From: Minisyncoccota bacterium
GTDB lineage: Bacteria; Patescibacteriota; Minisyncoccia; Phycocordibacterales; WO2-35-19
Direction of reading: 5' to 3'
Assembly: GCA_036517255.1 (NCBI GenBank)
Contig: DATDXE010000004.1
Coordinates: 30,543 to 94,542 of the forward strand
Length of the DNA stretch: 64,000 nucleotides
The position numbers and the translations under genes were made by a program. The notes below the pieces were generated by a model that saw nothing but the letters and a program-made list of their open reading frames with translations, was not told where the DNA came from and ran no database searches. Positions within the stretch are counted from its first letter, which is position 1; each line of letters begins with the position of its first letter. Below are positions 1-64,000 of the stretch, piece after piece.

Positions 1-206
1 TTATAGGGAAGGTCACTCAAGATTGCCGTACCGGTGCCTTTTTCTACACGTAAAAATTGATCAACATCATGTATTTCCTCGCCGATTTCCTCTCCAGCAA
101 GAAGTGACATCAAGACGAGCTGGCTGTTCTTGTCAGTATAAAGAACCTTTCTGAAATTGTTATTCTCGAGTGAGAGCTTTTCGATATTGGTGACGTAGCC
201 CTTCAT
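1..206 (-). CDS. cupin-domain protein, 5' part only (gene continues past window start)
   Basis: minus-strand ATG at 206 (MKGYVTNIEKLSLENNNFRKVLYTDKNSQLVLMSLLAGEEIGEEIHDVDQFLRVEKGTGTAIL...) open to the window edge; G-E-x-H...V.KG.G pattern typical of cupin_2. Confidence 0.5.
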   Translation of the reverse strand, partial: MKGYVTNIEKLSLENNNFRKVLYTDKNSQLVLMSLLAGEEIGEEIHDVDQFLRVEKGTGTAILSDLPY

Positions 207-400
207 GGAGCTATTATATCATACTTTAAAAATGAAATGAGCTTCATTGCTCCCTTGGGCTTTCAATACTCATGGCCTCATTATTCCAACAAATCCCATG
301 AAATGCTCTCTGCTCGACATGGTGCGGGATATCGGAACCTTCTGGAAGACCAATAAGGAGCTTATTTGGCTACCCAATATCAAGCAGGGTTTCTTTGGAA

Positions 401-955
401 TTACGCAGCCAACTGAGGCTGAGATGGCGGAGTATCGCTAGATTTTAGGCCTATCACCCTTAAGCAATCTCTCAAAAGCTTCAAGGTTATACCCATAGCA
501 TCGTGAACGGGATGGTGGTCGTGCTTTGTTATACGCAATCTTTTCCAAGATGAGGTATCTTTAAAGTCTCCAATTAAGCCAGCGTAAAAGTCACCAATTC
601 TTCTAGCAGAATATCCGAATGGATTTCTACCAAGAGTTCGATGGAAGCTGTCATTGATCCACTGCCAATCAAATGCCGGATTGTCACTGACGAATCTGGG
701 TTTTTCTTCACCGCATACCTCCTGGAGCCATGCGTCAAATTTCTCAAATATTTCCTTTTCATCAAAGAGCACGCCTGTCGTCATCTTGAACTCAGGATTT
801 TCTGGGTCAGGCTTTCTTTCAATCAACACTCCATGAAAGGTGGCTTTTGAGGGGTATGTGACTGCGCCAAATTCAGTAAGCTTGCCCATACTTGGACACT
901 TGCCGTTAGCCTCGCAGTCTACAAAAATTAAATTTTTAAGATTATTTGCATCCAT
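401..955 (-). CDS. DEDDh-type 3'-5' exonuclease-like protein
   Basis: ORF 184 aa; FVDCEANG (Exo I-like), FVSDNPAFDWQWIN (Exo II-like), HPVHDAMG (Exo III His-Asp) motifs. Confidence 0.5.
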   Translation of the reverse strand: MDANNLKNLIFVDCEANGKCPSMGKLTEFGAVTYPSKATFHGVLIERKPDPENPEFKMTTGVLFDEKEIFEKFDAWLQEVCGEEKPRFVSDNPAFDWQWINDSFHRTLGRNPFGYSARRIGDFYAGLIGDFKDTSSWKRLRITKHDHHPVHDAMGITLKLLRDCLRVIGLKSSDTPPSQPQLAA

Positions 956-1152
956 CTGACCATTTTACCTTCAAACAGAAAATTAGTGGATTAGTTATAA
1001 AACCCTTAAAAACAGGCTTTTTATAGGGCAAAACCCTACTGTGCCACTAGACTAGCATAGTAGCTAGAGTTGCTTGTTTTTCTCCTTTTTGTCCAGTATA
1101 ATAGGTCTACTATGCAAAAAAGGCAGAAAGTGCATAGTACAACATAAATACT

Positions 1153-2439
1153 ATGCTAAAAAACACCATAATAAAGCAAAAAGGAGACCGAGATAGGCTC
1201 ATGTCTCTTCCATACGTAGAACGTACACAAGAGATAAGAGCTCAAAAGTGGATGTCTTCAGATTTGATAAAAGTTATTCTCGGACCCCGACGAGCAGGAA
1301 AATCGGTCTTTGCTTTGATGTTGCTTAAAGATCAGTCTTTCGCCTATTTTAATTTCGATGATGAATCACTCCCTGGTGAGGAAAAAATAGATCTCGATGA
1401 ACTTCTTTCAGAATTAAAACAGGTCTACGGTGATACAAAATATATTTTCTTTGATGAAATACAAAACCTTCCAAATTGGGAATTGTTTGTAAACCGTCTT
1501 CATCGTTCCGGATACAATCTGGTCCTCACCGGTTCTAATGCCAGCCTTCTTTCAAAAGAACTGGCTACGCATCTTACTGGTAGACATATTCCGATAGAGA
1601 TACTACCTTTTAGTTTCCAGGAGTTTTTAAAAGCTAAGAGTTATGAACTTGATGCGGACAAACTAGCTCTACCTGATGAAAAGGCAAAGCTGTTTAGTTA
1701 TCTAACTCAGTACATGACGAATGGCGGATACCCTGAAGTTGTCACAAAAGATGTGGACCCTCGAGGATACTTGGATGTACTGTTCGATGCTGTGCTATTT
1801 AAGGACGTCATAAAAAGACACCGAGTTAAGTTTTCAAAGCAAATAGATAACCTAGGATCGTATTTGATAAACAATGTTTCAAATCAATACACCGCAAGAA
1901 AGCTTCGTGATGTATTGCAATTTAAAAGCGATGTAACCGTAGCAAAGTATCTCGATTATTTGATAGAGGCATATTTGTTGTTCTCTCTCGATCGTCACTC
2001 AAGTAAAGCAAGTTCCCGAATACAGTCTGCTAAAAAAACGTATGTGATAGACAACGGCCTTGTTACTGCTAAAGCGGTCCAACACTCCCCTAACACAGGA
2101 AAGCTTATGGAGAACTTGGTATTTACCGAACTCGTCAAAAAAGGTAATGAACCGAATCGTGAGGTGTTCTATTACAAAACTAGAAATGATAGAGAGATAG
2201 ACTTTGTTATAAAAAATGGACATGAAGTCGTAGAACTCATACAGGTAACATATGACGTTACCAATCCTGACGTCGAAGAACGTGAAGTCAAAGCCCTCGT
2301 GGAAGCCGGACAGGAATTGAATGTGAATAAACTCACAATCCTTACATGGAATGAAAAAAGGGAGGTAAAAAAAGGTGAAGTCACAATAGTATTTAGACCT
2401 CTGTATGAGTGGCTACTTGAAGTAAACAAAGAAAATTAA
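1153..2439 (+). CDS. AAA+ ATPase with C-terminal DUF4143-like domain
   Basis: ATG at 1153; Walker A GPRRAGKS, Walker B IFFDEIQ; architecture of the widespread AAA_14/DUF4143 ATPase family. Confidence 0.7.
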   Translation: MLKNTIIKQKGDRDRLMSLPYVERTQEIRAQKWMSSDLIKVILGPRRAGKSVFALMLLKDQSFAYFNFDDESLPGEEKIDLDELLSELKQVYGDTKYIFFDEIQNLPNWELFVNRLHRSGYNLVLTGSNASLLSKELATHLTGRHIPIEILPFSFQEFLKAKSYELDADKLALPDEKAKLFSYLTQYMTNGGYPEVVTKDVDPRGYLDVLFDAVLFKDVIKRHRVKFSKQIDNLGSYLINNVSNQYTARKLRDVLQFKSDVTVAKYLDYLIEAYLLFSLDRHSSKASSRIQSAKKTYVIDNGLVTAKAVQHSPNTGKLMENLVFTELVKKGNEPNREVFYYKTRNDREIDFVIKNGHEVVELIQVTYDVTNPDVEEREVKALVEAGQELNVNKLTILTWNEKREVKKGEVTIVFRPLYEWLLEVNKEN

Positions 2440-2443
2440 ATTT

Positions 2444-2593
2444 ATGAATCCCGTTGCAAACCAAAACCAAAACAAAATAGAAACCTACATCAAGTGCAAG
2501 AAGTGCAACATTGAGGTTTTTACTATTACAAACGGTGGTTTAACTCCATGTAAATGTGGGGCTTTTTACGTTGTCTTGTCCAATACCCACTAA
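2444..2593 (+). CDS. possible small zinc-ribbon protein (49 aa)
   Basis: ATG 2444..TAA 2591; MNPVANQNQNKIETYIKCKKCNIEVFTITNGGLTPCKCGAFYVVLSNTH has CxxC...CxC; no clear RBS. Confidence 0.25.
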   Translation: MNPVANQNQNKIETYIKCKKCNIEVFTITNGGLTPCKCGAFYVVLSNTH

Positions 2594-2701
2594 TTTGCAT
2601 TTATTCGGACTTAGACTTTAAGGGTCCAAAAATAATGCACCATATTTTATTTAAATTTCCTTGCTCCGGGAGTAGGGATCGAACCTACGACCAATCGCTT
2701 A

Positions 2702-3261
2702 CATTTTGTCTTCTATTACTAGAAGTATGGACTATATCATCCCCATATATTCAAAATCGAACACTTAGGGGCGAGGCGCTTCGTACCAACAACATTGCTG
2801 GAACTACTCTCTTGCGAGATAGTCTCTACACCTTTCCCTTGATTACTCTCGGGACTTGGCTCGGGATTGCCCCTTAGGGGTTTCCCCGAATTCACCTCGT
2901 TTTTCAACCCAAATTTCTTCGGGAAGCTGCGTGATGCCGTCATGTACTTCCATATGACAATTTGCGCAAATCAAAACACATTTATCTATTTCTTTGCGTA
3001 TTTTTTCCCAAGATCGAGTTAAACCTCTTAAGGACAAGCCAAAATCTTTTTTAGCTGGATCCACATGATGAAAACTCAAAGCTCTTGAGCATTTATTGTA
3101 GCCACATATAATACACTTATTGCCTTTATAAGCTCTCGCCATTTCACGTAAATTTTTTCTTCTACGTTTAACAGCCATTCGCATATATTCAGCACGGTCG
3201 GCATAAGTTCTTTTTTCTTTCCTGGTATACATATTATAAGTATACCGCAGAACTTATCGAC
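2702..3261 (-). other. group I self-splicing intron in tRNA-Asn anticodon loop (between nt 35 and 36)
   Basis: 5' exon ends in U, intron ends in G (AAAAUG|); 3' part carries GUAGAGACUAUC (R-like) and GAUAUAGUCC (S-like) elements that can form P7; ORF in the 5' peripheral region. Confidence 0.75.
2843..3232 (-). CDS. intron-encoded HNH homing endonuclease
   Basis: 129 aa; CIICGYNKC...HHVDPAKK...CANCHMEVH (HNH His-Me finger with two CxxC pairs); starts 29 nt after the 5' splice site. Confidence 0.8.
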   Translation of the reverse strand: MYTRKEKRTYADRAEYMRMAVKRRRKNLREMARAYKGNKCIICGYNKCSRALSFHHVDPAKKDFGLSLRGLTRSWEKIRKEIDKCVLICANCHMEVHDGITQLPEEIWVEKRGEFGETPKGQSRAKSRE

Positions 3262-3454
3262 ACAGGCGATCGCTCTACCGCTGAGCTATCCCGGAGCATG
3301 AAAATCTAAAACATATTGAATTATCAACGAACCAAATCAGTTTATCAGAAAAAGGAGATGAGGCAAGATTTTTAGAGTTATGCACTTAGATACAGAAATG
3401 ATATTGACGCTATTTTATAAAGGAGTAACATTTTCCATCAGGAGGCAGTAAAGT

Positions 3455-3649
3455 ATGTTATTCGGATCGGACTGGGAAGATTGTCCTTGCAGAGGCGCAA
3501 ACGCAAACTGCAGACGTTGTGATGGTAGAGGCTCCTACCAGAAACAGAAAGAAACGGGATCAAAACAAGAGCCAAGAGTTCTTCAGGCCAACCCGACAAA
3601 ATCGGGAGGCCATGTGACGAGAGCGCAAGGGGCGGGAGGCGGCAAGTAG
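3455..3649 (+). CDS. small Cys-rich (zinc-finger-like) protein, 64 aa
   Basis: strong RBS AGGAGG 8 nt upstream of ATG 3455; CPCRGANANCRRCDGRG; G+C-rich relative to flanks. Confidence 0.45.
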   Translation: MLFGSDWEDCPCRGANANCRRCDGRGSYQKQKETGSKQEPRVLQANPTKSGGHVTRAQGAGGGK

Positions 3650-3739
3650 ATTGCCTCCCCGACAAACCCACTGGGAGTCCACCTCTCGGTGGGCTTTCAG
3701 CTATGTAAAACTACTAAAATATTTTTATGACATGACTAA

Positions 3740-3766
3740 GGGGGCCTAGTTAGGCCCCCCTGTTAT
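3740..3766. terminator. hairpin between convergent genes
   Basis: GGGGGCC-tagtta-GGCCCCC at 3740-3759 followed by T-rich tract; overlaps stop of the minus-strand gene. Confidence 0.45.
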
Positions 3767-4313
3767 TTGCCGACCGTTGTGGAAGCGGCCAGCGATCTTT
3801 TACAGTCTCCTTTGCGTTCGGTTTCTTGTTGAGCTTCGCCTCACGCTCGGCATCAGCGTTAGCGAGAAGTTGCTCTATCGTCGTCAGCCTTTGTACTTCA
3901 GCCTTGTGCAAAGGCTGACGAGCAAGTGGCTGGCGTCCTCGCGCCCTATCGAGCTCATCGAAATTTTTGCGAAGCTCTTCTTTTCTTTTCAGCTCCTGTA
4001 TACTCCGAGCTTCTCCCTCGAAATACAATTTGAGGTGGAGAGCCGCCACGTCGTAAGCTTCAGGAAACTTCTCCTTCAGCTCAATAAGGCTGATCGGCAG
4101 ATGGTGAGGATTCGCATCCCCATTCTCCACCGAGCTGATGATGATCGCTCTCGCTAGGCGAAGACCAAAGAGGATAACGAGCTCCCCTCCTCCAACACAA
4201 CCTTCGGCATGTGGGAACAACCTTGTGTACCTAGCTCTGCGTGAACACACAGTGCAAGTGTACTCAAAAAAAGTAGTGAGATCCCGGTAGGCGGGATCGT
4301 AAATCGCTTTCAT
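3750..4313 (-). CDS. hypothetical Cys/His-rich protein (187 aa) in G+C-rich cassette
   Basis: start chosen at internal ATG 4313 (MKAIYDPAYRDL...) preceded by AAAGGTGG; the ORF-track start at 4382 has no RBS; CTVCSRR...H...C possible zinc site. Confidence 0.45.
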   Translation of the reverse strand: MKAIYDPAYRDLTTFFEYTCTVCSRRARYTRLFPHAEGCVGGGELVILFGLRLARAIIISSVENGDANPHHLPISLIELKEKFPEAYDVAALHLKLYFEGEARSIQELKRKEELRKNFDELDRARGRQPLARQPLHKAEVQRLTTIEQLLANADAEREAKLNKKPNAKETVKDRWPLPQRSANNRGA

Positions 4314-4477
4314 ACGTAAACCACCTTTCCAAGAATAATTTGGTACTTCTCTGTCACCTATTCTAATTCCTACTAGCAACAAAAGTCAATGAAAAAAGAG
4401 TGAATATACTTTATTAATAGAGTGTGTTACTCTTATTACATAAGCTTCCCTCTGGGGGATTTTTTATTGAAATTTTT

Positions 4478-6295
4478 ATGGAAATTAGAAACATAGCCAT
4501 CATAGCCCACGTCGACCACGGGAAAACCACTTTGACCGATGCCATTCTTCAGCAATTCGGCGCAGCTGATACAGCGGTCAGTATGGACAGCAACGCTTTA
4601 GAAAAAGAGCGCGGCATTACTATTTACTCCAAAAATGCCTCGGTCATGTATAAAGGAACGAAAATAAATATCGTCGACACCCCGGGCCACGCCGACTTCG
4701 GCTCTGAGGTAGAACGAGTATTGCGTTCCATTGATTCCGTGCTTCTTGTTGTCGATGCTCAAGAAGGCCCGATGCCACAAACTCGTTTTGTACTGAAAAA
4801 ATCTTTGGAATTGGGAATCCGACCAATAGTGGTTATAAACAAAATCGACAAGCCAGCGGCCAACCCTAGTCGCACTCATGATGAAGTGTTTGACCTTTTC
4901 GCTGAACTCGGAGCAAACGATCTACAGCTCGACTTCCCTGTCATATACGCTATCGGGCGCGAAGGAATAACGATGAAAAATTTAGAGGACCAAAAAAGTC
5001 CATCAGCTAACGGAACCGCTCCCCTCCTTGATTTGATCCTCGAGCATGTGCCAAATGCTGCTTCCAATACCGAACCCAAATTCAAAGCTCAACCCTTCAA
5101 CCTGGCATACGACAACTTCCTTGGAAGACTGGCTATCGTCCGAGTCTATAGTGGTTCTATAAAATCAGGCGACAGTGTTTTTGTAAAAAAACAAGGCAGC
5201 TCAGTCGAACCTAAAAAATATAGAGTAACCAAACTTTTTACATTTGATGGCACACGTAGAGTAGACACGGAAAGCGTAAGTGTGGGCGACATCGCCATTA
5301 TGGCTGGCATTCCTGATATTTATATAGGCGACACTATAATCGACGACACTACAACACCAGCACTACCAGCGATACAGATAGATGAACCGACGATCAAACT
5401 TACTTTCCTGGTAAATAATTCCCCTTTTGCTGGTCGCGAAGGCAAATTTGTTACCAGTAGGCAAATCCGCGAGCGGCTAGAAAAAGAACTCGAAGTGAAT
5501 GTTGGCTTGAAAGTCGATTTTGATATCGGTAGTGGTGAACAATTTACCGTTTACGGAAGAGGTGAATTGCACATCGCTATTCTACTTGAAAACATGCGCC
5601 GCGAAGGATATGAAATGCAAGTATCCCAGCCGGAAGTAATAGTGAAAGAAATCGATGGCAAGAAGCACGAACCGTTTGAAGAATTGGTAGTCGACATACC
5701 GAATGAATATCAAGGGGTGGTGATCGAGAAACTTGGCAAGCGAGGTGCCCTGATGACCAAAATGCAAAACAACACTCAAGGCCAGGAGAAAAATATCACT
5801 ATGACTTTCGAAGGTCCAAGTCGTGGACTTTTCGGTTATCGCAGTAAATTTATTATCGATACAAAAGGAGAAGGGATACTCGCTCACCGAGTGCTCGGCT
5901 ACAGGCCATATGCAGGTGAAATAGAACGGCACGAAGCTGGCTCCATGATTTCCCAAGTTATGGGTAAGACTCTTGGCTACTCTCTCGACAACTTGCAAAC
6001 TCGCGGCACCCTTTACATAAAAGAAGCGACCGAAGTATACGAAGGTCAAGTTATCGGTAACACTTCCAAAGGAGAACAAATGACAGTCAACCCGACCAAA
6101 GGTAAACAGCTTACCAACATGCGCGCTTCAGGTTCGGATGAAGCCATCCGCCTCGTGCCTCCACAACTGCTCTCTATCGAATCAGGTCTGGAAATAATGG
6201 CCAAAGATGAGTATCTAGAAATCACTCCCATTAGCGTCCGCCTTCGCAAACAACAATTGACAGAGCTCGACCGCACAAAATCCAAGAGAAAGTAG
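4478..6295 (+). CDS. typA: translational GTPase TypA/BipA
   Basis: [33 protein letters not shown]-motifs and BipA-like C-terminal domain; ORF-track N-terminal extension (from 4424) judged an alternative-start artefact. Confidence 0.9.
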
Positions 6296-6303
6296 ATTCT
6301 AAT

Positions 6304-6858
6304 TTATTTCTGTAAAGCTTGCTGTTGTAAAATAATAGTCCTAGCTTCTTCGGGGTTGCTGGCATATTTGATAGCAATAATACGATGTCTGTCATCGCCC
6401 GCTGTTTCGATATGGATAAAACCAAATTTGAAAAAAGTTTGGATGATGCCACGAGTTTCGACAGTGATGTCTTGAATATTATGATAATTGAAACTAGTGA
6501 TCTCGCGATTGAAAAAACCTTTTTGCTCAATGTCGATCACTCGTTTGTTGGTAATAACTAGAGCATCGAGGTAATAATCGGTCCATTCAATAAAAAAGAA
6601 AGTCCATAGTAAAAGTAGCCATAGAGGATAAGCGAAAGACCCCCATTTCTGCACTCCAAACAAGAGAGTGCTTAAGATACTACTTGAAATACCAAGGCCT
6701 TGAACAAAAAATTCATTAAATAGTTCAAAAAAAATGAAGAAGTAAAGGAAACCAGGCAAGATAGCCAGCACAAACATGGTTATAGCAACGAGAAGCATCA
6801 CAAACCAATGTTTACGAACCACTTTTATTATTTTTTCTCCGTCTTCAAGATTGACCAT
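6304..6858 (-). CDS. membrane protein with bacterial PH (bPH_2/YdbT-like) domain
   Basis: two N-terminal TM helices followed by a ~90 aa domain (NKRVIDIEQKGFFNREITSFNYHNIQDITVE) matching the bPH_2 pattern. Confidence 0.5.
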   Translation of the reverse strand: MVNLEDGEKIIKVVRKHWFVMLLVAITMFVLAILPGFLYFFIFFELFNEFFVQGLGISSSILSTLLFGVQKWGSFAYPLWLLLLWTFFFIEWTDYYLDALVITNKRVIDIEQKGFFNREITSFNYHNIQDITVETRGIIQTFFKFGFIHIETAGDDRHRIIAIKYASNPEEARTIILQQQALQK

Positions 6859-6867
6859 TTTTATATT

Positions 6868-7092
6868 TTATATAGTCGCAAGTTCAAGAGCCGCAGTACT
6901 TACTAGGACAGCGACTCCAAAAAGATACACCGCCTCCATAAAGAAAATCATCGGACTTTTTAGGCCGTACCTCGACCAATGCCAGAGCATGATGACAGCC
7001 ACAATACCGGAAAAAAGTATGACTAAAGTGAATATAAGGGAAGCAATGGTTCCCCCGTTTATAGTTAGGAAATCTAACTCAGATGGAAGCAT
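6868..7092 (-). CDS. small membrane protein (74 aa)
   Basis: two hydrophobic helices; stop 10 nt upstream of the next minus-strand start. Confidence 0.3.
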   Translation of the reverse strand: MLPSELDFLTINGGTIASLIFTLVILFSGIVAVIMLWHWSRYGLKSPMIFFMEAVYLFGVAVLVSTAALELATI

Positions 7093-7239
7093 AAATATAT
7101 TATATCACAACGTGTGGATAATGGGCTCACCCCTTGACTTATAAGTATTATAATGTGGGGAGTCGAATATATTAAAAATTATTAATTCATTCGTCGTGCT
7201 TTAATCGACGTAGCGCACGACATGATTTCGCAAAATCAC

Positions 7240-7644
7240 ATGGCAAAAAAATTAGCTAAAGTGTTCGGAATAATTTTCATCCTCGTCGGGCTCCTCGGTT
7301 TTATCGGGAACCCTGTCATAGGTGAGATGGGGTTTTTCCACTCTGATATGATTCACAACTTGATTCATATCGTAAGCGGCCTGATATTACTTCTGGCTGC
7401 AGCCAAAGGAGCCGCTTCTATGTGGCTCAAGATCCTCGGTATCATCTATCTTCTCGTAGCAGTGCTCGGATTTATGATGATTGATAGCACTGGTATGGCA
7501 TACGTTCTCGGCATCATAAGCGTCAACAGCGCTGACAACTGGCTTCACCTCGTCCTGGGCCTGATATTTGTATGGGCTGGGATGTCAGGTAAGAAAGATC
7601 TTGTCCCTATGAGCATGAACTCAGACATGCCTGGACAGATGTAA
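7240..7644 (+). CDS. DUF4383-like polytopic membrane protein
   Basis: MAKKLAKVFGIIFILVGLLGF... four hydrophobic helices; start taken at second ATG (7240), 7222 also possible. Confidence 0.45.
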   Translation: MAKKLAKVFGIIFILVGLLGFIGNPVIGEMGFFHSDMIHNLIHIVSGLILLLAAAKGAASMWLKILGIIYLLVAVLGFMMIDSTGMAYVLGIISVNSADNWLHLVLGLIFVWAGMSGKKDLVPMSMNSDMPGQM

Positions 7645-7684
7645 GCGCTGGTCAAAAATAGAAAGTAGAAGATTTAAATGGAAC

Positions 7685-7719
7685 CGCCGCCGACTCAGAC
7701 TGAGCCAGCGGCGTTTTCG
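7685..7719 (+). terminator. rho-independent terminator
   Basis: CGCCGCCGACTCAG-ac-TGAGCCAGCGGCG imperfect hairpin followed by TTTT. Confidence 0.5.
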
Positions 7720-7725
7720 TAAGGC

Positions 7726-8184
7726 TCATCCCCAACGTTCTTTGATCCTGAGTGACCTGAGCTTCTCTGCGTAGTCACTCACGCAGATAACGAACATCTT
7801 TTTCTTCTGTTCGATCAAAATTTCCAGCGCCTCAGCCCTATCGGCAAGAAACGAACTCTTTTCCCCGTCAGTGACGAGGTACAGACTTCTGCCATCTTTC
7901 ATGGCCTGTTTGAGACGAACATCGAGGTGCTGCCGGCGAGAACATCGCAAGACCTTAGTCACGTTTGACAACGCGACGCGTCGACGTCGAAGCTCTTTCA
8001 TGAACATGACCTCGACGACTTCGACATCGTTGTAAAGCCGAAGATGGTTCTCAATCGGAGGCGAAACGATTTTGTTTTTGGCCCACCACTGCAAGTTGCG
8101 GAAACTTGCACCAGTAATATCACGAACCACAGGCGAAGGGTAAAAACCCCGAGCTATCGCATTTTTTACTCTAACAGTTCCCAT
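7726..8184 (-). CDS. hypothetical protein, possible MerR-like HTH N-terminus (G+C-rich cassette)
   Basis: 152 aa; ITGASFRNLQWWAKNKIV resembles MerR recognition-helix region; composition clearly richer in G+C than flanks. Confidence 0.35.
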   Translation of the reverse strand: MGTVRVKNAIARGFYPSPVVRDITGASFRNLQWWAKNKIVSPPIENHLRLYNDVEVVEVMFMKELRRRRVALSNVTKVLRCSRRQHLDVRLKQAMKDGRSLYLVTDGEKSSFLADRAEALEILIEQKKKMFVICVSDYAEKLRSLRIKERWG

Positions 8185-8259
8185 TGAGGAACCCTCCCAA
8201 AAATCATAATACTGATTATACGAAAAAAATCAATCAAGCCAAAACACAATAAAATTCCC

Positions 8260-8335
8260 TGGTGGACCCTAGCGGATTCGAACCGCTGACCTCCTCATTG
8301 CAAATGAGGCGCTCTACCAACTAAGCTAAGGGCCC
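8260..8335 (-). tRNA. tRNA-Ala(UGC), CCA encoded
   Basis: GGGCCCT..GCTT-AGTTGGTA-GAGC..CCTCA-TTTGCAA-TGAGG..AGCGG-TTCGAAT-CCGCT-AGGGTCC-A-CCA; G3:U70 identity pair. Confidence 0.9.
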
Positions 8336-8403
8336 ACCATGAAATTCTATCTGATTAACGCTGATTTAACATATTATCAGAAATAAGACTTTCGACAATA
8401 CTA

Positions 8404-9402
8404 CTACTTTCTATCCAACGCCAACGAAATAACATGATGCAGAAATTCGGAAAGGCTAGAGCCAGCAGCACGGAGAGCTTTGGGGATGAGAGAATTTTTG
8501 GTGAGACCGGGGAGAGTATTAGTTTCCAAAATATAAACTCCTCGTTTAGGATGAACTATAAAATCAGAGCGGGAATAATGGCGAAGACCCAGGACACTAT
8601 GAGCCATGATAGCCATCCCCTCGATCATATCCTTTTCCTCCTTGGAAAAATTACCAGGACAAATTTCCTCCGCCCCTCCATCGGCATATTTCGATTCGTA
8701 ATTAAAAAAGTGACTTTTTGGTTTTATTTCGATAGGCAAAAGAGCGTGATGGTGCGAACCTCGAAACTCATCCACCACCCCACAAGTCGCTTCCCTACCC
8801 TTTATATATTCCTCGATGATAACAGCAGGTGAGTATTCGAAAGCGGCGACCACCGCCTCTTCCAGTTCAGGCAGGGAGCTCGCTATCCTCACTCCCAAAG
8901 ATGAGCCGGAAGACGCAGGCTTGACAACATATGGAGGCGGCAAGGTTTTATAAACTTCGCGAATAGCATCGCGAGTCAGATCCTTCAAATTTATATGAGT
9001 ACCTACAGGAGTTTTTATGCCCGCTCTTTTATATTCTTTCTTTGAAGCTACTTTATCGTAACTCACAGCCGAGGCAGAGGAGTTTGACCCAGTGTAAGGT
9101 ACACCGAAGGAGTCGAGAAGTTTTTGGACAGTGCCATCCTCACCATAATTACCATGTAAGGCATTCCAAGCCACATCAATTTTCTTCAAAATCTTTTCTG
9201 GCTGTTTAGAGAAACCCTCCTCATGCCAATCGCCATTTTTAGAAATAAAAATATCAATCGGCTGATAAATATCGGCTGAAAGGCTTTCAAGAACTGCCAT
9301 ACCAGTATTCAGCGACACATCATACTCACCCGAAGGCCCGCCCCGCAATACCCCCACCCGTATTTTGTCAGAAAATAAACCCATGCTTCCATTATATCTC
9401 AT
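8404..9402 (-). CDS. ddl: D-alanine--D-alanine ligase
   Basis: KIRVGVLRGGPSGEYDVSL N-terminus, ATP-grasp motifs (EEYIKGRE, ETNTLPG); alternative ATG at 9384. Confidence 0.85.
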   Translation of the reverse strand: MRYNGSMGLFSDKIRVGVLRGGPSGEYDVSLNTGMAVLESLSADIYQPIDIFISKNGDWHEEGFSKQPEKILKKIDVAWNALHGNYGEDGTVQKLLDSFGVPYTGSNSSASAVSYDKVASKKEYKRAGIKTPVGTHINLKDLTRDAIREVYKTLPPPYVVKPASSGSSLGVRIASSLPELEEAVVAAFEYSPAVIIEEYIKGREATCGVVDEFRGSHHHALLPIEIKPKSHFFNYESKYADGGAEEICPGNFSKEEKDMIEGMAIMAHSVLGLRHYSRSDFIVHPKRGVYILETNTLPGLTKNSLIPKALRAAGSSLSEFLHHVISLALDRK

Positions 9403-9442
9403 TTGATTTTATTCTCTCAAGCAATATACTCATACTGTTGTT

Positions 9443-10480
9443 ATGAAGAAATTTCTCTCTCCTAAAATTTTGATTCTCACTACTGTTATCCTGCTTGGAG
9501 GAGTACTTTTATATTGGAAGCAAAATTCGAACAAGGCAATCGGAAATTTGAATGTATACGAAGGTAAAACTACGATCACTCGGGCTGAAAAATTGGTAGA
9601 AGGTAGAACGGGTATAGAGGTAAAAAGGATGGATGGGGTCAAAATAAACACTGACGCAAGAGCTTCTATCGTATTGAAAAATGGTGGCCTCTTGCGCCTC
9701 GAATCAGGTTCGGAAGTGGAAATATTGGGAGAAGACAATTTCAAATTGAAGAGTGGTCGAATGTGGTCGAGAGTAGAACCATTATCAGAAAATGAGTCTT
9801 ACAGTGTCGAAACTCCGACTGCGGTCGCCACCGTGCGAGGCACTATTTTTAATGTTGATTATTTATTTAATATAAGCCAGCTCTATGTGGATAGCGGTTT
9901 GGTAAATATGGCTCTGCTCATGGGTACTCCTGAAGAAAAGAAAGGTAAAGAAACTTTGTCGGGAGAACTTTTCGTATTAAGAGACAATAATTTAAAAAAT
10001 GATTTTGCAAAGGGGCCAGTACCTGCACCGAAAGAATTCTATGATGATTGGATACAGTGGAATGTGGATGAAGATGCTAAAGCAGGCTTTACAGAATGGG
10101 CCCATCCTGCTGAAGAAGAAATCGTAGAAGCCGTTCCTATAAACATAGTAAATCCTCCCAAACAAGTAGAGAAAAAAATCACTTCCATATTCCTTTATGG
10201 AAATAAATCTAAAATAAAACAAGGCGAGGAGACTAGACTTCTGGTAAGAGCTAGTTATCCTGATGGCTCTGTGCAAGAAGTGCCATTTGCAAATTTGACT
10301 TGGATAAAAAGTGAAAAGTGGGGAAACATAACTTCCCCCGGCTATTTCGGGAGCAATACAGTGGGTACGACTACCATATCGGCCCAAATAGGTAACTTAG
10401 TTTCAAACAGAGTCACTGTCGTAATCGAAGCGAATCCTGTTGTTCCTCCTCCAAACCCAAATACATATTATGAACCGTAA
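9443..10480 (+). CDS. FecR-domain membrane-anchored protein
   Basis: N-terminal TM; TAVATVRGTIFNVDY FecR-like beta-sandwich signature; C-terminal Ig-like segment. Confidence 0.6.
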   Translation: MKKFLSPKILILTTVILLGGVLLYWKQNSNKAIGNLNVYEGKTTITRAEKLVEGRTGIEVKRMDGVKINTDARASIVLKNGGLLRLESGSEVEILGEDNFKLKSGRMWSRVEPLSENESYSVETPTAVATVRGTIFNVDYLFNISQLYVDSGLVNMALLMGTPEEKKGKETLSGELFVLRDNNLKNDFAKGPVPAPKEFYDDWIQWNVDEDAKAGFTEWAHPAEEEIVEAVPINIVNPPKQVEKKITSIFLYGNKSKIKQGEETRLLVRASYPDGSVQEVPFANLTWIKSEKWGNITSPGYFGSNTVGTTTISAQIGNLVSNRVTVVIEANPVVPPPNPNTYYEP

Positions 10481-12179
10481 CAAGTTTTACTTTTCTTTTG
10501 GATTCCTCACAATAGTGGTTCTTACTCTCATAAATTATTCTGGGGTATTTCAAAATTTTGAATATAGAGCTCTCGACATTTTCCGTTCAGCTCACTCAGC
10601 TCATCCCGATATCGTGATCGCCGCGATTGATAATAAGAGCATAGAAGAAATAGGTCGTTGGCCATGGAATCGAAAAGTGCACGCCGATTTTCTAAATGTT
10701 TTAGATTCCTATGGACCTCAAGTATTAGCTTTTGATATAAATTTTTCTGAAAAGCAAGATGACCTAAACGATAGTGCGTTCGCTTTTGCTATAGAAAATG
10801 CTTCTTTCCCAACAGTACTTACTACCCAAGCTATATTTACAAAAAATTCTGAAACTCCCCAATCATTTTTAAAACCAGTCATATTTTCGAAAAACACTGG
10901 CCACGTGAATGTTCCTGAGAGCGATGATGGTATTACCAGAAAATTTCCTGAATCTCTTGGGACAAAAGAAGAAACATTTCTACCATTTAGTTTCAAATTG
11001 GCAGAAATAGTGGGAGCAAATTTACCAAAAGAACAAAACCTCCTTATAGATTTCAGTGGCAAGGCTGGATCTTTCCAAACAATTTCATACAGCGATGTTT
11101 TAAATCGTAAAATAAAAAGTGAAGATTTGAAAGATAAAATAATTTTGGTGGGGGCGACCGCAAGCGACCTGCGCGATTACGTTTATGTCCCAGTAGCAGG
11201 TGAAATTATCTCCGGAGTCGAGTGGCATGCAAATGTTTTGGACAATATTCTCTTAAGTAGAGCTGTTGCTTATGCGCCAACTAAATACTATGTTCTGCTC
11301 GGCCTAATAATTTGGCTGATCATTTTGCTTTTACCCCTTTCAATAAAAACAAGTAATGTTTCAAAAATATTTACTGTACTAGTTATCGGGCTACCAATAG
11401 CAAGCCTAATACTGTGGCAAACCGAAAGTGTCGCCCTCCCCTTCTTCATCAATCTTGTCGGACTGATCCTAATATTCTTGATACGTTCTGGTTATAAATG
11501 GTACCAGGTTGAGATGGAAAAAAGGAAACTGCATAGGACTATCCAAAATAGATTTTCGCCTCAAGTGGTAGAAGCGATCATGCATGATCCGGAACTGCTG
11601 AAGCTCGGCGGAGTACGTAAAGAAGTAACGGTGCTCTTTTCCGATATCCGCAATTTCACCACCATTAGCGAATCAGTTGCTCCGGAAACTCTTTCCAAAT
11701 TACTGCACGAATATTTCACTGAAATGACGGAGGAGGTGCTCGCGACCGACGGCGTACTCGATAAATTCATAGGCGACGCTGTCATGGCTTTCTGGGGCGC
11801 GCCGATAGAGCAAAGTGACCAAGTTGATAGAGCGGTCAAAACAGGGCTTGGTATGCTGCGACGTCTTACCGCTCTACAAAATAAATGGAAAAAACAAGAT
11901 ATGCCTTTTATAGATATCGGCATCGGCATCCACACCGGCATTGCTACCGTCGGTAACATGGGTTCAGAAAAACGTTTCGATTACACTGTGATCGGTGACA
12001 CAGTCAACATAGCCTCTCGCCTTGAAGGTTTGAATAAGGAATACCAGACCCACTTCATTATATCCGAAGCCACTCTCCACAAAATTTCTCCTTCCCTGAA
12101 CATCCAATCAAAACCCCTCGGCGAAGCCCTCGTCAAAGGCAAAACCCAAGGTGTAAATATTTTTGAAGTTAGCGAATAA
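10470..12179 (+). CDS. CHASE2-sensor adenylate/guanylate cyclase
   Basis: ATG 10470 (MNRNKF) overlaps FecR stop; CHASE2 region, 3 TM, class III cyclase motifs VTVLFSDIRNFT..FIGDAVMAFWGAP..GIHTG..GDTVNIASRLE. Confidence 0.8.
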   Translation: MNRNKFYFSFGFLTIVVLTLINYSGVFQNFEYRALDIFRSAHSAHPDIVIAAIDNKSIEEIGRWPWNRKVHADFLNVLDSYGPQVLAFDINFSEKQDDLNDSAFAFAIENASFPTVLTTQAIFTKNSETPQSFLKPVIFSKNTGHVNVPESDDGITRKFPESLGTKEETFLPFSFKLAEIVGANLPKEQNLLIDFSGKAGSFQTISYSDVLNRKIKSEDLKDKIILVGATASDLRDYVYVPVAGEIISGVEWHANVLDNILLSRAVAYAPTKYYVLLGLIIWLIILLLPLSIKTSNVSKIFTVLVIGLPIASLILWQTESVALPFFINLVGLILIFLIRSGYKWYQVEMEKRKLHRTIQNRFSPQVVEAIMHDPELLKLGGVRKEVTVLFSDIRNFTTISESVAPETLSKLLHEYFTEMTEEVLATDGVLDKFIGDAVMAFWGAPIEQSDQVDRAVKTGLGMLRRLTALQNKWKKQDMPFIDIGIGIHTGIATVGNMGSEKRFDYTVIGDTVNIASRLEGLNKEYQTHFIISEATLHKISPSLNIQSKPLGEALVKGKTQGVNIFEVSE

Positions 12180-12194
12180 TTTTAACTACAAATT

Positions 12195-13106
12195 TTAGTA
12201 ATAATTCTTTGATAAATAGGCTCTTCCAGAATCAGCAAAAACCATAACCACCAAATCACCCTCGCTTAATTGTTTTGCATATTCACTTCCAGCGTAAGCG
12301 ACAGCTCCTGCACTACCACCGATTAATAATCCGTGTTCGCGAGCCATAGTTTTAAGCATTTTTATTGCCTGTTCATCAGTTACTGGGAAAAATTCATCGA
12401 TTACTTTTTCATCTACACAAGGAGCGTTAAAATCTATACCGATACCCTCAAGTTTATATGGTTTAGGATTACCTTTAGTCTGATGAAAAGATGTGGCTGT
12501 ATCGACTGCTATAACTTTAATATTAGAATCTTTTTCTTTAAGGAATTTTCCTACTCCGCTAATATGACCACCGGTACCTACAGCCGCAATAAAATGTGTA
12601 ACCTTTCCCTCAGTCTGCTTCCAAATTTCAGGAGCTAATGAATGATAATACGTTTCAGGATTTTTCAAATTAAAATATTGATCCGGCATAAAAGCGTTCG
12701 GAGTTTCAGTTAAGATAGTTTTCGCTCGATTGTGATAACTATCAGGATCATCAATAGAATCAGTTAACGGACATTCTACGATTTCTGCTCCATACGCCTT
12801 GATAGCTTTGATTTTTTCCTGACTTACTTTCTCTCCTGATAAAGTAATGACGACTTTGTATTTTTTGATAGCACCAATCATTGCTAGAGCTATGGCTTGA
12901 TTACCAGAAGACGCCTCAATGATCGTGCCGCCAGGTTTTAATAAACCTTCTTTTTCCGCCTGCTCAATCATGTAAAGAGCAGAACGATCTTTGATACTTC
13001 CACCTGGGTTTAAATATTCTAATTTAGCCAAAAATTTAGCGGGTCCAGAAAAACCGACTTGGATTAAAGGGGTATTACCTATTAAGCTCAAAACATCTTT
13101 AAACAT
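12195..13106 (-). CDS. cysK: cysteine synthase family PLP enzyme
   Basis: LIGNTPL..NPGGSIKDR (PLP lysine), GTGGHISG glycine loop; fold-type II PLP enzyme. Confidence 0.8.
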   Translation of the reverse strand: MFKDVLSLIGNTPLIQVGFSGPAKFLAKLEYLNPGGSIKDRSALYMIEQAEKEGLLKPGGTIIEASSGNQAIALAMIGAIKKYKVVITLSGEKVSQEKIKAIKAYGAEIVECPLTDSIDDPDSYHNRAKTILTETPNAFMPDQYFNLKNPETYYHSLAPEIWKQTEGKVTHFIAAVGTGGHISGVGKFLKEKDSNIKVIAVDTATSFHQTKGNPKPYKLEGIGIDFNAPCVDEKVIDEFFPVTDEQAIKMLKTMAREHGLLIGGSAGAVAYAGSEYAKQLSEGDLVVMVFADSGRAYLSKNYY

Positions 13107-13112
13107 AATGGA

Positions 13113-14045
13113 TTAAGGTGTCGACTTGAAAATACTACACACATGACCTGCTTGCTTTCCTTCTTTTTCGAATGCTTCTAGGGCTTGCGTGGCTGTAATT
13201 CTAAATGGTTTCAAAACTTCTTTTAACTTGGGAGTGCTCCATTTTTGATTTTCAAGCTTGTCCTGCCAAAAGGCCCATGTTTTTTCGTGATCATAAAAAT
13301 CAAATTCGACACCATTTTTCTCGTCCCTAGAATAACCCGCTAGAGTATCTTCCGGTTCACTTTGAATTTTATAGATACTGACCAATTCTTTTACTTCATA
13401 TTTATTGGCAAAATAGAGTTGCTCCAAAACTTCATACGGGACTCTAGCACCTACGGCATTTACAATAACCCCTCCTGGATTTAGAACCTGTTTAGCTTGT
13501 TTTAAAAATAAATACTGTAGAGTCAGAGACCATTTCTGTAAAATCTCTGGACAATCTTCTACGTCACGAGCTAGGAATTGAGATGCAGCAACCTTCTTAT
13601 CAAACACGAGTCCATCAGAAGGAACATTGGGAATATTAGCGTACACCAAATCGACTTTTATACCTCTATCAATCAATGGCTGACATAAATCACCCAAGTA
13701 AGTTTCTACTTCCGTGCTATCGCCAATCAAAGATTTAGCATTTTTTTGAGCAAGTTCTGGAATGTTTGGATGAATGTCTACCTGGTAGATTTTCTTCGGA
13801 TGGAAAAGTTCGTAGACTCCGATTGAATCAATCCCAGAACCTGTACCAATAGTAGCAAAAGTTTCTGCTTTAAAACCTTCTTTCTTTAGTTCCTGAAAAC
13901 CCAAAAATACAGGATACAGCCAACTATCCTTCGGTTTTTTAGGATCGAAGTCATAGGTATTACTATTCATTTCTACTAGACCCATCTTGTCTATACCCAC
14001 TGTACTAAAAAGATCTCCTACTTCTAATGTCCAGGTTTTATCCAT
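13113..14045 (-). CDS. class I SAM-dependent methyltransferase (HemK/PrmC-like NxPN motif)
   Basis: TIGTGSGIDSIG (motif I) and DLVYANIPNVP (motif IV variant); ORF-track start at 14087 is TTG, ATG at 14045 preferred. Confidence 0.6.
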   Translation of the reverse strand: MDKTWTLEVGDLFSTVGIDKMGLVEMNSNTYDFDPKKPKDSWLYPVFLGFQELKKEGFKAETFATIGTGSGIDSIGVYELFHPKKIYQVDIHPNIPELAQKNAKSLIGDSTEVETYLGDLCQPLIDRGIKVDLVYANIPNVPSDGLVFDKKVAASQFLARDVEDCPEILQKWSLTLQYLFLKQAKQVLNPGGVIVNAVGARVPYEVLEQLYFANKYEVKELVSIYKIQSEPEDTLAGYSRDEKNGVEFDFYDHEKTWAFWQDKLENQKWSTPKLKEVLKPFRITATQALEAFEKEGKQAGHVCSIFKSTP

Positions 14046-14160
14046 ACTAAAAATGTACAACAAATCTATATTAAATACAAAACCCAAGCAGTAAATATTT
14101 TTGAGGTTTCAGAGTATATTTAGTTTTTATTATTAAAGTATTAGTATTTTCTGATAATAT

Positions 14161-14670
14161 ATGTTGGTGGATAAGAAAGAAAATAATCTTGCTTTTATAG
14201 ATGGACAAAATCTTCATCTCGGTACCATACAAAATGGTTGGAAGATTAATTTCAACAAATTTCGCATTTATTTGAAAGATAAATATAAAACTAAAGAAGC
14301 ATATTATTTTCTAGGGTATGTATCTGAAGAACAACAAGATTTATACAACAATCTACAAAAAGCGGGATTCATTGTTTTATTTAAAGAACATAATTCGGCA
14401 TTAATTGCCAAAAAGAAAGGAAACGTAGATACCGACATAGTTTTTGAAATAATGAAAAACCTTATTGATAATAAAGATTTTTACAAAATTATTCTGATTT
14501 CAAGTGATGGTGATTATAAAAAAGTCGTTGACTACATGATCAAAAAAGATGTTTTTAAGAAAATACTCTTTCCAAACAAAGAGTTCGCATCATCTTTATA
14601 TAAAAGTTTGGGTTCAGAATTCTTCGATTATTTAGAAAATCCTGATATCAAAGCAAAAATAAGACTCTAG
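14161..14670 (+). CDS. NYN/LabA-like PIN-fold domain protein
   Basis: AFIDGQNL, VDTDIV, LISSDGDY acidic motifs of NYN domain. Confidence 0.6.
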   Translation: MLVDKKENNLAFIDGQNLHLGTIQNGWKINFNKFRIYLKDKYKTKEAYYFLGYVSEEQQDLYNNLQKAGFIVLFKEHNSALIAKKKGNVDTDIVFEIMKNLIDNKDFYKIILISSDGDYKKVVDYMIKKDVFKKILFPNKEFASSLYKSLGSEFFDYLENPDIKAKIRL

Positions 14671-14804
14671 ATAAAAGAAAAGGGCTCCTTAGGTATAAAC
14701 CGTTCGGATCCCTCCTCGTCTTAATACAAACACATTATACACTTACCTGTGATGAAATACAAGTAAATATAGAAAATAGTAAATATAGGCAAAAGTAAGC
14801 AAAA

Positions 14805-15341
14805 TTAAACTGAATAGAACACTTTTTTATAGCTTTTACTTTCGATAAATCTGGTTACCGCTCTCACACATATAAATACAATCAGGGCCGTCATTTGGCC
14901 CAAAATATTTTCGGCGATAATAAAGTAGAGCCCGAGAGCAACAATCATTTCGACAAAATCATACAAGAACCAAGTATTCAAAAACATTAGGTCGGAGTGA
15001 GGCACTCTGTGTTCGCTTTTGATCCGCCATATCCACAAAATATCAGCTAAACGATAGAAAGCAAAAGACATTAAGAAATAGCTAACCGTTTTTTGGGTTC
15101 CAAATATAAGTAGGAACATGCTGAAAATGATGAGGGTGTGCAATATGACATCTATCTCCAACTTCAAAGCATATTTTTTGGCAAGGGGATTGTAATCGAT
15201 CCAATAATCAATAATATTCAAGTAAGCAAAAATAAAAGCGATATATTGCCATGGCTCGCGCAGTTCGGTCCAAAACTGAAAACCAATACCAAGCACCACT
15301 CCGATCATGACATCAATAAACTTCAATTGAAACTTCGGCAT
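14805..15341 (-). CDS. hypothetical polytopic membrane protein
   Basis: 178 aa, five predicted hydrophobic helices. Confidence 0.4.
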   Translation of the reverse strand: MPKFQLKFIDVMIGVVLGIGFQFWTELREPWQYIAFIFAYLNIIDYWIDYNPLAKKYALKLEIDVILHTLIIFSMFLLIFGTQKTVSYFLMSFAFYRLADILWIWRIKSEHRVPHSDLMFLNTWFLYDFVEMIVALGLYFIIAENILGQMTALIVFICVRAVTRFIESKSYKKVFYSV

Positions 15342-15360
15342 ACTAAAATTCTAACACGAA

Positions 15361-15909
15361 TTACACTACTTCATATTCCCAACCTGGTTTCCAGGATTTG
15401 GTTTTACGCCAATCTTCGGCGAGAGCTTGTTTCCAAGTTTTACCATTAAGTAAAACTTCTAGAGAAATTTGTGGGGCTTTGTGGCCTACGATAGCAACAC
15501 TTTTCCCATCATAATTATTTTTGAGGAATTCAAGAAAGTCAGTAATACGAGCCTTCACATCTTCATAACTCTCTCCTTCAGGAAAAGGTTTTTCAAGACA
15601 TTCTTCCTCCTGCATCGGCTCCACAATTTCTGAAAGAGCGCCATTCAGCTTTCCATAATTACATTCTCTGAGCCTTGCGTCAGGAATAATCGGATACATT
15701 CCACTCCAAGATAGCTCAGCTGACTTTACAGCACGCTTTAAATCAGAGCAGAATACAACATCAAATTTTTTATCTTTCGTTTGCTCTTTTAAATCAATCG
15801 ACTGTTTTATCCCGATATCAGAAAGTTCAACATCTTTCCAGCCAGAGGAAACATGTCGTTCGTTATCGGTAGTAGTGCCATGTACAAAATAAGTTATTTT
15901 AATTGACAT
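15361..15909 (-). CDS. histidine phosphatase family (phosphoglycerate-mutase-like) protein
   Basis: start at MSIKITYFVHGTT (RHG-like catalytic motif); ORF-track N-terminal extension would overlap tRNA-Ser and is rejected. Confidence 0.65.
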   Translation of the reverse strand: MSIKITYFVHGTTTDNERHVSSGWKDVELSDIGIKQSIDLKEQTKDKKFDVVFCSDLKRAVKSAELSWSGMYPIIPDARLRECNYGKLNGALSEIVEPMQEEECLEKPFPEGESYEDVKARITDFLEFLKNNYDGKSVAIVGHKAPQISLEVLLNGKTWKQALAEDWRKTKSWKPGWEYEVV

Positions 15910-15985
15910 AAATTTATTTTTCGAAAACTTACTTGTAAAAAAATCTTCAGTAAATCCCGCCGCCGCTAAAGCTATAGCGGGCGAA

Positions 15986-16072
15986 GGCGGAACCGGAGAG
16001 ATTTGAACTCTCGAGACCTTTCGGCCTACTCGCTTTCCAAGCGAGCGCACTAGACCACTATGCGACGGTTCC
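15986..16072 (-). tRNA. tRNA-Ser(GGA)
   Basis: GGAACCG..GCA-TAGTGGTCTAG-TGC..CTCGC-TTGGAAA-GCGAG, long variable arm TAGGCCGAAAGGTCTC, GAGAG-TTCAAAT-CTCTC-CGGTTCC-G. Confidence 0.85.
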
Positions 16073-16125
16073 AAAATTATGACAGCTTCAAAATAATCCT
16101 ATAATCTTACAGAGCTATATTACCT

Positions 16126-16527
16126 TTACGCAACGAATTTTGCTACCAGGAAAGAAGAGAAGCCAAAAATCACAGCGCCCCAGAGAGTGTCAATGAGAGC
16201 GACTGACCAATCCCATTTTTCGATTAGAGCCAAATTAGTAAAATTGTAAAATCCATAAACAAGTAAACCAAACAAAGCTCCTCGCAAAAGAACTGAAAGG
16301 GAACTTTGAGCCGGAACATTTAATACAAAGAAAGTAACAAGAGCCGCCATCGAGATGTAGATGAGGATGACAGGCAGAATGCGAGGCGAAACAGCTCCTT
16401 CAGGATTCAGACGGAGAATGGTACTCAAATGATTGTAGTAAAAAGAGTTGGCGATGAAGCCGACCCACAAAAGATCGAGAGCAGCGATAGCAATAATAGA
16501 AGCAAAAAATATTTTTATGGTGTTCAT
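16126..16527 (-). CDS. hypothetical membrane protein (4 TM)
   Basis: 133 aa hydrophobic ORF. Confidence 0.45.
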   Translation of the reverse strand: MNTIKIFFASIIAIAALDLLWVGFIANSFYYNHLSTILRLNPEGAVSPRILPVILIYISMAALVTFFVLNVPAQSSLSVLLRGALFGLLVYGFYNFTNLALIEKWDWSVALIDTLWGAVIFGFSSFLVAKFVA

Positions 16528-16642
16528 ATATTAAAAATAATATCACAAAAAAGAGCCTGAAATATAGCCTTTTGCACAATCCCCTTTTACCCCTTGCTTT
16601 TTATATCGGAGTATGATACACTGTACCCAGATGGAGGTGAGT

Positions 16643-16762
16643 ATGTACTTAGTTTTATTGAGTATAGTTCTAACTTTAGCCATACATGAGCTGTTCGATT
16701 ACCTTGAGCGCTACTACGCGCAAAAGGATCGAGAAGCTCGAGTCTGGTTGAAGTCCGAATAA
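16643..16762 (+). CDS. possible small hydrophobic peptide (39 aa)
   Basis: GGAGGTGA RBS 6 nt before ATG 16643; MYLVLLSIVLTLAIHELFDYLERYYAQKDREARVWLKSE; followed by a strong terminator. Confidence 0.3.
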   Translation: MYLVLLSIVLTLAIHELFDYLERYYAQKDREARVWLKSE

Positions 16763-16801
16763 CTAACCTCCTCTCCCTATACGGTTTCATTCCGCTCCTT
16801 G

Positions 16802-16831
16802 GGGCCAGCACGTGTGCTGGCCCTCTTTTTA
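16802..16831 (+). terminator. rho-independent terminator
   Basis: GGGCCAGCAC-gt-GTGCTGGCCC then CTCTTTTT. Confidence 0.55.
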
Positions 16832-16856
16832 TTTCTATTTTATTTACCCAATTTAA

Positions 16857-17741
16857 TTATCCAATGAGAGCTTTTATTCTTTCTTCCACTGGAGGATGAG
16901 TCGCAAATAACTTTGAAATGCTTTTAGCTCCCCTACCAAATGGATTCGAAATAAAAAGATGTGCAGTGGCATTACTCGCCGCACGCATGGGGCGATCGTA
17001 GGTAGATATTTTTTGAAGAGCACTAGCTAAACCTTCAGGATATCGAGTGAGAAGAGCCCCAGAGGCATCGGCAAGAAATTCACGTCTTCGTGAAATAGCT
17101 AGTTTGATAAGAGTAGCCACAATGGGCGAAAGGATAGCAAGAGCGATACCTACTATCATTAAAACATTTCCCTTATTATCATCTCGGCCACTGGACCCAC
17201 CAGACATATGTGAGCGGAGAAATATATCGGAAAGAATAGCAATGAAACCGACAAGCACTACGACCACTGTCATCACCAGCGTATCTTTATTACCTATATG
17301 TGAAAGCTCATGAGCTATTACTCCTTCGAGTTCACTCCTATCAAGCCTCTCTAGCAAACCCGTAGTCACAACAACAGCGGCATGTTCTTTATTTCTGCCA
17401 GTAGCGAAAGCATTGGGAGCTGAATCACCGATAACATAAAGTTTCGGCATCGGCAGGCCCGCGGCGATGGAGAGGTTTTCGGTAACCGTATATAAATCAA
17501 AAAATTGTTCTCGGGTAGCAGGCTTGGCTTTAGTCAGAGCGAGAGAAATTTTATCCGAGTACCAATAACTCAAAAAGTTCATAAAGAAACTAAATATCAC
17601 AGCCACATACAAAATAGTCGGGTTCTCGTAATAAACAGAAAAAAAGTAACCGACAGCGATTATGACCACCAAAAACAAGCCCATCAAAAACCAGGTCTTC
17701 GCCACATTTGCACTTTGATGACTATAAAGATTTGGGGTCAT
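16857..17741 (-). CDS. htpX: M48 zinc metalloprotease HtpX
   Basis: HELSHIGNKD (HExxH), two N-terminal TM, C-terminal HtpX-like region. Confidence 0.9.
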   Translation of the reverse strand: MTPNLYSHQSANVAKTWFLMGLFLVVIIAVGYFFSVYYENPTILYVAVIFSFFMNFLSYWYSDKISLALTKAKPATREQFFDLYTVTENLSIAAGLPMPKLYVIGDSAPNAFATGRNKEHAAVVVTTGLLERLDRSELEGVIAHELSHIGNKDTLVMTVVVVLVGFIAILSDIFLRSHMSGGSSGRDDNKGNVLMIVGIALAILSPIVATLIKLAISRRREFLADASGALLTRYPEGLASALQKISTYDRPMRAASNATAHLFISNPFGRGAKSISKLFATHPPVEERIKALIG

Positions 17742-17745
17742 ATTA

Positions 17746-18225
17746 TTATTTTCTGTCTGAAAGAATTTTATGGACCTCTTGGATTTCGCCTAATACGCCG
17801 TCGATCAGGTCATATTCGGCTGCTTCATCCACCGTCACCCATTTGAAATCGGTAGCATCATCGTCAAGCTTCACTTCACCAGAAATATAGGGAGCAAAAT
17901 AACTAAAACAAATTACGGGCACACCATCGGGTCGAATGAAGGTAAGGTCGACCAAAAATTCAGGTTTACCAATTTCTAAATTTACTTCTTCTTTTATTTC
18001 CCTTCTCAAAGATTTTTCGAGTGCTCCATACCACTGCTTTCCGTCTCCAGTACTCGAGGGAGTATCTATGTAATCATCGACAGAAAGGCCACCTCCAGGA
18101 ATGGTCCATTTTCCCGGCATCACTTTCTTATGCATAGCTCTCTTGGTAATGAGGTAGGTAAAATCCGGTTTGTAAACTAAAGCCGTGGAGGTAATCCTAT
18201 GCAATTCTTTATCTTTTATCTCCAT
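17746..18225 (-). CDS. NUDIX hydrolase
   Basis: GGGLSVDDYIDTPSSTGDGKQWYGALEKSLRREIKEEVNL contains Nudix box GX5EX7REUXEEXGU-like pattern. Confidence 0.7.
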   Translation of the reverse strand: MEIKDKELHRITSTALVYKPDFTYLITKRAMHKKVMPGKWTIPGGGLSVDDYIDTPSSTGDGKQWYGALEKSLRREIKEEVNLEIGKPEFLVDLTFIRPDGVPVICFSYFAPYISGEVKLDDDATDFKWVTVDEAAEYDLIDGVLGEIQEVHKILSDRK

Positions 18226-18231
18226 AGAAAG

Positions 18232-18789
18232 TTAGAACTGGACTTTTACGGCTTCGCGTTCTGATTCGCTTCCGTCGAGATCGAAGAATTCCATTTTTGA
18301 AAAACTAAAGATGCCGGCAATTATATTTGATGGAAATGAATCGGTCGCGATATTCAAGTCACGCACATTGGTATTGTAGAAACGGCGAGCGGCTTGGATT
18401 TTGTTTTCAGTGTCAGATAGTTCGCGCTGAAGCTCTTTGAAATTCTCACTCGCTTTCAGATCGGGATAAGCTTCAGCAATAGCAAAAATAGATTTCAAAG
18501 CTCCAGTGAGCATATTTTCAGCCTTACCTTTTTCCTCTAGGCTCCCCGCTCCCATGGCTAAGCTCCTGGCTTTAGTAACATTTTCGAAAGCACTGGCTTC
18601 ATGAGTAGCATATCCTTTGACTGTATTTACTAAATTTGGAATGAGGTCGTACCTTCTCTTAAGCTGCACATCGATATCAGCCCAGGCTTCTTTGGCTCGA
18701 GTGACAAGGCGGACAAATCGATTGTAGTAAGCGACAAAAGAGAGAGCCAGCACCGCAAGTATGATTAAGATAATGTATGTTGGAGTCAT
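18232..18789 (-). CDS. lemA: LemA family protein
   Basis: N-terminal TM (MTPTYIILIILAVLALSFVAYYNRF) then LemA-type coiled helices; lies upstream of htpX as is common. Confidence 0.8.
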   Translation of the reverse strand: MTPTYIILIILAVLALSFVAYYNRFVRLVTRAKEAWADIDVQLKRRYDLIPNLVNTVKGYATHEASAFENVTKARSLAMGAGSLEEKGKAENMLTGALKSIFAIAEAYPDLKASENFKELQRELSDTENKIQAARRFYNTNVRDLNIATDSFPSNIIAGIFSFSKMEFFDLDGSESEREAVKVQF

Positions 18790-19011
18790 AGTATAAAAGG
18801 TTAGTTGATTGAGCCAATTATAGCATAAATGAGAAAGGCCGGCAGCTAGGAGCTGCACGGCCCTTCGTCCCCGCGGAGGAGACTTGGCCCAGGGTGGGCC
18901 TTAGATCGTGTTCGACTAAAAGTGTCCGAGCTTTGGTTGTGTCCTAAAGTTTGGGCAGGTGATAGGAAAACACGACCTGAACTACCGTTATTATCATAGC
19001 ACAAACACATC

Positions 19012-20664
<1,653 letters not shown>

Positions 20665-20715
20665 TTAATTTTTCCCTGCCCGACTTTGTCATTCAGGCGG
20701 GCTTCTTTTCTTCTT

Positions 20716-21006
20716 TTAATTCTTTATGACCGCAAATATATTTTCTTCTTTCAGAATATAATATTCTTCCCCCTCATATTTCACCTCATCATAGCCATAT
20801 TTTGAAAATATTATTTTGTCTCCTACTTTTAGGCTCATAGGAATCTTTTTACCGTCTTGATTGACTCTTCCTTCACCGAGAGCGATCACTAGCCCTTGTT
20901 CTGGTTTTTCCTTACTTACAGTGTCGGGAATGATGATACCTGAAGCTGTTTTGCTCATTTCATCTGTATCTAAAGGCTTCACCAACACTCTATCCCCAAG
21001 AGGCAT
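20716..21006 (-). CDS. groS: co-chaperonin GroES
   Basis: MPLGDRVLVKP... mobile loop and IIIP motif; AGAGAGG RBS before ATG 21006; upstream Lys-rich ORF-track extension rejected. Confidence 0.9.
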   Translation of the reverse strand: MPLGDRVLVKPLDTDEMSKTASGIIIPDTVSKEKPEQGLVIALGEGRVNQDGKKIPMSLKVGDKIIFSKYGYDEVKYEGEEYYILKEENIFAVIKN

Positions 21007-21231
21007 GATGCCTCTCTTATTACCTTTGACTATAGACAAAGAAGCCTTCTTCCCAGCTTTTGATCTGACTGTTTTCGATTTGATTTTCTTCTTCATATTT
21101 AGAAAAAGTTAATTAATAATTCACCGATAATGCCGCGAATTTCGCTCGGATAATATCTTGTTTTTTACATAGAGTCAACAGAGTAGCATTTGCCCTAAAG
21201 CTCTATTTAAGTTATAGTCAAAGTCATACAT

Positions 21232-21453
21232 ATGTCAGTTATTATTTCCTACATACAGATAGCGTTGTCAGTTATCATGGTAGCTTTGATACTGATCCAA
21301 CATTCGGATGAATCACTCGGGAGTGCTTTTGGTGCTTCTGGAAGTGAAGGTCAATACCGTACTCGCCGCGGTGCAGAACTGTATATTTTCCGAGCCACTA
21401 TCGCAGTAGCTATACTTTTTGTACTCTCTGCCCTTGCAAACATTCTTTACTAA
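21232..21453 (+). CDS. secG: preprotein translocase subunit SecG
   Basis: 73 aa, two TM, LILIQHSDESLGSAFGASGSE..RTRRGAE pattern. Confidence 0.8.
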   Translation: MSVIISYIQIALSVIMVALILIQHSDESLGSAFGASGSEGQYRTRRGAELYIFRATIAVAILFVLSALANILY

Positions 21454-21519
21454 GATATACTTAATCCCATCGATTCCTTGTTTTAATTTCTGCGCTCAAA
21501 TTACTTGAAAGCGCAATTT

Positions 21520-23217
21520 ATGGAAAATTCACACGCTAACGGATTTTTTAATTCTGTCATAAGTTCGTTCGGACCGACCGAGCGTATACTCTTTTACTTA
21601 TTCGCAGCTGTACTTTTCTTCTCTGGCCTTTCTGCCGCTTGGCAAGCCAACAACTTTTTCCTAGTAGAAGTACCCGGGCACGGTGGCAAACTTACCGAAG
21701 GCATGGTCGGCAGTCCACGATTTGTAAATCCTTTACTCGCCATTTCAGAGACTGATAAGAGCCTGTCCACCCTAGTATATTCCGGCCTCCTTAAATATAG
21801 CGGTGACACATATGTTGCCGACTTAGCTGAATACTATTCAATATCACAGGATGGCCTTAATTATGATATAAAAATAAGGGATGATGCTTTTTTCCACGAT
21901 GGTAAACCAGTCACGGCCACAGATATCGCCTTTACTATAGAGAAAGCACTCGATCCATTACTCAAAAGCCCAAGGCGCAGTAACTGGGAAGGGGTAACAG
22001 TAGAAGTGGTGGATGAGAAGAATCTAAGATTTATTTTAAGGAAGCCGTATTATTCGTTCCTCGAAAATTTGACTCAAGGAGTGTTACCTAAGCACGTGTG
22101 GGAAGATGCTACTTCAGAAGAATTGCCTTTCAGTCAATTGAACATCGAACCTGTCGGCTCTGGCCCATACGAAGCATCAGATATAAAATATAATTCGAGT
22201 GGAGTGCCGACAGTGGTCACCCTTTCCTCATTCAAAAAATATACAGGTGAAGAACCATTTATAAAAACAGTCGAAATAAGGTTCTTCCAAAGTGAGGAAG
22301 CTTTAGTAAAAGCCTACGAAAGTGGTAGTATCGACTCTGTAGCCGGACTATCGCCAGAGGTAGCTATAATCCTGAAAGAAAAAGGTTTCAATATTGCCTC
22401 ATATGTTATGCCTAGAGTGTTTGGAGTATTTTTCAATCAAAATCAAGCCGGAGTATTCCTAAATCCAGAAGTACGGAAAGCTCTTGATATCAGTATCGAC
22501 AAAGAAAAATTGGTAAAAGAGGTTTTGAAAGGTTATGGTTTGCCACTGAAAGGGCCGATACCAGCTAAAGAAAGTAGATGGATAGTCGATTCCGATAATG
22601 ACTTCGAAGAAGCAAAGGCTGTGTTAGAAAAAGCAGGCTGGAAAGCGAATGAAGATGGTATATTAGAAAAGAAAGTAAAATCAGTAAATCAGAGGCTCTC
22701 TTTCTCTATCTCTACTTCCGACGCGCCGGAACTGAAAGCCACCGCTGATATATTAGCAAGCAGTTGGGAGCAGTTGGGAGCCGATGTCGAAATAAAAGTA
22801 TTCGAGTCAGGAGATTTGAATCAAAATGTTATCAAACCTCGAAAATATGATGCCCTTCTGTTTGGAGAAAGTTTCGGTCGAGATTTAGATTTCTATCCGT
22901 TTTGGCATTCATCAGCTCGTAATGACCCAGGCCTCAATATCGCTCTTTACGCAAATATCACCACTGACAAACTGCTTGAGGAGATGCGTACAGCTACCGA
23001 TATAGGGACGATAAATAAGAAGCGAGCTGAATTCGAGTCGGAAATAATAAATGATATACCAGCTATATTTACCTACGCACCTGATTTCATATATGCCATA
23101 CACCCAAGGATAAAAAATGTGGATTTGGATAATATATCGAGCGGAAGTAGCAGATTTATGGGCATTGAAAAGTGGTACATAGAGACAGAGAAGGTATGGA
23201 GTGTTTTTTCAAATTAA
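21520..23217 (+). CDS. ABC transporter substrate-binding protein, family 5 (peptide/nickel type)
   Basis: N-terminal anchor helix; FHDGKPVTATDIAFTIEKALDP and overall SBP_bac_5 layout. Confidence 0.7.
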   Translation: MENSHANGFFNSVISSFGPTERILFYLFAAVLFFSGLSAAWQANNFFLVEVPGHGGKLTEGMVGSPRFVNPLLAISETDKSLSTLVYSGLLKYSGDTYVADLAEYYSISQDGLNYDIKIRDDAFFHDGKPVTATDIAFTIEKALDPLLKSPRRSNWEGVTVEVVDEKNLRFILRKPYYSFLENLTQGVLPKHVWEDATSEELPFSQLNIEPVGSGPYEASDIKYNSSGVPTVVTLSSFKKYTGEEPFIKTVEIRFFQSEEALVKAYESGSIDSVAGLSPEVAIILKEKGFNIASYVMPRVFGVFFNQNQAGVFLNPEVRKALDISIDKEKLVKEVLKGYGLPLKGPIPAKESRWIVDSDNDFEEAKAVLEKAGWKANEDGILEKKVKSVNQRLSFSISTSDAPELKATADILASSWEQLGADVEIKVFESGDLNQNVIKPRKYDALLFGESFGRDLDFYPFWHSSARNDPGLNIALYANITTDKLLEEMRTATDIGTINKKRAEFESEIINDIPAIFTYAPDFIYAIHPRIKNVDLDNISSGSSRFMGIEKWYIETEKVWSVFSN

Positions 23218-23259
23218 ATCCTATTTATTAAAATAATAAGTAATTAAAAAATAAAAGTA

Positions 23260-25257
23260 ATGCAACAAAGAAACGACTCAGGAAGATTCCGCATAAGAAG
23301 TTTTCATTCTGAAAGTGGGACAGAAAACACAGAGAGAACGGCGACAGGAGCTCCGACGAGAGAAAGGAGTCGGCCTTTTATCGCTGGTAGGCCAGCAAGT
23401 AATAGTGTGATCGCTCCCAGCAGAAGACCTATGACTCACCCAGGGGACAGGCCTCGAGTAGGAACGAGAGGACCATCGAGAGATCGTAGGCCATTTGTCA
23501 GGCGAGGTGATCGCCCGATACCACGCGATTACAAATTACCAGAGGCTAGCGCTCCCATAACTTTAAATATCCCTCCAGTCGGCGACAATATACGCATTAT
23601 TCCACTCGGTGGCACCGAGGAAATAGGCAAGAATATGACCGCCATCGAAATCGGTGATGATATTTTCGTCATGGATGCTGGTTTCCAATTCCGAGATGAG
23701 GATACCCCAGGAGTAGACTACATTTTACCGAACACAAAGTATCTTGAAGAGAGAAAAGAAAAAATACGAGGCGTACTCATAACCCACGGCCACCTGGATC
23801 ACATCGGCGGCATCCCCTACATCATGGATCGTATAGGTAACCCACCCCTTTACTCACGCCTACTCACGACTGTCATGATCAAAAAGAGACAGGAGGAATT
23901 CCCCCACTTACCACCTCTCGATATGCGAGTGGTAGAAAAAGAGGACACTATTATGCTCGGAAAAACGAAAGTGAGCTTCTTTTCCGTCACCCACACTATT
24001 CCTGATTCAATGGGTATCGTGATAGAGACTCCATATGGCCTCGTGGTAAACCCGGGTGACATAAAGCTTGAGCATGTGGACGGTGTACCGACAGAAAGAG
24101 AAGAAAAAGAATACGCAAGATTCAGTAAAGAAAAAGTACTCTTATTGATGATGGACTCGACCAATGTTGATAATCCTGGATTTTCTACCCCTGAAAAATT
24201 GGTGCATCAAAATTTGGAAGAAATAATAAAAAGCACCAAACGTCGACTCATAATCGGCACCTTTGCTTCCCAGCTTGAGCGCATGATCGCCATTATCGAG
24301 GCGGCAGAGCGTAATGGAAAAAAAGTGGTAGTGGAAGGCAGAAGTATGAAGCAAAATATAGAAATCGTGCGCGAGCTCGGTATGTTGAAAGTAGGCAAGG
24401 GTACCATCATCACTACAGAGGAAATGGATACTTTACCGCCCGACAGAGTTATCATATTGGCGACAGGCGCTCAGGGCGATGAGTTTGCCGCTCTAATGCG
24501 TATGTCATCCAAAACCCACAAATATATAAAAATCTCCAATCGCGACACCATACTACTTTCTTCCTCTATTATTCCTGGAAATGAAAGGTCAGTCCAAAAG
24601 TTGAAAGATAACTTGGCGCGACAAGGAGCAAAAATTATCCATTATCGTACCAGCGATGTTTATATCCACTCGACTGGCCACGGCAACCGAGGCGAATTGG
24701 AATGGATCCATAAAAAAGTAAATCCAAAATTCTTCATTCCGATTCACGGCAACCACTATATGCTCCGGGTACATGAGGAGTTGGCTCAAAATTTAGGCAT
24801 GCCTCCAGAGAATATCGTGGTACCTGACAACGGTATGATCATAGAAGTACAAGAAGGTGGCGAGAAAATAAAAGCTCTGAAAGAAACTGCTCCCTCATCC
24901 CCTGTTATGGTCGATGGATTTGCCATCGCTGATGTGCAAGAAGTAGTAATGCGCGATCGTAAAATGCTCGCGGAGGATGGAATGTTCGTCATCGTCGCGA
25001 CCATAAACTTGAAAACTGGTCGGCTTCGCAAATCGCCTGATATTATTTCTAGAGGTTTCGTCTATTTGCGCGAATCGCAAGAATTGATGCAACACGCTCG
25101 CCTTCTCATTAAGAAAACAGTGGAAGAAAGTGCTATGGGAATGAACCCAATCAATTTCGACTTTATCAAAGGTAATGTGACCGACGCCGTGGCTCGCTTT
25201 CTCTTCCAAAAAACCGCCAAAAGACCGATTGTGATTCCGGTGATATTGGGGGTTTAA
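23260..25257 (+). CDS. rnj: ribonuclease J with ~100 aa Arg/Gly/Pro-rich N-terminal extension
   Basis: IRIIPLGGTEEIGKNM, ITHGHLDHIGGIPY metallo-beta-lactamase motifs, beta-CASP and C-terminal domain. Confidence 0.9.
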   Translation: MQQRNDSGRFRIRSFHSESGTENTERTATGAPTRERSRPFIAGRPASNSVIAPSRRPMTHPGDRPRVGTRGPSRDRRPFVRRGDRPIPRDYKLPEASAPITLNIPPVGDNIRIIPLGGTEEIGKNMTAIEIGDDIFVMDAGFQFRDEDTPGVDYILPNTKYLEERKEKIRGVLITHGHLDHIGGIPYIMDRIGNPPLYSRLLTTVMIKKRQEEFPHLPPLDMRVVEKEDTIMLGKTKVSFFSVTHTIPDSMGIVIETPYGLVVNPGDIKLEHVDGVPTEREEKEYARFSKEKVLLLMMDSTNVDNPGFSTPEKLVHQNLEEIIKSTKRRLIIGTFASQLERMIAIIEAAERNGKKVVVEGRSMKQNIEIVRELGMLKVGKGTIITTEEMDTLPPDRVIILATGAQGDEFAALMRMSSKTHKYIKISNRDTILLSSSIIPGNERSVQKLKDNLARQGAKIIHYRTSDVYIHSTGHGNRGELEWIHKKVNPKFFIPIHGNHYMLRVHEELAQNLGMPPENIVVPDNGMIIEVQEGGEKIKALKETAPSSPVMVDGFAIADVQEVVMRDRKMLAEDGMFVIVATINLKTGRLRKSPDIISRGFVYLRESQELMQHARLLIKKTVEESAMGMNPINFDFIKGNVTDAVARFLFQKTAKRPIVIPVILGV

Positions 25258-25368
25258 CCCCACCCTTCCCTCCCCTTAGCAGGGGAGGGAAAACAAAATC
25301 CTCGAATCCGTAGCGTATTACCTCCCCTGCTAAGGGGAGGTCGAAGCGAAGCCCGGGTGGGGTTTATT
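25255..25368. repeat. GC-rich hairpin repeat element (MITE-like), copy A
   Basis: TIR TTAACCCCACCC...GGGTGGGGTTTA; internal hairpins CCCTCCCC-ttagca-GGGGAGGG and CCTCCCC-tgctaa-GGGGAGG; same modules recur at 54572-54630 / 55021-55072 and 34377-34431. Confidence 0.6.
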
Positions 25369-25425
25369 AACAACAAGGCCCGCCAGAGCGAAACCTGTTG
25401 GTTGTTGCTCTGGCGGGCCTCCGGA

Positions 25426-25743
25426 TCAGGGAGCCGCGGGATCGTACTCGATGACACTGCCGTCTGGCTGGACGAACTTCGTTACGCCAGTGGTATGCCG
25501 GCAGAAGTCGTCGAAGTGAAAGTCGTAATTCTTCATGTTCCTCCGAGTCTCCGGACCACAACCTCCATCAACTTGAAGCCCTTCATCTCCTTGGTATTCC
25601 CGCAACATCTTGGTCAAATTCTGGCCAAAATGCTGATTAGGAATAAAGTCGCAAGGGACAGTTTGCTGCTTGACGAGAAATGCGGCCAGAATCTGGACGC
25701 AAGGCCCTGATGACCCTTGCTGCATATACTTGGGAACTTCCAT
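25426..25743 (-). CDS. small peptidoglycan-binding-domain (PG_binding_1-like) protein, G+C-rich
   Basis: GGAGGTG RBS before ATG 25743; MQQGSSGPCVQILAAFL...DGGCGPETRR matches PG_binding_1 helix pattern; 4 Cys. Confidence 0.45.
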   Translation of the reverse strand: MEVPKYMQQGSSGPCVQILAAFLVKQQTVPCDFIPNQHFGQNLTKMLREYQGDEGLQVDGGCGPETRRNMKNYDFHFDDFCRHTTGVTKFVQPDGSVIEYDPAAP

Positions 25744-25825
25744 AGTGCTTTTACACCTCCTGTTTCCTATCCAACCATATTTAAACCCAATATACAAGCA
25801 GTTTTTATCTACCTTATAAATACTG

Positions 25826-25854
25826 TTGTCTACTATCTTGAGCTATGTTAGAAT
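25826..25854 (+). promoter_or_regulatory. sigma70-like promoter for rpsU (TTGTCT-17-TgtTAGAAT)
   Basis: -10 ends 8 nt before the rpsU ATG, implying a leaderless or near-leaderless transcript. Confidence 0.3.
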
Positions 25855-25862
25855 AGCCCGAC

Positions 25863-26099
25863 ATGGCAACGAATGTCGAAATAGTAAAAAGCGGATTGGA
25901 GAACAACCTTTCCATCATAAGGAAATTCACTAAAAAGGTGCAAGGATCGGGAGTACTTTCACGTCTACGTTCTATCCGCTACTCCCAGAGAACTCTCTCT
26001 GATTATGTGAAAAAGAAGAAGGCGCTGAAGCGCATCAAGCGTCGTGAGGTAGTGCGCGAAGCAATCAAAATGGGCAAAATGCCCGATAAAATGAACTAA
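25863..26099 (+). CDS. rpsU: 30S ribosomal protein S21
   Basis: 78 aa basic protein; VLSRLRSIRYSQR...KKKALKRIKRREVVR typical S21. Confidence 0.8.
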   Translation: MATNVEIVKSGLENNLSIIRKFTKKVQGSGVLSRLRSIRYSQRTLSDYVKKKKALKRIKRREVVREAIKMGKMPDKMN

Positions 26100-26106
26100 G
26101 AGTTTA

Positions 26107-26155
26107 CCAAGGGTCACCCTTGGCCCGAACCCCTTTGGCCAAAGGTGACCCTTGG
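26107..26155 (+). terminator. compound palindromic hairpin (CCAAGGGTCACCCTTGG ... CCAAAGGTGACCCTTGG)
   Basis: two inverted copies of the CCAAGGG-N3-CCCTTGG motif forming a long stem after rpsU. Confidence 0.5.
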
Positions 26156-26166
26156 TAATCAAAAAA

Positions 26167-26703
26167 ATGATACTCATCGCTGAAGGCAAGAATTACTCTA
26201 TCACCTCAGAATGTCACGAGCCCCGCATACCAGGGGGCTTTTTGGACTTAGCTTTCAATAAAATCATTCCCGAAATATTGGGCAAGAAATACTTTGCTTC
26301 GATCGCTTTCGTCCGAGAGAAGAAGATGAGGAAAATAAATAAAGAGTATAGGAATAAGGACGAATCGACCGACGTGCTCGCCTTTAATTTGAAGGAGGAA
26401 GGAGAAATTTTATTTTCTCTCCCAAACATGAGGAAAAAGTCTAGGGAGTTTGGAATGGAAGCCTCTGAGTACCTATCCTATCTCCTTATCCACGCAGTTG
26501 TTCATTTGAAAGGGCTCGATCATGGTAGTAAAATGGATAGACTGGAAAAAAAGTTTTGTAATATTTTTAATATACGACACCCCCACAATAAAATCGAGAA
26601 AGATCATCAGAATGAGCCAAAAAATAACAGCAGGAATAGACATAGGAACATACCAAGTAAGGGTAGTGGTATCGTCGCACGAAAAAGCGCGAGAATTTCC
26701 TAA
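26167..26703 (+). CDS. ybeY: rRNA maturation RNase YbeY
   Basis: HAVVHLKGLDH (HxxxHxxGxxH zinc motif); ATG 26167; 3' end overlaps ftsA start by ~90 nt. Confidence 0.75.
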   Translation: MILIAEGKNYSITSECHEPRIPGGFLDLAFNKIIPEILGKKYFASIAFVREKKMRKINKEYRNKDESTDVLAFNLKEEGEILFSLPNMRKKSREFGMEASEYLSYLLIHAVVHLKGLDHGSKMDRLEKKFCNIFNIRHPHNKIEKDHQNEPKNNSRNRHRNIPSKGSGIVARKSARIS

Positions 26704-27784
26704 AATACTAGGGGGCGGTAGTGCTGAATCGAAAGGATTACGCCATGGCTATATTATAAATTCTGGAGATGTAGTAAAAAGTGTGCAAGCGGCTATTGCC
26801 CAAGCTGAAAAAACTTCGGGCCAGAGAATACGTAGAGCCTATATTTCAGTCGGTGGTATAGGCCTATCAAGCACTGTAGCCGTAGGACATAGCATCGTAT
26901 CGCGTGGCGACCAAATAGTAACAGAGCTCGATATCGATGCCGCAACTACAAGCGCTGAAGAAGCCATACCTCAAGCTGTAATCCAAAACAGGAAAATAAT
27001 TTATACCATACCAGTACAATGGAAAATCGATGGTAAACCAGTATTAGGAAGAGTGCTTGGCATGAAAGGAGTAAAAATAGAAGTGAAAGTGCTTTTCATC
27101 ACCTGCCTTGAGCCCCACTTGAATGACCTTCTAGAAGCAGTGGAAGAAGCTGGTATAGATGTGATCGATGTCGTTGCTTCCCCTATCGCCGCAAGTTTCG
27201 TCACTCTTTCTAAACCACAAAAAATGGCCGGTTGTGTCCTCGCCAATATAGGAGCTGAGACTCTTTCGATCGTAGTATTTGAAAACAACATACCCATCTC
27301 GCTTGAAGTTTTCCCTATCGGCGGTTCAGATATAACCAACGATATTGCTCTTGGATTAAAAGTAGCCTTGGAAGAAGCTGAGGTCATAAAAATCGGAGGA
27401 CTTACTCATTCTTCATATCCCCAAAAAAGGCTGGAAGAAATAGTGGGAGCTAGGCTCTCCGATATGTTTGAGCTAGTAGAAACTCATTTGAAAAAAATCG
27501 GCAAGAATGGCCTTTTGCCGGCCGGAATAATTATTACTGGTGGAGGCTCTTATATTAATTCTGTCGAAGATGTCGCGAGGGCCACCCTACACTTACCATC
27601 CCGCGTAGCTTCGCTCAAAGTGGGCGAAGGCAAAATTCAACTGAAAGATTCATCTTGGTCAGTGGCTTACGGCCTATGTATCATGGGCACAATCCCTGAA
27701 GAAGAGGAGCGCCTCGGCCTTAGCCGCCACGGCGGCGAATTCTTCTCCAAAATCTTCGACTGGTTCAAACAATTTTTACCTTAA
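26612..27784 (+). CDS. ftsA: cell division protein FtsA
   Basis: MSQKITAGIDIGTYQVRVVV actin-fold N-terminus; immediately upstream of ftsZ. Confidence 0.85.
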   Translation: MSQKITAGIDIGTYQVRVVVSSHEKAREFPKILGGGSAESKGLRHGYIINSGDVVKSVQAAIAQAEKTSGQRIRRAYISVGGIGLSSTVAVGHSIVSRGDQIVTELDIDAATTSAEEAIPQAVIQNRKIIYTIPVQWKIDGKPVLGRVLGMKGVKIEVKVLFITCLEPHLNDLLEAVEEAGIDVIDVVASPIAASFVTLSKPQKMAGCVLANIGAETLSIVVFENNIPISLEVFPIGGSDITNDIALGLKVALEEAEVIKIGGLTHSSYPQKRLEEIVGARLSDMFELVETHLKKIGKNGLLPAGIIITGGGSYINSVEDVARATLHLPSRVASLKVGEGKIQLKDSSWSVAYGLCIMGTIPEEEERLGLSRHGGEFFSKIFDWFKQFLP

Positions 27785-27861
27785 TATTTTCTAAACCAGG
27801 ACATTTTTGGGGAGTTTTTCAACTTTGCATTCAGGAAGGGCTCTGTTAGAATCCAGGCAAT

Positions 27862-29034
27862 ATGCCACAAATCAAGCCAGAGGTAGAAACATTTGCACGA
27901 ATAAAAGTCATCGGTGTCGGTGGTTCTGGAAAGAACGCTGTAAATCACATGATCAATTCCAAAGTAAAAGGAATTGAATTCGTAGCTATAAATAGTGACG
28001 CGCAGGACCTTCATCATTCTCTCGCCAAAAAGAAAATTCATATTGGCAAAAATCTCACTCGAGGCCTCGGAGCTGGAGGTAACCCCGATCTTGGCAAAAG
28101 AGCGGTGGAAGAAACTAAAGAAGAAATACAGGAAGCGATCAAAGGTTCCGACATGGTATTCATCACTTGTGGACTGGGAGGCGGCACCGGCACAGGAGCC
28201 GCTCCCATCGTCGCTCGTACAGCGAAGGAACTCGACGCCCTGACCGTAGCAGTAGTGACCAAACCATTTTCGTTCGAAGGAAAACAGAGGATGCAACTCG
28301 CTGAGCAAGGCCTCGATGAATTGCGTGGAGCAGTCGATGCCATCATCGTCATCCCAAACGACAGGTTGCTCGCGACCGTCGACAAGGACACTACGGCCAA
28401 AAATGCATTCTCAATCTGTGATGATATTTTGAAACAAGCAGTGGAAGGAATTTCCGATATTATCACCACTCCCGGCATCATCAATATAGACTTTGCTGAT
28501 ATCCGTAGTGTTATGGAAGGAGCGGGAGCAGCACTCATGGGCATAGGCAAAGCTTCAGGTGAACGCAGAGCGGAAGAGGCTGCCAAAATGGCCATCAACT
28601 CCCCTCTTCTAGAAGTTTCGATTACTGGGGCCAAAGGAGTACTTTTTTCCATCGCTGGGCAGGACGACCTTACTATGTTTGAAATACAAGAAGCGGCAAA
28701 GATTATCACCGAATCAGTTGATCCAAATGCTAAAATTATTTTCGGTACTGCTCACGACGACAAGCTACGTAAAGGTGAAATAAAAATTACTGTTATCGCT
28801 TCAGGTTTTCCTGAAAACTACATGAAAAAAGCTCTCTTCAGTGATAAAGAAGAGATGACTAAGGATAAAATATTCAATGCTATTCCAATTTTGAATAGAA
28901 ATAAAAAAGAGGAAGAAGAAATGATTTCCCCTGCAGTAGAACCAAAAAAAGAGGAGAAGAAGACGATACAAGCAGATGATGAAGATGATTGGAGTGCGGT
29001 TCCAGCTTTTTTGCGACGCTCGAAGTTGAAATAA
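27862..29034 (+). CDS. ftsZ: cell division GTPase FtsZ
   Basis: IKVIGVGGSGKNAVNHM, GGGTGTGAAPIVA tubulin signature, NTD/CTD, Lys/Glu-rich linker. Confidence 0.95.
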   Translation: MPQIKPEVETFARIKVIGVGGSGKNAVNHMINSKVKGIEFVAINSDAQDLHHSLAKKKIHIGKNLTRGLGAGGNPDLGKRAVEETKEEIQEAIKGSDMVFITCGLGGGTGTGAAPIVARTAKELDALTVAVVTKPFSFEGKQRMQLAEQGLDELRGAVDAIIVIPNDRLLATVDKDTTAKNAFSICDDILKQAVEGISDIITTPGIINIDFADIRSVMEGAGAALMGIGKASGERRAEEAAKMAINSPLLEVSITGAKGVLFSIAGQDDLTMFEIQEAAKIITESVDPNAKIIFGTAHDDKLRKGEIKITVIASGFPENYMKKALFSDKEEMTKDKIFNAIPILNRNKKEEEEMISPAVEPKKEEKKTIQADDEDDWSAVPAFLRRSKLK

Positions 29035-29039
29035 AAAAA

Positions 29040-29088
29040 CCAAGGGGGACCCTTGGTACAGTAGTCCAAAGGTCCCCCTTGGTTTTTT
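29040..29088 (+). terminator. rho-independent terminator
   Basis: CCAAGGGGGACCCTTGG-tacagtagt-CCAAAGGTCCCCCTTGG then TTTTTT. Confidence 0.7.
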
Positions 29089-29107
29089 GTGATACAATAT
29101 TTTTCTC

Positions 29108-30046
29108 ATGAATTACGACCTCATCATCATAGGCGGTGGACCAGCAGGAGCAGCTGCGGGAGTATATGCCGCGAGAAAGAAAATAAAAACTCTCCTCATT
29201 ACTGAAAGCTGGGGAGGCCAATCGACCGATTCAGTAGGTATCGAAAACTGGATAGGTACTGTAAAAATCCCTGGAGTGGAATTTGGGCAAATCTTGAAAA
29301 ATCATGTTGCGGCTTATGCTTCTAATTCAGTTTTAATGAAGGAAGGTGAGAAAGTGGAGAATATAGAAAGATGGAAAGAAGAAAATAAGGAAAGATTTAA
29401 GATTAAAACTGACAGAGATACATACGATACAAAGACAGTACTTATCGCAACCGGAAGCACTCGTAGGAAACTAGAGATACCGGGGGCTAAAGAATATGAG
29501 GGCAAAGGTATCGTATATTGTGCCAGTTGCGACGGGCCTCTTTTCAGCGATCAAGATGTGGTAGTGATAGGAGGGGGCAACGCCGCTTTTGAATCAGCCG
29601 CCCAGCTACTCGCCTACTGCAAATCAGTAACTCTGCTTAATCGTGGAGATAAGCTAAAAGCTGATCCTGTCACTATAGATACACTCTCTAAAAACGTTAA
29701 ATTTAAAATTATTAAAAATGCTATCCCAGTAGAAATAAAAGGCGATGGTTTTGTGACTGGCATTATGTACGAGGATTCAGTAACTAGAGAAAAAATACTG
29801 GTACCAGCTACAGGTATATTTGTAGAAATCGGGCTCTTGCCTACTACTTGGTTTGCAGAAGGATCGGGAGCAGAAATGAATGAAATAAAACAAATAAAAG
29901 TGGATCCTAGGAATCAACGCACCTCGGTCCATGGCTTGTGGGCGGCGGGCGACTGTACGGATGGCCTATTCCATCAAAACAACATCGCCGCTGGCGACGC
30001 CGTCAAAGCTCTTGAGGATATTTACTTAGAGCTTCAAAAAATGTAA
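29108..30046 (+). CDS. trxB: thioredoxin-disulfide reductase
   Basis: IIGGGPAGAAAGVYAAR FAD motif, redox CASC, VIGGGNAAFESA NADPH motif. Confidence 0.85.
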   Translation: MNYDLIIIGGGPAGAAAGVYAARKKIKTLLITESWGGQSTDSVGIENWIGTVKIPGVEFGQILKNHVAAYASNSVLMKEGEKVENIERWKEENKERFKIKTDRDTYDTKTVLIATGSTRRKLEIPGAKEYEGKGIVYCASCDGPLFSDQDVVVIGGGNAAFESAAQLLAYCKSVTLLNRGDKLKADPVTIDTLSKNVKFKIIKNAIPVEIKGDGFVTGIMYEDSVTREKILVPATGIFVEIGLLPTTWFAEGSGAEMNEIKQIKVDPRNQRTSVHGLWAAGDCTDGLFHQNNIAAGDAVKALEDIYLELQKM

Positions 30047-30049
30047 ATG

Positions 30050-30123
30050 TGGGCGGTAGAGGGCTCGAACCCCTGAACCTTCCGAACGTCAATCGGACGC
30101 TCTACCAACTGAGCTAACCGCCC
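30050..30123 (-). tRNA. tRNA-Val(GAC), T-arm slightly non-canonical (one extra nt)
   Basis: GGGCGGT-TA-GCTC-AGTTGGTA-GAGC-G-TCCGA-TTGACGT-TCGGA...GTTCGAGC..ACCGCCC-A. Confidence 0.75.
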
Positions 30124-30803
30124 TTTTTTATATATAACTCACAAAACTTCCTACTAAGATATATCAATTTTCTCTGAATAGCAATATTAGCACAATCTAT
30201 TAAACACACCCCTTTATAATGAGGGTATGTTTTTTGACCTTTGGTTCTTTTATCAAAGGAAACATAACTAAATCTTGCAATTGGTACCTTGAGTTGCTGG
30301 GACCAATATTTTTTCATCTGCATAGAATTTTGGTCATACCTCAAATGTAATTCAAATCTAATTTTATTGATGTCTAAATTATAAACCTCAATCATATTCT
30401 TAAGAAAAAACTTGAGAATAAGCGGGTCTGAATTTCCCATACCTGTTTTTGAAGTTTTGAAACCCTCACCAAGGTATAACATCGAAAGAGCAATATCGAT
30501 TAATTTTCTATCTTTGATGTCTACTCCAGCTAGAGTGACCAACGCCTGATCTTTAGCATTCTTAACTCTCAGTCTTTTTTGTTCATGATGCCAAATTAAA
30601 GCTTTTTTCCTTGCTTTTATGAGAGACTCGTCCTGACGAATTTTTAGAGCTCGTCTATGTTTAATGCTTATGGAAACATTTTTCAACCATCCGCTTAAAG
30701 TAGAACGCGCGACTCCAAGCTTATTTTCTATGTCTCTTATAGAAAGCCCTTTGTAACGCAAACTGACAACTTTCTGCTTTAATCCGAACCACTTTGACCT
30801 CAT
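30114..30803 (-). CDS. HTH + degenerate LAGLIDADG-like putative homing-endonuclease-type protein
   Basis: N-terminal HTH (LSIRDIENKLGVARSTLSGWLKN); DIALSMLYLGEGFKTSK resembles a LAGLIDADG motif; abuts tRNA-Val. Confidence 0.35.
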   Translation of the reverse strand: MRSKWFGLKQKVVSLRYKGLSIRDIENKLGVARSTLSGWLKNVSISIKHRRALKIRQDESLIKARKKALIWHHEQKRLRVKNAKDQALVTLAGVDIKDRKLIDIALSMLYLGEGFKTSKTGMGNSDPLILKFFLKNMIEVYNLDINKIRFELHLRYDQNSMQMKKYWSQQLKVPIARFSYVSFDKRTKGQKTYPHYKGVCLIDCANIAIQRKLIYLSRKFCELYIKKGG

Positions 30804-30844
30804 GTATAAATGATATCATCAGTAGTTCAGATTAATTTTAGTTA

Positions 30845-31294
30845 TCAACATCGTTCAAAAGATGAGTCTTTTATACAACTTTTCCTAAAAGCTTCGTTCA
30901 TAAAACCCCAATCAAATGTAGCATTGTAAGCGATAAATATAGCTTCCTCCGATTTTTCCGCATACATTTCCATAGCCTCTTTGAGAGAAATGGCATCCTT
31001 CCAATTTTCCTCCATATACCCATTCCTTTCAATCGCTGCAGGAATCGCATTCGCGATATGCTCCGGTTTTACTTTCACATTTAAAGTATCCAAAATTTGT
31101 AGGCTTTTTTGGTCCACCATAACCAGCCCAATCTCAATTATTTCATGTTCCCCAAACACATCCCCACTCGTCTCCAAATCGGTAAAAGCAAGCGGTCTTT
31201 CATTTAATTTACCTAAATTATTGTGTGTCATGGTGTGTAGAGAGGCACCCTCTTTACATAAAATTATGTGGTGTAATTTTAATTTGTGACCCAA
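30845..31294 (-). CDS. DEDDh-type 3'-5' exonuclease-like protein (paralog of 401-955)
   Basis: FTDLETSGD (Exo I), IAYNATFDWGFMN (Exo II); exact start uncertain. Confidence 0.5.
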   Translation of the reverse strand: MGHKLKLHHIILCKEGASLHTMTHNNLGKLNERPLAFTDLETSGDVFGEHEIIEIGLVMVDQKSLQILDTLNVKVKPEHIANAIPAAIERNGYMEENWKDAISLKEAMEMYAEKSEEAIFIAYNATFDWGFMNEAFRKSCIKDSSFERC

Positions 31295-31479
31295 ATGTCT
31301 GGCTTTCAGAACTTTTTTCGTATAGAGATTTAGTAAAATTGAGTATTGAAAGTTTGGAAATAATTATGAAATAGAAAAGGCACCGCAGGTTTGAAGACCA
31401 AACGGCGCCTTAATTTGTCATTTTTACGTGTGAACTTCACGCCTCGTTTTGTTACAAAAAACGGTTGGCAAAAAAGAGC

Positions 31480-31815
31480 TCATTTGAGCTGAGATGAATT
31501 CCATCCCACCTGAACTGAGAACCACTGGATAGTGGCTCCAGCCGGGAGCACTCGTGCTCCCTCAGGCAACCTTGGACCCCTGTACTGTCCGACAATGACC
31601 TCGTCTCCGATCCTGACTGCAACCGTTGTGCGGTTGCAAGTCACCGGAACTCCCAAAGTCGAAGAGAACACGTTAGCGGTATCGGTATGACCGACGATGC
31701 TCGTTGCATCTTCCGCGTAGGATGCTGCCTGGTCCACATCAATCTCATCAATGTGGATGTCGACCGGAAAGGTTCCGATCATATTCACCGAGAAAGCATT
31801 GGCGATGTAGCGCAT
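31480..31815 (-). CDS. DUF1874 family protein (AcrIII-1 / Crn2 ring-nuclease-like)
   Basis: 111 aa; N-terminal NAFSVNM motif, IVGHTDT and downstream GDEVIV..RLPEG resemble STIV B116 / AcrIII-1 fold signatures (His43, Glu85 spacing ~42); strongly G+C-rich; own hairpin terminator overlapping stop. Confidence 0.45.
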   Translation of the reverse strand: MRYIANAFSVNMIGTFPVDIHIDEIDVDQAASYAEDATSIVGHTDTANVFSSTLGVPVTCNRTTVAVRIGDEVIVGQYRGPRLPEGARVLPAGATIQWFSVQVGWNSSQLK

Positions 31816-31963
31816 GGTCTCCTCCTGGGAGTCTTATGTAAAGTTAAGCCTGTTCTAATTTTTGGAGTCAGGATTTACAGAAGGCTTTTTACGCGGTAGC
31901 TTCGCGTGCCTTTTTTATAGCGGGCAAGACAGACCGCTTTTTCAAAAGTTAATTAACCTTTGA

Positions 31964-32915
31964 ATTTAGACACTCCATAATTGGAGAATGAAAAAATTTA
32001 AACATTTAAGCTATGAGGAAAGAGTAGCAATCTCTTTTCTTCAAGCGGAAGGTTGGAGCACAAGAGATATTGGTGAAAAACTTGGTCGTCATCATTCCTG
32101 CATTGCGTACGAATTGAAAAAGAAAGTTAAAGGCTTGTATGTAGCCAAAAAAGCTCACTACAAGTCATATTGGAGAAGATATTTGAGCAAGAAACAGTGT
32201 ATGAAAGTGGCTCTGGACAGAGAGCTGTCCAAATTCATTCCGGAAAAGCTCAAGGAAGGTTGGTCACCCGAAAGAATATCGGGGTACCTCAAGCTTCAAG
32301 GGAAAACCGTATCAACCAAAGCTGTATACAAGTTTGTGTACAGTCGTTGTTTAGAAAGATTTCTGTTCTGGAGAAAACATCACAAGAAAAGTGGTTGGAA
32401 GAAAAAGAGATATGGCAAAGCCAGTGATGGCAGAAAATATATTGAAGAAAGACCAGCGACACTCTGTTCTGGTCACTGGGAGGGAGACTTCATTGTCTCT
32501 TCTCACAATACTTGTTCTCTTTTGGTCTTGGTTGATCGATATTCCAGAAATACCATCATCAAGAAAATACCAAACAGAAAACACGCAGTTGTAATGCGTG
32601 CTTTCCAAGATTCCTTGCGTCATATGCCGATCAAGACACTGACATTAGACAATGATATATCATTTAACTGTTGGAAGAAACTGGAACAAATACTTAAGTG
32701 TTCTGTGTATTTTTGCCACCCGTATCACTCTTGGGAAAAGGGATTGGTTGAAAACACCAACAGGTGGATTAGATGTTTTGTGCCCAAAAGGAAAGATTTG
32801 AGAGAAGTCACAGACTTGGAGCTTCATTCAACCGAAGAGTTTTTAAACGAAATTCCACGCCAATGTCTTGGATTCAAAACAGCAAAAGAGGTATTATTAA
32901 TTAATCAAAGTGTCT
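31964..32915 (+). mobile_element. IS30-like insertion sequence (boundaries approximate)
   Basis: short inverted match TAGACACT (31964) / AGTGTCTA (32905) flanking the transposase; longer TIRs not resolved by eye. Confidence 0.35.
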
Positions 32916-32917
32916 AG
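31988..32917 (+). CDS. IS30 family transposase
   Basis: N-terminal HTH (LSYEERVAISFLQAEGWSTRDIGEKLG), DDE region HWEGDFIVSS..LDNDISF..E. Confidence 0.85.
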   Translation: MKKFKHLSYEERVAISFLQAEGWSTRDIGEKLGRHHSCIAYELKKKVKGLYVAKKAHYKSYWRRYLSKKQCMKVALDRELSKFIPEKLKEGWSPERISGYLKLQGKTVSTKAVYKFVYSRCLERFLFWRKHHKKSGWKKKRYGKASDGRKYIEERPATLCSGHWEGDFIVSSHNTCSLLVLVDRYSRNTIIKKIPNRKHAVVMRAFQDSLRHMPIKTLTLDNDISFNCWKKLEQILKCSVYFCHPYHSWEKGLVENTNRWIRCFVPKRKDLREVTDLELHSTEEFLNEIPRQCLGFKTAKEVLLINQSV

Positions 32918-33157
32918 ATTGAGGGGTGGGGAAACGAAAGATCTTACGCAGATAGTGTAGCATATTATATATTATTTGTCAACAAGTTTTTCAGAACTAT
33001 GAATAAACCCTACTTATTTAAGGTTATTTAGTGGTTTTCGTTTATTTTAGATAAATTTTAGGAATATGGTTTCAGAACTTTTATATTTCTAAAATACGTT
33101 TAAAAACAAAGATAAAATTAATCTTTGTTCTGAAAAAAGTAGTATCATCCCTTTATG

Positions 33158-33229
33158 TGACCCCACGGAGAGTCGGACTCCGCTTCCCGCCTTGAAAAGG
33201 CGGTGTCCTAACCGATAGACGATGGGGCC
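33158..33229 (-). tRNA. tRNA-Glu(UUC) with unusual T-loop (C at position 55)
   Basis: GGCCCCA-TC-GTCT-ATCGGTTA-GGAC-A-CCGCC-TTTTCAA-GGCGG-GAAG-CGGAG-TCCGACT-CTCCG-TGGGGTC-A; closely resembles bacterial tRNA-Glu. Confidence 0.7.
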
Positions 33230-33361
33230 AAATGATTGCTTTGCAATCACAATTTTCAATTTATAATTTCTAATTTTCAAATAAAAACTAGAAACAAATT
33301 GAACTGACATAGTAACATTTTTTGAAAAAATGGCAAAAAATGTTAGGCTGGTCTATATGGT

Positions 33362-33396
33362 CGCCTTTGCCTCGCGGTAGCTCGGCTTCGGCGGAC
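33362..33396 (+). repeat. direct repeat copy 1 flanking tRNA-Ser(CGA)
   Basis: CGCCTTTGCCTCGCGGTAGCTCGGCTTCGGCGGAC; near-identical copy at 33487-33522. Confidence 0.5.
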
Positions 33397-33400
33397 CGAT

Positions 33401-33487
33401 GGATGGGTGGCTGAGTGGTTGAAGGCACCGGTTTCGAAAACCGGCATACTCGAAAGGGTATCGTGAGTTCAAATCTCACCCCATCCG
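33401..33487 (+). tRNA. tRNA-Ser(CGA)
   Basis: GGATGGG..CCGGT-TTCGAAA-ACCGG, long variable arm CATACTCGAAAGGGTATC, GTGAG-TTCAAAT-CTCAC-CCCATCC-G. Confidence 0.85.
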
Positions 33488-33522
33488 CCTTCGCCTCGCA
33501 GTAGCTCGGCTTCGGCGGGACA
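33487..33522 (+). repeat. direct repeat copy 2 flanking tRNA-Ser(CGA)
   Basis: CGCCTTCGCCTCGCAGTAGCTCGGCTTCGGCGGGAC. Confidence 0.5.
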
Positions 33523-33573
33523 CAGTCCGCAGAAGATGAGCGAAGGCGGGAAGATAAATTTTATGTACTAATA

Positions 33574-34737
33574 ATGATAATCCTTGGAATCGAAACAAGT
33601 TGTGATGAGACGGCTATAAGTGTGGTGGAAGCTGAAGGAAATGAAAAAAATCCTAGTTTTAAAGTGCTTGGGTCAGCTATTCACAGTCAAGCAGATATGC
33701 ATTCTTTGTATGGTGGCGTGTATCCAAACTTGGCAAAGAGAGAACACACGAAAAACCTGCCAGCCGTACTTGAAACAGCATTGGAAAAAGCAAAGATGCC
33801 CGCCCGCCTCGCAAGCGAGAGCGTTGCGGGCGGGGAAATAAGCAAAATTGATGCGATAGCAGTAACGGTAGGTCCTGGGTTGGAACCAGCGCTTTGGACG
33901 GGAATTACTTTTGCAAAAGAATTGGCAGAGAAATGGAAAAAACCTCTTATCCCAACTAACCACATGGAAGGTCACTTGGCATCAGTCTTAATGAATTCAA
34001 AGAATTTTATTAAGCTGATGCCAAGTGATACAGTTTCAAAAGCACACCCTTTTGAAACTGTGCACATAAAATTTCCCGCCCTCGGCCTACTCATATCTGG
34101 AGGCCACACAGAACTAGTCTTACTTAAGAGTTGGACTGAGAAAGAAATAATTGGGGAAACCAAAGATGATGCTGTGGGCGAGGCTTTCGATAAGGTGGCA
34201 AGAATGCTCGGCCTCCCCTATCCTGGTGGACCAGAAATATCTAAACTTGCCTCAGAAGCCAGGGAACAGAACTTCCACTTGGAAACTAAGTTTCCAAGAC
34301 CGATGATAAAATCGGGAGATTTAAATTTTTCTTTTTCAGGATTGAAGACTGCTGTTTTATATTATTTGAGAAAACCCCATCCGGCACCTCGCAAAGCCTC
34401 TGACCACCTTCCCCTTGATCAGGGGAAGGAATACCAAAAGATCGCACGGGAATTTGAGGATGCAGTAGTCGAAGTTCTAATAGAAAAAACAAAGACGGCT
34501 ATTGCTCTTCATAATCCACATACTCTTATAATTGGCGGCGGGGTAATATCGAATAATTTAATACGAGAAAAATTTGAAGCATTAGTAAAAGAATATCCGA
34601 ATATGGAACTAAAAATTCCTGAAAAATCACTGACGACCGACAATGCTACTATGATCGCCATGGCCGGCTACCTCTCCTTCATAACCAAAAGCGCGCAACC
34701 AGAATTGCGCGCTCAAGGAAACTTAAAATATTTGTAA
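33574..34737 (+). CDS. tsaD: tRNA N6-adenosine threonylcarbamoyltransferase TsaD (Kae1/YgjD family)
   Basis: MIILGIETSCDETAISVV, HMEGHL, ASKH-fold layout; contains an in-frame repeat-derived insertion at 34377-34431. Confidence 0.9.
   Translation: MIILGIETSCDETAISVVEAEGNEKNPSFKVLGSAIHSQADMHSLYGGVYPNLAKREHTKNLPAVLETALEKAKMPARLASESVAGGEISKIDAIAVTVGPGLEPALWTGITFAKELAEKWKKPLIPTNHMEGHLASVLMNSKNFIKLMPSDTVSKAHPFETVHIKFPALGLLISGGHTELVLLKSWTEKEIIGETKDDAVGEAFDKVARMLGLPYPGGPEISKLASEAREQNFHLETKFPRPMIKSGDLNFSFSGLKTAVLYYLRKPHPAPRKASDHLPLDQGKEYQKIAREFEDAVVEVLIEKTKTAIALHNPHTLIIGGGVISNNLIREKFEALVKEYPNMELKIPEKSLTTDNATMIAMAGYLSFITKSAQPELRAQGNLKYL
34377..34431. repeat. GC-rich hairpin repeat copy embedded in-frame in tsaD
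   Basis: CCATCCGGCACCTCGCAAAGCCTCTGACCACCTTCCCCTTGATCAGGGGAAGGAA, about 90% identical to 54575-54630; translated as HPAPRKASDHLPLDQGKE. Confidence 0.55.
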
Positions 34738-34741
34738 GTTT

Positions 34742-37360
34742 TTACTCCCCTATAATACCTTTGAATCCTTTCTTTTCACCTTCTTCGGTTACTTTGTCTG
34801 TAAGAGAGCTCGGCTCTTCCACGACTAGAGTAGATATTTTTTCAAGCGAGGCATCATACGAATTATTTTTGATGGCTTCTTTATGAGCAGTGCCGTTACC
34901 GAAGAGGATCACGCCCATCACAATGAGAAAGACGATGACGAATGGCAGGATAGTACAGTAGTGAGCGAAGATAGCCGACAATGCTATAGCTACAATAAGA
35001 AAGATTGCGCTCCAGATAAGTTTCTTCCTGCGGATTTTCATTCTTTCCATTTCATCCCTAGCAGGACCGCCAGAGAATAGCGAAGCAAGGATATAGATGA
35101 CAGCAAGTACGATGAGGAAAACGATGGCACACTCTAACGTGTCAGAAAGACTTTCAGGAATAGAGAAAAGTGAGATAGCAGCATTCCTTAAAACATTAGT
35201 TCCTGCTATTTCACTTCCGTTTATAAAATCAGAATCTGTAGGGTTTTCTGATTCAGTAGAAGTACCGACTCCTATAGAGCCCGAAACATCAGGTATCACG
35301 CCTCCGTTCTCTTCTATATCTTGAATGAAGCTTCTGAAAGAATCGATTTCACTCTGATCTGAAGCAGAAAGGGGGTAGATAGTTTTACAGAATATTTCAT
35401 TTATTTTTTTCTTGGTAAGGATATACACATATCCAGTCGGAGCTGTGTGGCCCCACGGAGCAAGGATATCGTCAGAGTATTTATTCTGGAATCTCGACAC
35501 AGCATCGAAAGTAGCATCGTCAAAGTTAGCTGTGAAGGAAAGATTTTCTCCTTCAAAAGCATTGAGGAAAGATTGGAGTTTTAATACTTCAAGAGGATCA
35601 TTTTGCAAATCCTTTCTCAAATAATCACGCAAGTATGAACAGGTAGTAGCTCCTAGAACAGCACCGCCGCCTATGGTAGTAATGTCACGCCTATGACCAC
35701 CAAGGCCGCCGCCCCCACCTCCTCCGCCACCGCCATTACCCCCAGAATTATCAGTAGGAGGATTCGTAGGAGGAGTAGAAACAGGAGACACGATGACAGA
35801 CCTAGTTACAGAAGTAGAAAGGTTTCCAGAGTCAGTAACGGAATAGGTTACTTCATACGTACCGGCAACAGCTGTATTTACAGTAGTCGTAGTAGCAATT
35901 TCATCGGTCAAATTACCATCCTCAGTATCATTTGCAGTAGCACCTGGATCAGTGAAGGTATCACCTATTGTCAAATTCAAAGGATTGGCACCAATCAAAG
36001 TGATAATTGGTGGAGTGTTGACTGGAGGATTAACACTATTAGCAACATTCAAGGCAATACAATAATATGTATTACCATTCTGTGGATTCAAAACGTAATC
36101 ATAGTTGTCAAAATACAAAACATCCTGATTACAAAACAGTTCAGCACTTACAACATTAGTCTGTGCGTCATTATTTGCATATGGACCATAGAAAGGAATA
36201 TAGCCATTCTTTAATACTTCACGAATCCATACCTTGTCAGAACCTAGAGCCGCAGGAATATCGACTTGAGTTTTACCCTGACTATCAGTCAATCCAAAAG
36301 TAGTCCAGCCGCTACCCGCTGGTCCGACAAAAGATGAACCAGGATCAGTCACTGACTGGTAGCCCCACTCGAATTCCCATCCAGGCTGCAAGTGGCAAGA
36401 AGGATGAGAAGCGAGGAAATCGGAAGCAGTAGAAGCAGTTACATCAGGGCCTCCCACTCCCCAGTTCGGTAAATCGATTTCATTATTACAAACTATTTTT
36501 GTAGCGATAACGCGGAATGTCGTGGCAGGTTCCACAACTACAGTTCTATTAGCAGAGGCTGACGCCCCATCAGAATCAGTGACAGAATAACTAAGAACGT
36601 AATTTCCAGGAAGAGAAGTGTTGACCGAACCAGAAACAGTGATGGAAGAGGTCAAATTACCATCCTCAGTATCATTTGCAGTAGCACCTGGATCAGTGAA
36701 GGTATTACCAGCAATCACAGTAAAAGGATTGGCTCCCAAAAGAGTGAGCACCGGAGGATTGTTCACAGGTACTTCAGGACCACCGCCAGGATTCGTATTA
36801 CAGGTCACAGCCTCGGACTGTACGTTCAATTTAAAGAGTAGCCCGGCTGGATTTGATTGTGGAGTAGCCCCGTCCCAACCAAAATTTTTAACCTTAAAAG
36901 AAATGTTGTTTGAGCCTGTAGTCAAAACTGAACTGAGGTCATAACTATCTTTCTCCTCATCAAAATAATTTAACTCAGAATTATCTTGAGCAAATGGGTT
37001 TCCATTGACAGATATTTCGTAGCCATTGTCAGCGGCCACGATAAGGGAAGCTACAGTCGGAGTGCCGACTATATTAAAGGTGCGAGAAAAAGATGTTTCT
37101 TCATCGATAGTAGGGTTTTCAACAAGAACAGTCTTCCAAATCCAAGTAGCCCCAGGGATGCTTGCTGTCCAACGAGGGTTTGCAGAATATGTTGCTACAG
37201 CATTAGAATTATCAGAAAGAAGAGTGCTAGTATCACTCACTATTTCTAGATTACAAATAGCAAGTGCTTCGGAAGCACCTTCTTCAGCGAAGATAGAAAT
37301 AGGGCTCCCGATAAGTGTCACTACTACAAAAGCGGCTACAATGTTTTTGAATATATTCAT
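34742..37360 (-). CDS. large secreted/anchored surface protein with repeated Ig-like (DUF5011-type) domains, poly-Gly linker, PG-binding-like module and C-terminal TM helices
   Basis: signal peptide MNIFKNIVAAFVVVTLIGSPISIFA; two near-identical NPPVLTLLGANP..TFTDPGATANDTEDGNLT..YSVTDS repeats (56-nt identical DNA at 35906-35961 and 36650-36705); GGNGGGGGGGGGG. Confidence 0.7.
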   Translation of the reverse strand: MNIFKNIVAAFVVVTLIGSPISIFAEEGASEALAICNLEIVSDTSTLLSDNSNAVATYSANPRWTASIPGATWIWKTVLVENPTIDEETSFSRTFNIVGTPTVASLIVAADNGYEISVNGNPFAQDNSELNYFDEEKDSYDLSSVLTTGSNNISFKVKNFGWDGATPQSNPAGLLFKLNVQSEAVTCNTNPGGGPEVPVNNPPVLTLLGANPFTVIAGNTFTDPGATANDTEDGNLTSSITVSGSVNTSLPGNYVLSYSVTDSDGASASANRTVVVEPATTFRVIATKIVCNNEIDLPNWGVGGPDVTASTASDFLASHPSCHLQPGWEFEWGYQSVTDPGSSFVGPAGSGWTTFGLTDSQGKTQVDIPAALGSDKVWIREVLKNGYIPFYGPYANNDAQTNVVSAELFCNQDVLYFDNYDYVLNPQNGNTYYCIALNVANSVNPPVNTPPIITLIGANPLNLTIGDTFTDPGATANDTEDGNLTDEIATTTTVNTAVAGTYEVTYSVTDSGNLSTSVTRSVIVSPVSTPPTNPPTDNSGGNGGGGGGGGGGLGGHRRDITTIGGGAVLGATTCSYLRDYLRKDLQNDPLEVLKLQSFLNAFEGENLSFTANFDDATFDAVSRFQNKYSDDILAPWGHTAPTGYVYILTKKKINEIFCKTIYPLSASDQSEIDSFRSFIQDIEENGGVIPDVSGSIGVGTSTESENPTDSDFINGSEIAGTNVLRNAAISLFSIPESLSDTLECAIVFLIVLAVIYILASLFSGGPARDEMERMKIRRKKLIWSAIFLIVAIALSAIFAHYCTILPFVIVFLIVMGVILFGNGTAHKEAIKNNSYDASLEKISTLVVEEPSSLTDKVTEEGEKKGFKGIIGE

Positions 37361-37702
37361 GTTATTAATATCTCTAAATAATTTAATACCCCACAATTTA
37401 ATCTATTAACTTATCTCATGTATTAACATAATTGATAGAATATGTCAATAAACATACTAGGAAGTGTCAAGCGACCAAATGCTATTAAAGCCTTATTTAT
37501 CAACGTTTTTTAAAAAGGAGAAAAAATATTAAAATTTTGTCTTTTATAAATCCATATAATCCTAAAAAAGACTTACTTACTAGGTCCTATCAGATATAAA
37601 GGACAACTTACCTAAAAGACAAACTATGTCTTTTAGGTACAAAAGAGTCTATTTTTGCGTTTTTAGTCTTAAAGCTTATTATTAACAAGTAAATATATTG
37701 CT

Positions 37703-39796
37703 ATGAATAAAGAAGTTACAGAAAAACTTAGTAGGCCATATAACCCGAAGGAAATAGAAAATAAGATATACAAAATCTGGGAGAATTCTGGTTTTTTTAA
37801 TCCTGACAATCTTCCCAATAGCGGGAAGCCGTTCACTATCATAATGCCTCCCCCAAACGCCAATGGCAGACTTCATGCTGGTCATGCTCTTTTCATTACT
37901 TTGGAAGATATCATGATCCGCTACAAAAGAATGTGCGGCTTTAAAACTCTTTGGGCTCCAGGAGCTGACCATGCCGGTTTCGAAACTCAGATTGTTTATG
38001 AAAAAGAGTTAGAAAAAGAAGGAAGGTCTAGGTTTAATATGGACCCAAAAGATCTATATACAGAGATCCTTGATTTTACTCTCAAAAATAAATCGGTGAT
38101 GGAAAATGATGTACGGAGCTTGGGGGCTTCCTGCGACTGGTCAAGAGAAAAGTTTACCCTCGACGAAGATGTGGTGCTAGAAACTCAAAAAACATTCAAA
38201 AAGATGTTTGGTGATGGATTGGTATATAGAGGTTCAAGAATTATTAATTGGTGCACCAAACATCAGACTTCCCTATCAGAAGTTGAAACTGAATTTATAG
38301 AGAAGCTAGATGCTCTCTACTATATTAAATACGGACCTTTTACTATTGCTACCGCTAGACCAGAAACTAAGTTTGGCGATAAGTATGTAGTGATGCACCC
38401 GGAAGATCCCCGCTACAAGGAGTATGCAAATGGCGACAAACTAGAAGTGGATTGGATAAATGGCAAAATAGAAGCTACTGTCATCAAAGATGAGGCTATA
38501 GATATGGAATTCGGTACCGGAGTAATGACTATTACCCCTTGGCACGATGAGGTTGATTACAAACTTGCCGAAAAATACAACCTGGAAAAAGAGCAGATCA
38601 TAGACTGGCAAGGCAAACTATTACCGATAGCCGGAGAATTTGCTGGCATGAAAATAAAAGAGGCCAGGCCAAAGATAGTAGAAAAACTGAAAGAACTAGG
38701 CTTACTAATAAAAGTGGAGGAGAACTATAAGCACAATGTAAAAGTTTGCTACAAATGCGAAACCCCCATTGAGCCACAAATAAAAGACCAATGGTTTGTG
38801 AAGATGGAGCCCTTAGCCAAAGAAGCGGTAAAAGCAGTCGAAGCTGGCAAAATAACTTTTATCCCAGATAATTCTCGCAAGATTTTCCTTTACTGGATGA
38901 ATAACCCGATCGACTGGAACATCTCTCGTCAGATTGTTTGGGGTATACCGATACCAGCCAAAGTTTGTGACGCGTGCCACACAGGAGTGCCTGACTTGGA
39001 AAATAAAACAGACAAATGCGAAAAATGCGGCCAAGAGATGAGGCAAGACACTGACACCTTCGATACCTGGTTTTCTTCAGGCCAATGGCCTTATCTCGTA
39101 CTTGGTTATCCTGATTCTTCTGATTTTAAAAATTTCTATTCTACTGATGTGATGGAAACTGGGCGAGATTTAATATTTAAATGGGTTCCAAGGATGGTCT
39201 TCTTCGGCCTTTATCGCACAGGCCAAGTTCCCTTCCACACTGTTTATATGCATGGCTTAGTAAACGACGCCAAAGGCCAGAAGATGAGCAAGAGCAAAGG
39301 CAATGTTATCAGCCCTCTCACTCTAACCGAAAAATATGGCACCGATGCATTAAGAATGTCGCTCATTGTGGGCAATACTCCTGGCACCGACCTCTCTTTA
39401 TCAGAAGAAAAAGTCAACGCTTACAAAAAATTCGCCAACAAAATATGGAACGCTTCTCGTTTTGTCATCGAAAATACAGAACCAAGGGTGACCCTTGGTG
39501 ATGAAAACCAAAAAATAATGGAAGAATTCAACGCCCTGAAAAAAGACATCACTTTAGATATGGAAAACTACCGTTTCTATATGGCGTCCGAAAAAATTTA
39601 CCACTACTTCTGGCACACTTTCGCTGACGTTATTATTGAAAAATCAAAAAAAGATGCTTCTTTAAAACCCCTCCTCCGCCCTCTTCTCGAACAACAGCTC
39701 AAACTCCTCCACCCCTTCATGCCTTTCATCACCGAAGAAGTTTGGTCCCTCCTCGGTCACGATTCCCTTCTCATGATAGAAAAGTGGCCTGAGTAA
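37703..39796 (+). CDS. valS: valine--tRNA ligase (short form lacking C-terminal coiled coil)
   Basis: PPPNANGRLHAGHA (HIGH), KMSKSKGNVISP (KMSKS), CP1 editing region, Zn-knuckle CxxC pairs. Confidence 0.85.
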   Translation: MNKEVTEKLSRPYNPKEIENKIYKIWENSGFFNPDNLPNSGKPFTIIMPPPNANGRLHAGHALFITLEDIMIRYKRMCGFKTLWAPGADHAGFETQIVYEKELEKEGRSRFNMDPKDLYTEILDFTLKNKSVMENDVRSLGASCDWSREKFTLDEDVVLETQKTFKKMFGDGLVYRGSRIINWCTKHQTSLSEVETEFIEKLDALYYIKYGPFTIATARPETKFGDKYVVMHPEDPRYKEYANGDKLEVDWINGKIEATVIKDEAIDMEFGTGVMTITPWHDEVDYKLAEKYNLEKEQIIDWQGKLLPIAGEFAGMKIKEARPKIVEKLKELGLLIKVEENYKHNVKVCYKCETPIEPQIKDQWFVKMEPLAKEAVKAVEAGKITFIPDNSRKIFLYWMNNPIDWNISRQIVWGIPIPAKVCDACHTGVPDLENKTDKCEKCGQEMRQDTDTFDTWFSSGQWPYLVLGYPDSSDFKNFYSTDVMETGRDLIFKWVPRMVFFGLYRTGQVPFHTVYMHGLVNDAKGQKMSKSKGNVISPLTLTEKYGTDALRMSLIVGNTPGTDLSLSEEKVNAYKKFANKIWNASRFVIENTEPRVTLGDENQKIMEEFNALKKDITLDMENYRFYMASEKIYHYFWHTFADVIIEKSKKDASLKPLLRPLLEQQLKLLHPFMPFITEEVWSLLGHDSLLMIEKWPE

Positions 39797-39812
39797 AAAT
39801 CAAGGACAATAT

Positions 39813-40526
39813 TTGTTGTATAATTTGGGGGTGATTATAGGATCGAATTTTTTATGGGCGTTTGTGGGAGGTTTGTTACCGGCAATTTTTTGGCTGTGGT
39901 TTTGGCTGCATGAGGACAAAAAACATCCCGAACCAAAACTACGCATTATCCTTTCTTTTGGATTCGGCATGCTCGCCGTCCTCCTCGTGTTACCGGTAGA
40001 ACGCTTCTTTTATAATATATTCGGAAACGAAATCCACATATGGACTCTGCTCGCATGGGCCGCAGCCGAAGAAGTGATGAAAATAGTAGCGGCTTACTTC
40101 GCTGCTTTCCGTAGCAGAGTAGCCGACGAGCCAGTCGACTTTCTTATATATATGGTGTCGACTGCCTTAGGCTTCTCAGCTCTGGAAAATTCCCTCTTTC
40201 TTTTCAATATGATAGGCGAAGGTTTCGTTACTCAAGGAATCATAAGTGGCAATATGCGCTTCCTAGGAGCAACATTGCTTCACACCGTCACTTCAGCGAC
40301 CATAGGTACTTTTATAGCACTGGCTTTCTATAAAAATAAAGAGGTTAAAAAAATGTCGCTCGCCATAGGCATCATGCTCGCTATCGCATTGCACACCTTG
40401 TTCAATTTTTTTATAATTGAGATGGGAGAAAGAGTGTTCTTCGTTTTTACTGGTGTATGGGTAGCCATCATACTTATGATTTTAATGTTTGAGAAGGTAA
40501 AAAGTGTAAAACCAGGATCGGTCTAA
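39813..40526 (+). CDS. PrsW-family intramembrane metalloprotease
   Basis: AAAEEVMK (EExxK), FSALENSLF (FxxxE), LLHTVTSA (H) motifs on 6-7 TM scaffold; TTG start at 39813. Confidence 0.6.
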   Translation: MLYNLGVIIGSNFLWAFVGGLLPAIFWLWFWLHEDKKHPEPKLRIILSFGFGMLAVLLVLPVERFFYNIFGNEIHIWTLLAWAAAEEVMKIVAAYFAAFRSRVADEPVDFLIYMVSTALGFSALENSLFLFNMIGEGFVTQGIISGNMRFLGATLLHTVTSATIGTFIALAFYKNKEVKKMSLAIGIMLAIALHTLFNFFIIEMGERVFFVFTGVWVAIILMILMFEKVKSVKPGSV

Positions 40527-40577
40527 AATACATGTGCTATAATGTTTGTATAAATTTATTATTAACTTTCTAATCGG

Positions 40578-41033
40578 ATGGCAAAAGATAATCGTTCATT
40601 CTTCGAAAAAATAACTGGAGCAGTGAGGATAGAGGAAGAACAAGAAGAAGCTCTGGAAGCACCTGTAAAATCGGCTGGTATATGGAGTGAGGAAAGCCCA
40701 GATGAAGGTGAGCTTTCGGTTGACGTATATCAAACTCCAAACGAGATAATAGTGAAGACAATGGTAGCAGGAGTAAAACCTGAAGATTTGGATGTATCAA
40801 TAACTCGCGAAATGGTGACAGTAAAAGGCAGGAGAGAAGAGGAGCGTACCATAAGTGAGGGTGATTATTTTCATAAAGAATTGTATTGGGGCTCTTTCTC
40901 TCGCTCAGTAGTACTACCTCAAGAAATCGACGTCGACTCAGCGGAAGCGGTGGAGAAACATGGTTTGCTTATACTTAAATTACCCAAGCTCAATAAAAAT
41001 AGGCAAACTAAAGTAAGAGTAAAAGGAAGTTAA
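40578..41033 (+). CDS. Hsp20/alpha-crystallin family small heat-shock protein
   Basis: alpha-crystallin domain (VDVYQTPNEIIVKTMVAGVKPEDLDVSI..GSFSRSVVLP), C-terminal I-x-I-like LKL. Confidence 0.85.
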   Translation: MAKDNRSFFEKITGAVRIEEEQEEALEAPVKSAGIWSEESPDEGELSVDVYQTPNEIIVKTMVAGVKPEDLDVSITREMVTVKGRREEERTISEGDYFHKELYWGSFSRSVVLPQEIDVDSAEAVEKHGLLILKLPKLNKNRQTKVRVKGS

Positions 41034-41048
41034 CCAAGTAACCAATAA

Positions 41049-41065
41049 CCAAGGGGGACCCTTGG
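41049..41065. terminator. CCAAGGGGGACCCTTGG hairpin between convergent genes
   Basis: same palindrome family as 26107 and 29040. Confidence 0.5.
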
Positions 41066-41305
41066 TTATGCGGGAATACCCAGTAAGCTAGCTACCTTTT
41101 CTTTCTGAAAACCGATAATTATATCGTTATCGATTTGAATGACAGGTACGCCAAGCTGACCACTTTTTTGGACCATATCTTTACGAGCCTCAATATCACT
41201 CGCTACATCTATATTTTCAAACGGGATATTGCTCGCAGTAAGGAACTCCTTGGCCATAGCGCAAAAATGGCAGGTCGGAGTGGAATATATTTTTACGGTT
41301 TTCAT
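41066..41305 (-). CDS. glutaredoxin-like protein
   Basis: 79 aa; CHFC active site, GVPVIQI cis-Pro region. Confidence 0.7.
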   Translation of the reverse strand: MKTVKIYSTPTCHFCAMAKEFLTASNIPFENIDVASDIEARKDMVQKSGQLGVPVIQIDNDIIIGFQKEKVASLLGIPA

Positions 41306-41372
41306 CGCTTTTATTTAAAATTTGTAAGAAAAGCTATTATACCATTTTTTCATATTATGCTATATTGTTCTT

Positions 41373-41609
41373 ATGGAACCAGAAGACAGAGATCTTTTAA
41401 GAAGGACATTTGAATTGAGCCAGAAAAATAGTAAGATTCTGGAGTCGATAAAAAAAAGCATGTTCTGGGGCAGAGTGATGCGTTATGTCTACTGGGCCAT
41501 ATTGCTCGGCGCCGCTGTGGGAGCATATTATTTTATCGAACCATATGTTGATCAAATGCTCGAGGTATATGGAGGAGTCAAGGGGAGTATAAATAATTTA
41601 TTTCAGTAA
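41373..41609 (+). CDS. hypothetical small membrane protein
   Basis: 78 aa, one TM (VYWAILLGAAVGAYYFI). Confidence 0.4.
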   Translation: MEPEDRDLLRRTFELSQKNSKILESIKKSMFWGRVMRYVYWAILLGAAVGAYYFIEPYVDQMLEVYGGVKGSINNLFQ

Positions 41610-41613
41610 AATT

Positions 41614-41686
41614 GCTGGGATAGCTCAGTTGGTAGAGCATTCCCCTGAAGAGGGAAGGGTCGCCGGTTCGACCCCGGCTCCCAGCA
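41614..41686 (+). tRNA. tRNA-Phe(GAA)
   Basis: GCTGGGA-TA-GCTC-AGTTGGTA-GAGC-A-TTCCC-CTGAAGA-GGGAA-GGGTC-GCCGG-TTCGACC-CCGGC-TCCCAGC-A. Confidence 0.9.
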
Positions 41687-41706
41687 CACAATTAAATATT
41701 GGAAAT

Positions 41707-41779
41707 CCGCTCATAGCTCAGCTGGTAGAGCAGCTCCCTCTTAAGGAGACGGTCCCAGGTTCGATTCCTGGTGAGCGGA
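41707..41779 (+). tRNA. tRNA-Lys(CUU)
   Basis: CCGCTCA-TA-GCTC-AGCTGGTA-GAGC-A-GCTCC-CTCTTAA-GGAGA-CGGTC-CCAGG-TTCGATT-CCTGG-TGAGCGG-A; C1:G72, one mismatch in anticodon stem. Confidence 0.8.
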
Positions 41780-41790
41780 CTGCGGATATT

Positions 41791-41871
41791 GGGCAGGTGG
41801 TGAAATGGTATACACGCCAGTTTTAGGAACTGGTGCCGCAAGGCATGGAGGTTCAAGTCCTCTCCTGCCCA
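41791..41871 (+). tRNA. tRNA-Leu(UAG)
   Basis: GGGCAGG..CCAGT-TTTAGGA-ACTGG, long variable arm TGCCGCAAGGCAT, GGAGG-TTCAAGT-CCTCT-CCTGCCC-A. Confidence 0.85.
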
Positions 41872-41911
41872 CAAAAGTTTGAAAAATAATCCGCATTTGG
41901 TATAATGTCAC

Positions 41912-42275
41912 AGGTTTTCATTCCAAACGATAGCTCTGCATTTTATATGCGGAGAGGAAAGTCCGAACACTCACTCTTTTACTAGAGAAGAGTAGCGGGT
42001 AACGCCCGTCGTCCGCGAGGATAGAGATGCGAACAGAGACGAGTCTCCAAAGTAGCTTGCATCGCAAGGTACAAAAAAAGGAGAGTGAAACGGCAAAATT
42101 CTTACTTGAGTGCAAGGCCGTACACGAAATTTTATAGTCCCCGCCTCACGGCGGATCGTTAAAATTTCGTGAGTGCCGCTTGAGTCCTTGAGTAATCAAG
42201 GGCCTAGATAAATTATCGTTACGCTTACCAACGAGGTAGGTGGAACAGAATTCGGCTTATAAGAATGAAAATGAG
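41912..42275 (+). ncRNA. rnpB: RNase P RNA (bacterial type A, reduced)
   Basis: GGAAAGTCCGAACAC (CR-I/P4 5' strand) and ACAGAATTCGGCTTA (CR-V/P4 3' strand) with compensatory CGAAC/UUCGG change relative to E. coli CGGGC/CCCGG; GAGTGAAACGGC (CR-II-like); P1 GGUUUUCAUUC/GAAUGAAAAU; TGgTATAAT promoter at 41899-41906. Confidence 0.8.
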
Positions 42276-42284
42276 TACCTTAGT

Positions 42285-42320
42285 GCGAAAGCCGCCCTCA
42301 CGGGCGGCTTTCGCTTGACT
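42285..42320 (+). terminator. rho-independent terminator after rnpB
   Basis: GCGAAAGCCGCCC-tcac-GGGCGGCTTTCGC (13-bp stem) then TTGACTTTTAT. Confidence 0.7.
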
Positions 42321-42344
42321 TTTATATATAAAATGTGATATAAT
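42315..42344 (+). promoter_or_regulatory. sigma70-like promoter TTGACT-18-TATAAT upstream of G+C-rich gene 42419
   Basis: consensus hexamers; AAGGAG RBS at 42403-42408. Confidence 0.45.
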
Positions 42345-42418
42345 ACACCCAGAGACTTCTGTCTCGACAGATCGAAACAGAGAAAGTTCACCACAACAGA
42401 ATAAGGAGAATTAAGACA

Positions 42419-43594
42419 ATGCCTGCTGCTACTACTGCCCAAAGTAACGATCAACGGACGGCCTCCTCACAGACGCCGCCCCAAACAACCGTAGTCGACA
42501 GTCCGAAACCAAGACCACGCTATACTCTACTCTCGACTTGCCCCACCGGCTGGCTCGCGCTAGTCGTACGTGGAGAAGACCTGATCAGGGTGCTCCACTC
42601 GGTTCCCAAACACATCGTCAATGACGATTTCGAATTCATCCCTGATGATACCACCGCCGAAGAAGGAGACGATGTATTGAGCTTGCGGAACCTCACAGGA
42701 CGCGAGTTCATTGGATTTCCGTTCCTACGCCTAACCGGCCTCCACCGGTTCAATCATCAGTGGAGCCGGTTCTGGCCGAAATTGGACGCGGATGGGGCAC
42801 CGGTATACGAGGTGCAAGCCCACGAACGGCAGACTCTGACGTTCGCGCCATTCATCTCACAGTACCCCCTGGTATTTCCTGGGGTCGAAGTGATCGGTAG
42901 CGCGGTTGCCCCAGCGGCCGACAAAGCGGCAGGAGCCGAAACGGACCCAACATCGCAGAGGCCGCTCATACCAGTCACCTTCACGTTGACAATTCGGCTG
43001 AAGATGATACGCCCTCGGATGGCGCTCATGGAAAACACAGACGCCTTGGGCAACGTGCTGATTCCAAAAATCCGCGCCTTCCTCAAAGCCTACGCGGCCC
43101 AGAGAAGTTACGATGAATTGTTCCGCAGTTCGGGACAGTTTTCAGTAGTCACGGTCACCCAGGAATTTCGGAATTACTTCTTGGCGACAGGCAACGCGCC
43201 TGGAACAATCAGGGGTGAGATACTCGATCACACTGGGTACCAGCTCGACGACATCCAAGTTGTCGACATCAAACCCCTCGGAGAATACGAGCAAACGTTG
43301 CTCAATCTGGCCAAGGCCCACGTCGACGCCCAAAAGGCATATGTCGACGCCACGGGAAAACGCCGCGCGCGAGTTGAGGAAAGCCAAGGCGAAGCTACAG
43401 CAATAACCAACGTAGCTGCTGCCGATGCTCTTCGTATTCAGCAAACAATCATCGCGGCTGCAGGCGGTGCTGGACCAAATGCAATCGCGGCTCTGATCTG
43501 GGACATGATCAGGCAGTCGAATCTCACAACCTTGGGAGGTCAAGGACTCGGCATCATTGTCGATCCGAACAGCGGACGGCCAATGAATCCGTAA
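42419..43594 (+). CDS. SPFH/band-7-like domain protein lacking an N-terminal TM (G+C-rich cassette)
   Basis: 391 aa; C-terminal region GYQLDDIQVVDIKPLGEYEQTLLNLAKAHVDAQKAYVDATGKRRARVEESQGEATAI...NAIAALIWDMIRQ resembles SPFH domain end plus Ala/Glu-rich coiled coil of HflK/C-flotillin proteins. Confidence 0.45.
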   Translation: MPAATTAQSNDQRTASSQTPPQTTVVDSPKPRPRYTLLSTCPTGWLALVVRGEDLIRVLHSVPKHIVNDDFEFIPDDTTAEEGDDVLSLRNLTGREFIGFPFLRLTGLHRFNHQWSRFWPKLDADGAPVYEVQAHERQTLTFAPFISQYPLVFPGVEVIGSAVAPAADKAAGAETDPTSQRPLIPVTFTLTIRLKMIRPRMALMENTDALGNVLIPKIRAFLKAYAAQRSYDELFRSSGQFSVVTVTQEFRNYFLATGNAPGTIRGEILDHTGYQLDDIQVVDIKPLGEYEQTLLNLAKAHVDAQKAYVDATGKRRARVEESQGEATAITNVAAADALRIQQTIIAAAGGAGPNAIAALIWDMIRQSNLTTLGGQGLGIIVDPNSGRPMNP

Positions 43595-43626
43595 AGGTTA
43601 CAAAAGTCTGGAATCTCCTTATTCTT

Positions 43627-43676
43627 CAACCCCCTTTTGGAAAGCCGCAAGGCCGACCAGAGGGGGTTGCTTTTTT
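43627..43676 (+). terminator. rho-independent terminator
   Basis: CAACCCCC...GGGGGTTG stem then CTTTTTT. Confidence 0.6.
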
Positions 43677-43750
43677 ATATTAAGTATGCTATAATTGAAG
43701 ACAGAAGTGCGGCACAGGAGTGCCATTGAAAATCTTATACGGAGACGAAA

Positions 43751-45145
43751 ATGACGCCTATTGGAAACAGCAGCAATAGCAACCATGCCCCACAACGCGG
43801 AGAGGGGTTCACATACGGTCGAGGGACACCAAACCCCGCCCAAACCAATAACGAAGAGTGGTGGAAGAGATTCCGAGATATGTTTCGAAGGGCAACCTTC
43901 TGGGGCAAGATCGGACTGCTCTTCCAGCTTTTCCGAGCCTTTCGGGCTTGGGTAAAGAAGGAATGGTGGGGCATCGCCCTCGACACGGCGGTGGTAACAA
44001 CCATCCTGATTCTTGCTATGGGTTTAGCGACCCTCGGCATAAAGGACGGGAGTTCGGCGTTCACAACGGTAGCCATAAAGGGAGTCCTCATCGCGCTTGG
44101 CGCAGGAGCAGTGCTCTTCGGGGTATTACTCTTCCGCCGGCACCTCAAGTGGTGGCACCTTGGAATCGTGGCGACAATCATCGTCATGATTTTCTTCCTG
44201 CCATTCCACAGGATCGCACTCTGGATCCTCCATCCGATCCCCATGATATGGATCGTCGCAAGCCTCATGGCAATCGGCATTCACTTCTTCGGACCGGAAA
44301 AAGGTCTGCAGTGGAAGTGGAGAAAAAAATTGAAGCATCTTCCTAAGTGGAGGCTGAGGTTGCTGCCATTCGCGGCAGCAATCATTGCGACCATCGTGTA
44401 CCTCGCATTTAGCAACTTCGCCTTATCGGATTTGGGGTTGTTAGTACTGGTCGTGGTGGGGTTGGTAGTTCTCATCGTTATCGCAAGGACAATCGTAAAG
44501 AAAGATGAGAAAAACAAGGTCTGGCCCATCGCGGGCAAGATCGTGCTGATGCTCGTCGGGCTCGTGGTGTTCAACTACATCGCGCTCGCGACCTGGTCAT
44601 GGTGGAGGGTCCTCCGTCAGTACGAGGAGGTCTTCTGGGGAGTAAACGCCGCTCTGTTTGTGGCAATGCTCCTCACCCTGGTTACCACCGGGAAGGACGA
44701 CAACAAGAAAACCCATCCGCTTGCGATCACGGGCATCAAGGTGTTCATGTTCCTTGCGATAGTGGGGTTTGCGTCGGCTCTATACAACTTCGCCGTGGCG
44801 CACAGCCTCGACGAAGAAAAGAAAGTCGCCATGAACTCAACCAAGCTCGTGACGGCCCCTCCTAAGGGAGAAAACGATGATTGGAGCGATCCAATCAAAG
44901 TTCCAAAAGGAGTGAGCCTACGATTCCAAGCCAAAGACGGGGAGAACTATTACTCCGTCAAAAATGAGAAAGGGGAAGAGAAGCAGTACAACCCGCAAGG
45001 GCAAAGCTGTTTCGACACCGCAGGCACCGCAATGCTAGACGCGGAGCAGTGCCTCGGCGACTCAGAGATCATCTGGTTCCAGTCAGGGACCGACGAATCG
45101 AAGGAGATGATCGTAGAGTTCCTACCTTACGTCTCCAGAGAGTAG
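43751..45145 (+). CDS. polytopic membrane protein (about 10 TM) with ~100 aa C-terminal soluble domain (G+C-rich cassette)
   Basis: TGcTATAAT extended -10 at 43687-43695, GGAGA RBS; Trp/Arg-rich N-terminus then repeated hydrophobic helices; C-terminal domain with two Cys. Confidence 0.5.
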   Translation: MTPIGNSSNSNHAPQRGEGFTYGRGTPNPAQTNNEEWWKRFRDMFRRATFWGKIGLLFQLFRAFRAWVKKEWWGIALDTAVVTTILILAMGLATLGIKDGSSAFTTVAIKGVLIALGAGAVLFGVLLFRRHLKWWHLGIVATIIVMIFFLPFHRIALWILHPIPMIWIVASLMAIGIHFFGPEKGLQWKWRKKLKHLPKWRLRLLPFAAAIIATIVYLAFSNFALSDLGLLVLVVVGLVVLIVIARTIVKKDEKNKVWPIAGKIVLMLVGLVVFNYIALATWSWWRVLRQYEEVFWGVNAALFVAMLLTLVTTGKDDNKKTHPLAITGIKVFMFLAIVGFASALYNFAVAHSLDEEKKVAMNSTKLVTAPPKGENDDWSDPIKVPKGVSLRFQAKDGENYYSVKNEKGEEKQYNPQGQSCFDTAGTAMLDAEQCLGDSEIIWFQSGTDESKEMIVEFLPYVSRE

Positions 45146-45172
45146 TATTTCCCTCCGTATAAGAAAAAAAAC

Positions 45173-45208
45173 CTGCCCCCTCAAAGTTTAGAGGGGGCAG
45201 ATTTGTTT
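45173..45208 (+). terminator. rho-independent terminator
   Basis: CTGCCCCCTC-aaagttta-GAGGGGGCAG then ATTTGTTTAT. Confidence 0.65.
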
Positions 45209-45244
45209 ATCTATTATTCAGAATGTTCAGTCAGGATGAATACA

Positions 45245-45517
45245 CTATCTCGGAATGATACCCCCAGTTTGGTTTGGAATACCGAAAGTATTGAGAACGA
45301 AGTTTACGATGCCGTAGACGCTGAACATGATGAACATGCCGACTATACCATAAACGATACTCTTCTTGCCCTCTTCCCTTTTAGTATCATCGTCAGATGA
45401 AGCGATGAATTTGGCCACTCCGAAGAAGAATACGGCGGTCGCCACCACAAACCCGAGTATAATAACAGGGTTCAGGATAAACTCATTTATCTTGGCGAGG
45501 AACTGGCCGACTGTCAT
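45245..45517 (-). CDS. small two-TM protein, paralog 1 of tandem family (VirB2/TrbC-pilin-like topology)
   Basis: TM1-short K/E loop-TM2; shares layout with six upstream paralogs. Confidence 0.5.
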   Translation of the reverse strand: MTVGQFLAKINEFILNPVIILGFVVATAVFFFGVAKFIASSDDDTKREEGKKSIVYGIVGMFIMFSVYGIVNFVLNTFGIPNQTGGIIPR

Positions 45518-45523
45518 CTAACT

Positions 45524-45880
45524 TTATCTAGGGATAAGTGGACCGACCTGAGGACCAGCATCTTGAGTTATACCTATAGCTCTACCGAGAAATCCGACAA
45601 GGCCCCAAACTGCTGCCATAACGAAGAGAGCGACAATTCCCCATATCATTTTATTTCTTCCTTCTTCTAATTTAGCAGCGTCACCTGAAGCTAAGATGTA
45701 TTGTGCAAGACCCCAGAAGAAATAGAGCAAAGCAAGAGCGAAGACTATTGGGATGAGTAAGTTTATAATCCTACCGATCGGAGTGACTATGTTAGTTTCT
45801 ATATTTTGAAGCTGAGCGCTTGCCATAATTGGCAAGAGAAACGATACTCCTACGATTAAAGCTTTTTTCATAATTTTCAT
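45524..45880 (-). CDS. small two-TM protein, paralog 2 (signal peptide + LLIPIVFALALLYFFWGLAQYI...MIWGIVALFVMAAVWG)
   Basis: signal peptide ending ASAQ; core motif shared almost verbatim with 46002-46349. Confidence 0.55.
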   Translation of the reverse strand: MKIMKKALIVGVSFLLPIMASAQLQNIETNIVTPIGRIINLLIPIVFALALLYFFWGLAQYILASGDAAKLEEGRNKMIWGIVALFVMAAVWGLVGFLGRAIGITQDAGPQVGPLIPR

Positions 45881-46001
45881 TTAATTTTACTGAAACCTAA
45901 TAATTTATAATGACCAAATTTACGCTCTCAATTTTAGCACATATTAACTCTTTTGTAACTTAATATGTGAATAGTTGAGAGAATTGTAACTAAAGATTAA
46001 T

Positions 46002-46349
46002 CTATTGACCACCACTGCCAAATCCAGGTACAGGTATTGCGCTATTATCTGTTATCTTAAATTCCGTTTGTATAAACCTCACCAATCCCCAAACCGATGC
46101 CATCACAAATAAAGCTACTACTCCCCACACCATCTTATTCCTTCCCTCTTCCAATTTACTAGCATCACCTGATGCTAGAATATACTGGGCAAGACCCCAG
46201 AAGAAGAAAAGGAGGGCTAACGCAAAAACTATAGGAATAAGGAGGTTCACGAGAGTCGAACCTTGTCGTACGATACCAGTGGTCTGAGTAAGTTGAGCAC
46301 TTGCAAAAAGAGGTAATAAAAGAGAGAGGCTAATAAATATTTTTTTCAT
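46002..46349 (-). CDS. small two-TM protein, paralog 3
   Basis: MKKIFISLSLLLPLFASA signal; LLIPIVFALALLFFFWGLAQYILASGDASKLEEGRNKMVWGVVALFVMASVWG. Confidence 0.55.
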   Translation of the reverse strand: MKKIFISLSLLLPLFASAQLTQTTGIVRQGSTLVNLLIPIVFALALLFFFWGLAQYILASGDASKLEEGRNKMVWGVVALFVMASVWGLVRFIQTEFKITDNSAIPVPGFGSGGQ

Positions 46350-46372
46350 AATTTTGTAAGTACTTATAATAA

Positions 46373-46648
46373 TTACCTTACTTGGGGCCTTACCATACTT
46401 GTCGGCGATAGATCTATCTCGCTTCTTATAAATTTAATTATACCCCACACTGAAGTAACGACAAACAAAGCTACTACTCCCCACACCATTACTCTCTTAC
46501 CCTCTTCAACCGCTTTTTCGCTACCAGAATTTTGGATATATTTGGCCATACCCCAGAAAAAATATAGTAGGCACAAGGCAAAAGCGAGAGGAATGAGAAG
46601 ATTAGTGATGATTCCGTATGAAGCTTGGATCAATTCTTTTAAGTCCAT
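46373..46648 (-). CDS. small two-TM protein, paralog 4 (no signal peptide)
   Basis: LLIPLAFALCLLYFFWGMAKYIQNSGSEKAVEEGKRVMVWGVVALFVVTSVWG. Confidence 0.5.
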   Translation of the reverse strand: MDLKELIQASYGIITNLLIPLAFALCLLYFFWGMAKYIQNSGSEKAVEEGKRVMVWGVVALFVVTSVWGIIKFIRSEIDLSPTSMVRPQVR

Positions 46649-46658
46649 TTAATTAAAA

Positions 46659-46940
46659 TTACTGGCGTTCAGGTAACTGAGGAATGATGACTCCGCCTCC
46701 AAATTCAAATTCAGTTCGCAAGAAAGAAATTATGCCCCAGATAGTAAAGATGACGAAAAGACCGACCACTCCCCAAATCAAAATGCCTTTCTTCTTCTGC
46801 ATATCGGTATCGCTTCCGGTAGAACGGATAAAACCTGCGACACCCCAAACAAATAACAGAAATGCGATCGCCACGATAAGAGGGATGGCGGCTCCGCCTA
46901 AATCTATAAATTTATTTACTAGTTGAGTGAAATTTGTCAT
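46659..46940 (-). CDS. small two-TM protein, paralog 5
   Basis: AIPLIVAIAFLLFVWGVAGFIRSTGSD..KKKGILIWGVVGLFVIFTIWG. Confidence 0.5.
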   Translation of the reverse strand: MTNFTQLVNKFIDLGGAAIPLIVAIAFLLFVWGVAGFIRSTGSDTDMQKKKGILIWGVVGLFVIFTIWGIISFLRTEFEFGGGVIIPQLPERQ

Positions 46941-46964
46941 ATACTAGAACTGCGTTAACTTGCG

Positions 46965-47420
46965 TTAACCCCCAAGTTGGGTCACGGTACCTCTGATAAC
47001 GGTAGCCAAGACCCGAGCTCCGAGAAGTACCGCCGCTCCTATCACCGCATAAAGAATGGCTTGATGAGCAGTTTTTATTTTATCAGGCTTACCTTGAGCG
47101 GTGACGTAAAGGAAACCTGAGTAGATGATCATGACAACGACCACCGTAGCCCCTATAGGTACCACAACATCTTTTATGATGAGTTCTATCAGGGCTGGGA
47201 TATCATTGGTATTGTTTTTTAGAGGGTTTGGTATCTGTATCCTATAATTCACCTGCTGAGGTGGGTTGCCTGTACCACCCACTCCACCAGGATTGCCTGT
47301 GCCGCCAGCACCAGATTGAGCAGAAACAAATAATACAGGAAATAAAAATACTGTCGGCAAGAAGGAGTATATTAGAAATTTTTTAAAAGATGAAGAGTTC
47401 ATGCCCTGATTATACATCAT
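46965..47420 (-). CDS. small two-TM protein, paralog 6 (signal peptide + Gly/Pro-rich ectodomain)
   Basis: GAGGTGNPGGVGGTGNP then two C-terminal TM with K-containing loop. Confidence 0.45.
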   Translation of the reverse strand: MMYNQGMNSSSFKKFLIYSFLPTVFLFPVLFVSAQSGAGGTGNPGGVGGTGNPPQQVNYRIQIPNPLKNNTNDIPALIELIIKDVVVPIGATVVVVMIIYSGFLYVTAQGKPDKIKTAHQAILYAVIGAAVLLGARVLATVIRGTVTQLGG

Positions 47421-47435
47421 AGTTACTTGCTACAA

Positions 47436-47882
47436 CTACCTGTTGTTTAGTTCTATAAATTGGTCGCCATATCCATCCTCTAGGAATACATTGACGATGG
47501 TCCTCACTATGAGCCACGCAGAGAGAATGATAATAAAGCCGAGCAAAACTTTGCCCAACATTTTTTTTGCTTCCGACTTTTTATCCACTACAGCCGTAGT
47601 CATCAGGATGAAGCCGGCCCAGGAGAAGGTAATGACGGAAATTGGAAAGGAAATAATAACAAGCCAATTGAGTAAATTTTGAACTAAATAGAGCAGGTCG
47701 TCGAAATTACACTCCTCATCTTTCCCAGAAACTATGCCGTCACCATCATTATCAAAACCGCACGGTATGAATCGGCCCGTATCCCCTTCTTCCCCTTGAG
47801 CCAGAACACCAAGAGGAATACAAAAAGTACCAACGAGCATAATCAGTAATATAATTTTTGTAAAATTTCTAATTTTTCGCAT
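47436..47882 (-). CDS. small two-TM protein, paralog 7 (signal peptide + Cys/Asp-rich ectodomain)
   Basis: CGFDNDGDGIVSGKDEEC (DxDxDG-like) then TM1-KKSEAKK loop-TM2. Confidence 0.45.
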   Translation of the reverse strand: MRKIRNFTKIILLIMLVGTFCIPLGVLAQGEEGDTGRFIPCGFDNDGDGIVSGKDEECNFDDLLYLVQNLLNWLVIISFPISVITFSWAGFILMTTAVVDKKSEAKKMLGKVLLGFIIILSAWLIVRTIVNVFLEDGYGDQFIELNNR

Positions 47883-47897
47883 GATTTTCGTATCAGA

Positions 47898-49187
47898 TTA
47901 TTTGAAGAGCTCTGTTATTTCCCTACTAGCCTTCACTACTGCCGCCGAAGTGCGCTCGCGACCGCTTGTAATACTCTCTATCATGTTAGCAAATATTTTT
48001 GCTGTAGCAGTAGGCTCAGGATCAAGCCAAGCCTTGGACCGGAGTGCACTTTCGTAGAAAACTGCCTGGTATGCGTCAAGAGCTTTAGTTCCGAGTAAGT
48101 CGCGCCGAGCAGGGGGGACACCGAGAGCTTCGCTTATAGCCAGTGCTCCTTCACGACTTGAAAGGATAGAAGCGACGCCAAAGGCGGCATTTGCATTCTT
48201 AGAGCCACGGGAAATAGCAAAACCATAAAACTTGCCGTAGGAAACGTTGTTACCAGAATCTTTAGAGGTGGGCACTGAAGAAACATCGAAATTTAAATTA
48301 GGATTTTTCAGCTGGATCAGAGCTATCTCACTTGCAAAACCGAAATAGAGAGCCATATCCCCAGAAAGAAAATAAGTTTGGGAAAGAGGCATCGATCTAT
48401 TCCAAGAATAATAAGGTTTAACCGGATTTGAAAATTCAGTGTAGAAATTGACAGCGGCTTCTCCAGGGATGACTGGTTTTTCAAATGAATCTGCCATAAC
48501 AGAACGAGTATCATCACCAAATCTCTGGACGATAGGTGTACCAGCCTGCATCATCAAATTCGAAATGATAGCTTTGGCGTTTGATACATTATTATACTCA
48601 CCAAAAGAAACTAAGGACTTTTGAATATTCAGTGCTCCATCTTTTTTGGATATAAGCCCAGCGAGAGAATAGAATTCATCCCAATATTTAGGAGGGCTAG
48701 TCAGCTTAGCATCGGTGAAAACTTTTCTACTCCAATACATAACAAGTGGATCGACAATCACGGGAAGAGCTACTATCCCCGTCGGGTCAAGATAAATTTC
48801 GGATCCTTCTATAAAAGAGTCCTTGAACATCCTCTCAGAGAAAGCGTCGTATGGAATTAGAGTAATCTTATTTTTCTGCTTCACTATTTTATCGTGAGGC
48901 AGAAGAAATAGATCAGGGCCATTTCCTGAAGCAAGAGCCTCCACGTACTCATCGTCAAAAAGAGCTTCTTCTTTATAAGAATAACTTATTTTATATGCTT
49001 CGTTATTATAGAGAGAAGTTTTTGAAATAATACTTTGAAAAACTTCTGGATTCACATTGCCCCAGATACTCACTTCTGCCTGCTCTACTCCACCACCTTG
49101 ATATTTAGAAAATATTATGACGCTTACTATAATAAGGATACCAAAAACTCCTAGAATAATAACCTGAAACTTAGACATATTTCCCAT
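47898..49187 (-). CDS. extracellular solute-binding protein (ABC-type, family 1-like), membrane anchored
   Basis: N-terminal anchor helix; overall alpha/beta SBP-like pattern; assignment by general resemblance only. Confidence 0.5.
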   Translation of the reverse strand: MGNMSKFQVIILGVFGILIIVSVIIFSKYQGGGVEQAEVSIWGNVNPEVFQSIISKTSLYNNEAYKISYSYKEEALFDDEYVEALASGNGPDLFLLPHDKIVKQKNKITLIPYDAFSERMFKDSFIEGSEIYLDPTGIVALPVIVDPLVMYWSRKVFTDAKLTSPPKYWDEFYSLAGLISKKDGALNIQKSLVSFGEYNNVSNAKAIISNLMMQAGTPIVQRFGDDTRSVMADSFEKPVIPGEAAVNFYTEFSNPVKPYYSWNRSMPLSQTYFLSGDMALYFGFASEIALIQLKNPNLNFDVSSVPTSKDSGNNVSYGKFYGFAISRGSKNANAAFGVASILSSREGALAISEALGVPPARRDLLGTKALDAYQAVFYESALRSKAWLDPEPTATAKIFANMIESITSGRERTSAAVVKASREITELFK

Positions 49188-49199
49188 AACTTTATTTTA

Positions 49200-49727
49200 T
49201 CACGCTTTTAGCGCTACGAAACCATAGTGATGATCGCCAGCGTCGATTGATTTCTCGATCGAAAAGCCCGCTCCACAAAAAAGGGACTTGGCTCTCTCTT
49301 CCGTCACCACTTCATCCTTATGTGGGCCAAGGCCAGCAAAAGAATCAAGCCAATCGACCACCAGCACTCTGCCGCCAGACTTTAATATCCTTTCTATCTC
49401 TTTTGCAAAACTTTCTTTGTTCTCGACCTGAAAAAGAATGTTCGAAGCTATAACCACATCGATGATTCCCTCTTTTATTTTTGTACCTCCATCCTTTTCT
49501 ATATCGCCCCAAATCACTTCCACATTTGAAAGTTCATTTTTTTCAGCTAACTTCTTGACTGTCTCTACCAATTCTTTCTGCACATCTACTCCAAAAACCC
49601 TACCTTCTTCACCTACAATTTTAGCTGCTTCCAAAGCATAAAAACCGCTGCCGACTCCAAGATCAGCCACACGCATCCCTTTAGAAAGCCCGAGTTGTTC
49701 TAAATTAGATTTAGGATTACTAAACAT
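49200..49727 (-). CDS. class I SAM-dependent methyltransferase
   Basis: VADLGVGSGFYALEAA (motif I), VFGVDV (motif II), VIASNIL. Confidence 0.7.
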   Translation of the reverse strand: MFSNPKSNLEQLGLSKGMRVADLGVGSGFYALEAAKIVGEEGRVFGVDVQKELVETVKKLAEKNELSNVEVIWGDIEKDGGTKIKEGIIDVVIASNILFQVENKESFAKEIERILKSGGRVLVVDWLDSFAGLGPHKDEVVTEERAKSLFCGAGFSIEKSIDAGDHHYGFVALKA

Positions 49728-49785
49728 GACTTAATTATTCTAAATGAAAATGAGGGAAGAAGCACACCAAACAGTGGAGACTGTT

Positions 49786-52251
49786 TTACAAACAAATGAA
49801 AGAGGCAATGGAGTCGCCGTCGCGGAGCTTCATGATACGAACGCCTTGAGTGGAGCGACCGAGAGTAGGTATCTCTTTCAGTTCGAGGCGGATGACCTGA
49901 CTTTTCTTCGACATGGCCACGGCCTCCTCTTCCTCACCTGTTACCACTTGAGAAGCAATGATGTCGCCAGTTTTACTTGTGACGTTACTTGTTTTTATTC
50001 CCGAGCCACCGCGACCTTGTATTTTGTATTCATCAATCGGAGTTTTCTTGCCATAACCTTTTTCGCCCATGACTACAAGTTCAGCAGTTTTTTCAAACGC
50101 CTTGGGTACATTGTGCGCGCCTATGATTTTATCGCCTTTGCCGAGCTTCATCACTCTTACACCAGCGGCTTGGCGACCCATCTCTCGTACTTGGGATTCG
50201 GCAAACCTGATCGATTGACCTTTAGCAGTTACCACTGCGCAAGAATCACCTTTATCAACCTGGGAAACAGAAATCAACTTATCACCCGCTCCCAACTTGA
50301 TAGCGATGATGCCGCTTGTACGCACATCGTGGAAACTCGAAGCTGAAACTTTTTTACCAGTACCTTGTTCAGTTATCATTATAAGAGATAGATTTTTGTT
50401 GTCCTTCAAGTTTTTCGGCATCGGCAAAATTGAAGTGACCTTCTCCCCTTCGGTAAGAGAAAGGAAATTCATAATTGATTTACCTCGAGTGGCTCGCCTA
50501 CCTTCCGGCAACTCATACATCTTTATTTGATAAGCCTTACCTTTGTCAGTAAAGAACAGGAGATCGGAATGAGTACTAGCGGTCAAGAAATGGGAGACAA
50601 AATCCTCTTCCTTAGTATCAAGGTCGACGACACCTACTCCTCCCCGCTTTTGCTGCTTAAATTCGCTTGGATGAGTGCGCTTCACATAACCTCCTTGAGT
50701 GAGCATAAGAGTGTTTTCCTCATCAGCGATGAGATCCTCCATTGAAAGAGCCTTCACTCCCCCTTTTACCACTTTAGTACGCCTCTCATCACCATATTTT
50801 TCTGCTATTTCTGAAAGTTCTTTTTTGATAATAGTCAAAATCTTCTTTGGGTTTTCCAAAATACTCTTCAAATCTTTTATCAGAGCTTGTACTGAGCTTA
50901 ATTCATCTTCTATTTTTTGTCTCTCGAGCCCAGCCAATTTTTGCAAACGCATTTCGAGAATAGCATTCGCCTGACGTTCTGAGAATTTGAACTCTTTCAT
51001 CAAATTAGCCCTAGCAGTATCAACATCCTTCGACTTCTTGATCAATTTTATGATTTCATCGATATGGTCGAGAGCTTTCTTCAAACCAAGTAGAATATGC
51101 TCTCTGTCTTCCGCTTCGCGTAGTTCAAACTCCGTCCGCCTTTTTATGACGATTTTCCTGTGACCAATAAATTCTTCGATTACACTTTTGAGTGAAAGAG
51201 TCTGCGGCACACCGTCGACTAGAGCCACCAGGTTCATGTGGAAAGTTTCTTCCAGCTGAGTGTGTTTGTAGAGGAAATTTAAAACTTTTTGCGGATAGCT
51301 ACCATTCTTCAAGTCGATCACCACTCTTATGTCTTTAGTCGACTCATCGCGCAAGCCTTTGATACCCTCCAATTTCTTCTCTCGCACCAATTCCGCGATT
51401 TTTTCTACCAGAGTTTGTTTGTTTACTCTGAATGGAATAGAGGTAATAATAATTTGACTCATACCCTTTTCCTCGACGATATCAGCTACTCCGCGACAAA
51501 CCATACCTCCACGACCAGTAGAATATGCGTGATGAATATCCTTTTCGTTAAAAATTACTCCACCGATTGGGAAATCAGGACCTTTGACAAATTGCAATAA
51601 ATCTTCAGTAGTGGCATCAGGATTTTCAATAAAATAGGCACAAGCGTCAGCCACTTCTCGCAAATTGTGAGGAGGAATGTTTGTGGCCATACCGACTGCG
51701 ATACCGAGAGTACCGTTTAATAGTAATTGTGGTACTGCCGCTGGAAGGACTGCTGGCTCTTTTTTTGTCGCATCATAATTTGGCCTCCAATCGACAGTAT
51801 CTTTATTTATATCGCGCAGAAGTTCACCGGAAAGACGTGACATTTTAGCTTCGGTGTAACGCATCGCAGCAGCGCTATCCCCATCGATAGAGCCGAAGTT
51901 ACCCTGGCCGATAATAAGCGGGTAACGCATCGTAAAATCTTGGGCCATCTTCACCATAGAATCGTAGACAGCTACATCGCCGTGCGGATGATAATTACCA
52001 AGCACTTCTCCCACCACAGTTGCTGATTTACGAGTTTTAGCGGTCGCAGTCAAATTCAAAGTATTCATGGCGTAAAGTATGCGACGATGAACAGGTTTCA
52101 AACCATCACGCACATCAGGTAAGGCCCTGTCAGTAATAACTGACATGGCATAATCGATGAAAGACTCTTTCATTTCCGTCACAATCGAACGCGAAATTAC
52201 GCCTTTATTAGGAACAGCATTCTCCACATTTTCTTCTACATTTTTAGCCAT
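49786..52251 (-). CDS. gyrA: DNA gyrase subunit A
   Basis: [25 protein letters not shown] (active-site Tyr region), six C-terminal beta-pinwheel blades, GyrA box. Confidence 0.95.
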
Positions 52252-52288
52252 TTGTGCCCTGTATTATAGCAGATTTTTAAGCTAAAAG

Positions 52289-52609
52289 CTACTTACTTTC
52301 GTAGACTTCAATACCAGACATAAAAGGGACAAGGACATTAGCAATAGATTCCTTGAAAGAGTCGAACTGTTCTATGAATTTTTCAAACGCAGCGCCAAAA
52401 GCATTTCTAGAATTTTGGATGGGAGAAGGAACTACCTCTATTTCGAGAGTCTCTTCATAGGCAACAGTACCACTTGGCATATTTATAAAACCCCTATATC
52501 CAGCCCAACCAACCAAAACAGCGAGAGTCAGGGCCGAAGCAGTAAAAAAAGCCACTTTATGTCTGTAAGATTCTGATTTCTGTTTTAATTTGTGAATAGT
52601 GTTTCGCAT
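52289..52609 (-). CDS. hypothetical membrane-anchored protein
   Basis: 106 aa with one N-terminal TM. Confidence 0.4.
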   Translation of the reverse strand: MRNTIHKLKQKSESYRHKVAFFTASALTLAVLVGWAGYRGFINMPSGTVAYEETLEIEVVPSPIQNSRNAFGAAFEKFIEQFDSFKESIANVLVPFMSGIEVYESK

Positions 52610-52622
52610 TTCTTAGAACAAT

Positions 52623-53282
52623 TTATTGTGCTTCCAACACTACAATCTCCCCTTCTTTGCCCTCCAAATCTTTTTTCTTTATTGTAAGCTTATCAACAGG
52701 CTTCACCTCTTCAGAACCACTTTCTTTCAAGAATTTTTTTAAAGCATCTTTTTCACCTACACTACCATAATGAATAGGGATAATTATTCCTGGCTCTAAA
52801 GAAACAGCGACTTTGTTTGCAGAAGCGGCATCGAGAACTCCCTCCCCACCGACAGGAACAAAAAGTATATCTACCCCGTCGATTGCTGAAATAGCTTCAG
52901 AACTAAGATTCTCACTAAGAGCGCCCAAAAAACACAGATTCATATTTTCTAGGTTGACACTATATACAGTATTGATCCTCTCCTCGCCAGCATACTGCGA
53001 TTTACTTGCAATACCTTTTATAAAAACTCCGTCGATTTCATACTCACCTGGGCCAGTAACAGAAAAAGATTGTTTGTCGTTCCGCCCGGATGAGCCGTTC
53101 GGACGTGCCCTACTAGCCTGCTCTACCCCATTCATATCAGGATGGCTCAAAGAAACCAATACTATGTCAGAACCAAAACTGCCTGCTTTGTGTTTAGAAT
53201 CTTTGGAAACAGGATTAAAAGCAATAGTAGTATCGCCAAATTGTACTCGCACCTGCTCCACTCCGCCATAGGTAATAATCAT
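52623..53282 (-). CDS. MBL-fold metal-dependent hydrolase (UPF0173-like)
   Basis: 219 aa; beta-lactamase-fold pattern (VSLSHPDMNG, DILFVPVGG, IPIHYGS). Confidence 0.55.
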   Translation of the reverse strand: MIITYGGVEQVRVQFGDTTIAFNPVSKDSKHKAGSFGSDIVLVSLSHPDMNGVEQASRARPNGSSGRNDKQSFSVTGPGEYEIDGVFIKGIASKSQYAGEERINTVYSVNLENMNLCFLGALSENLSSEAISAIDGVDILFVPVGGEGVLDAASANKVAVSLEPGIIIPIHYGSVGEKDALKKFLKESGSEEVKPVDKLTIKKKDLEGKEGEIVVLEAQ

Positions 53283-53434
53283 GAATAGAATGTAGCATAT
53301 TTTACAGCTTTATGGTAGTATCTTTTCATTAAAAGAAACCGACCGAATAGCTAACCTCACAGCGCGACTTTGCCAACTGGCTTTGCCAATCGGCAAATCT
53401 GTACATGAGACTGTGAAAGCTATCGGTATTTTAT

Positions 53435-54559
53435 ATGAAAGAAAAGGAAGATATAGAAAAGATAGAGGAAGAAACAGAGGATGCGGTAAAATCAAAAAAG
53501 GAATCAGCAATGGGCAAGATTATGTCCAATTCATCCCTCCTGCCTGAAGTGGGCGAACTGGTGGAAGGCCCAGTCATCGGGATTGAAAAAAACGCAGTGT
53601 ATGTCGACCTCGCTCCTTGGGGCACAGGCATCATTTTCGGGCGTGAGTATATAAATGCTAGAGATTTGATCAAGAAAATAAACATTGGCGACAATGTAGC
53701 CGGTAAAATCGTCGGGCAAGACAACAAAGAAGGTTATGTCGAAATTTCACTGAAAGAAGCTCGCCAAGCTCTTATCTGGAACCAAGCTGAAGAAGCAATC
53801 AGGGATAAAACAGTATTTGAATTACCAATCCTAGAAGCAAACAAAGGTGGTCTCATGATTTCGTGGCAAGGGATCACTGGTTTCTTGCCTGCTTCCCAAC
53901 TAAAAACGGAACACTATCCACGAGTAGCCGATGGCGATAAAGACAGAATCTTAGACGAACTGCGTAAACTAGTGGGCCAGAAAATCGCGGTATCTATCAT
54001 TACCGCTGTTCCAAAAGAAGGAAAACTTATATTTTCTGAGAAAAATATCGAGAGTAAAGAGAAGACAGCCATCATCGACAAATATGTGTTGGGTGATGAA
54101 ACTCTTGGAGAAGTCACTGGTATAGTTGACTTCGGAATATTCGTAAAACTGGAAGAAGGCCTGGAAGGCTTGGTGCATATTTCTGAAATCGATTGGGGCC
54201 TAGTCGATGATCCTAGAAAATTTGCTAAAGTGGGCGACACTGTAAGAGTAAAGATAATAGAAATCAAAGATGGGAAAGTATCGCTCTCGATCAAAGCCTT
54301 GAAAGATAATCCTTGGACAGAAGCAGCCAAGAAATATAAAAAGGATGACACGGTAACAGGAGTAGTCATCAAATTCAACAAACACGGAGCCTTAGCTTCG
54401 ATTGAAGAAGGTATCGCTGGTCTTGTACATATCTCCGAATTTGGTTCCGAAGAAAAGTTGCGCGAAAAACTCGAGCTCGGCAAGACTTACAACTTCAAGA
54501 TCACAGTCTTCGATCCAAAAGAACAAAAGATGGCTCTTGCATTCTTGGAGAATAAATAG
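53435..54559 (+). CDS. rpsA: 30S ribosomal protein S1 (four S1 domains) with acidic N-terminal tail
   Basis: repeated S1 OB-fold units (GxV..I..FGxFV.L..G..GLxHISE). Confidence 0.85.
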   Translation: MKEKEDIEKIEEETEDAVKSKKESAMGKIMSNSSLLPEVGELVEGPVIGIEKNAVYVDLAPWGTGIIFGREYINARDLIKKINIGDNVAGKIVGQDNKEGYVEISLKEARQALIWNQAEEAIRDKTVFELPILEANKGGLMISWQGITGFLPASQLKTEHYPRVADGDKDRILDELRKLVGQKIAVSIITAVPKEGKLIFSEKNIESKEKTAIIDKYVLGDETLGEVTGIVDFGIFVKLEEGLEGLVHISEIDWGLVDDPRKFAKVGDTVRVKIIEIKDGKVSLSIKALKDNPWTEAAKKYKKDDTVTGVVIKFNKHGALASIEEGIAGLVHISEFGSEEKLREKLELGKTYNFKITVFDPKEQKMALAFLENK

Positions 54560-54571
54560 GTGAGGTTAATA

Positions 54572-54630
54572 AACCTCATCCGGCACCTCGCAAAGCCTCG
54601 GGCCACCTTCCCCTTAGCAGGGGAAGGAAA
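54572..54630. repeat. GC-rich hairpin repeat, left arm flanking DUF559 gene
   Basis: AACCTCATCCGGCACCTCGCAAAGCCTCGGGCCACCTTCCCCTTAGCAGGGGAAGGAAA. Confidence 0.55.
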
Positions 54631-54639
54631 TCCAAAGAC

Positions 54640-54999
54640 CTAGATACTATTTAGGCTCTTCTTGATTCTTGTTAGAACTTTGTAAACATCAGTATCAACC
54701 TCTGCGTTTGAAAATCTCAAGACTTTATAGTCGAGATCAGTAAAGAATTTATTCCTGACATGATCATATTCTCGAGCCTCTTGTGTGTGGTGAACTTCCC
54801 CGTCTATTTCTAAAACCAATTTCTTCTCAGCACAATAAAAATCTAGAATGTAGCCTCCGACACTATGCTGTCTTTTGAATTTAAAATCTAAATTTCTATC
54901 TTTTAGATGCCACCACAAAACTCTTTCTTGCGCGGTTTCCCTTTTTCTCAAATCTCTGCGCCAATCTCTCAATTTTGGTAAATTGTTCAGCCTTTGCAT
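54640..54999 (-). CDS. DUF559 (Vsr-like) endonuclease-domain protein
   Basis: RETAQERVLWWHLKDR..FKFKRQHSVGGYILDFYC..KLVLEIDGEVH..D..R...L...G..VLRF.N.EV classic DUF559 pattern. Confidence 0.75.
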   Translation of the reverse strand: MQRLNNLPKLRDWRRDLRKRETAQERVLWWHLKDRNLDFKFKRQHSVGGYILDFYCAEKKLVLEIDGEVHHTQEAREYDHVRNKFFTDLDYKVLRFSNAEVDTDVYKVLTRIKKSLNSI

Positions 55000-55020
55000 A
55001 CTATGATGATATTTTGTTCC

Positions 55021-55072
55021 CGATTTACCTCTCCTGCTAAGGAGAGGTCGAGACGATAGTCCGGGTGAGGTT
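55021..55072. repeat. GC-rich hairpin repeat, right arm flanking DUF559 gene
   Basis: TTACCTCTCCTGCTAAGGAGAGGTCGAGACGATAGTCCGGGTGAGGTT; end is inverted match of left end (AACCTCATCCGG / CCGGGTGAGGTT). Confidence 0.55.
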
Positions 55073-55610
55073 AATTGAATCTGTTCATCGCTATTTCCCT
55101 GCCTTCTTCTACAATAGTTTCTATCGCCTCTGAAACCAACTTAAAAGTTTTCTTCAGTGTTTCGTTCTGCTTCGGAGTAAAGTTACTCAAAATAAAATCA
55201 ATAACTTCTTTTTCACCCTGAGGTTTTTTAATTTTACCTGAGGGAGTAGCAGGAGAAACTCCAATTCTAACTCGAGTAAACTCTTTAGTCTTAATAGATT
55301 TGATGATCGATTCTAAACCTTTGTGGCCACCGCTACTTTTATCATAAGAAATTTTTATAGTACCGAGAGGTAAATCCATATCGTCATAAACCACGATCAA
55401 ATCTTTGGCGGTTTTTTTTGACTTAATATATTTAACTACCGCTTTACCAGAGTGGTTCATGAATTCGCCACTCTCAATAATTTTGATTTTATTTCGGAAT
55501 TCAGACTTTGAGCTTTTAGCTTCAAAACATTCTACTGCCATTTTGCCAGTATTATGCCTACTTTTTGTATATTCTTCTCCCGGGTTCCCTAGTCCGACAA
55601 CATATATCAT
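55071..55610 (-). CDS. pth: peptidyl-tRNA hydrolase
   Basis: MIYVVGLGNPGEEYTKSRHNTG (catalytic His), D91-like region; earlier ATG 55637 also possible. Confidence 0.85.
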   Translation of the reverse strand: MIYVVGLGNPGEEYTKSRHNTGKMAVECFEAKSSKSEFRNKIKIIESGEFMNHSGKAVVKYIKSKKTAKDLIVVYDDMDLPLGTIKISYDKSSGGHKGLESIIKSIKTKEFTRVRIGVSPATPSGKIKKPQGEKEVIDFILSNFTPKQNETLKKTFKLVSEAIETIVEEGREIAMNRFN

Positions 55611-55655
55611 AGAAAATAGATTATAGGCCAAAATCATGTATAATGGAACCCAATT

Positions 55656-56240
55656 ATGCAGGAAAATTCAGATAGAAAAGAGAAAGAGCTAGAAAAGGCC
55701 ACAGGAGAAGGCAAAAAGGAAGGAGTTGGAGAAATACTGAAATTCGTTCTGATCGTGGCCATAATAGTAATCCCATTTCGTCTTTTTATAGCCCAACCCT
55801 ATATTGTAGAAGGAGCATCAATGGATCCAACATTCAAAGACGGCGATTACCTCATCGTGGATCAGATATCGACTCATTTCCAAGAATTAAAAAGAGGTGA
55901 TGTCGTCATCATGAGGTATCCGAACGATCCTTCAAAATTTTTTATAAAAAGAGTGATCGGCCTACCGGAGGAAACCGTTTCTATTTCCAAAGGAAAAGTT
56001 TATATAAAAAACAGTGAGGGTACAGAAAGGGTAGCTCTGGATGAAAAATATATAGTCTTTGAAAGAGAAGAAGATTTTGAAGCTACTTTAAAAAAAAGTG
56101 AATATTTTGTCATGGGCGACAACAGAGCGGGTTCTTCCGATTCTAGAGTATGGGGACCACTGCCTTCTGAAAACATTGTAGGCAGGCCAATATTAAGATT
56201 GCTACCGTTACAACATATTAAATTCCTGCCCGGACAATAA
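55656..56240 (+). CDS. lepB: signal peptidase I
   Basis: GASMDPTF (Ser box), RGDVVIM, KRVIGLPEE (Lys box), GDNRAGSSDSR. Confidence 0.85.
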   Translation: MQENSDRKEKELEKATGEGKKEGVGEILKFVLIVAIIVIPFRLFIAQPYIVEGASMDPTFKDGDYLIVDQISTHFQELKRGDVVIMRYPNDPSKFFIKRVIGLPEETVSISKGKVYIKNSEGTERVALDEKYIVFEREEDFEATLKKSEYFVMGDNRAGSSDSRVWGPLPSENIVGRPILRLLPLQHIKFLPGQ

Positions 56241-56241
56241 A

Positions 56242-57432
56242 ATGACCAAAAATAATCACAACAAAGGTAGCACTCTTAAAGAACTTCTAAAAGTGGATGA
56301 GTCGGGAAGAATAGCGACATTCTACGGCTTCCTACCTATAGAGAGCCCTCAGATAACTAAAGAAGATAGTAGCGCGGGAAAAGATTTGGACAGTAATTGG
56401 CGATGTGTTGAGAAAGCTTCGATAATGCGTGAATTTTCTGAAGTAAAGACAAACGCATCTGGAAAGTTTTTACCACAACCACTTTGTCTTTTTATGGAAC
56501 ACCCTTTTCCGGGGAGCAGCGAAAGAAGGAAGGCTGGAAGGCTGGAATATGAGATATCAATCCTGGGCTCAAACAGAAGTGTATGTGAAAGCCTAATCAT
56601 CCAGACAGCCAAGGCTCTACTTGAAGCAAATGGTTGGAAAAATCTAGCCCTTCGCATCAATTCAGTAGGTGGCCGCGAGAGTGTATCTGATTTCGAAAGA
56701 AAGATGGCAAATTTTATAAGAAAAAGGATGGACGACTTCCCTAGTGAACTGCGACAAAATTTAAAAAAGGATCTCTTTTACTTAGCTCGATCAAAGGATG
56801 AAAAGTATAAAGAGTGGAGAGAGTGTGCTCCTCAGTCAGTCGACTGCCTCTCCGAACAAAGCCGTTTGCACCTGAAAGAAATACTGGAGTTTTTGGAAAC
56901 AATGGAAATACCATATGTTTTTGATTCGACTCTTTTGGGAGAAATAAAGATATCGACAGAAGTAGTGTTCGAGATAGTATCGGAAGGAGGCGAGGGAGAA
57001 GTTTTAGCTCGAGGTTGCCGTATGAACAGATTATCGAAACGTTTGCAGTTGAAAAAAGAAGTTCCAGCAGTAAGCGTAAGTGTAAGCGCGAAAGCTGTAA
57101 AAAATCTTAAAACATCCACGATAAAAAATACCAAACATAACTTTTTCTTGGTACAATTTGGTCCTGAAGCGAAACAAAAAAGTTTTATCGCTTTGGAAGA
57201 ACTGCGCAAGTCCGGAGTACCTATTTTACACTCTTTAGCCAAAGATAAGCTAACAAATCAAATGTATTCGGTAGAACAATCGAGCACAGAATACATCATC
57301 CTTATCGGTCAAAAAGAGGCTTTGGAAAATGTGGCGGTGATAAGGCATACATCGACTCGGGCTCAATATACAGTACCAATAAAAGAGCTAGGTGAATTTA
57401 TAAAAAAAACTGCTGAATTTAAAATCAAATAA
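56242..57432 (+). CDS. hisS: histidine--tRNA ligase, divergent (class II core with altered motifs + anticodon-binding domain)
   Basis: alignable to HisRS over LALRINSVGG..LVRGLDYY-like region (here LLGEI) and motif 3 GGRYD -> GCRMN; C-terminal class IIa anticodon-binding domain (FFLVQFG..YIILIGQKE). Confidence 0.5.
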   Translation: MTKNNHNKGSTLKELLKVDESGRIATFYGFLPIESPQITKEDSSAGKDLDSNWRCVEKASIMREFSEVKTNASGKFLPQPLCLFMEHPFPGSSERRKAGRLEYEISILGSNRSVCESLIIQTAKALLEANGWKNLALRINSVGGRESVSDFERKMANFIRKRMDDFPSELRQNLKKDLFYLARSKDEKYKEWRECAPQSVDCLSEQSRLHLKEILEFLETMEIPYVFDSTLLGEIKISTEVVFEIVSEGGEGEVLARGCRMNRLSKRLQLKKEVPAVSVSVSAKAVKNLKTSTIKNTKHNFFLVQFGPEAKQKSFIALEELRKSGVPILHSLAKDKLTNQMYSVEQSSTEYIILIGQKEALENVAVIRHTSTRAQYTVPIKELGEFIKKTAEFKIK

Positions 57433-57434
57433 GC

Positions 57435-58577
57435 ATGCGACTGAAGTTAATATATGTGTGCGGGTTCCTACTTTCGATCCACTACGCTTCGATAGTGTAC
57501 CTAAACTCTTCTCTTTTAAGTAAATTCGTAAGTGGTAGTAGTCTAAACATCATATATGCTATAGGCTCGGCTGGTAGCATCCTGATGCTCTTCCTTACTC
57601 CATTCCTTTTTAGAAAACTGGGTAATGTTTACAGTTTCCTTTTTTTTATCATCGCTGAAGCTTTCATCGTATTCGGTATAGGTAGTACAGAGCTCGGTAT
57701 TTTGATCCTCGGCCTCTTCCTTATTTATCAAAGCCTTGAATCAGTACTTTATTTTTGCCTTGATATCGCCCTGGAAGAAGAAACAAAAAAAGAAGGCTCA
57801 ACCGGTGGCCGACGCGGATTATTCCTCACCGCTCAAAATATAGCCTGGGTTTGCGCGCCTCTCGCTTTAGCTTTACTAGTCGACGATAGTAATTTCAAGA
57901 ATGTCTACTACCTTTCAAGCTTAGCGCTCATCCCTGTTTTTCTTATCATTCTACCCTTCTTTAAAAATACAAAATTTAGAGACGGACATACTAGTCATGC
58001 TCTACTAGTTTTTCATTCTCTTTTGAAAGGGGGGGATAAAACTCGCACTATTATCTGTCAATTTTTACTAAACGCATTTTATGCCTGGATGGTTATCTAC
58101 CTACCTTTGGTTTTAAGTAATGAAATGGGTTTTAGTTGGCACACCATAGGTATTATTCTTTCTATCATGCTCCTACCTTTCCTCTTATTCGAACTGCCAG
58201 CTGGGCTTTTGGCCGATAAAAAATTTGGAGAAAAAGAGATGCTCACCATAGGCTTCAGTGTCATGGCTCTTTCCACTTTCGTCATTCCTTTTATCCACTC
58301 CAGTAATTGGGTTGTATGGGCTATCGTGCTTTTTATAACTCGTATGGGGGCAAGCCTAGTCGAAATTTCAAACGAAAGTTATTTCTTCAAACATGTGAAA
58401 GCCCATGATACTGGCATCATCAGTATTTTCCGGATGCTTCGACCTTTCGCATATATGATAGTGCCTCTCATCACCATTCCTATCGTTTCCTCCTTTTCCT
58501 ACAGCGCTTCCTTCGCCTTCCTCGCCATCCTCCCCGCTCTCGGCCTCGCCTTCCTACCCAAAATTGACACTAAATAG
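57435..58577 (+). CDS. MFS-type transporter (12 TM)
   Basis: two 6-TM halves with central loop; GRR-like motif between TM2-3. Confidence 0.55.
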   Translation: MRLKLIYVCGFLLSIHYASIVYLNSSLLSKFVSGSSLNIIYAIGSAGSILMLFLTPFLFRKLGNVYSFLFFIIAEAFIVFGIGSTELGILILGLFLIYQSLESVLYFCLDIALEEETKKEGSTGGRRGLFLTAQNIAWVCAPLALALLVDDSNFKNVYYLSSLALIPVFLIILPFFKNTKFRDGHTSHALLVFHSLLKGGDKTRTIICQFLLNAFYAWMVIYLPLVLSNEMGFSWHTIGIILSIMLLPFLLFELPAGLLADKKFGEKEMLTIGFSVMALSTFVIPFIHSSNWVVWAIVLFITRMGASLVEISNESYFFKHVKAHDTGIISIFRMLRPFAYMIVPLITIPIVSSFSYSASFAFLAILPALGLAFLPKIDTK

Positions 58578-58844
58578 GCTCTGTGCTATAATTGCAAAAG
58601 GATGACACCTGAACAGATCGTAGCTTCCCAGCTCTCAAGCTGGGGAGATAAAAAAGAAGTATACCTAGTGACAGAGGATGAATTTAAGATCCTGCGGACT
58701 CACGCAGAATCAAGCGTTGAAAAAGACCTGGAATCGAATGGTGATGGAACGTATCTTAGTTCACTCCTGTTCAGAAACTATAGGTTCTCATGCGTTACGA
58801 AGTAACCGGCAGTTCAAAAGGGCTGCCGGTTTTCCATTTATATT

Positions 58845-59216
58845 CTATTCCCTTTTGAATGCTTCTCCTTCTTTCAGTTTATACCCTCTAGCATATTCAA
58901 AGGCAAATTGAGCTATGTGTTCGGCAGTACTTATTTCCATTCCTGATCTTTGCCTACCTAAAAGCATCAAGGCAAGTTCGTTATGAAGTTGTCTCTGACT
59001 AGTATCTGATCTTTTAAAATCTAAAGTCTTGGCATGGTGCCTGACTCCAGAATCAAGAGCGTTCGCATATCTTTCACAAACACTCTTCAATCGTTGTTCA
59101 GCGACACTTCCCTGGAGGGGGGGGTTACCAGGAATTTCGTATTCATCCCATAACAGAGTCAAAAATGGTTCGCTAATTCTTTCTGGAACATGATTATTTG
59201 ATGTAACTCCTTCCAT
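58845..59216 (-). CDS. hypothetical protein
   Basis: 123 aa soluble, no recognisable motif. Confidence 0.35.
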   Translation of the reverse strand: MEGVTSNNHVPERISEPFLTLLWDEYEIPGNPPLQGSVAEQRLKSVCERYANALDSGVRHHAKTLDFKRSDTSQRQLHNELALMLLGRQRSGMEISTAEHIAQFAFEYARGYKLKEGEAFKRE

Positions 59217-59231
59217 ATAATTATGTTTATT

Positions 59232-59660
59232 CTACTTAAAACGTACTGGGACTCTTACTGAATCTTCATTTTCAGGAAGGCCTGATGGGTTATCTTTATG
59301 GAAAATTATAATGCCGGTTTCACCTTTAGGTTTATCGAAGGAAATTTCGGCCGAGAAAGGTACGTATTCTTCCGTCATCCATTCCCCTTCAGCCTGTATC
59401 GGAGTTATGCCGAGGCTAGTACCATCTTCATCTAACACTTCAGCTGGGAAAGAGGCTTCAAAATACCACATCCCTCTTGCCTGACCTGATACTCTGACTG
59501 GTGAAGTGACCTCTTGATTTGCTAAAGGAGAATCTATCTGTAACAAATCTTTGTAGACTAGACTGCCTACTTTCTCTTCCTCTTCAGAGGGACTGAAGTA
59601 ATAAACAGCTCCACCAACAGCCAAAGCAACGAGTAAAATCAGGATTACAGTCTTTTTCAT
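59232..59660 (-). CDS. secreted Ig-like (Gmad2-type) domain protein
   Basis: signal peptide; VTSPVRVSGQARGMWYFEASFPAEVLDEDG pattern. Confidence 0.45.
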   Translation of the reverse strand: MKKTVILILLVALAVGGAVYYFSPSEEEEKVGSLVYKDLLQIDSPLANQEVTSPVRVSGQARGMWYFEASFPAEVLDEDGTSLGITPIQAEGEWMTEEYVPFSAEISFDKPKGETGIIIFHKDNPSGLPENEDSVRVPVRFK

Positions 59661-60299
59661 CTATTTTAAAGCTTTGTCGATCAATAGTTTGAAAGCCTGG
59701 ATACTCTGAGGGCTGTCCAATTTTTCTCCATTCAAGACAAAGGTAGGAGTAGCATTGAAACCATTTTTGACTGCGCTTTCCCTTTGAGATTTGACGATAT
59801 CCTTCACCTCACCAGAATCAAGGTCGGCAAGGAACTGTTCTTTGTCGATACCGATAAGGACAGCATAGTCGCCAAAAACTTTTTTCAAATCTGAAGCACT
59901 TGACCATTCATTTTGTTTTTCAAAAAGTAGGTTATGCATTTCCCAAAACTTGCCTTGTTTACTTGCCGCTTCCGAAGCCCAAGCTGCAGGTTCAGCATTG
60001 AAATGGATTTGTTTTAGTGGAAAATGACGATAAACAAAAGTTACTTTATCGCTATAAGTTTGAGATAGTTCTAGAAGTATCGGATAGTAAGAACGACAAG
60101 CAGGACACTGAAAATCGGCATATTCTATGAGAACTACAGTCGAAGAAGCGCCTGTATCTACAGTTCGGCCTTTTACATGGTCGGAGGGGCTTACTTCGGT
60201 GAGAGAAAACTGCGAGGAAGAGCTAGAACTTCCATTAAAAATAACGAGAGCGCCCACTATTACTATAAAAACTACTACAACCCAAATTAATGATTTCAT
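59661..60299 (-). CDS. DsbA-family thiol:disulfide oxidoreductase, membrane anchored
   Basis: N-terminal TM; FQCPACRSY (CxxC) in thioredoxin fold; cis-Pro TPTFV. Confidence 0.7.
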   Translation of the reverse strand: MKSLIWVVVVFIVIVGALVIFNGSSSSSSQFSLTEVSPSDHVKGRTVDTGASSTVVLIEYADFQCPACRSYYPILLELSQTYSDKVTFVYRHFPLKQIHFNAEPAAWASEAASKQGKFWEMHNLLFEKQNEWSSASDLKKVFGDYAVLIGIDKEQFLADLDSGEVKDIVKSQRESAVKNGFNATPTFVLNGEKLDSPQSIQAFKLLIDKALK

Positions 60300-60332
60300 T
60301 CTTTATCTTTTATCTTTAATAGCTCGATTCTA

Positions 60333-61055
60333 TCACATTTTCCCCAGAAAAACTTTTTCAAGAATGTTGCTGTTTATGATAGTAGAGGGAGTGTCAGAGA
60401 CGACCACCTTCCCCTTATCAAGCACATAAGCCCGACTGGCGATTTCGAGTAGTGATTTTATATTGTGTTCGACTACGACGATTGCCGTTCGACGTTTTTC
60501 ATTTATTTCTTTTATTTTTTGGAAAACTTCTTTCACAATTTTGGGAGCGAGGCCGAGTGATGGTTCGTCGAGGAGAAGCACTTTAGGGTCAACGATAAGC
60601 CCGCGAGCGATAGCGAGCATTTGCTGTTGACCACCAGAAAGCGAACTCGACTTTTCTTTCAGCTTTGATCGGAGCATCGGAAAAAGCTCCAATACATCTT
60701 CTATTCTTTTTTTAATCTCTTTCTGATCCTTTATTACATATCCACCCACTTCCAAGTTTTCTCTAACAGTCAGATGTTTAAAAACTCTTCGGCCTTGAGG
60801 GACGAAAGAGATGCCTCTTTCCACCATTTCATGCGATACCGGTTTTACTTCATGTTCATGCCACAACACTTTGCCACTTTCAATAGGCGCGAGTCCAAAT
60901 ATAGCCTTCAGTACCGTCGATTTCCCTGCCCCATTTGGGCCCATCAGGGCTACTACCTCCCCCTCATCCACCTCCACACTCGCCCCCGCGAGCGCCCGGA
61001 CGCCCCCGTAGTGAACATGAACATTTTCAATTTTTAAGAGTACCTCTTTTTGCAT
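60333..61055 (-). CDS. livF: branched-chain amino acid ABC transporter ATP-binding protein (LivF-type)
   Basis: GPNGAGKST Walker A, LSGGQQQMLAIARGL signature, LLLDEPSLGLAP. Confidence 0.85.
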   Translation of the reverse strand: MQKEVLLKIENVHVHYGGVRALAGASVEVDEGEVVALMGPNGAGKSTVLKAIFGLAPIESGKVLWHEHEVKPVSHEMVERGISFVPQGRRVFKHLTVRENLEVGGYVIKDQKEIKKRIEDVLELFPMLRSKLKEKSSSLSGGQQQMLAIARGLIVDPKVLLLDEPSLGLAPKIVKEVFQKIKEINEKRRTAIVVVEHNIKSLLEIASRAYVLDKGKVVVSDTPSTIINSNILEKVFLGKM

Positions 61056-61058
61056 CCA

Positions 61059-62159
61059 CTATTCTGCCTTTATATACTGACCATTTTTTAGAGTCCAGAG
61101 CTCAAGAGCAAAAGTTACTGATCTATCATCCTGATAACCAAATCCTTTTATAGCTGGATTTTCATAGTTGAATTTTTTAGCCTGTGATACAAAATCCTTC
61201 GAATCAAATCCTGATTTTTGAATCATAGAGACAACTGCTTTTGTTATATCATATCCAAGAGCTACTACGTAATCTTCAGGGTTTTTTCCATACTTAACGC
61301 TATATTTTGAAGTAAACTCTGTACTGAATTGATTAGGAGCAATACCAGGCGCAAAAGTGCCTTCTATTGAGGAACCAAAATCTTTTACTGCTTGCATATT
61401 TAGGTCAACAAAAGTAATCCTCATACCTTTATACCCTCTTTCTTTCAAAATCTTCATGAGAGTGAAGGCCTGCGAAGTATCGCCACTCGCCATAAATACA
61501 GCATCAGCTTTCGAGGCAATTACCTTATCTGCTTGAGTTTTTAAATCTCTGCTTTCAAAAGGTACGAGTTCATTTATTACAACAGAATAACCTCCATCTT
61601 TAGATAGAGCGACCATCCCATCTCGAGAATTTATACCAAAGTCATCATTGGTATTTATCAAAGCGACAGTCTTCACATTCTGCTTTTTGATTTCAGGCAA
61701 AACAGTTTTAAGTTGATCAACGGCACCAGGATAGCCACAGAAAACATTCTCTAAATCTTTAAACGCATCCGAACAATATGAAGCAGAGAAAATTGTTACG
61801 CCCTTTTCTTTTGCCATTGGAGAAACAGCTACGACTTCATCGGGCACATAGAGTCCTAAAAGCACATCTACTTTATCTACATCTAGAAGTTTTTTTGCAG
61901 CGGTGACTCCATCTAATGTTTCAGTATGATCATCCTCGACGATAAAAGTAACTTTTGCAGGATCAAATTCAGCCTTGGCGAGTTCCACACCCTGTAAAAG
62001 TTTTTCTCCAGAAACAGCAACACTTCCAGTAAGAGGAAGAATTACTCCAACCTTTATCGGTTGTGTATTTTCTGTAGAATCAGGCTGTTTTTTAGAAAAA
62101 TAAACCAACCCTATAACAACAATCACCACAACCAAAATCCAAGCTAATTTTTTATTCAT
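61059..62159 (-). CDS. branched-chain amino acid ABC transporter substrate-binding protein (Peripla_BP_6)
   Basis: lipoprotein-like N-terminus; IKVGVILPLTGSVAVSGEKLLQGVELA typical LivK/LivJ start. Confidence 0.75.
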   Translation of the reverse strand: MNKKLAWILVVVIVVIGLVYFSKKQPDSTENTQPIKVGVILPLTGSVAVSGEKLLQGVELAKAEFDPAKVTFIVEDDHTETLDGVTAAKKLLDVDKVDVLLGLYVPDEVVAVSPMAKEKGVTIFSASYCSDAFKDLENVFCGYPGAVDQLKTVLPEIKKQNVKTVALINTNDDFGINSRDGMVALSKDGGYSVVINELVPFESRDLKTQADKVIASKADAVFMASGDTSQAFTLMKILKERGYKGMRITFVDLNMQAVKDFGSSIEGTFAPGIAPNQFSTEFTSKYSVKYGKNPEDYVVALGYDITKAVVSMIQKSGFDSKDFVSQAKKFNYENPAIKGFGYQDDRSVTFALELWTLKNGQYIKAE

Positions 62160-62227
62160 ATTTATTTTTACGATCTTGATTAATTAGTTCCATACTATCA
62201 AAAAAGTAAAATATGTAAACAGTAGGC

Positions 62228-62500
62228 TTAAAAAAGTCTTTTAAACTTTCTGTATACTTCATCGTCATTTCTTTTACCAATTAACTCAACTCTAACTTCT
62301 GGTTCTAAAATTGTGTAGATAATTCTATATTCTCCTATATCAGTAGCAAAGTAACCTGAGTATCCTTTTAGAGGTTTACTATCTGGAGGCAATGGATCAT
62401 CTTTGAGACTTAGAGCCTTTACAGATACCTACCTTTTTTGTTTTGGCGGTAACTTTTTAAAAAACTTTGATGCTAATTTTGAAAATTTAACGCTTAACAT
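62228..62500 (-). pseudogene. RelE/ParE-family toxin gene interrupted by a single in-frame TAG (codon 24, 62429-62431)
   Basis: ATG overlaps antitoxin stop (aATGttaagcgtTAA); MLSVKFSKLASKFFKKLPPKQKR-TAG-VSVKALSLKDDPLPPDSKPLKGYSGYFATDIGEYRIIYTILEPEVRVELIGKRNDDEVYRKFKRLF; RelE-like KxLKKL..QKRI and GxxRIIY..IG.R.D.Y. Confidence 0.6.
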
Positions 62501-62756
62501 TAAGAGCCGATCTTAATAATTTTTCAGTTTGAGCTACCGTCAAATAACCACCTTTTGCTGCCTTTTTTGCTTTTTCTCCCCAATAAGCATCAATGATCGC
62601 TTCAAAATCCTCATAATCAGCATAGTTTTCATTTGATAGAACATAAGCAACTTTACGGCCATTTTTTTGTATAGCAACTGGAGAACGACGAGCTTCGTCA
62701 AGAAGTCGTCCAAAGTTATTTTTTGCTTCTTTAGCTGTAAAAACTATTTGACTCAT
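62487..62756 (-). CDS. Phd/YefM-family type II antitoxin
   Basis: MSQIVFTAKEAKNNFGRLLDEARRSPVAIQKNGRKVAYVLSNENY typical Phd/YefM N-terminal fold. Confidence 0.7.
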   Translation of the reverse strand: MSQIVFTAKEAKNNFGRLLDEARRSPVAIQKNGRKVAYVLSNENYADYEDFEAIIDAYWGEKAKKAAKGGYLTVAQTEKLLRSALNVKR

Positions 62757-62835
62757 AATAGTAGCTATTGTAGCTAAAGTAGCTTCTTTGTCAAGGAAAA
62801 GCGGTTGATAACCTTAAGAAGTTTATGGATGTGAT

Positions 62836-63639
62836 CTACTCCCCCAAATATGCCTCAATTACATCTTTTCTGGCCAAGACTTCTTCTGGTTTACCTTCAG
62901 CTAACAACTTGCCTGCATCCAAGACAAAAATATGGTCGGACAATTCGCGGATAAGGTCCATATTGTGTTCGACTAGGATCACGGTTTTACCTTTTTCCTT
63001 TAGCTCTTTTATAACAGAACTGACGATTTTTACCATCTCGGGGAAAAGGCCGGCAAAAGGCTCGTCGAAGAAAAATATTTTCGCCTCCCCTGTTGGCGAA
63101 TGAGTCATAGCTAGAATACGGGCGATTTCGAGCAGTTTGCGCTGACCATATGAAAGGTTCGCTGCAAGCTCATTCTGTTTTACTTGCCCGCCCGAAGCTT
63201 TATGCGAAGGAGGGTTCCACAACCCTACACGATTTAACACCTCCTCTGCCTTTTCTAAGTGAAATGTTTTGTGTTTTTCGAACAAAGCTTCTGTAGTATT
63301 TCTTTCCGTGAGCACTACTAAAATATTGTCGAGTACTGTCATCTGCTCGAAAAGCCTCACATCTTGAAAGGTGCGCGTGATTTCGTAGGTCGGGACATCG
63401 TACCGCCTGATTTTGGAAAGGACTGTATCTCTGCCCACGAGTACCATTCCTCCATCGATTTGATGTATGCCAGTAATCGTATTGATGAGAGTCGATTTAC
63501 CACTACCATTCGGCCCTATCAAACTCGTCACCTTCCCTGGCTCAAAGGACAACGAAAGCCCATCCACGGCATACACTCCATCAAAGTGTTTAGTAATTTT
63601 ATTTGTTGAAAGTGTTGACATTTGATTTGGCGAAATCAT
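62836..63639 (-). CDS. livG: branched-chain amino acid ABC transporter ATP-binding protein (LivG-type)
   Basis: GPNGSGKST, LSYGQRKLLEIARIL, FFDEPFAGLFP. Confidence 0.85.
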   Translation of the reverse strand: MISPNQMSTLSTNKITKHFDGVYAVDGLSLSFEPGKVTSLIGPNGSGKSTLINTITGIHQIDGGMVLVGRDTVLSKIRRYDVPTYEITRTFQDVRLFEQMTVLDNILVVLTERNTTEALFEKHKTFHLEKAEEVLNRVGLWNPPSHKASGGQVKQNELAANLSYGQRKLLEIARILAMTHSPTGEAKIFFFDEPFAGLFPEMVKIVSSVIKELKEKGKTVILVEHNMDLIRELSDHIFVLDAGKLLAEGKPEEVLARKDVIEAYLGE

Positions 63640-63680
63640 GCCGACCCGACGTCCATTAGGGGTCGGCTTTTCTTAATTCT

Positions 63681-64000
63681 TTATTTCTTCAAAGGAACAA
63701 ACTTACCATCTTGGATTGTTTGGATTGCAGTCGGGGTATTGAGAGAAGCGTGTTCAGCACTGAATTGGAATGTACCATTTGGAGTTTTGAATTTTGTGTT
63801 TTCAAGAAGAGAAGGTACTTCTGATTTATCTTTAGCTTTTGATACAGCTTCGGCTAAGATATAAAGAGCATCATAAGCCCTGTTTACCGAATTGGCTGGT
63901 TCGATTTTATATATTTCCCTAAATTTCTTATCGAAGCTCTCTGGAGTAACATTCCAATTCAAAACTACGACACCATCAAACAAACTTTTATCAGTCCCTT
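63681..64000 (-). CDS. ABC substrate-binding protein, C-terminal part (gene continues beyond window end)
   Basis: ORF open to the window edge; Peripla_BP_6-like C-terminal lobe. Confidence 0.5.
   Translation of the reverse strand, partial: GTDKSLFDGVVVLNWNVTPESFDKKFREIYKIEPANSVNRAYDALYILAEAVSKAKDKSEVPSLLENTKFKTPNGTFQFSAEHASLNTPTAIQTIQDGKFVPLKK

Follow-up and report, generated by a model that had tools for sequence, protein, structure and literature searches.

The window, a 64-kb stretch of DNA, belongs to the core chromosome of a Zambryskibacteria-like Patescibacterium. It carries two genes, here called A and B, which lie between a cluster of RNA genes and an array of pilin genes, a position referred to below as the slot. 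A and B are confirmed as real genes. The features of the locus are as follows.

41614-42275, forward strand: left flank with tRNA-Phe, tRNA-Lys, tRNA-Leu and rnpB (41915-42275), from Rfam and ARAGORN
42285-42314, forward strand: intrinsic terminator hairpin of rnpB, with a 13-bp stem containing 10 G-C pairs; the hairpin's 3' end directly adjoins the -35 element of the promoter of A
42315-42344, forward strand: gene A promoter, TTGACT, an 18-nt spacer and a TG-extended TATAAT, with 11 of 12 consensus positions
42403-42408, forward strand: Shine-Dalgarno sequence AAGGAG of gene A, read from the sequence, 10 nt before the ATG
42419-43594, forward strand: gene A, 391 amino acids
43606-43625, forward strand: segment of the A 3'-UTR complementary to the Shine-Dalgarno region of A (42398-42417), inverted repeat I3
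43627-43676, forward strand: intrinsic terminator after A, composed of the hairpin CAACCCCC...GGGGGTTG (43627-43669), then C and TTTTTT; -25.9 kcal/mol
43687-43695, forward strand: gene B promoter, extended -10 element TGCTATAAT
43741-43744: GGAG before gene B
43751-45145, forward strand: gene B, 464 amino acids
45165-45208, no strand assigned: bidirectional terminator common to B and the convergent pilin array, inverted repeat I2
45245-47882, reverse strand: array of seven VirB2-like T4SS_pilin genes (Pfam PF18895), convergent with A and B
47898-49187: SBP gene, after the pilin array
49786-52251: gyrA, after the SBP gene

The G+C content of segment 42419-45145 is 0.540, compared with 0.412 +/- 0.023 in windows of the same length elsewhere (maximum 0.465; z=5.6); in rounded figures, the pair has 54% and the remainder of the window 41%. 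GC3 is 0.60 in A and 0.69 in B, while the 30 other genes of the window range from 0.25 to 0.46. In A, GC1, GC2 and GC3 are all elevated. The initial annotation of this DNA, which had described both reading frames as richer in G+C than the host, was correct in this respect. It had also mentioned other cargo cassettes of similar composition; a 1-kb scan of the window found nothing above 0.48 G+C outside the A/B pair, and there are therefore no other cargo cassettes of such composition here.

The signals for transcription are conserved among relatives. The layout of a terminator followed by the promoter of A is also found in loci L001 and L003, and TTGaCTT...TGTGATATAAT is kept upstream of A in nine loci. 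Downstream of A, the loci L001, L003, L004, L012, L088 and L090 retain GGTTGCTTTTTT and show compensatory changes in the stem, and L005 has the terminator variant GGTTGATTTTTT. In the alignment of homologous loci, the TATAAT of the B promoter is invariant and its spacing is conserved, the element starting 8-10 nt, and TATAAT 11-13 nt, past the T-run of the terminator. Overall, both promoters and the hairpin between the genes are kept in 7-9 homologous loci, which exceeds chance. These results agree with the first description of the locus, in which a TTGACT-18-TATAAT promoter and an AAGGAG ribosome binding site directly follow the rnpB terminator, and a terminator and a second extended -10 promoter separate A from B. 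The duplex of the 3'-UTR segment 43606-43625 with 42398-42417 has an energy of -22.7 kcal/mol (z=-7.1) and is not kept in most relatives.

Proteins encoded by genes A and B

The two proteins could be divided into the following segments.

A, residues 1-34: disordered tail rich in Pro, Thr and Gln
A, residues ~35-287: SPFH region
A, residues 288-345: long helix of coiled-coil type
A, C-terminal tail: conserved NLTT...IIV motif
B, residues 1-71: basic cytoplasmic N terminus with the motif W..F...R...FWGK
B, residues 72-351: nine transmembrane (TM) helices
B, residues 352-464: extracytoplasmic domain with some predicted beta strands, carrying the motif VTAP..WSxPIxVPKG

Protein A is, as modelled, a very divergent and lineage-restricted member of the SPFH/band-7 proteins, in which a short disordered tail replaces the usual N-terminal anchor. 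Pfam Band_7 (PF01145) matches residues 187-326 with 17.5 bits (E=0.0044; the gathering score is 23.6 bits). Among its homologues, P0002 scores 21.6 bits, and P0004-P0008 and P0010 score 30-41 bits, above the 23.6-bit cut-off. The AlphaFold2 model of A has an overall pLDDT of 61, with values of 70-87 for residues 180-345, and residues 1-110 are poorly resolved. In a Foldseek search with this model, the top 48 PDB matches and 17 viral matches were all SPFH proteins (probability 0.95-1.0, best E 1e-6), with QmcA, HflK/C and stomatin among the closest structures. The model aligned to the isolated SPFH domain of stomatin with a TM-score of ~0.66; sequence identities of A to solved SPFH proteins are 9-18%. 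The predicted structure thus comprises the SPFH alpha/beta fold and the long helix that follows it, and the SPFH/band-7-like protein with a C-terminal coiled coil proposed by the initial annotation, a proposal that depended on such a fold being predicted, is upheld. The N-terminal TM helix or hairpin of SPFH proteins is missing by hydropathy. No hydrophobic segment was found in A (maximum Kyte-Doolittle 19-residue mean of 1.39) and an upstream extension of the reading frame is impossible, so the protein lacks a membrane anchor, as had been claimed. The anchor is missing from all full-length members of the A family, whereas distant relatives encoded in this slot are TM-anchored.

Known SPFH scaffolds (stomatin, prohibitin, the flotillins FloA/FloT, HflK/C and QmcA; PF01145) share with A the alpha/beta SPFH domain, the long helix and the short conserved tail. 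However, A lacks their N-terminal anchor (TM or hairpin), and its family is tiny and lineage-restricted: only 13 cluster representatives were found at E<1e-10 among 1.84 billion. In NCBIfam, A reached no family, and matches to HflC and FloT were far below cut-off. The HflC model scored 17 bits, against a cut-off of 134 bits, in the relative P0005 only; FloT scored 19 bits, against 700 bits, also in P0005 only; FloA gave E=0.037 in P0004 only. HflK and HflC are encoded by two tandem paralogous TM-anchored genes, whereas the SPFH gene here is single. Assignment of A to the FloA/FloT flotillins was rejected, the family-model matches being absent or far under cut-off.

As originally described, protein B crosses the membrane several times and has a soluble C terminus, here of 113 residues, but hydropathy gives nine clear TM segments and not ten. 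Its topology is predicted to be N-in and C-out from hydropathy and from K/R counts in the loops. This topology agrees with the lysozyme-like domain of its relatives, which needs to lie outside the cell. The TM domain is homologous to that of the B protein of L001 (E=3e-9), and the C-terminal domain is matched by an HMM built solely from relatives (E=2e-7). The structure model, with a pLDDT of 37.5, was uninformative. In a Pfam scan with E up to 10, B had only weak matches to DUF7937, Ceramidase and DUF2070, and no NfeD or protease domain; no relationship to NfeD/YqiJ emerged, and a scan of NCBIfam gave no match. Furthermore, no Pfam match to VirB6/TrbL was found in B or in 10 relatives.

Most relatives of B have a lysozyme-like domain, which is missing in the B of the window, where residue 352 runs straight into the C-terminal domain; this B has, by comparison with its relatives, lost it. 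The domain has an invariant Glu and a GxYQ motif in 13 relatives, and the matches of the relatives to Transglycosylas, SLT_3 and Lys are weak (E about 1e-3). With their N-terminal TM segments and extracytoplasmic lysozyme-like domain, encoded beside VirB2-like genes, these relatives resemble the VirB1-like anchored hydrolases of monoderm type IV secretion systems (T4SSs), PrgK of pCF10 and TraG of pIP501 (PMC12102498). They differ in that they match lysozyme-clan families only weakly and have no CHAP or NlpC/P60 domain, in that the A/B locus has no adjacent virB4, and in that the B of the window has no hydrolase domain at all. Moreover, PrgK and TraG have no counterpart to the polytopic TM domain of B, with up to nine helices, or to its terminal C-terminal domain.

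Gene order and variability of the slot

Five of the seven pilin genes match PF18895 with E=1e-7 to 1e-12, and the other two match a pilin HMM derived from the window. No VirB4, VirB6 or VirD4 gene was found within the 64-kb window. A and B are convergent with the pilins, so they are separate transcription units from the array. The order A, B and convergent array, with about seven pilins where the contig extends, is found in 8/8 informative loci that carry the A family (the window, L001, L003, L004, L012, L088/L089 and L090), and the SBP gene and then gyrA follow beyond the array in the five A-family loci long enough to show both. The pairing of A with B in the initial annotation is borne out, as the two genes occur together in every homologous locus examined. 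On the other side, tRNAs and/or rnpB border the slot in L001, L004, L008, L009, L011, L012 and L013. A gene order like that of the window is present in L003, L004, L088, L012 and most of the loci anchored on gyrA.

A convergent pair fills the slot in 44 of 50 gyrA-anchored pilin loci. By iterated HMMs, the first gene is SPFH-like in at least 30 of the 44 occupied slots; SPFH-like proteins were detected at these 30 slot positions and at three adjacent ones, and nowhere else in the loci. Of 45 loci with a pilin array, 28 have an SPFH-like gene and the other 17 have no detectable SPFH-like slot gene; none of the 4 loci without an array has one. The two genes are 0-11 nt apart in 8/30 loci, a spacing that indicates an operon. 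The surveyed pairs show a trade-off in anchoring: an A protein without anchor is paired with a B of 5-9 TM segments, while a TM-anchored A is paired with a B of 0-6. The N-terminal motif of B is found in 3 of the 5 tabulated B proteins that are paired with an anchor-less A, and in none of the other B proteins.

The slot is hypervariable. Genomes whose GyrA proteins are 93-96% identical have unrelated versions of A, which share just 7-37% (identity x coverage) when compared in pairs. Between close relatives, the flanks can be aligned at the DNA level, but the A-B segment cannot. Between L004 and L008, the replacement covers A together with the TM portion of B, while the lysozyme-like part of B is retained. 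In the same comparison, the DNA identity of the neighbouring pilin genes is 66-73%, against 82% for gyrA.

A proposed tethered scaffold and its alternatives

The reading that we favour, tentatively and with somewhat less than even confidence, is that A is a cytoplasmic SPFH scaffold, tethered by a dedicated partner, B, and linked to a pilin-related envelope apparatus, and that the pair is resident in a fixed slot of Zambryskibacteria-like Patescibacteria. SPFH proteins build rings or cages that abut membranes (PMC12624060). Transcribed from its own strong promoter, A would be made in the cytoplasm and, like other SPFH proteins, would use its long helix and C-terminal tail to oligomerise as a ring or cage at the inner face of the membrane. 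Because A has no anchor of its own, B would tether it through the enlarged TM domain and the basic N-terminal segment. The complex would organise or gate B and neighbouring envelope proteins of a surface apparatus related to pilins and T4SSs. We infer this link between the pilins and A/B from adjacency alone. In most relatives, the lysozyme-like domain would make B a membrane-anchored cell-wall hydrolase, an analogue of VirB1. In this genome, B would be reduced to the TM platform and the terminal C-terminal domain; with the lysozyme-like domain missing, the cell-wall role is inapplicable here as such. Recombination in the conserved flanks would exchange the A-B coding segment between lineages, and the elevated G+C may, speculatively, stem from such exchange. 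The flotillin of Staphylococcus aureus, FloA, which scaffolds the type VII secretion system (PMC5718613), is a precedent in which an SPFH protein aids the assembly of an envelope-spanning secretion system in a monoderm. FloA differs from A in being membrane-anchored, in not being encoded beside the genes of that system and in not being hypervariable.

Among the alternatives, the one that survives best, itself unlikely, is a generic SPFH housekeeping module of the SPFH-NfeD or HflK/C-FtsH type, in which the pair would act in the quality control of membrane proteins or in protection against stress, and its place beside the pilins would be inherited synteny without functional meaning. The fold of A suits such a module, as do QmcA, HflK/C and stomatin among its nearest structural matches, and the lack of co-transcription with the convergent pilins fits as well. 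A dedicated membrane-protein gene beside an SPFH gene is the classic arrangement, and in the SPFH-NfeD operons (E. coli QmcA-YbbJ and YqiK-YqiJ, Pyrococcus PH1511-PH1510) the neighbour likewise encodes a membrane protein with a small soluble C-terminal domain; however, B has no NfeD/OB-fold match or protease domain (Pfam with E up to 10; NCBIfam). The partner gene in those operons is upstream and co-transcribed, whereas B is downstream of A, behind a conserved terminator and with its own extended -10 promoter. The C-terminal domain of NfeD and the SPFH cage share one side of the membrane, while the C-terminal domain of B is predicted to lie outside the cell and A in the cytoplasm. Moreover, housekeeping modules are not normally swapped between genomes with 93-96% identical GyrA, and the SPFH-like genes of the surveyed loci are confined to the slot or its immediate side.

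Still less likely is a cargo or effector cassette imported horizontally from a donor of higher G+C (a mobile element, a phage or a host) and inserted by rnpB and the tRNAs. The compositional anomaly is strong (z=5.6, with all three codon positions of A raised) and the GC3 of the pair is similar to the values of relatives with higher G+C, for example L003, but a GC3 excess of the slot pair is found lineage-wide (mean +0.147; >0.1 in 30/44 loci). The flank is a tRNA/rnpB cluster, yet no integrase or transposase was found between 39.8 and 53 kb, nor any att-like flanking repeats, the repeats found being at chance level; the A promoter is part of the conserved flank. The A-B segments of close relatives have been replaced, but the slot contains one and the same family in eight loci, an equivalent pair is present in most relatives, and the A family is essentially confined to one lineage, with no relatives of A in phage, plasmid or IMG/VR collections. 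An integrative mobile element or cargo island was likewise rejected (no integrase, repeats only at chance level, slot filled in 44/50 relatives). Comparison of the loci indicates that the pair is resident and not a recent import. Read as a recent import, the effector or cargo pair of the initial annotation is not supported, given the common slot of the eight A-family loci and the lineage-wide GC3; what stands of its imported-cassette idea is the wholesale replacement of A-B between close relatives with conserved flanks.

The least likely is a hypervariable interaction or conflict module, acting as an anti-phage or exclusion system that guards the pilin apparatus or as a host-directed, wall-attacking epibiont factor with B as lysozyme-like effector and A as regulator: compared with the backbone, the slot shows extreme divergence and swapping of cassettes, the pilins too are more diverged than gyrA between L004 and L008, relatives of B bear an extracytoplasmic lysozyme-like domain, and Patescibacteria are epibiotic, with one pilin array reported essential (PMC12102498), but no PADLOC defence family was matched by A, B and 2-4 relatives (E up to 0.1), no toxin-like domain was found, and the B of the window has no enzymatic domain.

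The tethered scaffold could be extended to a broader proposal, which we consider unlikely to hold as a whole. The slot would be a rapidly diversifying 'envelope-interface cassette' of Paceibacteria, in which an SPFH cage, A, and a polytopic B form a platform for the VirB2-like pilin apparatus, with a VirB1-like wall-opening enzyme in most lineages. Whole alleles would be exchanged via the tRNA/rnpB and pilin flanks, the persistent G+C excess would be the footprint of these repeated exchanges, by GC-biased gene conversion or through a pool of shared alleles, and an anchor-less A with an enlarged B would be an allele class in which anchoring has moved to the partner.

VirB2-like arrays occur widely among Patescibacteria, and in Ca. 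Southlakia epibionticum one was reported to be essential (PMC12102498); the seven pilin genes beside A/B form such an array. Quinonero-Coronel et al. (2025) reported 441 VirB2-like arrays, with 2-11 genes each, and studied the neighbourhoods of virB4; their paper contains no mention of SPFH proteins (PMC12102498). The association of a cassette of SPFH and membrane protein with a VirB2-like array appears to be undescribed in the literature searched.

Patescibacteria make up a large, mostly uncultured share of bacterial diversity. In the one species that is genetically tractable, T4SS-related genes and VirB2-like arrays are reported to be essential for the epibiotic lifestyle (PMC12102498). The combination of an SPFH scaffold with a membrane-anchored lysozyme-like protein is a concrete and testable candidate for a partner of the pilin array, kept next to it across many Paceibacteria while evolving far faster than the core genome. 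The G+C-rich island is here a conserved trait of its chromosomal slot rather than a sign of recent import, which matters for methods that search for genomic islands. Finally, A adds a natural anchor-less variant to the SPFH proteins, in which the partner appears to take over the anchoring.

The gene pair and its chromosomal setting

The initial annotation described two open reading frames directly after rnpB, coding for an SPFH/band-7-like protein (gene A) and a polytopic membrane protein (gene B). Both genes are present on the + strand, with coordinates confirmed, and the rnpB terminator, the promoter and the ribosome-binding motif of gene A were all located as described. The region is composed of the following features.

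41915-42275: rnpB
42285-42314: rnpB terminator
42315-42344: promoter of gene A, TTGACT-18-TATAAT with TG upstream, 11 of 12 consensus positions
10 nt before the start codon of gene A: AAGGAG
42419-43594, + strand: gene A, 391 amino acids
43627-43676: hairpin and T-run after gene A, -25.9 kcal/mol
43687-43695: extended -10 element TGCTATAAT, then GGAG, ahead of gene B
43751-45145, + strand: gene B, 464 amino acids
After gene B: bidirectional terminator

Segment 42419-45145 has a G+C content of 54.0%, compared with 41.2 ± 2.3% (maximum 46.5%) in windows of the same length elsewhere (z = 5.6), which bears out the statement that both genes are richer in G+C than the host. GC3 is 0.60 in gene A and 0.69 in gene B, against 0.25-0.46 in the 30 other genes of the window, and in gene A GC1 and GC2 are also elevated. 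The compositional step is sharp and it is the only one in the window. No other 1-kb window exceeds 48% G+C, and the additional cargo cassettes of like composition that had been proposed are thus not confirmed in the window. An assembly chimera as the source of the step was rejected because an independent ENA contig (L002) crosses the same region, covering gene A and codons 1-53 of gene B with 99.7-100% amino-acid identity, and because relatives show the same step. High expression as the origin of the high GC3 is not supported, since GC3 is ordinary in the genes of GroEL, FtsZ and GyrA (0.39-0.41, as in that of ribosomal protein S1).

The window is ordinary core chromosome, with genes for GroEL, FtsA, FtsZ, RNase J, TsaD, LeuRS, GyrA and ribosomal protein S1. 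Its GyrA is at most 83% identical to that of Candidatus Zambryskibacteria genomes (Paceibacteria, Patescibacteria). Seven VirB2-like T4SS_pilin genes follow gene B in convergent orientation; beyond them come genes for an SBP and a methyltransferase, and then gyrA. The membrane-anchored SBP_bac_1 gene (47898-49187, - strand) shares its strand with the pilin array, lies immediately upstream of it and may be co-transcribed with it; it is always located between gyrA and the first pilin gene, also in L003, L004, L088 and most gyrA-anchored loci of relatives. The pilin gene nearest to B (45245-45517, - strand) has an A-B-like GC3 of 0.59, while the remaining six have 0.33-0.43. A G+C-rich B-proximal pilin gene is also seen in L003 and L012, and not in L010, L013 and L076; the variable G+C-rich segment may therefore sometimes reach into the last pilin gene. 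Near the start of the window there is an Rfam group I intron match (2709-2997, - strand, 76.6 bits), which lies inside no tRNA gene predicted by ARAGORN and overlaps an ORF (2843-3232, - strand) with HNH-endonuclease-like Cys/His motifs.

The order gene A, gene B, convergent pilin array is found in every locus of the A family (the anchor-less relatives of A) with enough contig: L001, L003, L004, L012, L088/L089 and L090. The SBP gene lies within the contig in L003, L004, L012, L088 and L089, and gyrA as well in L003, L004, L012 and L088. In the short loci L005-L007, the start of B is seen after A. Of 50 pilin-array loci anchored on gyrA in GTDB genomes, 44 have a convergent gene pair immediately after the array. 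Iterated HMM searches identified the first gene of this pair as SPFH-like in 30 loci, with three more one gene away, and found no SPFH-like gene elsewhere in the gyrA-anchored loci. Of the loci that extend 8 kb or more downstream of gyrA, 28 of the 45 with a pilin array have an SPFH gene, and none of the four that lack an array.

Products of genes A and B

Residues 187-326 of A match Pfam Band_7 with 17.5 bits, under the cut-off of 23.6 bits. In an exhaustive profile search, 13 of 1.84 billion cluster representatives reached E<1e-10, so the A family is tiny. Several of its members clear the Band_7 cut-off by themselves (30-41 bits), and in two of them the match reaches the N-terminal half. AlphaFold2, run on the alignment of the 13 family sequences, gave a model with a moderate overall pLDDT of 61 that is confident at residues 180-345, an alpha/beta domain with a 58-residue helix after it. 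When this model was compared with the PDB using Foldseek, the top 48 matches were all SPFH proteins, including stomatin, HflK/C, prohibitin, erlin, QmcA, flotillin and major vault protein; a viral structure library returned generic SPFH proteins only. A has no hydrophobic segment, and the start codon of its ORF is the first one past a stop. The full-length members of the family all start with MA and a short Pro/Thr-rich tail, which precedes the SPFH core. From the family scores, the fold matches and the absence of a hydrophobic segment, A is a genuine, very divergent SPFH protein without an anchor, in agreement with what had been proposed. Most remote relatives of A in the slot, several of which clear the Band_7 cut-off, have an N-terminal TM helix with basic residues after it, so their SPFH domain is cytoplasmic. 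A locus scan with the A alignment found no conserved block, and the pattern matches of a second such scan included no true relatives.

By fold and family-level sequence evidence A is thus a member of the SPFH superfamily, although it lacks the anchor that is among the superfamily's criteria. An SPFH fold is also what a generic SPFH quality-control pair would have, a reading that we consider unlikely. A falls into none of the named subfamilies HflK/C, FloA/T and QmcA. Nor is the pair an SPFH-NfeD operon, because B lacks an NfeD domain and has its own promoter, the two genes stand in reverse order, and the soluble domains of A and B are predicted to be on opposite sides of the membrane.

B had been described as a 10-TM protein with a soluble C-terminal domain. 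It is indeed polytopic, with a C terminus of 113 residues, but hydropathy gives nine TM segments, located within residues 72-351. Lys/Arg counts of 12, 7 and 3 in the N terminus and alternate loops, and of 0-2 in the other loops, predict a topology with a cytoplasmic N terminus and an extracytoplasmic C terminus. The TM domain is homologous to that of the gene after A in L001 (24% identity, E=3e-9). In most slot-B relatives, two additional modules are C-terminal to the TM domain. The first, of about 110 residues, has an invariant Glu in a CECESG-type motif and a GxYQ motif, and gives consistent but weak matches to the lysozyme clan (Transglycosylas, SLT_3, C-type lysozyme). The other module is a terminal domain. 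Its HMM, built without the window sequence, matches residues 363-415 of window B (E=2e-7); all its other matches are slot-B proteins. Judged from these module matches, window B retains the TM platform and the terminal domain and has lost the lysozyme-like domain.

B belongs to no described family. Word-indexed searches for homologues gave one and two matches, and a structure prediction from three sequences was unusable (pLDDT 37.5). A match to DUF7937 was rejected as TM-composition noise because its score of 20 bits is below the cut-off and 10 B relatives do not show it. A database variant of B, P0003, is identical to window B except for two substitutions (R40I in window numbering and one near the end) and a 34-residue in-frame deletion within the C-terminal extracytoplasmic domain (window B residues ~406-439). 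This deletion indicates that the domain varies in length between strains.

Junctions and turnover of the slot

The terminator and extended -10 promoter that had been noted between A and B are located at 43627-43676 and 43687-43695, respectively. The sequence TTGaCTT...TGTGATATAAT upstream of A is common to nine loci. Folding each sequence singly established that the A-B hairpin is conserved in the family loci, where it has energies of -18 to -29 kcal/mol, shows compensatory stem changes and ends in GGGGTTGCTTTTTT; TG(C/A)TATAAT starts 8-10 nt past the end of the T-run. Many TM-anchored versions (L009, L011, L013, L014 and others) likewise have this hairpin, T-run and extended -10 design between the two genes. 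In the window's clade, A and B are read as two transcription units, which would permit different dosage. The A-B spacing is just 0-11 nt in 8 of 30 more distant loci, which indicates an operon there. The conserved junction arrangements and the operon-like spacing together speak for A and B being a functional pair.

At the rnpB-A junction (42285-42344), the 3' arm of the terminator hairpin abuts the -35 hexamer, and at the A-B junction (43627-43695) the terminator T-run precedes the extended -10 element. This compact terminator-promoter design occurs at both junctions, in L001, L003 and many relatives, and these small genomes may share it more generally. The Shine-Dalgarno region of A (42398-42417) is complementary to a segment just past the stop codon (43606-43625), with 12 contiguous bases and a duplex energy of -22.7 kcal/mol (z=-7.1 compared with shuffles). 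Of the other family loci, only L090 and L001 show this complementarity, and weakly. It may be chance, or a 5'-3' pairing specific to the window that hides the ribosome-binding site.

The G+C content had suggested an imported module. True foreign import is less likely still than a generic quality-control pair, and the import claim is not supported, on several grounds. The GC3 excess of the pair is lineage-wide, averaging +0.147 relative to the remaining genes of the locus and exceeding 0.1 in 30 of 44 loci. The pair has 0.55 and 0.52 against 0.27 in L013, 0.68 and 0.62 against 0.33 in L046, and 0.50 and 0.54 against 0.25-0.41 in L088; in relatives of higher G+C (L003, L034, L049) it equals the background. 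No integrase or bounding repeats were found at A-B, and no relatives of A in phage and plasmid collections (tblastn) or in the IMG/VR viral collection (scan with A).

The slot itself is hypervariable. Between genome pairs whose GyrA is 93-96% identical, the SPFH protein retains 7-37% (identity × coverage). In L004 and L008 (GyrA 93% identical), A is anchor-less and TM-anchored, respectively; the flanks have 82-92% DNA identity, while A and the TM part of B have no DNA similarity, which returns inside the lysozyme-like domain of B. In other comparisons, similarity is lost from just upstream of the A start codon through the last pilin gene. The promoter upstream of A is part of the conserved flank. 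The pilin genes of L004 and L008 are more diverged than gyrA (66-73% vs ~82% DNA identity), and L003 shows a similar pattern with L009 and L011 over a short gyrA stretch. By this measure the whole pilin array, together with the A-B region, appears to evolve fast relative to the backbone. Given the lineage-wide GC3 excess, the missing mobility markers and the fast turnover, all that remains of the cassette idea is that alleles are replaced within the lineage at a resident locus. Recombination-associated GC bias and a shared allele pool are candidates for the persistent high G+C.

Possible role of the pair

Gene A is strictly adjacent to gene B, and the TM part of B is replaced along with it. 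The two proteins also show an anchor trade-off, in which anchor-less A occurs with a B of 5-9 TM segments and anchored A with a B of 0-6. A basic N-terminal segment, W..F...R...FWGK, is found in three of the five tabulated B proteins that accompany an anchor-less A, and in none of the others. SPFH proteins form rings or cages abutting membranes (PMC12624060). By analogy with this biology, A would form oligomers at the cytoplasmic side of the membrane and be tethered there by B, and the complex would organise B and neighbouring envelope proteins. Strict adjacency to the VirB2-like array and the extracytoplasmic lysozyme-like domain of most B relatives suggest a link to the pilin-related surface apparatus. 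Our preferred reading, held tentatively, is that A is an SPFH scaffold tethered by B and linked to this apparatus. As the hydrolase domain is gone in the window genome, at most a scaffold or platform role would be left there. A conflict or host-interaction module is the least probable reading. NCBIfam and PADLOC have no family for A or B, and PHROGs gave only noise-level matches and no family for A.

Two known systems offer analogies for the preferred link to a surface apparatus. The lysozyme-like domain of the B relatives recalls the membrane-anchored VirB1-like hydrolases of monoderm T4SSs (PMC12102498), and a flotillin scaffolds the T7SS (PMC5718613). SPFH proteins are unmentioned in the analysis of Patescibacteria T4SSs and pilin arrays (PMC12102498), and a literature search for SPFH together with these systems found nothing relevant.

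The A-B feature is real and well delimited. Its main significance lies less in a story of import than in a conserved slot beside the pilin array, in the hypervariability of this slot and in its lasting compositional anomaly.

Follow-up and report, generated by a model that had tools for sequence, protein, structure and literature searches.

A conserved tandem array of seven VirB2-like pilin-family genes beside an anchored solute-binding protein gene in a Paceibacteria chromosome

Known arrays of VirB2-like genes

A recent survey reported 441 VirB2-like arrays of 2-11 genes each in 383 Patescibacteria assemblies, most commonly in Microgenomatia and Saccharimonadia; an array was defined as at least two pilin genes lying in tandem or one non-pilin gene apart in a Patescibacteria genome (Quinonero-Coronel et al., Microb Genom 2025, PMC12102498). 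In Ca. Southlakia epibionticum a predicted pilin series is essential within the type IV secretion system (T4SS) cluster SEML1_0006-0019 (Wang et al., Cell 2023, PMC10633639), and a review notes six divergent VirB2-like pilins as a hallmark of this essential T4SS (PMC12857230). Tandem VirB2 paralogues also occur in the T4SS loci of Bartonella and Anaplasma phagocytophilum, where they have been read as antigenic or host-range variation, and the same idea has been raised for the Patescibacteria arrays (PMC12102498). No filament built of proteins of the Pfam family PF18895 (T4SS_pilin, 'Type IV secretion system pilin') is described in PMC12102498, PMC10633639 or PMC12857230.

The locus studied here lies in a 64-kb window, by which we mean the whole stretch of DNA that was analysed. 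This stretch comes from the chromosome of a Paceibacteria (Zambryskibacteria-like) organism, one of the ultra-small Patescibacteria. Seven genes in tandem (pil1 to pil7) in a genome of this phylum constitute an array in the survey's sense (PMC12102498). They share with the published Patescibacteria arrays the phylum, the PF18895 family, and the arrangement of divergent two-helix proteins encoded side by side on one strand, and their number compares with 2-11 in the surveyed arrays and six in S. epibionticum. Given these precedents, the kind of array is already known and the finding is mostly ordinary; the initial annotation, which had called the array unusual and possibly a novel envelope system, is not supported on this point. 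The locus nevertheless differs from its counterparts in several respects. Whereas the S. epibionticum series sits within the T4SS cluster, the array in the window is neither inside nor beside a virB4 cluster and is joined to a solute-binding protein (SBP) gene near gyrA. It comes from Paceibacteria and not from the two groups where surveyed arrays are most abundant, and the maximum identity between paralogues is 66% here versus 54% in the survey (PMC12102498).

Seven divergent members of the PF18895 family

The ORF listing of the window gave seven consecutive small ORFs of 90-151 aa on the minus strand (45245-47882), exactly those of the initial annotation. They lie directly downstream of the anchored SBP_bac_1 gene (47898-49187), on the same strand, and most intergenic gaps measure 6-24 nt, with a single gap of 121 nt and a terminator at the end. 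Read from the SBP gene, pil7 (47436-47882; 148 aa; PF18895 score 42.1 bits) comprises a signal-peptide-like N-terminus (VLA/Q), an ectodomain of the Cys...Cys type into which an acidic DNDGDG stretch is inserted, and a two-helix pilin core. The pil6 protein (46965-47420; 151 aa; 30.6 bits) has a signal-peptide-like N-terminus (VSA/Q) and a Gly/Pro-rich ectodomain that is variable, with a conserved 'NP' motif ahead of the pilin core. Two further genes, pil5 (46659-46940; 93 aa; 34.3 bits) and pil4 (46373-46648; 91 aa; 38.9 bits), encode the core only, as does the final gene, pil1 (45245-45517; 90 aa; 40.0 bits); no signal peptide was seen in these three by eye and hydropathy. Between pil4 and pil1, pil3 (46002-46349; 115 aa; 43.8 bits) and pil2 (45524-45880; 118 aa; 45.0 bits) each combine a signal-peptide-like N-terminus (ASA/Q) with the core. 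The four signal-peptide-like N-termini were recognised in the same way, and the AxA/Q site is kept in pil2 orthologues.

All seven proteins scored above the PF18895 gathering cut-off (26.6 bits, whole-protein score), with 30.6-45 bits and E-values of 4e-7 to 1e-11. In the Pfam search of the seven proteins PF04956 (TrbC/VirB2, gathering score 27.9 bits) had just two matches, pil6 at 22.7 bits and pil7 at 20.4 bits, both below threshold. The reading as VirB2/TrbC-type pilins that the initial annotation put forward is thus supported at the level of the family, and the profile search it proposed placed 7/7 proteins in PF18895 but 0/7 above the cut-off in PF04956. Every protein also matched NF045849, the Mbov_0395 family of Mycoplasma ICEs, at 17.2-33.5 bits, which is below the curated 40-bit cut-off. 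That family likewise consists of small two-helix T4SS-associated proteins of wall-less or monoderm bacteria, but its gene occurs as one copy within an ICE, whereas the array is chromosomal. A search with pil2 returned 239 homologues; among the matches listed, all carry PF18895 and all come from Patescibacteria/Paceibacterota MAGs.

Hydropathy profiles revealed two hydrophobic segments in each of the seven proteins with a short K/E/R-rich loop between them, and the AlphaFold (AF2) model of pil2 is a helical hairpin (helices 3-63 and 68-101, core pLDDT 87-95). Both lines of evidence support the hairpin in the topology first described for these proteins, which was given as an optional signal peptide or ectodomain followed by a transmembrane helix, a short charged loop and a second transmembrane helix. 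In the pil2 alignment F54, G57, G81 and G93 are invariant. The top match in a PDB-sequence profile search was the pKM101 pilin TraM (8cw4), weak at E = 0.099, and Foldseek against the PDB returned no specific fold match (best E = 1.3), because a helical hairpin is too generic. Like T-pilus VirB2, pKM101 TraM and F-pilus TraA, the proteins are small and have two hydrophobic helices on either side of a short charged loop; the N-termini of four of them resemble propilin signal peptides, and the weak PF04956 and TraM matches are a further resemblance. They differ from these pilins in that the PF04956 matches are sub-threshold, 3/7 lack a signal-peptide-like N-terminus, the host cell is of the monoderm type, and VirB5, VirB7, VirB9 and VirB10 are absent from the context. 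The known systems use one major pilin, whereas the locus has seven distinct paralogues.

The local identity between paralogues averages ~33%. It is highest between pil2 and pil3 (66%), 55% between pil4 and either of these, and 34-42% between pil1 or pil5 and the remaining core copies, so that the 'almost verbatim core' previously attributed to five of the proteins was an overstatement. The outer proteins pil6 and pil7 are 14-29% identical to the others, and their divergent ectodomains, Gly/Pro-rich in pil6 and Cys...Cys with an acidic insert in pil7, are as the initial annotation had them. Both ectodomains differ in length and sequence among species. Across the pil7 orthologues (n = 77) the two Cys are kept in ~90% and the acidic insert in ~10-20%; the 'DxDxDG-like' motif noted earlier is a lineage-specific insert flanked by the conserved Cys pair and is not itself conserved.

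Conservation and organisation of the SBP-pilin locus

Of the SBP's 440 species-level relatives, the best 80 were used to compare the downstream locus. The order gyrA-(methyltransferase)-SBP-pilins was found in 78 of 81 loci, and the remaining three had no downstream DNA. In 78 species-level relatives the locus runs collinearly as SBP, pil7, pil6, a variable number of middle genes, pil1. Almost all of these 78 loci have pil7 straight after the SBP, pil6 is second, pil5-type orthologues come third in the closest relatives (Zambryskibacteria/Paceibacteria MAGs), and where no contig end truncates the array, its last gene nearly always matches pil1 best. The best-conserved position is that of pil2. 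Copy number is usually 6-7, with 5-8 genes in most full arrays and the middle copies varying. A complete 742-kb genome with 7 pilins also has the order gyrA-(methyltransferase)-SBP-pilins. Contigs from 7 samples of the organism itself carried arrays that were 99.9-100% identical and always of 7 genes, so the copy-number variation among strains that the initial annotation suggested looking for was not seen. These data confirm that the array is real and beyond chance: each protein alone passes PF18895, and each position has orthologues in ~80 species. From the sequence comparisons, the positions look orthologous across these species, which indicates that the duplications are old and the copies individually maintained.

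The 121-nt gap before pil2 (45881-46001, minus strand) is a putative internal promoter and 5' UTR. It contains a promoter-like match, GTTACA-17-TGcTAAAAT with a TG extension (45959-45931), nested inverted repeats and a GGTCATT motif, and its predicted fold has an energy of -20.3 kcal/mol (z = -2.29). Of 62 related arrays, 51 have their largest gap just ahead of the penultimate gene (median 102 nt, versus 11 nt for the other gaps), and the motif GGTC[GAT]TT is present in 26 of 63 such gaps, where its background rate is 0.02 per 100 nt. At the end of the array a strong bidirectional intrinsic terminator hairpin (45169-45204; 14-bp stem with 8 G-C pairs and a minus-strand T run; 10 pairs in the plus-strand version) closes both the pilin operon and a convergent SPFH/membrane-protein pair.

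The SBP, an extracellular protein held by a membrane anchor (47898-49187, minus strand; 429 aa), matches SBP_bac_1 (PF01547, 58.8 bits) and SBP_bac_8 (PF13416, 51 bits), has an N-terminal hydrophobic anchor, and is separated from pil7 by 15 nt. Among solved structures, maltodextrin/oligosaccharide-binding proteins are closest to it (E 2.8e-7), and through its two family matches it resembles the MalE/UgpB-like ABC substrate-binding proteins. It differs from them in carrying a transmembrane anchor instead of a lipobox, and neither in the window nor in related loci does a gene for an ABC permease or ATPase lie next to it; unlike them, it is followed by pilin-like genes wherever downstream DNA exists among the best 80 of its 440 relatives. 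Immediately upstream, with a 12-nt gap, lies a class I SAM methyltransferase gene (49200-49727, minus strand; 175 aa; Methyltransf_31, 81.8 bits). Most of the more distant relatives have this gene in the same place, with gyrA on one side and the SBP on the other; the closest group (L002-L025) lacks it there. The methyltransferase, SBP and pilin genes may share one operon. The wider neighbourhood is collinear across related genomes, with S1, Lactamase_B_3 and gyrA and, on the far side, RbfA/IF-2.

Possible roles of the array

Neither VirB4, VirD4 nor a recognised VirB6 is encoded in the 64-kb window or within ~9-10 kb beyond each end, which confirms the absence of VirB4/VirD4 observed earlier and extends it past both ends. 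VirB4 is listed for 5 of 6 checked relatives that carry the SBP-pilin locus (Table S1, PMC12102498). In GCA_000996025.1, the one genome with per-gene rows, VirB2-VirB4-TrsD-VirB3 (genes 156-162) and a T4CP lie apart from a lone VirB2 match, gene 409 (Table S3, PMC12102498). The T4SS core of this genome thus has its own adjacent PF18895 pilin, away from the array, and the array may therefore be dispensable for that machine. For two relatives Table S3 lists just one gene away from virB4 (PMC12102498), and in the same two genomes we found 3-4 pilin ORFs before the contig end. The SBP-linked type of array was probably under-detected in the survey.

We favour, with moderate confidence, the explanation that the locus is a chromosomal operon of an anchored SBP and seven differentiated VirB2-like PF18895 pilin subunits, which would serve a T4SS encoded elsewhere. 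Several observations weigh against it: VirB4, VirD4 and VirB6 are missing from the window and its flanks, the T4SS core of GCA_000996025.1 has a pilin of its own, three proteins lack the signal peptide of classical VirB2 propilins, and the PF04956 and NF045849 scores stay below their cut-offs. The same genes could instead form a membrane assembly of their own that is independent of any T4SS and related to pilins by descent only; in one version the hairpins would oligomerise into a membrane platform or pore and, with the sugar-type SBP at the surface, capture or import host-derived compounds. The close SBP-pil7-pil6 linkage in nearly all of the 78 loci (15-nt gap in the window), its retention where other copies are missing (L055, L069, L077, L081), the missing permease and ATPase genes, the separate T4SS core with its own pilin in GCA_000996025.1, and the 3/7 members without a signal peptide all point in this direction. 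However, the whole neighbourhood is collinear across genomes, so the SBP adjacency may simply be frozen gene order. SBP_bac_1 proteins normally partner MalFG-type permeases, which could be encoded elsewhere, and we know of no precedent for PF18895/VirB2-like proteins working without a VirB4 machine. On balance we regard such an assembly as unlikely.

That recent pilin duplicates are diversifying in a variation cassette, to escape host or phage recognition or for host-range switching, seems less probable still. The paralogue divergence, the interspecific variability of the pil6 and pil7 ectodomains and the differing number of middle copies would agree with it, as would the proposals made for Bartonella, Anaplasma and the Patescibacteria arrays themselves (PMC12102498). 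The window array does resemble those of Bartonella and A. phagocytophilum in having several divergent VirB2 copies side by side, but its copies are positionally orthologous in ~80 species (pil7 first, pil6 second, pil1 last), they are invariant among seven samples in sequence and number, and their transmembrane cores are clearly constrained. Orthologous positions without variation among samples look like a fixed set of distinct parts and not like an antigenic-variation cassette. Tandem small two-helix membrane proteins are also the layout of bacteriocin/immunity and holin loci, and to this extent the genes could be read as membrane-active toxins, holin-like or immunity proteins, or as decaying duplicates, unrelated to secretion. 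We consider this very improbable: all seven proteins pass PF18895; PHROG gave no match for pil2 or pil6, and for pil7 just a marginal one (E 0.0069), to a family whose function is unknown; and no toxin, protease or ABC-exporter partner was found near the array in the window. The strict position-by-position conservation in 78 relatives, in a housekeeping region and without strain variability, fits neither the toxin/immunity family nor the degenerate duplications that had been put forward initially.

What is new here is the collinear SBP-pil7-pil6-middle-pil1 locus in 78 relatives, its invariance among samples, the conserved gap, the terminator, and the absence of VirB4/VirD4 from the window and ~9-10 kb beyond it. 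Under the explanation of pilin subunits for a distant T4SS, the seven proteins would insert in the cytoplasmic membrane so that their charged loops face the cell interior, and signal peptidase I, for which the window has a gene (55656-56240), would trim the four with AxA/Q-type sites. Together they would supply the subunits of a structure that resembles a pilus or lines a channel, and that is assembled by an MPF-FATA-type T4SS (VirB4/TrsD/VirB3/VirB6) with its genes at another place in the genome. As the most conserved copy, and preceded by the conserved promoter-like gap, pil2 is the candidate for the main structural subunit, and pil7 and pil6, by virtue of their ectodomains and their position first after the SBP, may be specialised tip, base or host-contact subunits. 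The structure may serve host-cell contact or exchange, a role already suggested for the essential Saccharibacteria T4SS.

Seven pilin-like genes beside a solute-binding protein gene

An ORF listing of the window confirmed the seven consecutive minus-strand genes of the initial annotation, here numbered by coordinate: pil1 (45245-45517, 90 aa), pil2 (45524-45880, 118 aa), pil3 (46002-46349, 115 aa), pil4 (46373-46648, 91 aa), pil5 (46659-46940, 93 aa), pil6 (46965-47420, 151 aa), and pil7 (47436-47882, 148 aa). They lie directly downstream of SBP (47898-49187), a gene encoding a 429-aa solute-binding protein with an N-terminal hydrophobic anchor. Neighbouring genes of the array are 6-24 nt apart, with the single exception of pil3 and pil2 (121 nt), and SBP is separated by 15 nt from pil7 and by 12 nt from a methyltransferase gene. 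A strong bidirectional terminator hairpin follows pil1 at 45169-45204.

Hydropathy analysis revealed two strongly hydrophobic segments, with a short K/E/R-rich loop between them, in all seven proteins, as first described. Signal-peptide-like N-termini were found in pil2 and pil3 (both ASA/Q), pil6 (VSA/Q), and pil7 (VLA/Q); in pil1, pil4, and pil5 the first helix begins approximately 14 residues from the protein start. Five copies had been credited with an almost verbatim common core, and the pairwise identities restrict this description to three of them: pil2 and pil3 share 66% local identity and pil4 is 55% identical to either, whereas pil1 and pil5 reach 34-42% against the other core copies. 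The local identity of pil6 and pil7 to all other copies is 14-29%. Similar C-terminal tails occur in pil1, pil2, and pil5 (45245-46940), reading GGIIPR, GPLIPR, and GGVIIPQLPERQ, respectively. The penultimate proline of pil2 is kept in approximately 90% of 61 orthologues and may mark a site of C-terminal processing or recognition.

In a Pfam profile search all seven proteins exceeded the gathering score (26.6 bits) of PF18895, the 'Type IV secretion system pilin' family, with scores of 30.6-45.0 bits, which supports at the family level the earlier idea of VirB2/TrbC-type pilins. Matches to PF04956 (TrbC/VirB2) were sub-threshold and concerned pil6 and pil7, and an NCBIfam search gave sub-cutoff matches only, to the Mycoplasma ICE pilin-like family NF045849. 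The AlphaFold model of pil2, for which 45 homologues were used, shows a hairpin of two helices (3-63 and 68-101; core pLDDT 87-95). Foldseek comparison of this model with the PDB returned generic helical hairpins only (best E = 1.3), a fold search that was uninformative because the hairpin is too generic. Profile comparison with PDB sequences placed the pKM101 pilin TraM (8cw4) at the top with a weak match (E = 0.099). The pil7 homologue search yielded 4 proteins, and a PHROGs scan of pil2, pil6, pil7, and the two plus-strand genes that converge on the operon (X391 and TM464) gave nothing useful. SBP itself matched SBP_bac_1 at 58.8 bits and SBP_bac_8 at 51 bits in Pfam, with solved maltodextrin and oligosaccharide binders as distant relatives.

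Conservation and internal organization of the operon

In a protein search, the closest 120 of 3598 SBP homologues were all at least 57% identical to the window protein. The nearest SBP relatives, at 59-60% identity, came from Candidatus Zambryskibacteria/Paceibacteria MAGs. Named pil2 homologues likewise derived from Patescibacteria/Paceibacterota MAGs. One complete genome (OZ246398.1, 742,714 bp) matches the gene order of the window, with S1, Lactamase_B_3, GyrA, a methyltransferase, a 429-aa SBP, and then seven PF18895 genes. For a wider comparison 81 loci were chosen by SBP, the best 80 of 440 species-level loci plus L001, and all their ORFs were scanned with an HMM made from the seven window proteins and 40 homologues. 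Same-strand pilin ORFs were found directly 3' of SBP in 78 of the 81 loci, and the other three end at the SBP gene. Complete arrays mostly contain 6 or 7 genes (range 5-8). Only two pilin genes were present in four loci with downstream DNA (L055, L069, L077, and L081), a set that includes the complete Campbellbacteria genome CP011215.1. Because these pairs are of the pil7 and pil6 types, SBP-pil7-pil6 may be the conserved core, with the remaining copies elsewhere or absent.

Assignment by best hit gave a fixed order: each array opens with a pil7-type gene followed by one of the pil6 type and closes with the pil1 type, and the pil5/4/3/2-type genes in the middle vary in number. This order indicates that the duplications are old and that each position is individually maintained. 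Comparison of orthologues showed that pil2 has the best-conserved core together with a conserved AxA/Q site, and that in pil6 orthologues a variable Gly/Pro-rich segment is followed by a common 'NP' motif. Two common cysteines flank a loop of variable length in pil7 orthologues; the DxDxDG-like stretch highlighted in the initial annotation (DNDGDG in the window) is a lineage-specific insertion in this loop. Could the array be a variation cassette? The paralogues keep their positions across related loci, and in same-organism contigs from seven samples the locus was 99.9-100% identical, with seven genes in each and no strain-level variation in copy number or sequence. We have therefore down-weighted this explanation and consider it improbable.

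Of 62 related arrays, 51 have their largest intergenic gap before the pil2 orthologue, which is the next-to-last gene (median 102 nt vs. 11 nt for other gaps). Common to these gaps are a TATAAT-like box and, approximately 40 nt before the start codon, a GGTC[GAT]TT motif. The motif is present in 26 of the 63 gaps; its background frequency is 0.02 per 100 nt. Across the entire window TGGTCRTT showed no enrichment, and its significance lies solely in recurring in orthologous gaps. The window gap (45881-46001) contains a promoter-like site, GTTACA-17-TGcTAAAAT, and nested inverted repeats (fold -20.3 kcal/mol, z = -2.29). Judged by these signals, it is a putative internal promoter with a 5' UTR that would drive pil2 and pil1.

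The surrounding chromosome

The window represents normal chromosomal DNA from a bacterium with a reduced genome and encodes GroEL, RNase J, FtsA, FtsZ, TsaD, a class I aminoacyl-tRNA synthetase, GyrA, S1, Pth, signal peptidase I, a HisRS-like protein, BipA, and Ddl. On the far side of the array, related loci carry an SPFH/Band 7 protein and a polytopic membrane protein, followed by RbfA and IF-2. In the window this side is occupied by X391 (42419-43594, plus strand), with a weak SPFH/Band 7 match, and TM464 (43751-45145, plus strand), a polytopic membrane protein with a soluble C-terminal domain. Their GC is 0.54-0.56 and their GC3 0.61-0.69, against 0.34-0.41 in neighbouring genes. A foreign insertion disrupting the locus was rejected as stated, since an equivalent pair is kept at the same convergent position in approximately 55 related loci. 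The window proteins are just 24-35% identical to that pair, and X391/TM464 look like a conserved gene pair replaced by a copy from a higher-GC donor.

Several other features of the window were recorded. An 884-aa protein with Bact_surface_Ig-like repeats (34742-37396, minus strand) is a candidate surface adhesin, and in several relatives its homologues adjoin TsaD on the upstream side of gyrA. An IS30-like transposase gene (31988-32917, plus strand; HTH_38 and an rve integrase core just under the Pfam cut-off) lies among housekeeping genes. At 41614-42275 (plus strand) the gene for RNase P RNA (class A, 141.8 bits) comes immediately after a tRNA-Phe, tRNA-Lys, tRNA-Leu cluster. This very small genome encodes a cyclic-nucleotide signalling pair at 9443-12179 (plus strand), a FecR-domain protein followed by an overlapping CHASE2-sensor adenylate/guanylate cyclase. 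A split tRNA gene at approximately 2662-3297 (minus strand; 5' half 3297-3262, 3' half 2700-2662) was missed in the intact sequence and identified by ARAGORN as tRNA-Thr(UGU) when the exons were joined. A group I intron (2709-2997; Rfam RF00028, 76.6 bits) interrupts the gene and carries a 129-aa ORF (2843-3232), whose Cys/His motifs resemble by eye an HNH homing endonuclease and for which no Pfam family is on record. Finally, the last part of the window (59-64 kb) and L089 positions 1-13307, past the window end, hold a branched-chain-amino-acid-type ABC transporter locus with seven Peripla_BP_6 binding-protein genes (four strictly tandem), in which a 23S_rRNA_IVP gene separates the two permease genes and a gene for a PhdYeFM antitoxin is also present.

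Location of the secretion machinery and interpretation of the array

The initial annotation called the array unusual, a view that the literature does not support. A survey that applied PF04956, PF18895, and CONJScan profiles to 3,035 Patescibacteria genomes (PMC12102498, Microb Genom 2025) reported 1,948 VirB4-positive assemblies with VirB2-like pilins and 441 arrays in 383 assemblies, with a mean within-array identity of 25% (maximum 54%). The likeness lies in the tandem PF18895 pilin paralogues, seven here vs. 2-11 per published array. The survey authors suggested that the paralogues might help adapt to different host strains. In Ca. Southlakia epibionticum, Tn-seq showed that epibiotic growth requires a T4SS cluster with a run of predicted pilins (PMC10633639, Cell 2023), and a 2025 review highlights six divergent VirB2-like pilins in this species and points to possible pili in a monoderm (PMC12857230). 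No T4SS besides that of Patescibacteria is known to be essential for growth, and the role of this one is unknown (PMC11665869, PMC12857230). The kind of feature described here has thus been published, and the locus does not amount to a new kind of system. What is new is the SBP linkage, the positional orthology, the internal promoter-like gap, and the detachment from virB4.

As first annotated, no VirB4/VirD4-type ATPase is encoded in the window (all ORFs of at least 500 aa), nor was one found in same-organism contigs approximately 9-10 kb past either window end. VirB4 is listed as present in 5 of the 6 relatives shared between the survey and our locus set, including CP011215.1 (PMC12102498, Table S1). 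For GCA_000996025.1, the genome of locus L072, Table S3 lists a T4CP at gene 136, a PF18895 pilin at gene 156, VirB4, TrsD, and VirB3 at genes 160-162, and a further VirB2 match at gene 409, flagged as not near virB4. The T4SS core of that genome therefore sits elsewhere, with its own pilin. Our HMM detected three pilin ORFs in L072 and four in locus L033 before the contig end, where the survey criteria caught one gene; the SBP-linked Paceibacteria array was probably under-counted. PMC12102498 does not mention a solute-binding protein or gyrA as array context.

The analysis establishes which family the proteins belong to, their topology, how the operon is laid out, and that positions are deeply conserved. 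The array most likely encodes distinct pilin-like subunits for a T4SS encoded elsewhere. The proteins would insert in the membrane with the charged loop inside, and signal peptidase I would trim four of the seven. They would serve as distinct, non-interchangeable subunits of a pilus-like or channel-lining structure made by an MPF-FATA-type T4SS, with pil2 as the putative main subunit and the ectodomain-bearing pil7 and pil6 as specialised parts. SBP may be a functional partner; its adjacency is weak evidence, because the whole neighbourhood is collinear in related genomes. Assembly of SBP and the hairpin proteins independently of a T4SS is unlikely in our estimate, and toxin/immunity proteins or decaying duplicates are very improbable. 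Also doubtful is a more specific proposal, that the Paceibacteria SBP-pil7-pil6-...-pil1 operon encodes a distinct apparatus: a heteromeric VirB2-like filament or conduit of fixed, non-interchangeable paralogues, physically coupled to the surface sugar-type binding protein and capturing or importing host-derived compounds with or without a T4SS encoded elsewhere. If this were true, the pilus would serve to acquire nutrients and would be neither a conjugation pilus nor an effector pilus.

Patescibacteria make up a large share of bacterial diversity. Many species of Paceibacteria keep a full set of six to eight pilin-like paralogues in an operon of fixed gene order that lies apart from the virB4 cluster and is always joined to a solute-binding protein. 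This arrangement speaks in favour of structurally differentiated copies and against antigenic variation. Our data suggest that such arrays are under-counted for Paceibacteria in published surveys, and they provide in SBP a concrete candidate partner for the pilin-like proteins.

What the first reader, a model, noticed from the sequence alone, without database searches (positions are those of the whole stretch)
62228..62835. Phd/YefM antitoxin with overlapping RelE/ParE toxin inactivated by one in-frame amber codon; GTAGCT x3 candidate operator upstream
The toxin ATG overlaps the antitoxin stop (aATGttaagcgtTAA). The toxin reading frame is intact for 90 codons except for TAG at codon 24 (62429-62431). 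Both halves show RelE/ParE hallmarks. All other genes in the window terminate conventionally and conserved genes (groEL, gyrA) contain no in-frame TAG, so this is a nonsense mutation rather than recoding. That leaves an orphan antitoxin. Upstream of phd, GTAGCT occurs three times with 9-nt phasing (62762, 62771, 62780), a plausible autoregulatory operator.
Basis: seen in the sequence. Interest (0 to 1): 0.55.

Follow-up and report, generated by a model that had tools for sequence, protein, structure and literature searches.

The report
Toxin-antitoxin pair with dead toxin
This is an ordinary bacterial toxin-antitoxin gene pair in which one C-to-T change has turned an invariant glutamine codon of the toxin into a stop codon, leaving an intact antitoxin with its own promoter and a conserved repeat operator.

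Summary
An 89-aa Phd/YefM antitoxin (62487-62756, minus strand) overlaps by 14 nt a 90-codon RelE/ParE-superfamily frame (62228-62500). That frame is broken only by TAG at codon 24 (62429-62431).

- **Toxin type.** It is RelE-type, not ParE-type. Its profile hits E. coli RelE (E=2e-7), and a confident model (pLDDT 92) matches RelE structures first.
- **Origin of the stop.** Codon 24 is an invariant Gln in the family, and the closest relative reads AGG CAG GTA where the window reads AGG TAG GTA. This is a C>T nonsense mutation.
- **Not a sequencing error.** Ten contigs assembled from different samples are 100% identical and all carry TAG.
- **Not recoding.** 19 of 67 long ORFs in the window end in TAG. 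The one "intact" database protein is a TAG=Q gene-calling artefact.
- **Recent event.** There is no other lesion, and toxin dN/dS against the nearest relative is 0.05.
- **Operator.** They overlap a TTGACA-16-TACAAT promoter. Cores spaced 9 bp apart recur upstream of family members across phyla (48 of 140 loci against 3 of 2253 control stretches), which supports an operator.

Verdict: an ordinary, newly decayed Phd-RelE cassette in a probable Saccharibacteria genome. Interest is low to moderate.

The parts
62228..62794 (-). Whole TA cassette as a conserved unit, from the -35 box to the toxin stop codon
   Evidence: blastn against the nearest relative (L022/L011) aligns exactly window 62794..62228 at 79.6% identity, while the cassette sits at a different place relative to the neighbouring genes.
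62789..62794 (-). -35 hexamer TTGACA of the cassette promoter
   Evidence: Promoter scan: TTGACA-16 nt-TACAAT, 11 of 12 matches. TTGACA is invariant in 11 distinct related cassettes.
62767..62772 (-). -10 hexamer TACAAT, embedded in the second and third repeats
   Evidence: The hexamer ends 10 nt before the ATG, and there is no Shine-Dalgarno sequence, so the mRNA is inferred to be leaderless or nearly so.
62761..62784 (-). Three AGCTAC repeats with a 9-nt period (AGCTACtttAGCTACaatAGCTAC); candidate operator for the antitoxin
   Evidence: Unique in the window, with 0 of 100 shuffles matching. Conserved in related cassettes whose further flanks are unrelated. 9-nt-phased GCTA cores are enriched upstream of family members. 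Unit consensus is T-R-G-C-T-A-W-W-W.
62487..62756 (-). Intact Phd/YefM-family antitoxin gene, 89 aa
   Evidence: PF02604 E=7e-10, 39 bits. TIGR01552 29.6 bits. The N-terminal 35 residues are almost invariant among cassettes that share the operator.
62228..62500 (-). RelE-type toxin pseudogene: 90 codons, with the start overlapping the antitoxin ORF by 14 nt
62429..62431 (-). In-frame amber codon (codon 24) replacing the invariant Gln24; a CAG>TAG transition
   Evidence: Identical in 10 independent contigs.
62192..62219 (-). Promoter-like site TTTACA-16-TAGTAT (TG-extended) just after the toxin stop. It belongs to the downstream solute-binding-protein gene, not to the cassette.
   Evidence: This stretch aligns with the region upstream of the same gene in L022, where the cassette lies elsewhere.

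Best explanation
This is a chromosomal type II toxin-antitoxin cassette of the 'Phd/YefM antitoxin + RelE-type toxin' kind. It lies inside a branched-chain-amino-acid-type ABC transporter gene cluster of a probable Candidatus Saccharibacteria (CPR) bacterium. In its intact form the cassette is transcribed from its own near-consensus sigma-70-type promoter as an mRNA with little or no leader. The antitoxin is made first and the toxin is made by translational coupling across the 14-nt overlap. The antitoxin dimer, helped by bound toxin, would sit on three TAGCTA-type palindromes spaced 9 bp apart that cover the spacer, the -10 box and the start site, and so repress its own promoter. The free toxin would cleave mRNA on the ribosome as RelE does. 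In this genome a single C>T change has converted the invariant Gln24 codon (CAG) into TAG. Translation should therefore stop after 23 residues (strand 1, helix 1 and the first turn of helix 2), and no folded toxin is made. What remains is an intact antitoxin-repressor gene with its promoter and operator. Lacking its corepressor, it is probably more weakly repressed, and no terminator is predicted before the downstream solute-binding-protein and ATPase genes. The inactivation is recent, because nothing else in the toxin frame has decayed. Shown: gene identities, the stop and its ancestry, its presence in every contig recovered for this locus (all of them identical in sequence), and family-wide conservation of the promoter and repeats. 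Inferred: DNA binding by the antitoxin, leaderless expression, the RelE-like activity of the ancestral toxin, and the regulatory consequences.
For: Identity of the two genes. RelE type: the family profile hits E. coli RelE 4v7k at E=2e-7, then archaeal RelE and M. tuberculosis Rv2866. The AlphaFold model (pLDDT 92.1) matches M. tuberculosis RelE1 and RelE2, E. coli, T. thermophilus and archaeal RelE at ranks 1-11 (TM 0.68-0.76), with ParE only from rank 34. Family residues R59, R77 and Y83 align with RelE R61, R81 and Y87 (their roles from PMC5027501). Nonsense mutation: Q24 is invariant in 40 aligned homologues. L011 and L022 read AAA AGG CAG GTA TCT where the window reads AAA AGG TAG GTA TCT. 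Not an error: 10 contigs from ENA, Logan and JGI samples are 100% identical over up to 801 nt and all carry TAG. Not recoding: 19 of 67 ORFs end in TAG, no tRNA with a CUA anticodon is in the window, and P0001 comes only from L010, whose DNA has TAG. Recent: toxin dN/dS is 0.053 against L022 (antitoxin 0.081), and apart from the stop the window lineage has only one clearly derived residue change. Rarity: about 150 family genes from genomes and metagenomes include only one other early stop. Promoter. Operator. Precedent for paired palindromes over the -10 box bound by a YefM antitoxin with the toxin as corepressor: PMC1802561.
Against: No expression, binding or toxicity data exist. The toxin Pfam score is only just above threshold (24 against 23), and the RelE_StbE NCBIfam model is below its cut-off (17.7 against 27.9). 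The window and its closest relative have Ala at position 52, where the family has Arg and E. coli RelE has Lys52. The ancestral toxin of this clade may therefore already have been atypical or weak. All ten contigs are identical in sequence, so they sample one clonal population, and low-frequency CAG alleles in the reads cannot be excluded. Part of the repeat conservation is confounded with conservation of the -10 box that it overlaps.
Confidence: 0.82

Rival explanations
1. Leaky amber. The UAG is read through at low frequency. Near-cognate tRNA-Gln misreading of UAG would restore the ancestral Gln24, so the cell would make a trickle of wild-type toxin, and the cassette would persist as a low-dose, still functional TA module rather than a pseudogene.
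For: The stop sits exactly on a Gln codon. The rest of the frame is untouched and shows no excess of derived amino-acid changes. The allele is fixed in all sampled contigs. That Gln is the usual amino acid inserted at leaky UAG in bacteria is my own knowledge, not tested here.
Against: An intact remainder is equally expected for a recent mutation. No stimulatory RNA structure follows the stop (z = -0.27). TAG serves as an efficient terminator for 19 of 67 genes in the window. Only one other early stop was seen among about 150 family members, at a different codon, so there is no sign of a recurrent or conserved stop.
Confidence: 0.07
2. Artefact. The TAG is a sequencing or assembly error and the TA pair is really intact.
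For: A database protein (P0001) with Gln at position 24 exists.
Against: P0001 derives only from contig L010, whose DNA reads TAG and does not translate to P0001 under the bacterial code. Ten contigs from different samples, and from several assembly sources (ENA, Logan, JGI), agree.
Confidence: 0.01
3. Genome-wide TAG reassignment or an amber suppressor tRNA makes the toxin full-length.
For: None positive. CPR relatives are known for UGA recoding (my own knowledge), and only 64 kb of the genome was seen.
Against: 19 of 67 long ORFs end in TAG, followed by normal intergenic gaps. This includes the two genes flanking the cassette. The 8 tRNAs in the window include no CUA anticodon. groEL, gyrA and other conserved genes have no internal TAG.
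Confidence: 0.01
4. For the repeat element only: the AGCTAC repeats are not an antitoxin operator. They would be conserved because they overlap the -10 box and start site, or because the cassettes share recent DNA ancestry.
For: The second and third repeats overlap the -10 hexamer. Among the CPR cassettes the whole 45-bp promoter block is conserved, not only the cores.
Against: The phased cores recur in cyanobacterial, deltaproteobacterial and other members whose toxins are only about 50% identical and whose promoters are otherwise unalignable. Some of these have 4 units extending well beyond any -10 box. Successive GCTA spacings are almost only 9, 18 or 27 nt. 48 of 140 promoter regions have at least 2 phased cores, against 3 of 2253 control stretches. 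The antitoxin DNA-binding half is near-invariant where the operator is invariant.
Confidence: 0.15

Closest known systems
M. tuberculosis RelBE2/RelFG (Rv2865-Rv2866, PDB 3g5o) and RelJK (Rv3357-Rv3358, PDB 3oei)
   Same: Both show a RelE-fold toxin in a solved toxin-antitoxin complex. Rv2866 is hit by the family profile (E=1e-3). 3g5o is the second-best structural match (TM 0.75-0.82, 30% identity) and 3oei ranks 16. That the antitoxins of these pairs are YefM/Phd-like is from my own knowledge.
   Different: Sequence identity is low (about 25-30%). The operator and promoter organisation were not compared here. The mycobacterial toxins are intact, while the one here carries an amber codon and lacks the Lys52-equivalent basic residue.
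E. coli RelE (RelBE; PDB 4fxe, 4v7k)
   Same: It is the best sequence-profile match (E=2e-7), with the same fold. The Arg61, Arg81 and Tyr87 equivalents are conserved as R59, R77 and Y83, and the Gln25 equivalent is the mutated Q24.
   Different: The E. coli antitoxin RelB is a ribbon-helix-helix protein, not Phd/YefM. Here position 52 is Ala (the family has Arg, RelE has Lys52) and position 54 is Asp (RelE has Lys54). Ribosome-dependent cleavage was not tested.
E. coli YefM-YoeB and its operator (PMC1802561)
   Same: It has a Phd/YefM antitoxin upstream of and overlapping the toxin gene. Its operator is made of short hexamer palindromes that cover the -10 box, with the antitoxin as primary repressor and the toxin as corepressor. 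This is the working model I adopt for the repeats.
   Different: The core there is TGTACA, in two copies 12 bp apart centre to centre. Here the core is T(A/G)GCTA, in three (up to four) copies 9 bp apart. YoeB structures rank below RelE for this toxin (ranks 24 and 33).
Decayed TA loci and orphan antitoxins in bacterial chromosomes
   Same: The toxin is knocked out by a point mutation while the antitoxin stays intact. This is a commonly described fate of chromosomal TA modules (my own knowledge).
   Different: Nothing essential differs. Here the event can be pinned to one transition at an invariant codon and is evidently very recent.

Membership tests
Phd/YefM antitoxin family (PF02604 / TIGR01552) | Sequence match to the family model above the curated threshold | tested here: met
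   PF02604 39 bits against 29.8. TIGR01552 29.6 bits against 20.8.
Phd/YefM antitoxin family (PF02604 / TIGR01552) | Antitoxin gene lies upstream of, and is translationally coupled to, a toxin gene | tested here: met
   There is a 14-nt overlap with the toxin start. Relatives overlap by 8-14 nt.
Phd/YefM antitoxin family (PF02604 / TIGR01552) | Binds its own operator and neutralises the cognate toxin | not testable with these tools
   Only indirect evidence: conserved phased palindromes over the promoter.
RelE/ParE toxin superfamily (PF05016) | Sequence match to the family model above the curated threshold | tested here: met
   With X at the stop: 24.0 bits against 23, covering profile positions 1-88 of 89. 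This is marginal for the single sequence, but 456 homologues were found, many carrying PF05016.
RelE/ParE toxin superfamily (PF05016) | Small alpha/beta microbial-RNase-like fold (N-terminal helices packed on a 3-4-stranded antiparallel sheet) | tested here: met
   Model pLDDT 92.1 with topology b-a-a-b-b-b-a. Foldseek probability is 1.00 to many RelE structures.
RelE subfamily (ribosome-dependent mRNA endonuclease) | Closer to RelE than to ParE, YoeB, YafQ or HigB by sequence and fold | tested here: met
   RelE entries fill the top of both the profile search and the fold search, with ParE from rank 34.
RelE subfamily (ribosome-dependent mRNA endonuclease) | Catalytic set of E. coli RelE: Lys52 or Lys54 (general base), Arg61, Arg81 (general acid), Tyr87 | tested here: inconclusive
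   R59, R77 and Y83 are present and invariant. Position 52 is Arg in most of the family but Ala in the window and L022, and position 54 is Asp (roles from PMC5027501).
RelE subfamily (ribosome-dependent mRNA endonuclease) | NCBIfam RelE_StbE model (TIGR02385) above its cut-off | tested here: not met
   17.7 bits against 27.9.
RelE subfamily (ribosome-dependent mRNA endonuclease) | Ribosome-dependent mRNA cleavage and growth arrest | not testable with these tools
   No experiment was possible.
Functional type II TA module | Uninterrupted toxin reading frame | tested here: not met
   TAG at codon 24 in the window and in all 10 related contigs.
ParE (gyrase poison) | Best similarity to ParE proteins and pairing with a ParD-type antitoxin | tested here: not met
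   ParE structures appear only at ranks 34 and below, with 10-20% identity. The antitoxin is Phd/YefM.

The most novel reading that the evidence does not exclude
The amber codon may not kill the toxin but throttle it. It replaces an invariant Gln codon, so occasional misreading of UAG by tRNA-Gln would yield authentic wild-type toxin at perhaps 0.1-1% of normal output. That would turn a dangerous module into a low-dose one that selection still maintains. A more probable companion reading (about 0.7) is that the TAGCTA palindromes spaced 9 bp apart form a previously undescribed, cross-phylum operator architecture for one Phd-RelE subfamily, coupled in CPR bacteria to leaderless antitoxin mRNAs.
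Probability: 0.07. Interest if true: 0.5.

Novelty: new member of a known kind. Interest (0 to 1): 0.25.

Why it matters
This matters mainly as a clean, well-documented example rather than as a discovery.

- **A dated decay event.** It shows a chromosomal toxin-antitoxin cassette at the first step of decay. There is one transition at an invariant codon, it is present in every contig recovered from this groundwater-type community, and nothing else is damaged.
- **A database pitfall.** The only "intact" protein record for this gene was produced by a gene caller that translated TAG as Gln on a short contig.
- **A testable operator.** The comparative work defines a promoter-operator module: TTGACA, then T(A/G)GCTA palindromes every 9 bp, then the ATG. 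It travels with this Phd-RelE subfamily across Saccharibacteria, other Patescibacteria, cyanobacteria and deltaproteobacteria. It can be tested directly by EMSA and could improve annotation of such cassettes.

If the leaky-amber reading were true, it would be a natural example of toxin dosage set by stop-codon readthrough.

Tried and rejected
- **CAG allele in metagenome contigs by DNA pattern.** An exact scan spanning the stop (AAACAAAAAAGGYAGGTATCTGTAAAGG) gave 0 hits. It did not even find the JGI contig known to carry the sequence, so it says nothing about polymorphism.
- **CAG allele by protein.** Again there is no polymorphism information. I reused those loci as a replicate set for the operator statistics.
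- **The "intact" protein P0001.** It first looked like a wild-type allele. I rejected this because its only source contig has TAG and does not translate to it.
- **Programmed readthrough structure.** The 101 nt around and after the stop fold no better than shuffles (z = -0.27).
- **Known RNA families.** Rfam found nothing in 61900-63100.
- **Anti-phage defence annotation.** PADLOC gave no hits for either protein.
- **Phage carriage.** Only 3 distant relatives turned up in 2.9 million viral contigs, so this is not a phage-borne family.
- **Transposition signatures.** There are no convincing flanking direct or inverted repeats around the 567-bp cassette.
- **Characterised Microcystis TA (PMC7935541).** That is a different, longer ParE-like toxin and not a member of this subfamily.
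- **C-terminal 54-aa ORF from TTG at 62392.** JGI called it as a gene (P0009). I rejected it as functional: it lacks strand 1 and both N-terminal helices of the fold, has no Shine-Dalgarno sequence, and scores below the Pfam threshold (16.9 against 23).

Full report
**1. What is in the sequence**

On the minus strand, an 89-codon ORF runs from 62756 to 62487. A second frame starts at ATG 62500, 14 nt inside the first ORF (aATGttaagcgtTAA), and runs 90 codons to TAA at 62230-62228. It has one in-frame TAG at codon 24, at 62431-62429.

Upstream of the first ORF the minus strand reads ccTTGACAaagaAGCTACtttAGCTACAATAGCTACtattATG. It contains two features:
- A promoter-like site, TTGACA-16 nt-TACAAT (62794-62767), matching 11 of 12 consensus positions.
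- Three AGCTAC hexamers with a 9-nt period at 62784-62761. None of 100 shuffles of the window gave a match.

Everything else is as described.

**2. What the two genes are**

The first product is a Phd/YefM antitoxin: PF02604 39 bits (cut-off 29.8) and TIGR01552 29.6 bits (cut-off 20.8).

The interrupted frame, with X at the stop, matches PF05016 (the RelE/ParE superfamily model) over profile positions 1-88 of 89, on both sides of the stop, at 24 bits (cut-off 23).

Several results place the toxin with RelE rather than ParE:
- In a 40-sequence alignment, Q24, G56, E57, R59, Y62, K76, R77, N78, D79 and Y83 are invariant.
- The family profile hits E. coli RelE best among solved structures (4v7k, E=2e-7). 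Next come P. horikoshii and M. jannaschii RelE and M. tuberculosis Rv2866.
- An AlphaFold model of the repaired protein is confident (pLDDT 92.1), with topology b-a-a-b-b-b-a.
- Its best Foldseek matches are RelE proteins: M. tuberculosis RelE1 and RelE2, E. coli, T. thermophilus and archaeal RelE (TM 0.68-0.76). ParE structures appear only from rank 34.
- The HMMER alignment puts family R59, R77 and Y83 on RelE Arg61, Arg81 and Tyr87, and family position 52 on RelE Lys52. Lys52 or Lys54 and Arg81 are the proposed general base and acid of RelE (PMC5027501).

One oddity remains. Position 52 is Arg in about 90% or more of the family (72 of 77), but it is Ala in the window and in its closest intact relative.

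**3. The stop codon is a real, recent nonsense mutation**

- **Ancestry.** Codon 24 is Gln in every homologue examined. The nearest relatives carry CAG or CAA. L011 and L022 read AAA AGG CAG GTA TCT where the window reads AAA AGG TAG GTA TCT. The change is a single C>T transition.
- **Not an error.** The exact antitoxin protein is recorded on 20 contigs. The 10 retrieved come from several samples and sources: ENA ERZ4903055, ERZ4903185, ERZ27254846, ERZ27254759, ERZ27254845, ERZ28563591 and ERZ28563660 (the last two from SAMN03842435 and SAMN03842440); Logan SRR2090153 and SRR3989342; and JGI 3300025317. All are 100% identical to the window over up to 801 nt, and all carry TAG.
- **The "intact" record is an artefact.** The only full-length database protein, P0001 with Q24, comes solely from contig L010. 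That contig's DNA has TAG and does not translate to P0001 under the bacterial code. The gene caller must have used a TAG=Gln table for that short contig.
- **Not recoding.** TAG terminates 19 of 67 long ORFs in the window, including both genes flanking the cassette. groEL, gyrA, IleRS-like, BipA and RNase J genes are uninterrupted. None of the 8 tRNAs has a CUA anticodon.
- **No readthrough signal.** The RNA after the stop folds no better than shuffles (z = -0.27).
- **Timing.** Against L022, the toxin has dN/dS 0.053 (dS about 1.3) and the antitoxin 0.081. Polarised with outgroups, the window lineage has, besides the stop, only one clearly derived amino-acid change. So the frame was under strong purifying selection until very recently.
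- **Rarity.** Among about 150 family genes from reference genomes and metagenomes, only one other (L076, codon 7) has an early stop, and one (L092) has a late stop.

**4. Promoter and operator**

The cassette behaves as a discrete unit. blastn against L022, an uncultured Candidatus Saccharibacteria MAG, aligns exactly window 62794..62228 (the -35 box to the toxin stop) at 79.6% identity. In L022 the cassette lies after the 366-aa solute-binding-protein gene. In the window it lies before that gene.

Eleven distinct CPR-type cassettes share TTGACAaagtRGCTACtttRGCTAYAATRGCTAYt...ATG, while the sequence 5' of the -35 box is unrelated. Their toxins are only 48-86% identical. Their antitoxins share an almost invariant N-terminal half (FTAKEAKNNFGRLLDEARRSPVAI.KNGRKVA) and diverge in the C-terminal, toxin-binding half.

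The pattern extends beyond CPR. Cyanobacterial, deltaproteobacterial and other members show 2-4 GCTA cores at 9-nt spacing upstream of the antitoxin gene, for example Pseudanabaena GGCTAaaatAGCTAaaatGGCTAtaatAGCTA. The counts are:

| Data set | Promoter regions with at least 2 exact cores in 9-nt phase | Control stretches | Spacings of successive cores (9 / 18 / 27 nt) |
|---|---|---|---|
| Genome loci | 28 of 70 | 3 of 1235 | 42 / 11 / 2 |
| Metagenome loci | 20 of 70 | 0 of 1018 | 25 / 4 / 2 |

The unit consensus is T-R-G-C-T-A-W-W-W, that is, TAGCTA-type palindromes every 9 bp.

The closest characterised precedent is the E. coli yefM-yoeB operator. It has two TGTACA palindromes 12 bp apart covering the -10 box, bound by YefM, with YoeB as corepressor (PMC1802561). 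I therefore regard the repeats as the antitoxin's operator (confidence about 0.75). Binding itself is untested.

In the CPR cassettes the -10 box ends 7-10 nt before the ATG in most (15 nt in one) and no Shine-Dalgarno sequence is present. The antitoxin mRNA is therefore probably leaderless or nearly so. Many non-CPR members carry a GGAGG-type Shine-Dalgarno sequence instead. This too is an inference.

**5. Consequences here (inferred)**

Translation should stop after 23 residues, inside helix 2. The first in-frame restart codon is TTG at codon 37. It would give a 54-aa fragment that lacks strand 1 and both N-terminal helices, and it scores below the Pfam threshold. So no toxin is expected.

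The antitoxin, promoter and operator are intact. Without a corepressor, autorepression is probably weaker. No terminator is predicted between the toxin stop and the downstream solute-binding-protein and LivF-like genes, which also keep their own promoter-like site at 62219-62192. The surviving antitoxin could still act on paralogous cassettes. A 71%-identical intact cassette with an almost identical operator occurs in at least two of the same samples, ERZ4903055 and JGI 3300025317 (L015 and L019). Whether it sits in the same genome is unknown.

**6. Comparison, novelty and verdict**

The architecture is a known one: a Phd/YefM antitoxin with a RelE-type toxin, as in M. tuberculosis RelBE2 and RelJK, regulated in the manner of YefM-YoeB. 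Toxin decay that leaves an orphan antitoxin is a familiar fate of chromosomal TA loci.

What is specific here:
- the precisely reconstructed CAG>TAG event;
- the Ala52 peculiarity of this clade;
- the family-wide operator with 9-bp phasing, combined with a leaderless layout in CPR.

I rate this a new member of a known kind, with low to moderate interest (0.25). The most novel reading that the evidence does not exclude is a functional "leaky amber" that restores Gln24 at low frequency (probability about 0.07).

Noticed in passing
L010:324-596 (same sequence as window 62228-62500): The only 'intact' 90-aa database protein for this toxin (P0001, Gln at residue 24) comes from a 1157-bp contig whose DNA has TAG. 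The gene caller evidently chose a TAG=Gln code for that short contig, which creates a phantom wild-type protein in the protein collection.
   Followed up: yes
window 62228-62794 vs L022:2422-2987: The 567-bp cassette (-35 box to toxin stop) is the exact unit of homology with a related Saccharibacteria MAG, but it sits on the other side of the 366-aa solute-binding-protein gene. The window order is LivG-TA-SBP-LivF, and L022 is SBP-TA-LivF. No flanking repeats explain the move.
   Followed up: partly
window 62345-62347 (toxin codon 52, GCT): The window and its closest intact relative (L011, L022) have Ala where the family has a near-invariant Arg. That position aligns with E. coli RelE Lys52, a proposed general base. 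The intact relative is still under strong purifying selection, so this clade's toxin may work differently or more weakly.
   Followed up: partly
window 62756-62772; L014, L023, L024, L025, L027: In CPR-type cassettes the -10 box ends only 7-10 nt before the antitoxin ATG in most (15 nt in L015), and there is no Shine-Dalgarno sequence. This implies leaderless or near-leaderless mRNAs. Many non-CPR family members have a GGAGG-type Shine-Dalgarno sequence between the repeats and the ATG.
   Followed up: partly
L014-L019 (e.g. L015:297-825 and 1692-1958): A paralogous intact cassette (toxin 71% identical, nearly the same operator) occurs in at least two of the same samples as the window-type contig (L015 in ERZ4903055, L019 in JGI 3300025317). 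It lies next to a YafQ-like toxin gene, forming a small TA island. Whether it is in the same genome, which would allow cross-talk with the orphan antitoxin, is unknown.
   Followed up: no
window 62725-62746 and 62762-62783: There is a 22-nt inverted repeat (77% complementary) between the operator repeats and codons 4-11 of the antitoxin (TTT ACA GCT AAA GAA GC, encoding the conserved FTAKEA). The extra AGCTA in the coding region is 30 nt from the third repeat, so it is out of the 9-nt phase.
   Followed up: no
window 60333-64000 and L001:1-2076: The surrounding transporter cluster has at least three paralogous Peripla_BP_6 solute-binding-protein genes plus LivG- and LivF-like ATPases. No permease genes are visible in the part examined.
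   Followed up: no
window 34742-37396: The largest ORF in the window (884 aa) is a surface protein with Ig-like domains (PF16403), not gyrA. gyrA is 49786-52251.
   Followed up: yes
window 10440-12179: This is a CHASE2-sensor adenylate/guanylate cyclase (579 aa) in what appears to be a reduced CPR (Saccharibacteria-like) genome.
   Followed up: no
L076 (Microcoleus sp. herbarium12): This is the only other early in-frame stop found in the family (codon 7, MAKLDG*Q). It comes from a genome assembled from herbarium material, so ancient-DNA C>T damage is a possible cause.
   Followed up: no
Metagenome-contig collection: An exact 28-nt pattern present in JGI contig Ga0209541_10017690 (L004) returned no hit, although other Ga0209541 contigs are in the collection. 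Negative results from that scan should not be read as absence.
   Followed up: no
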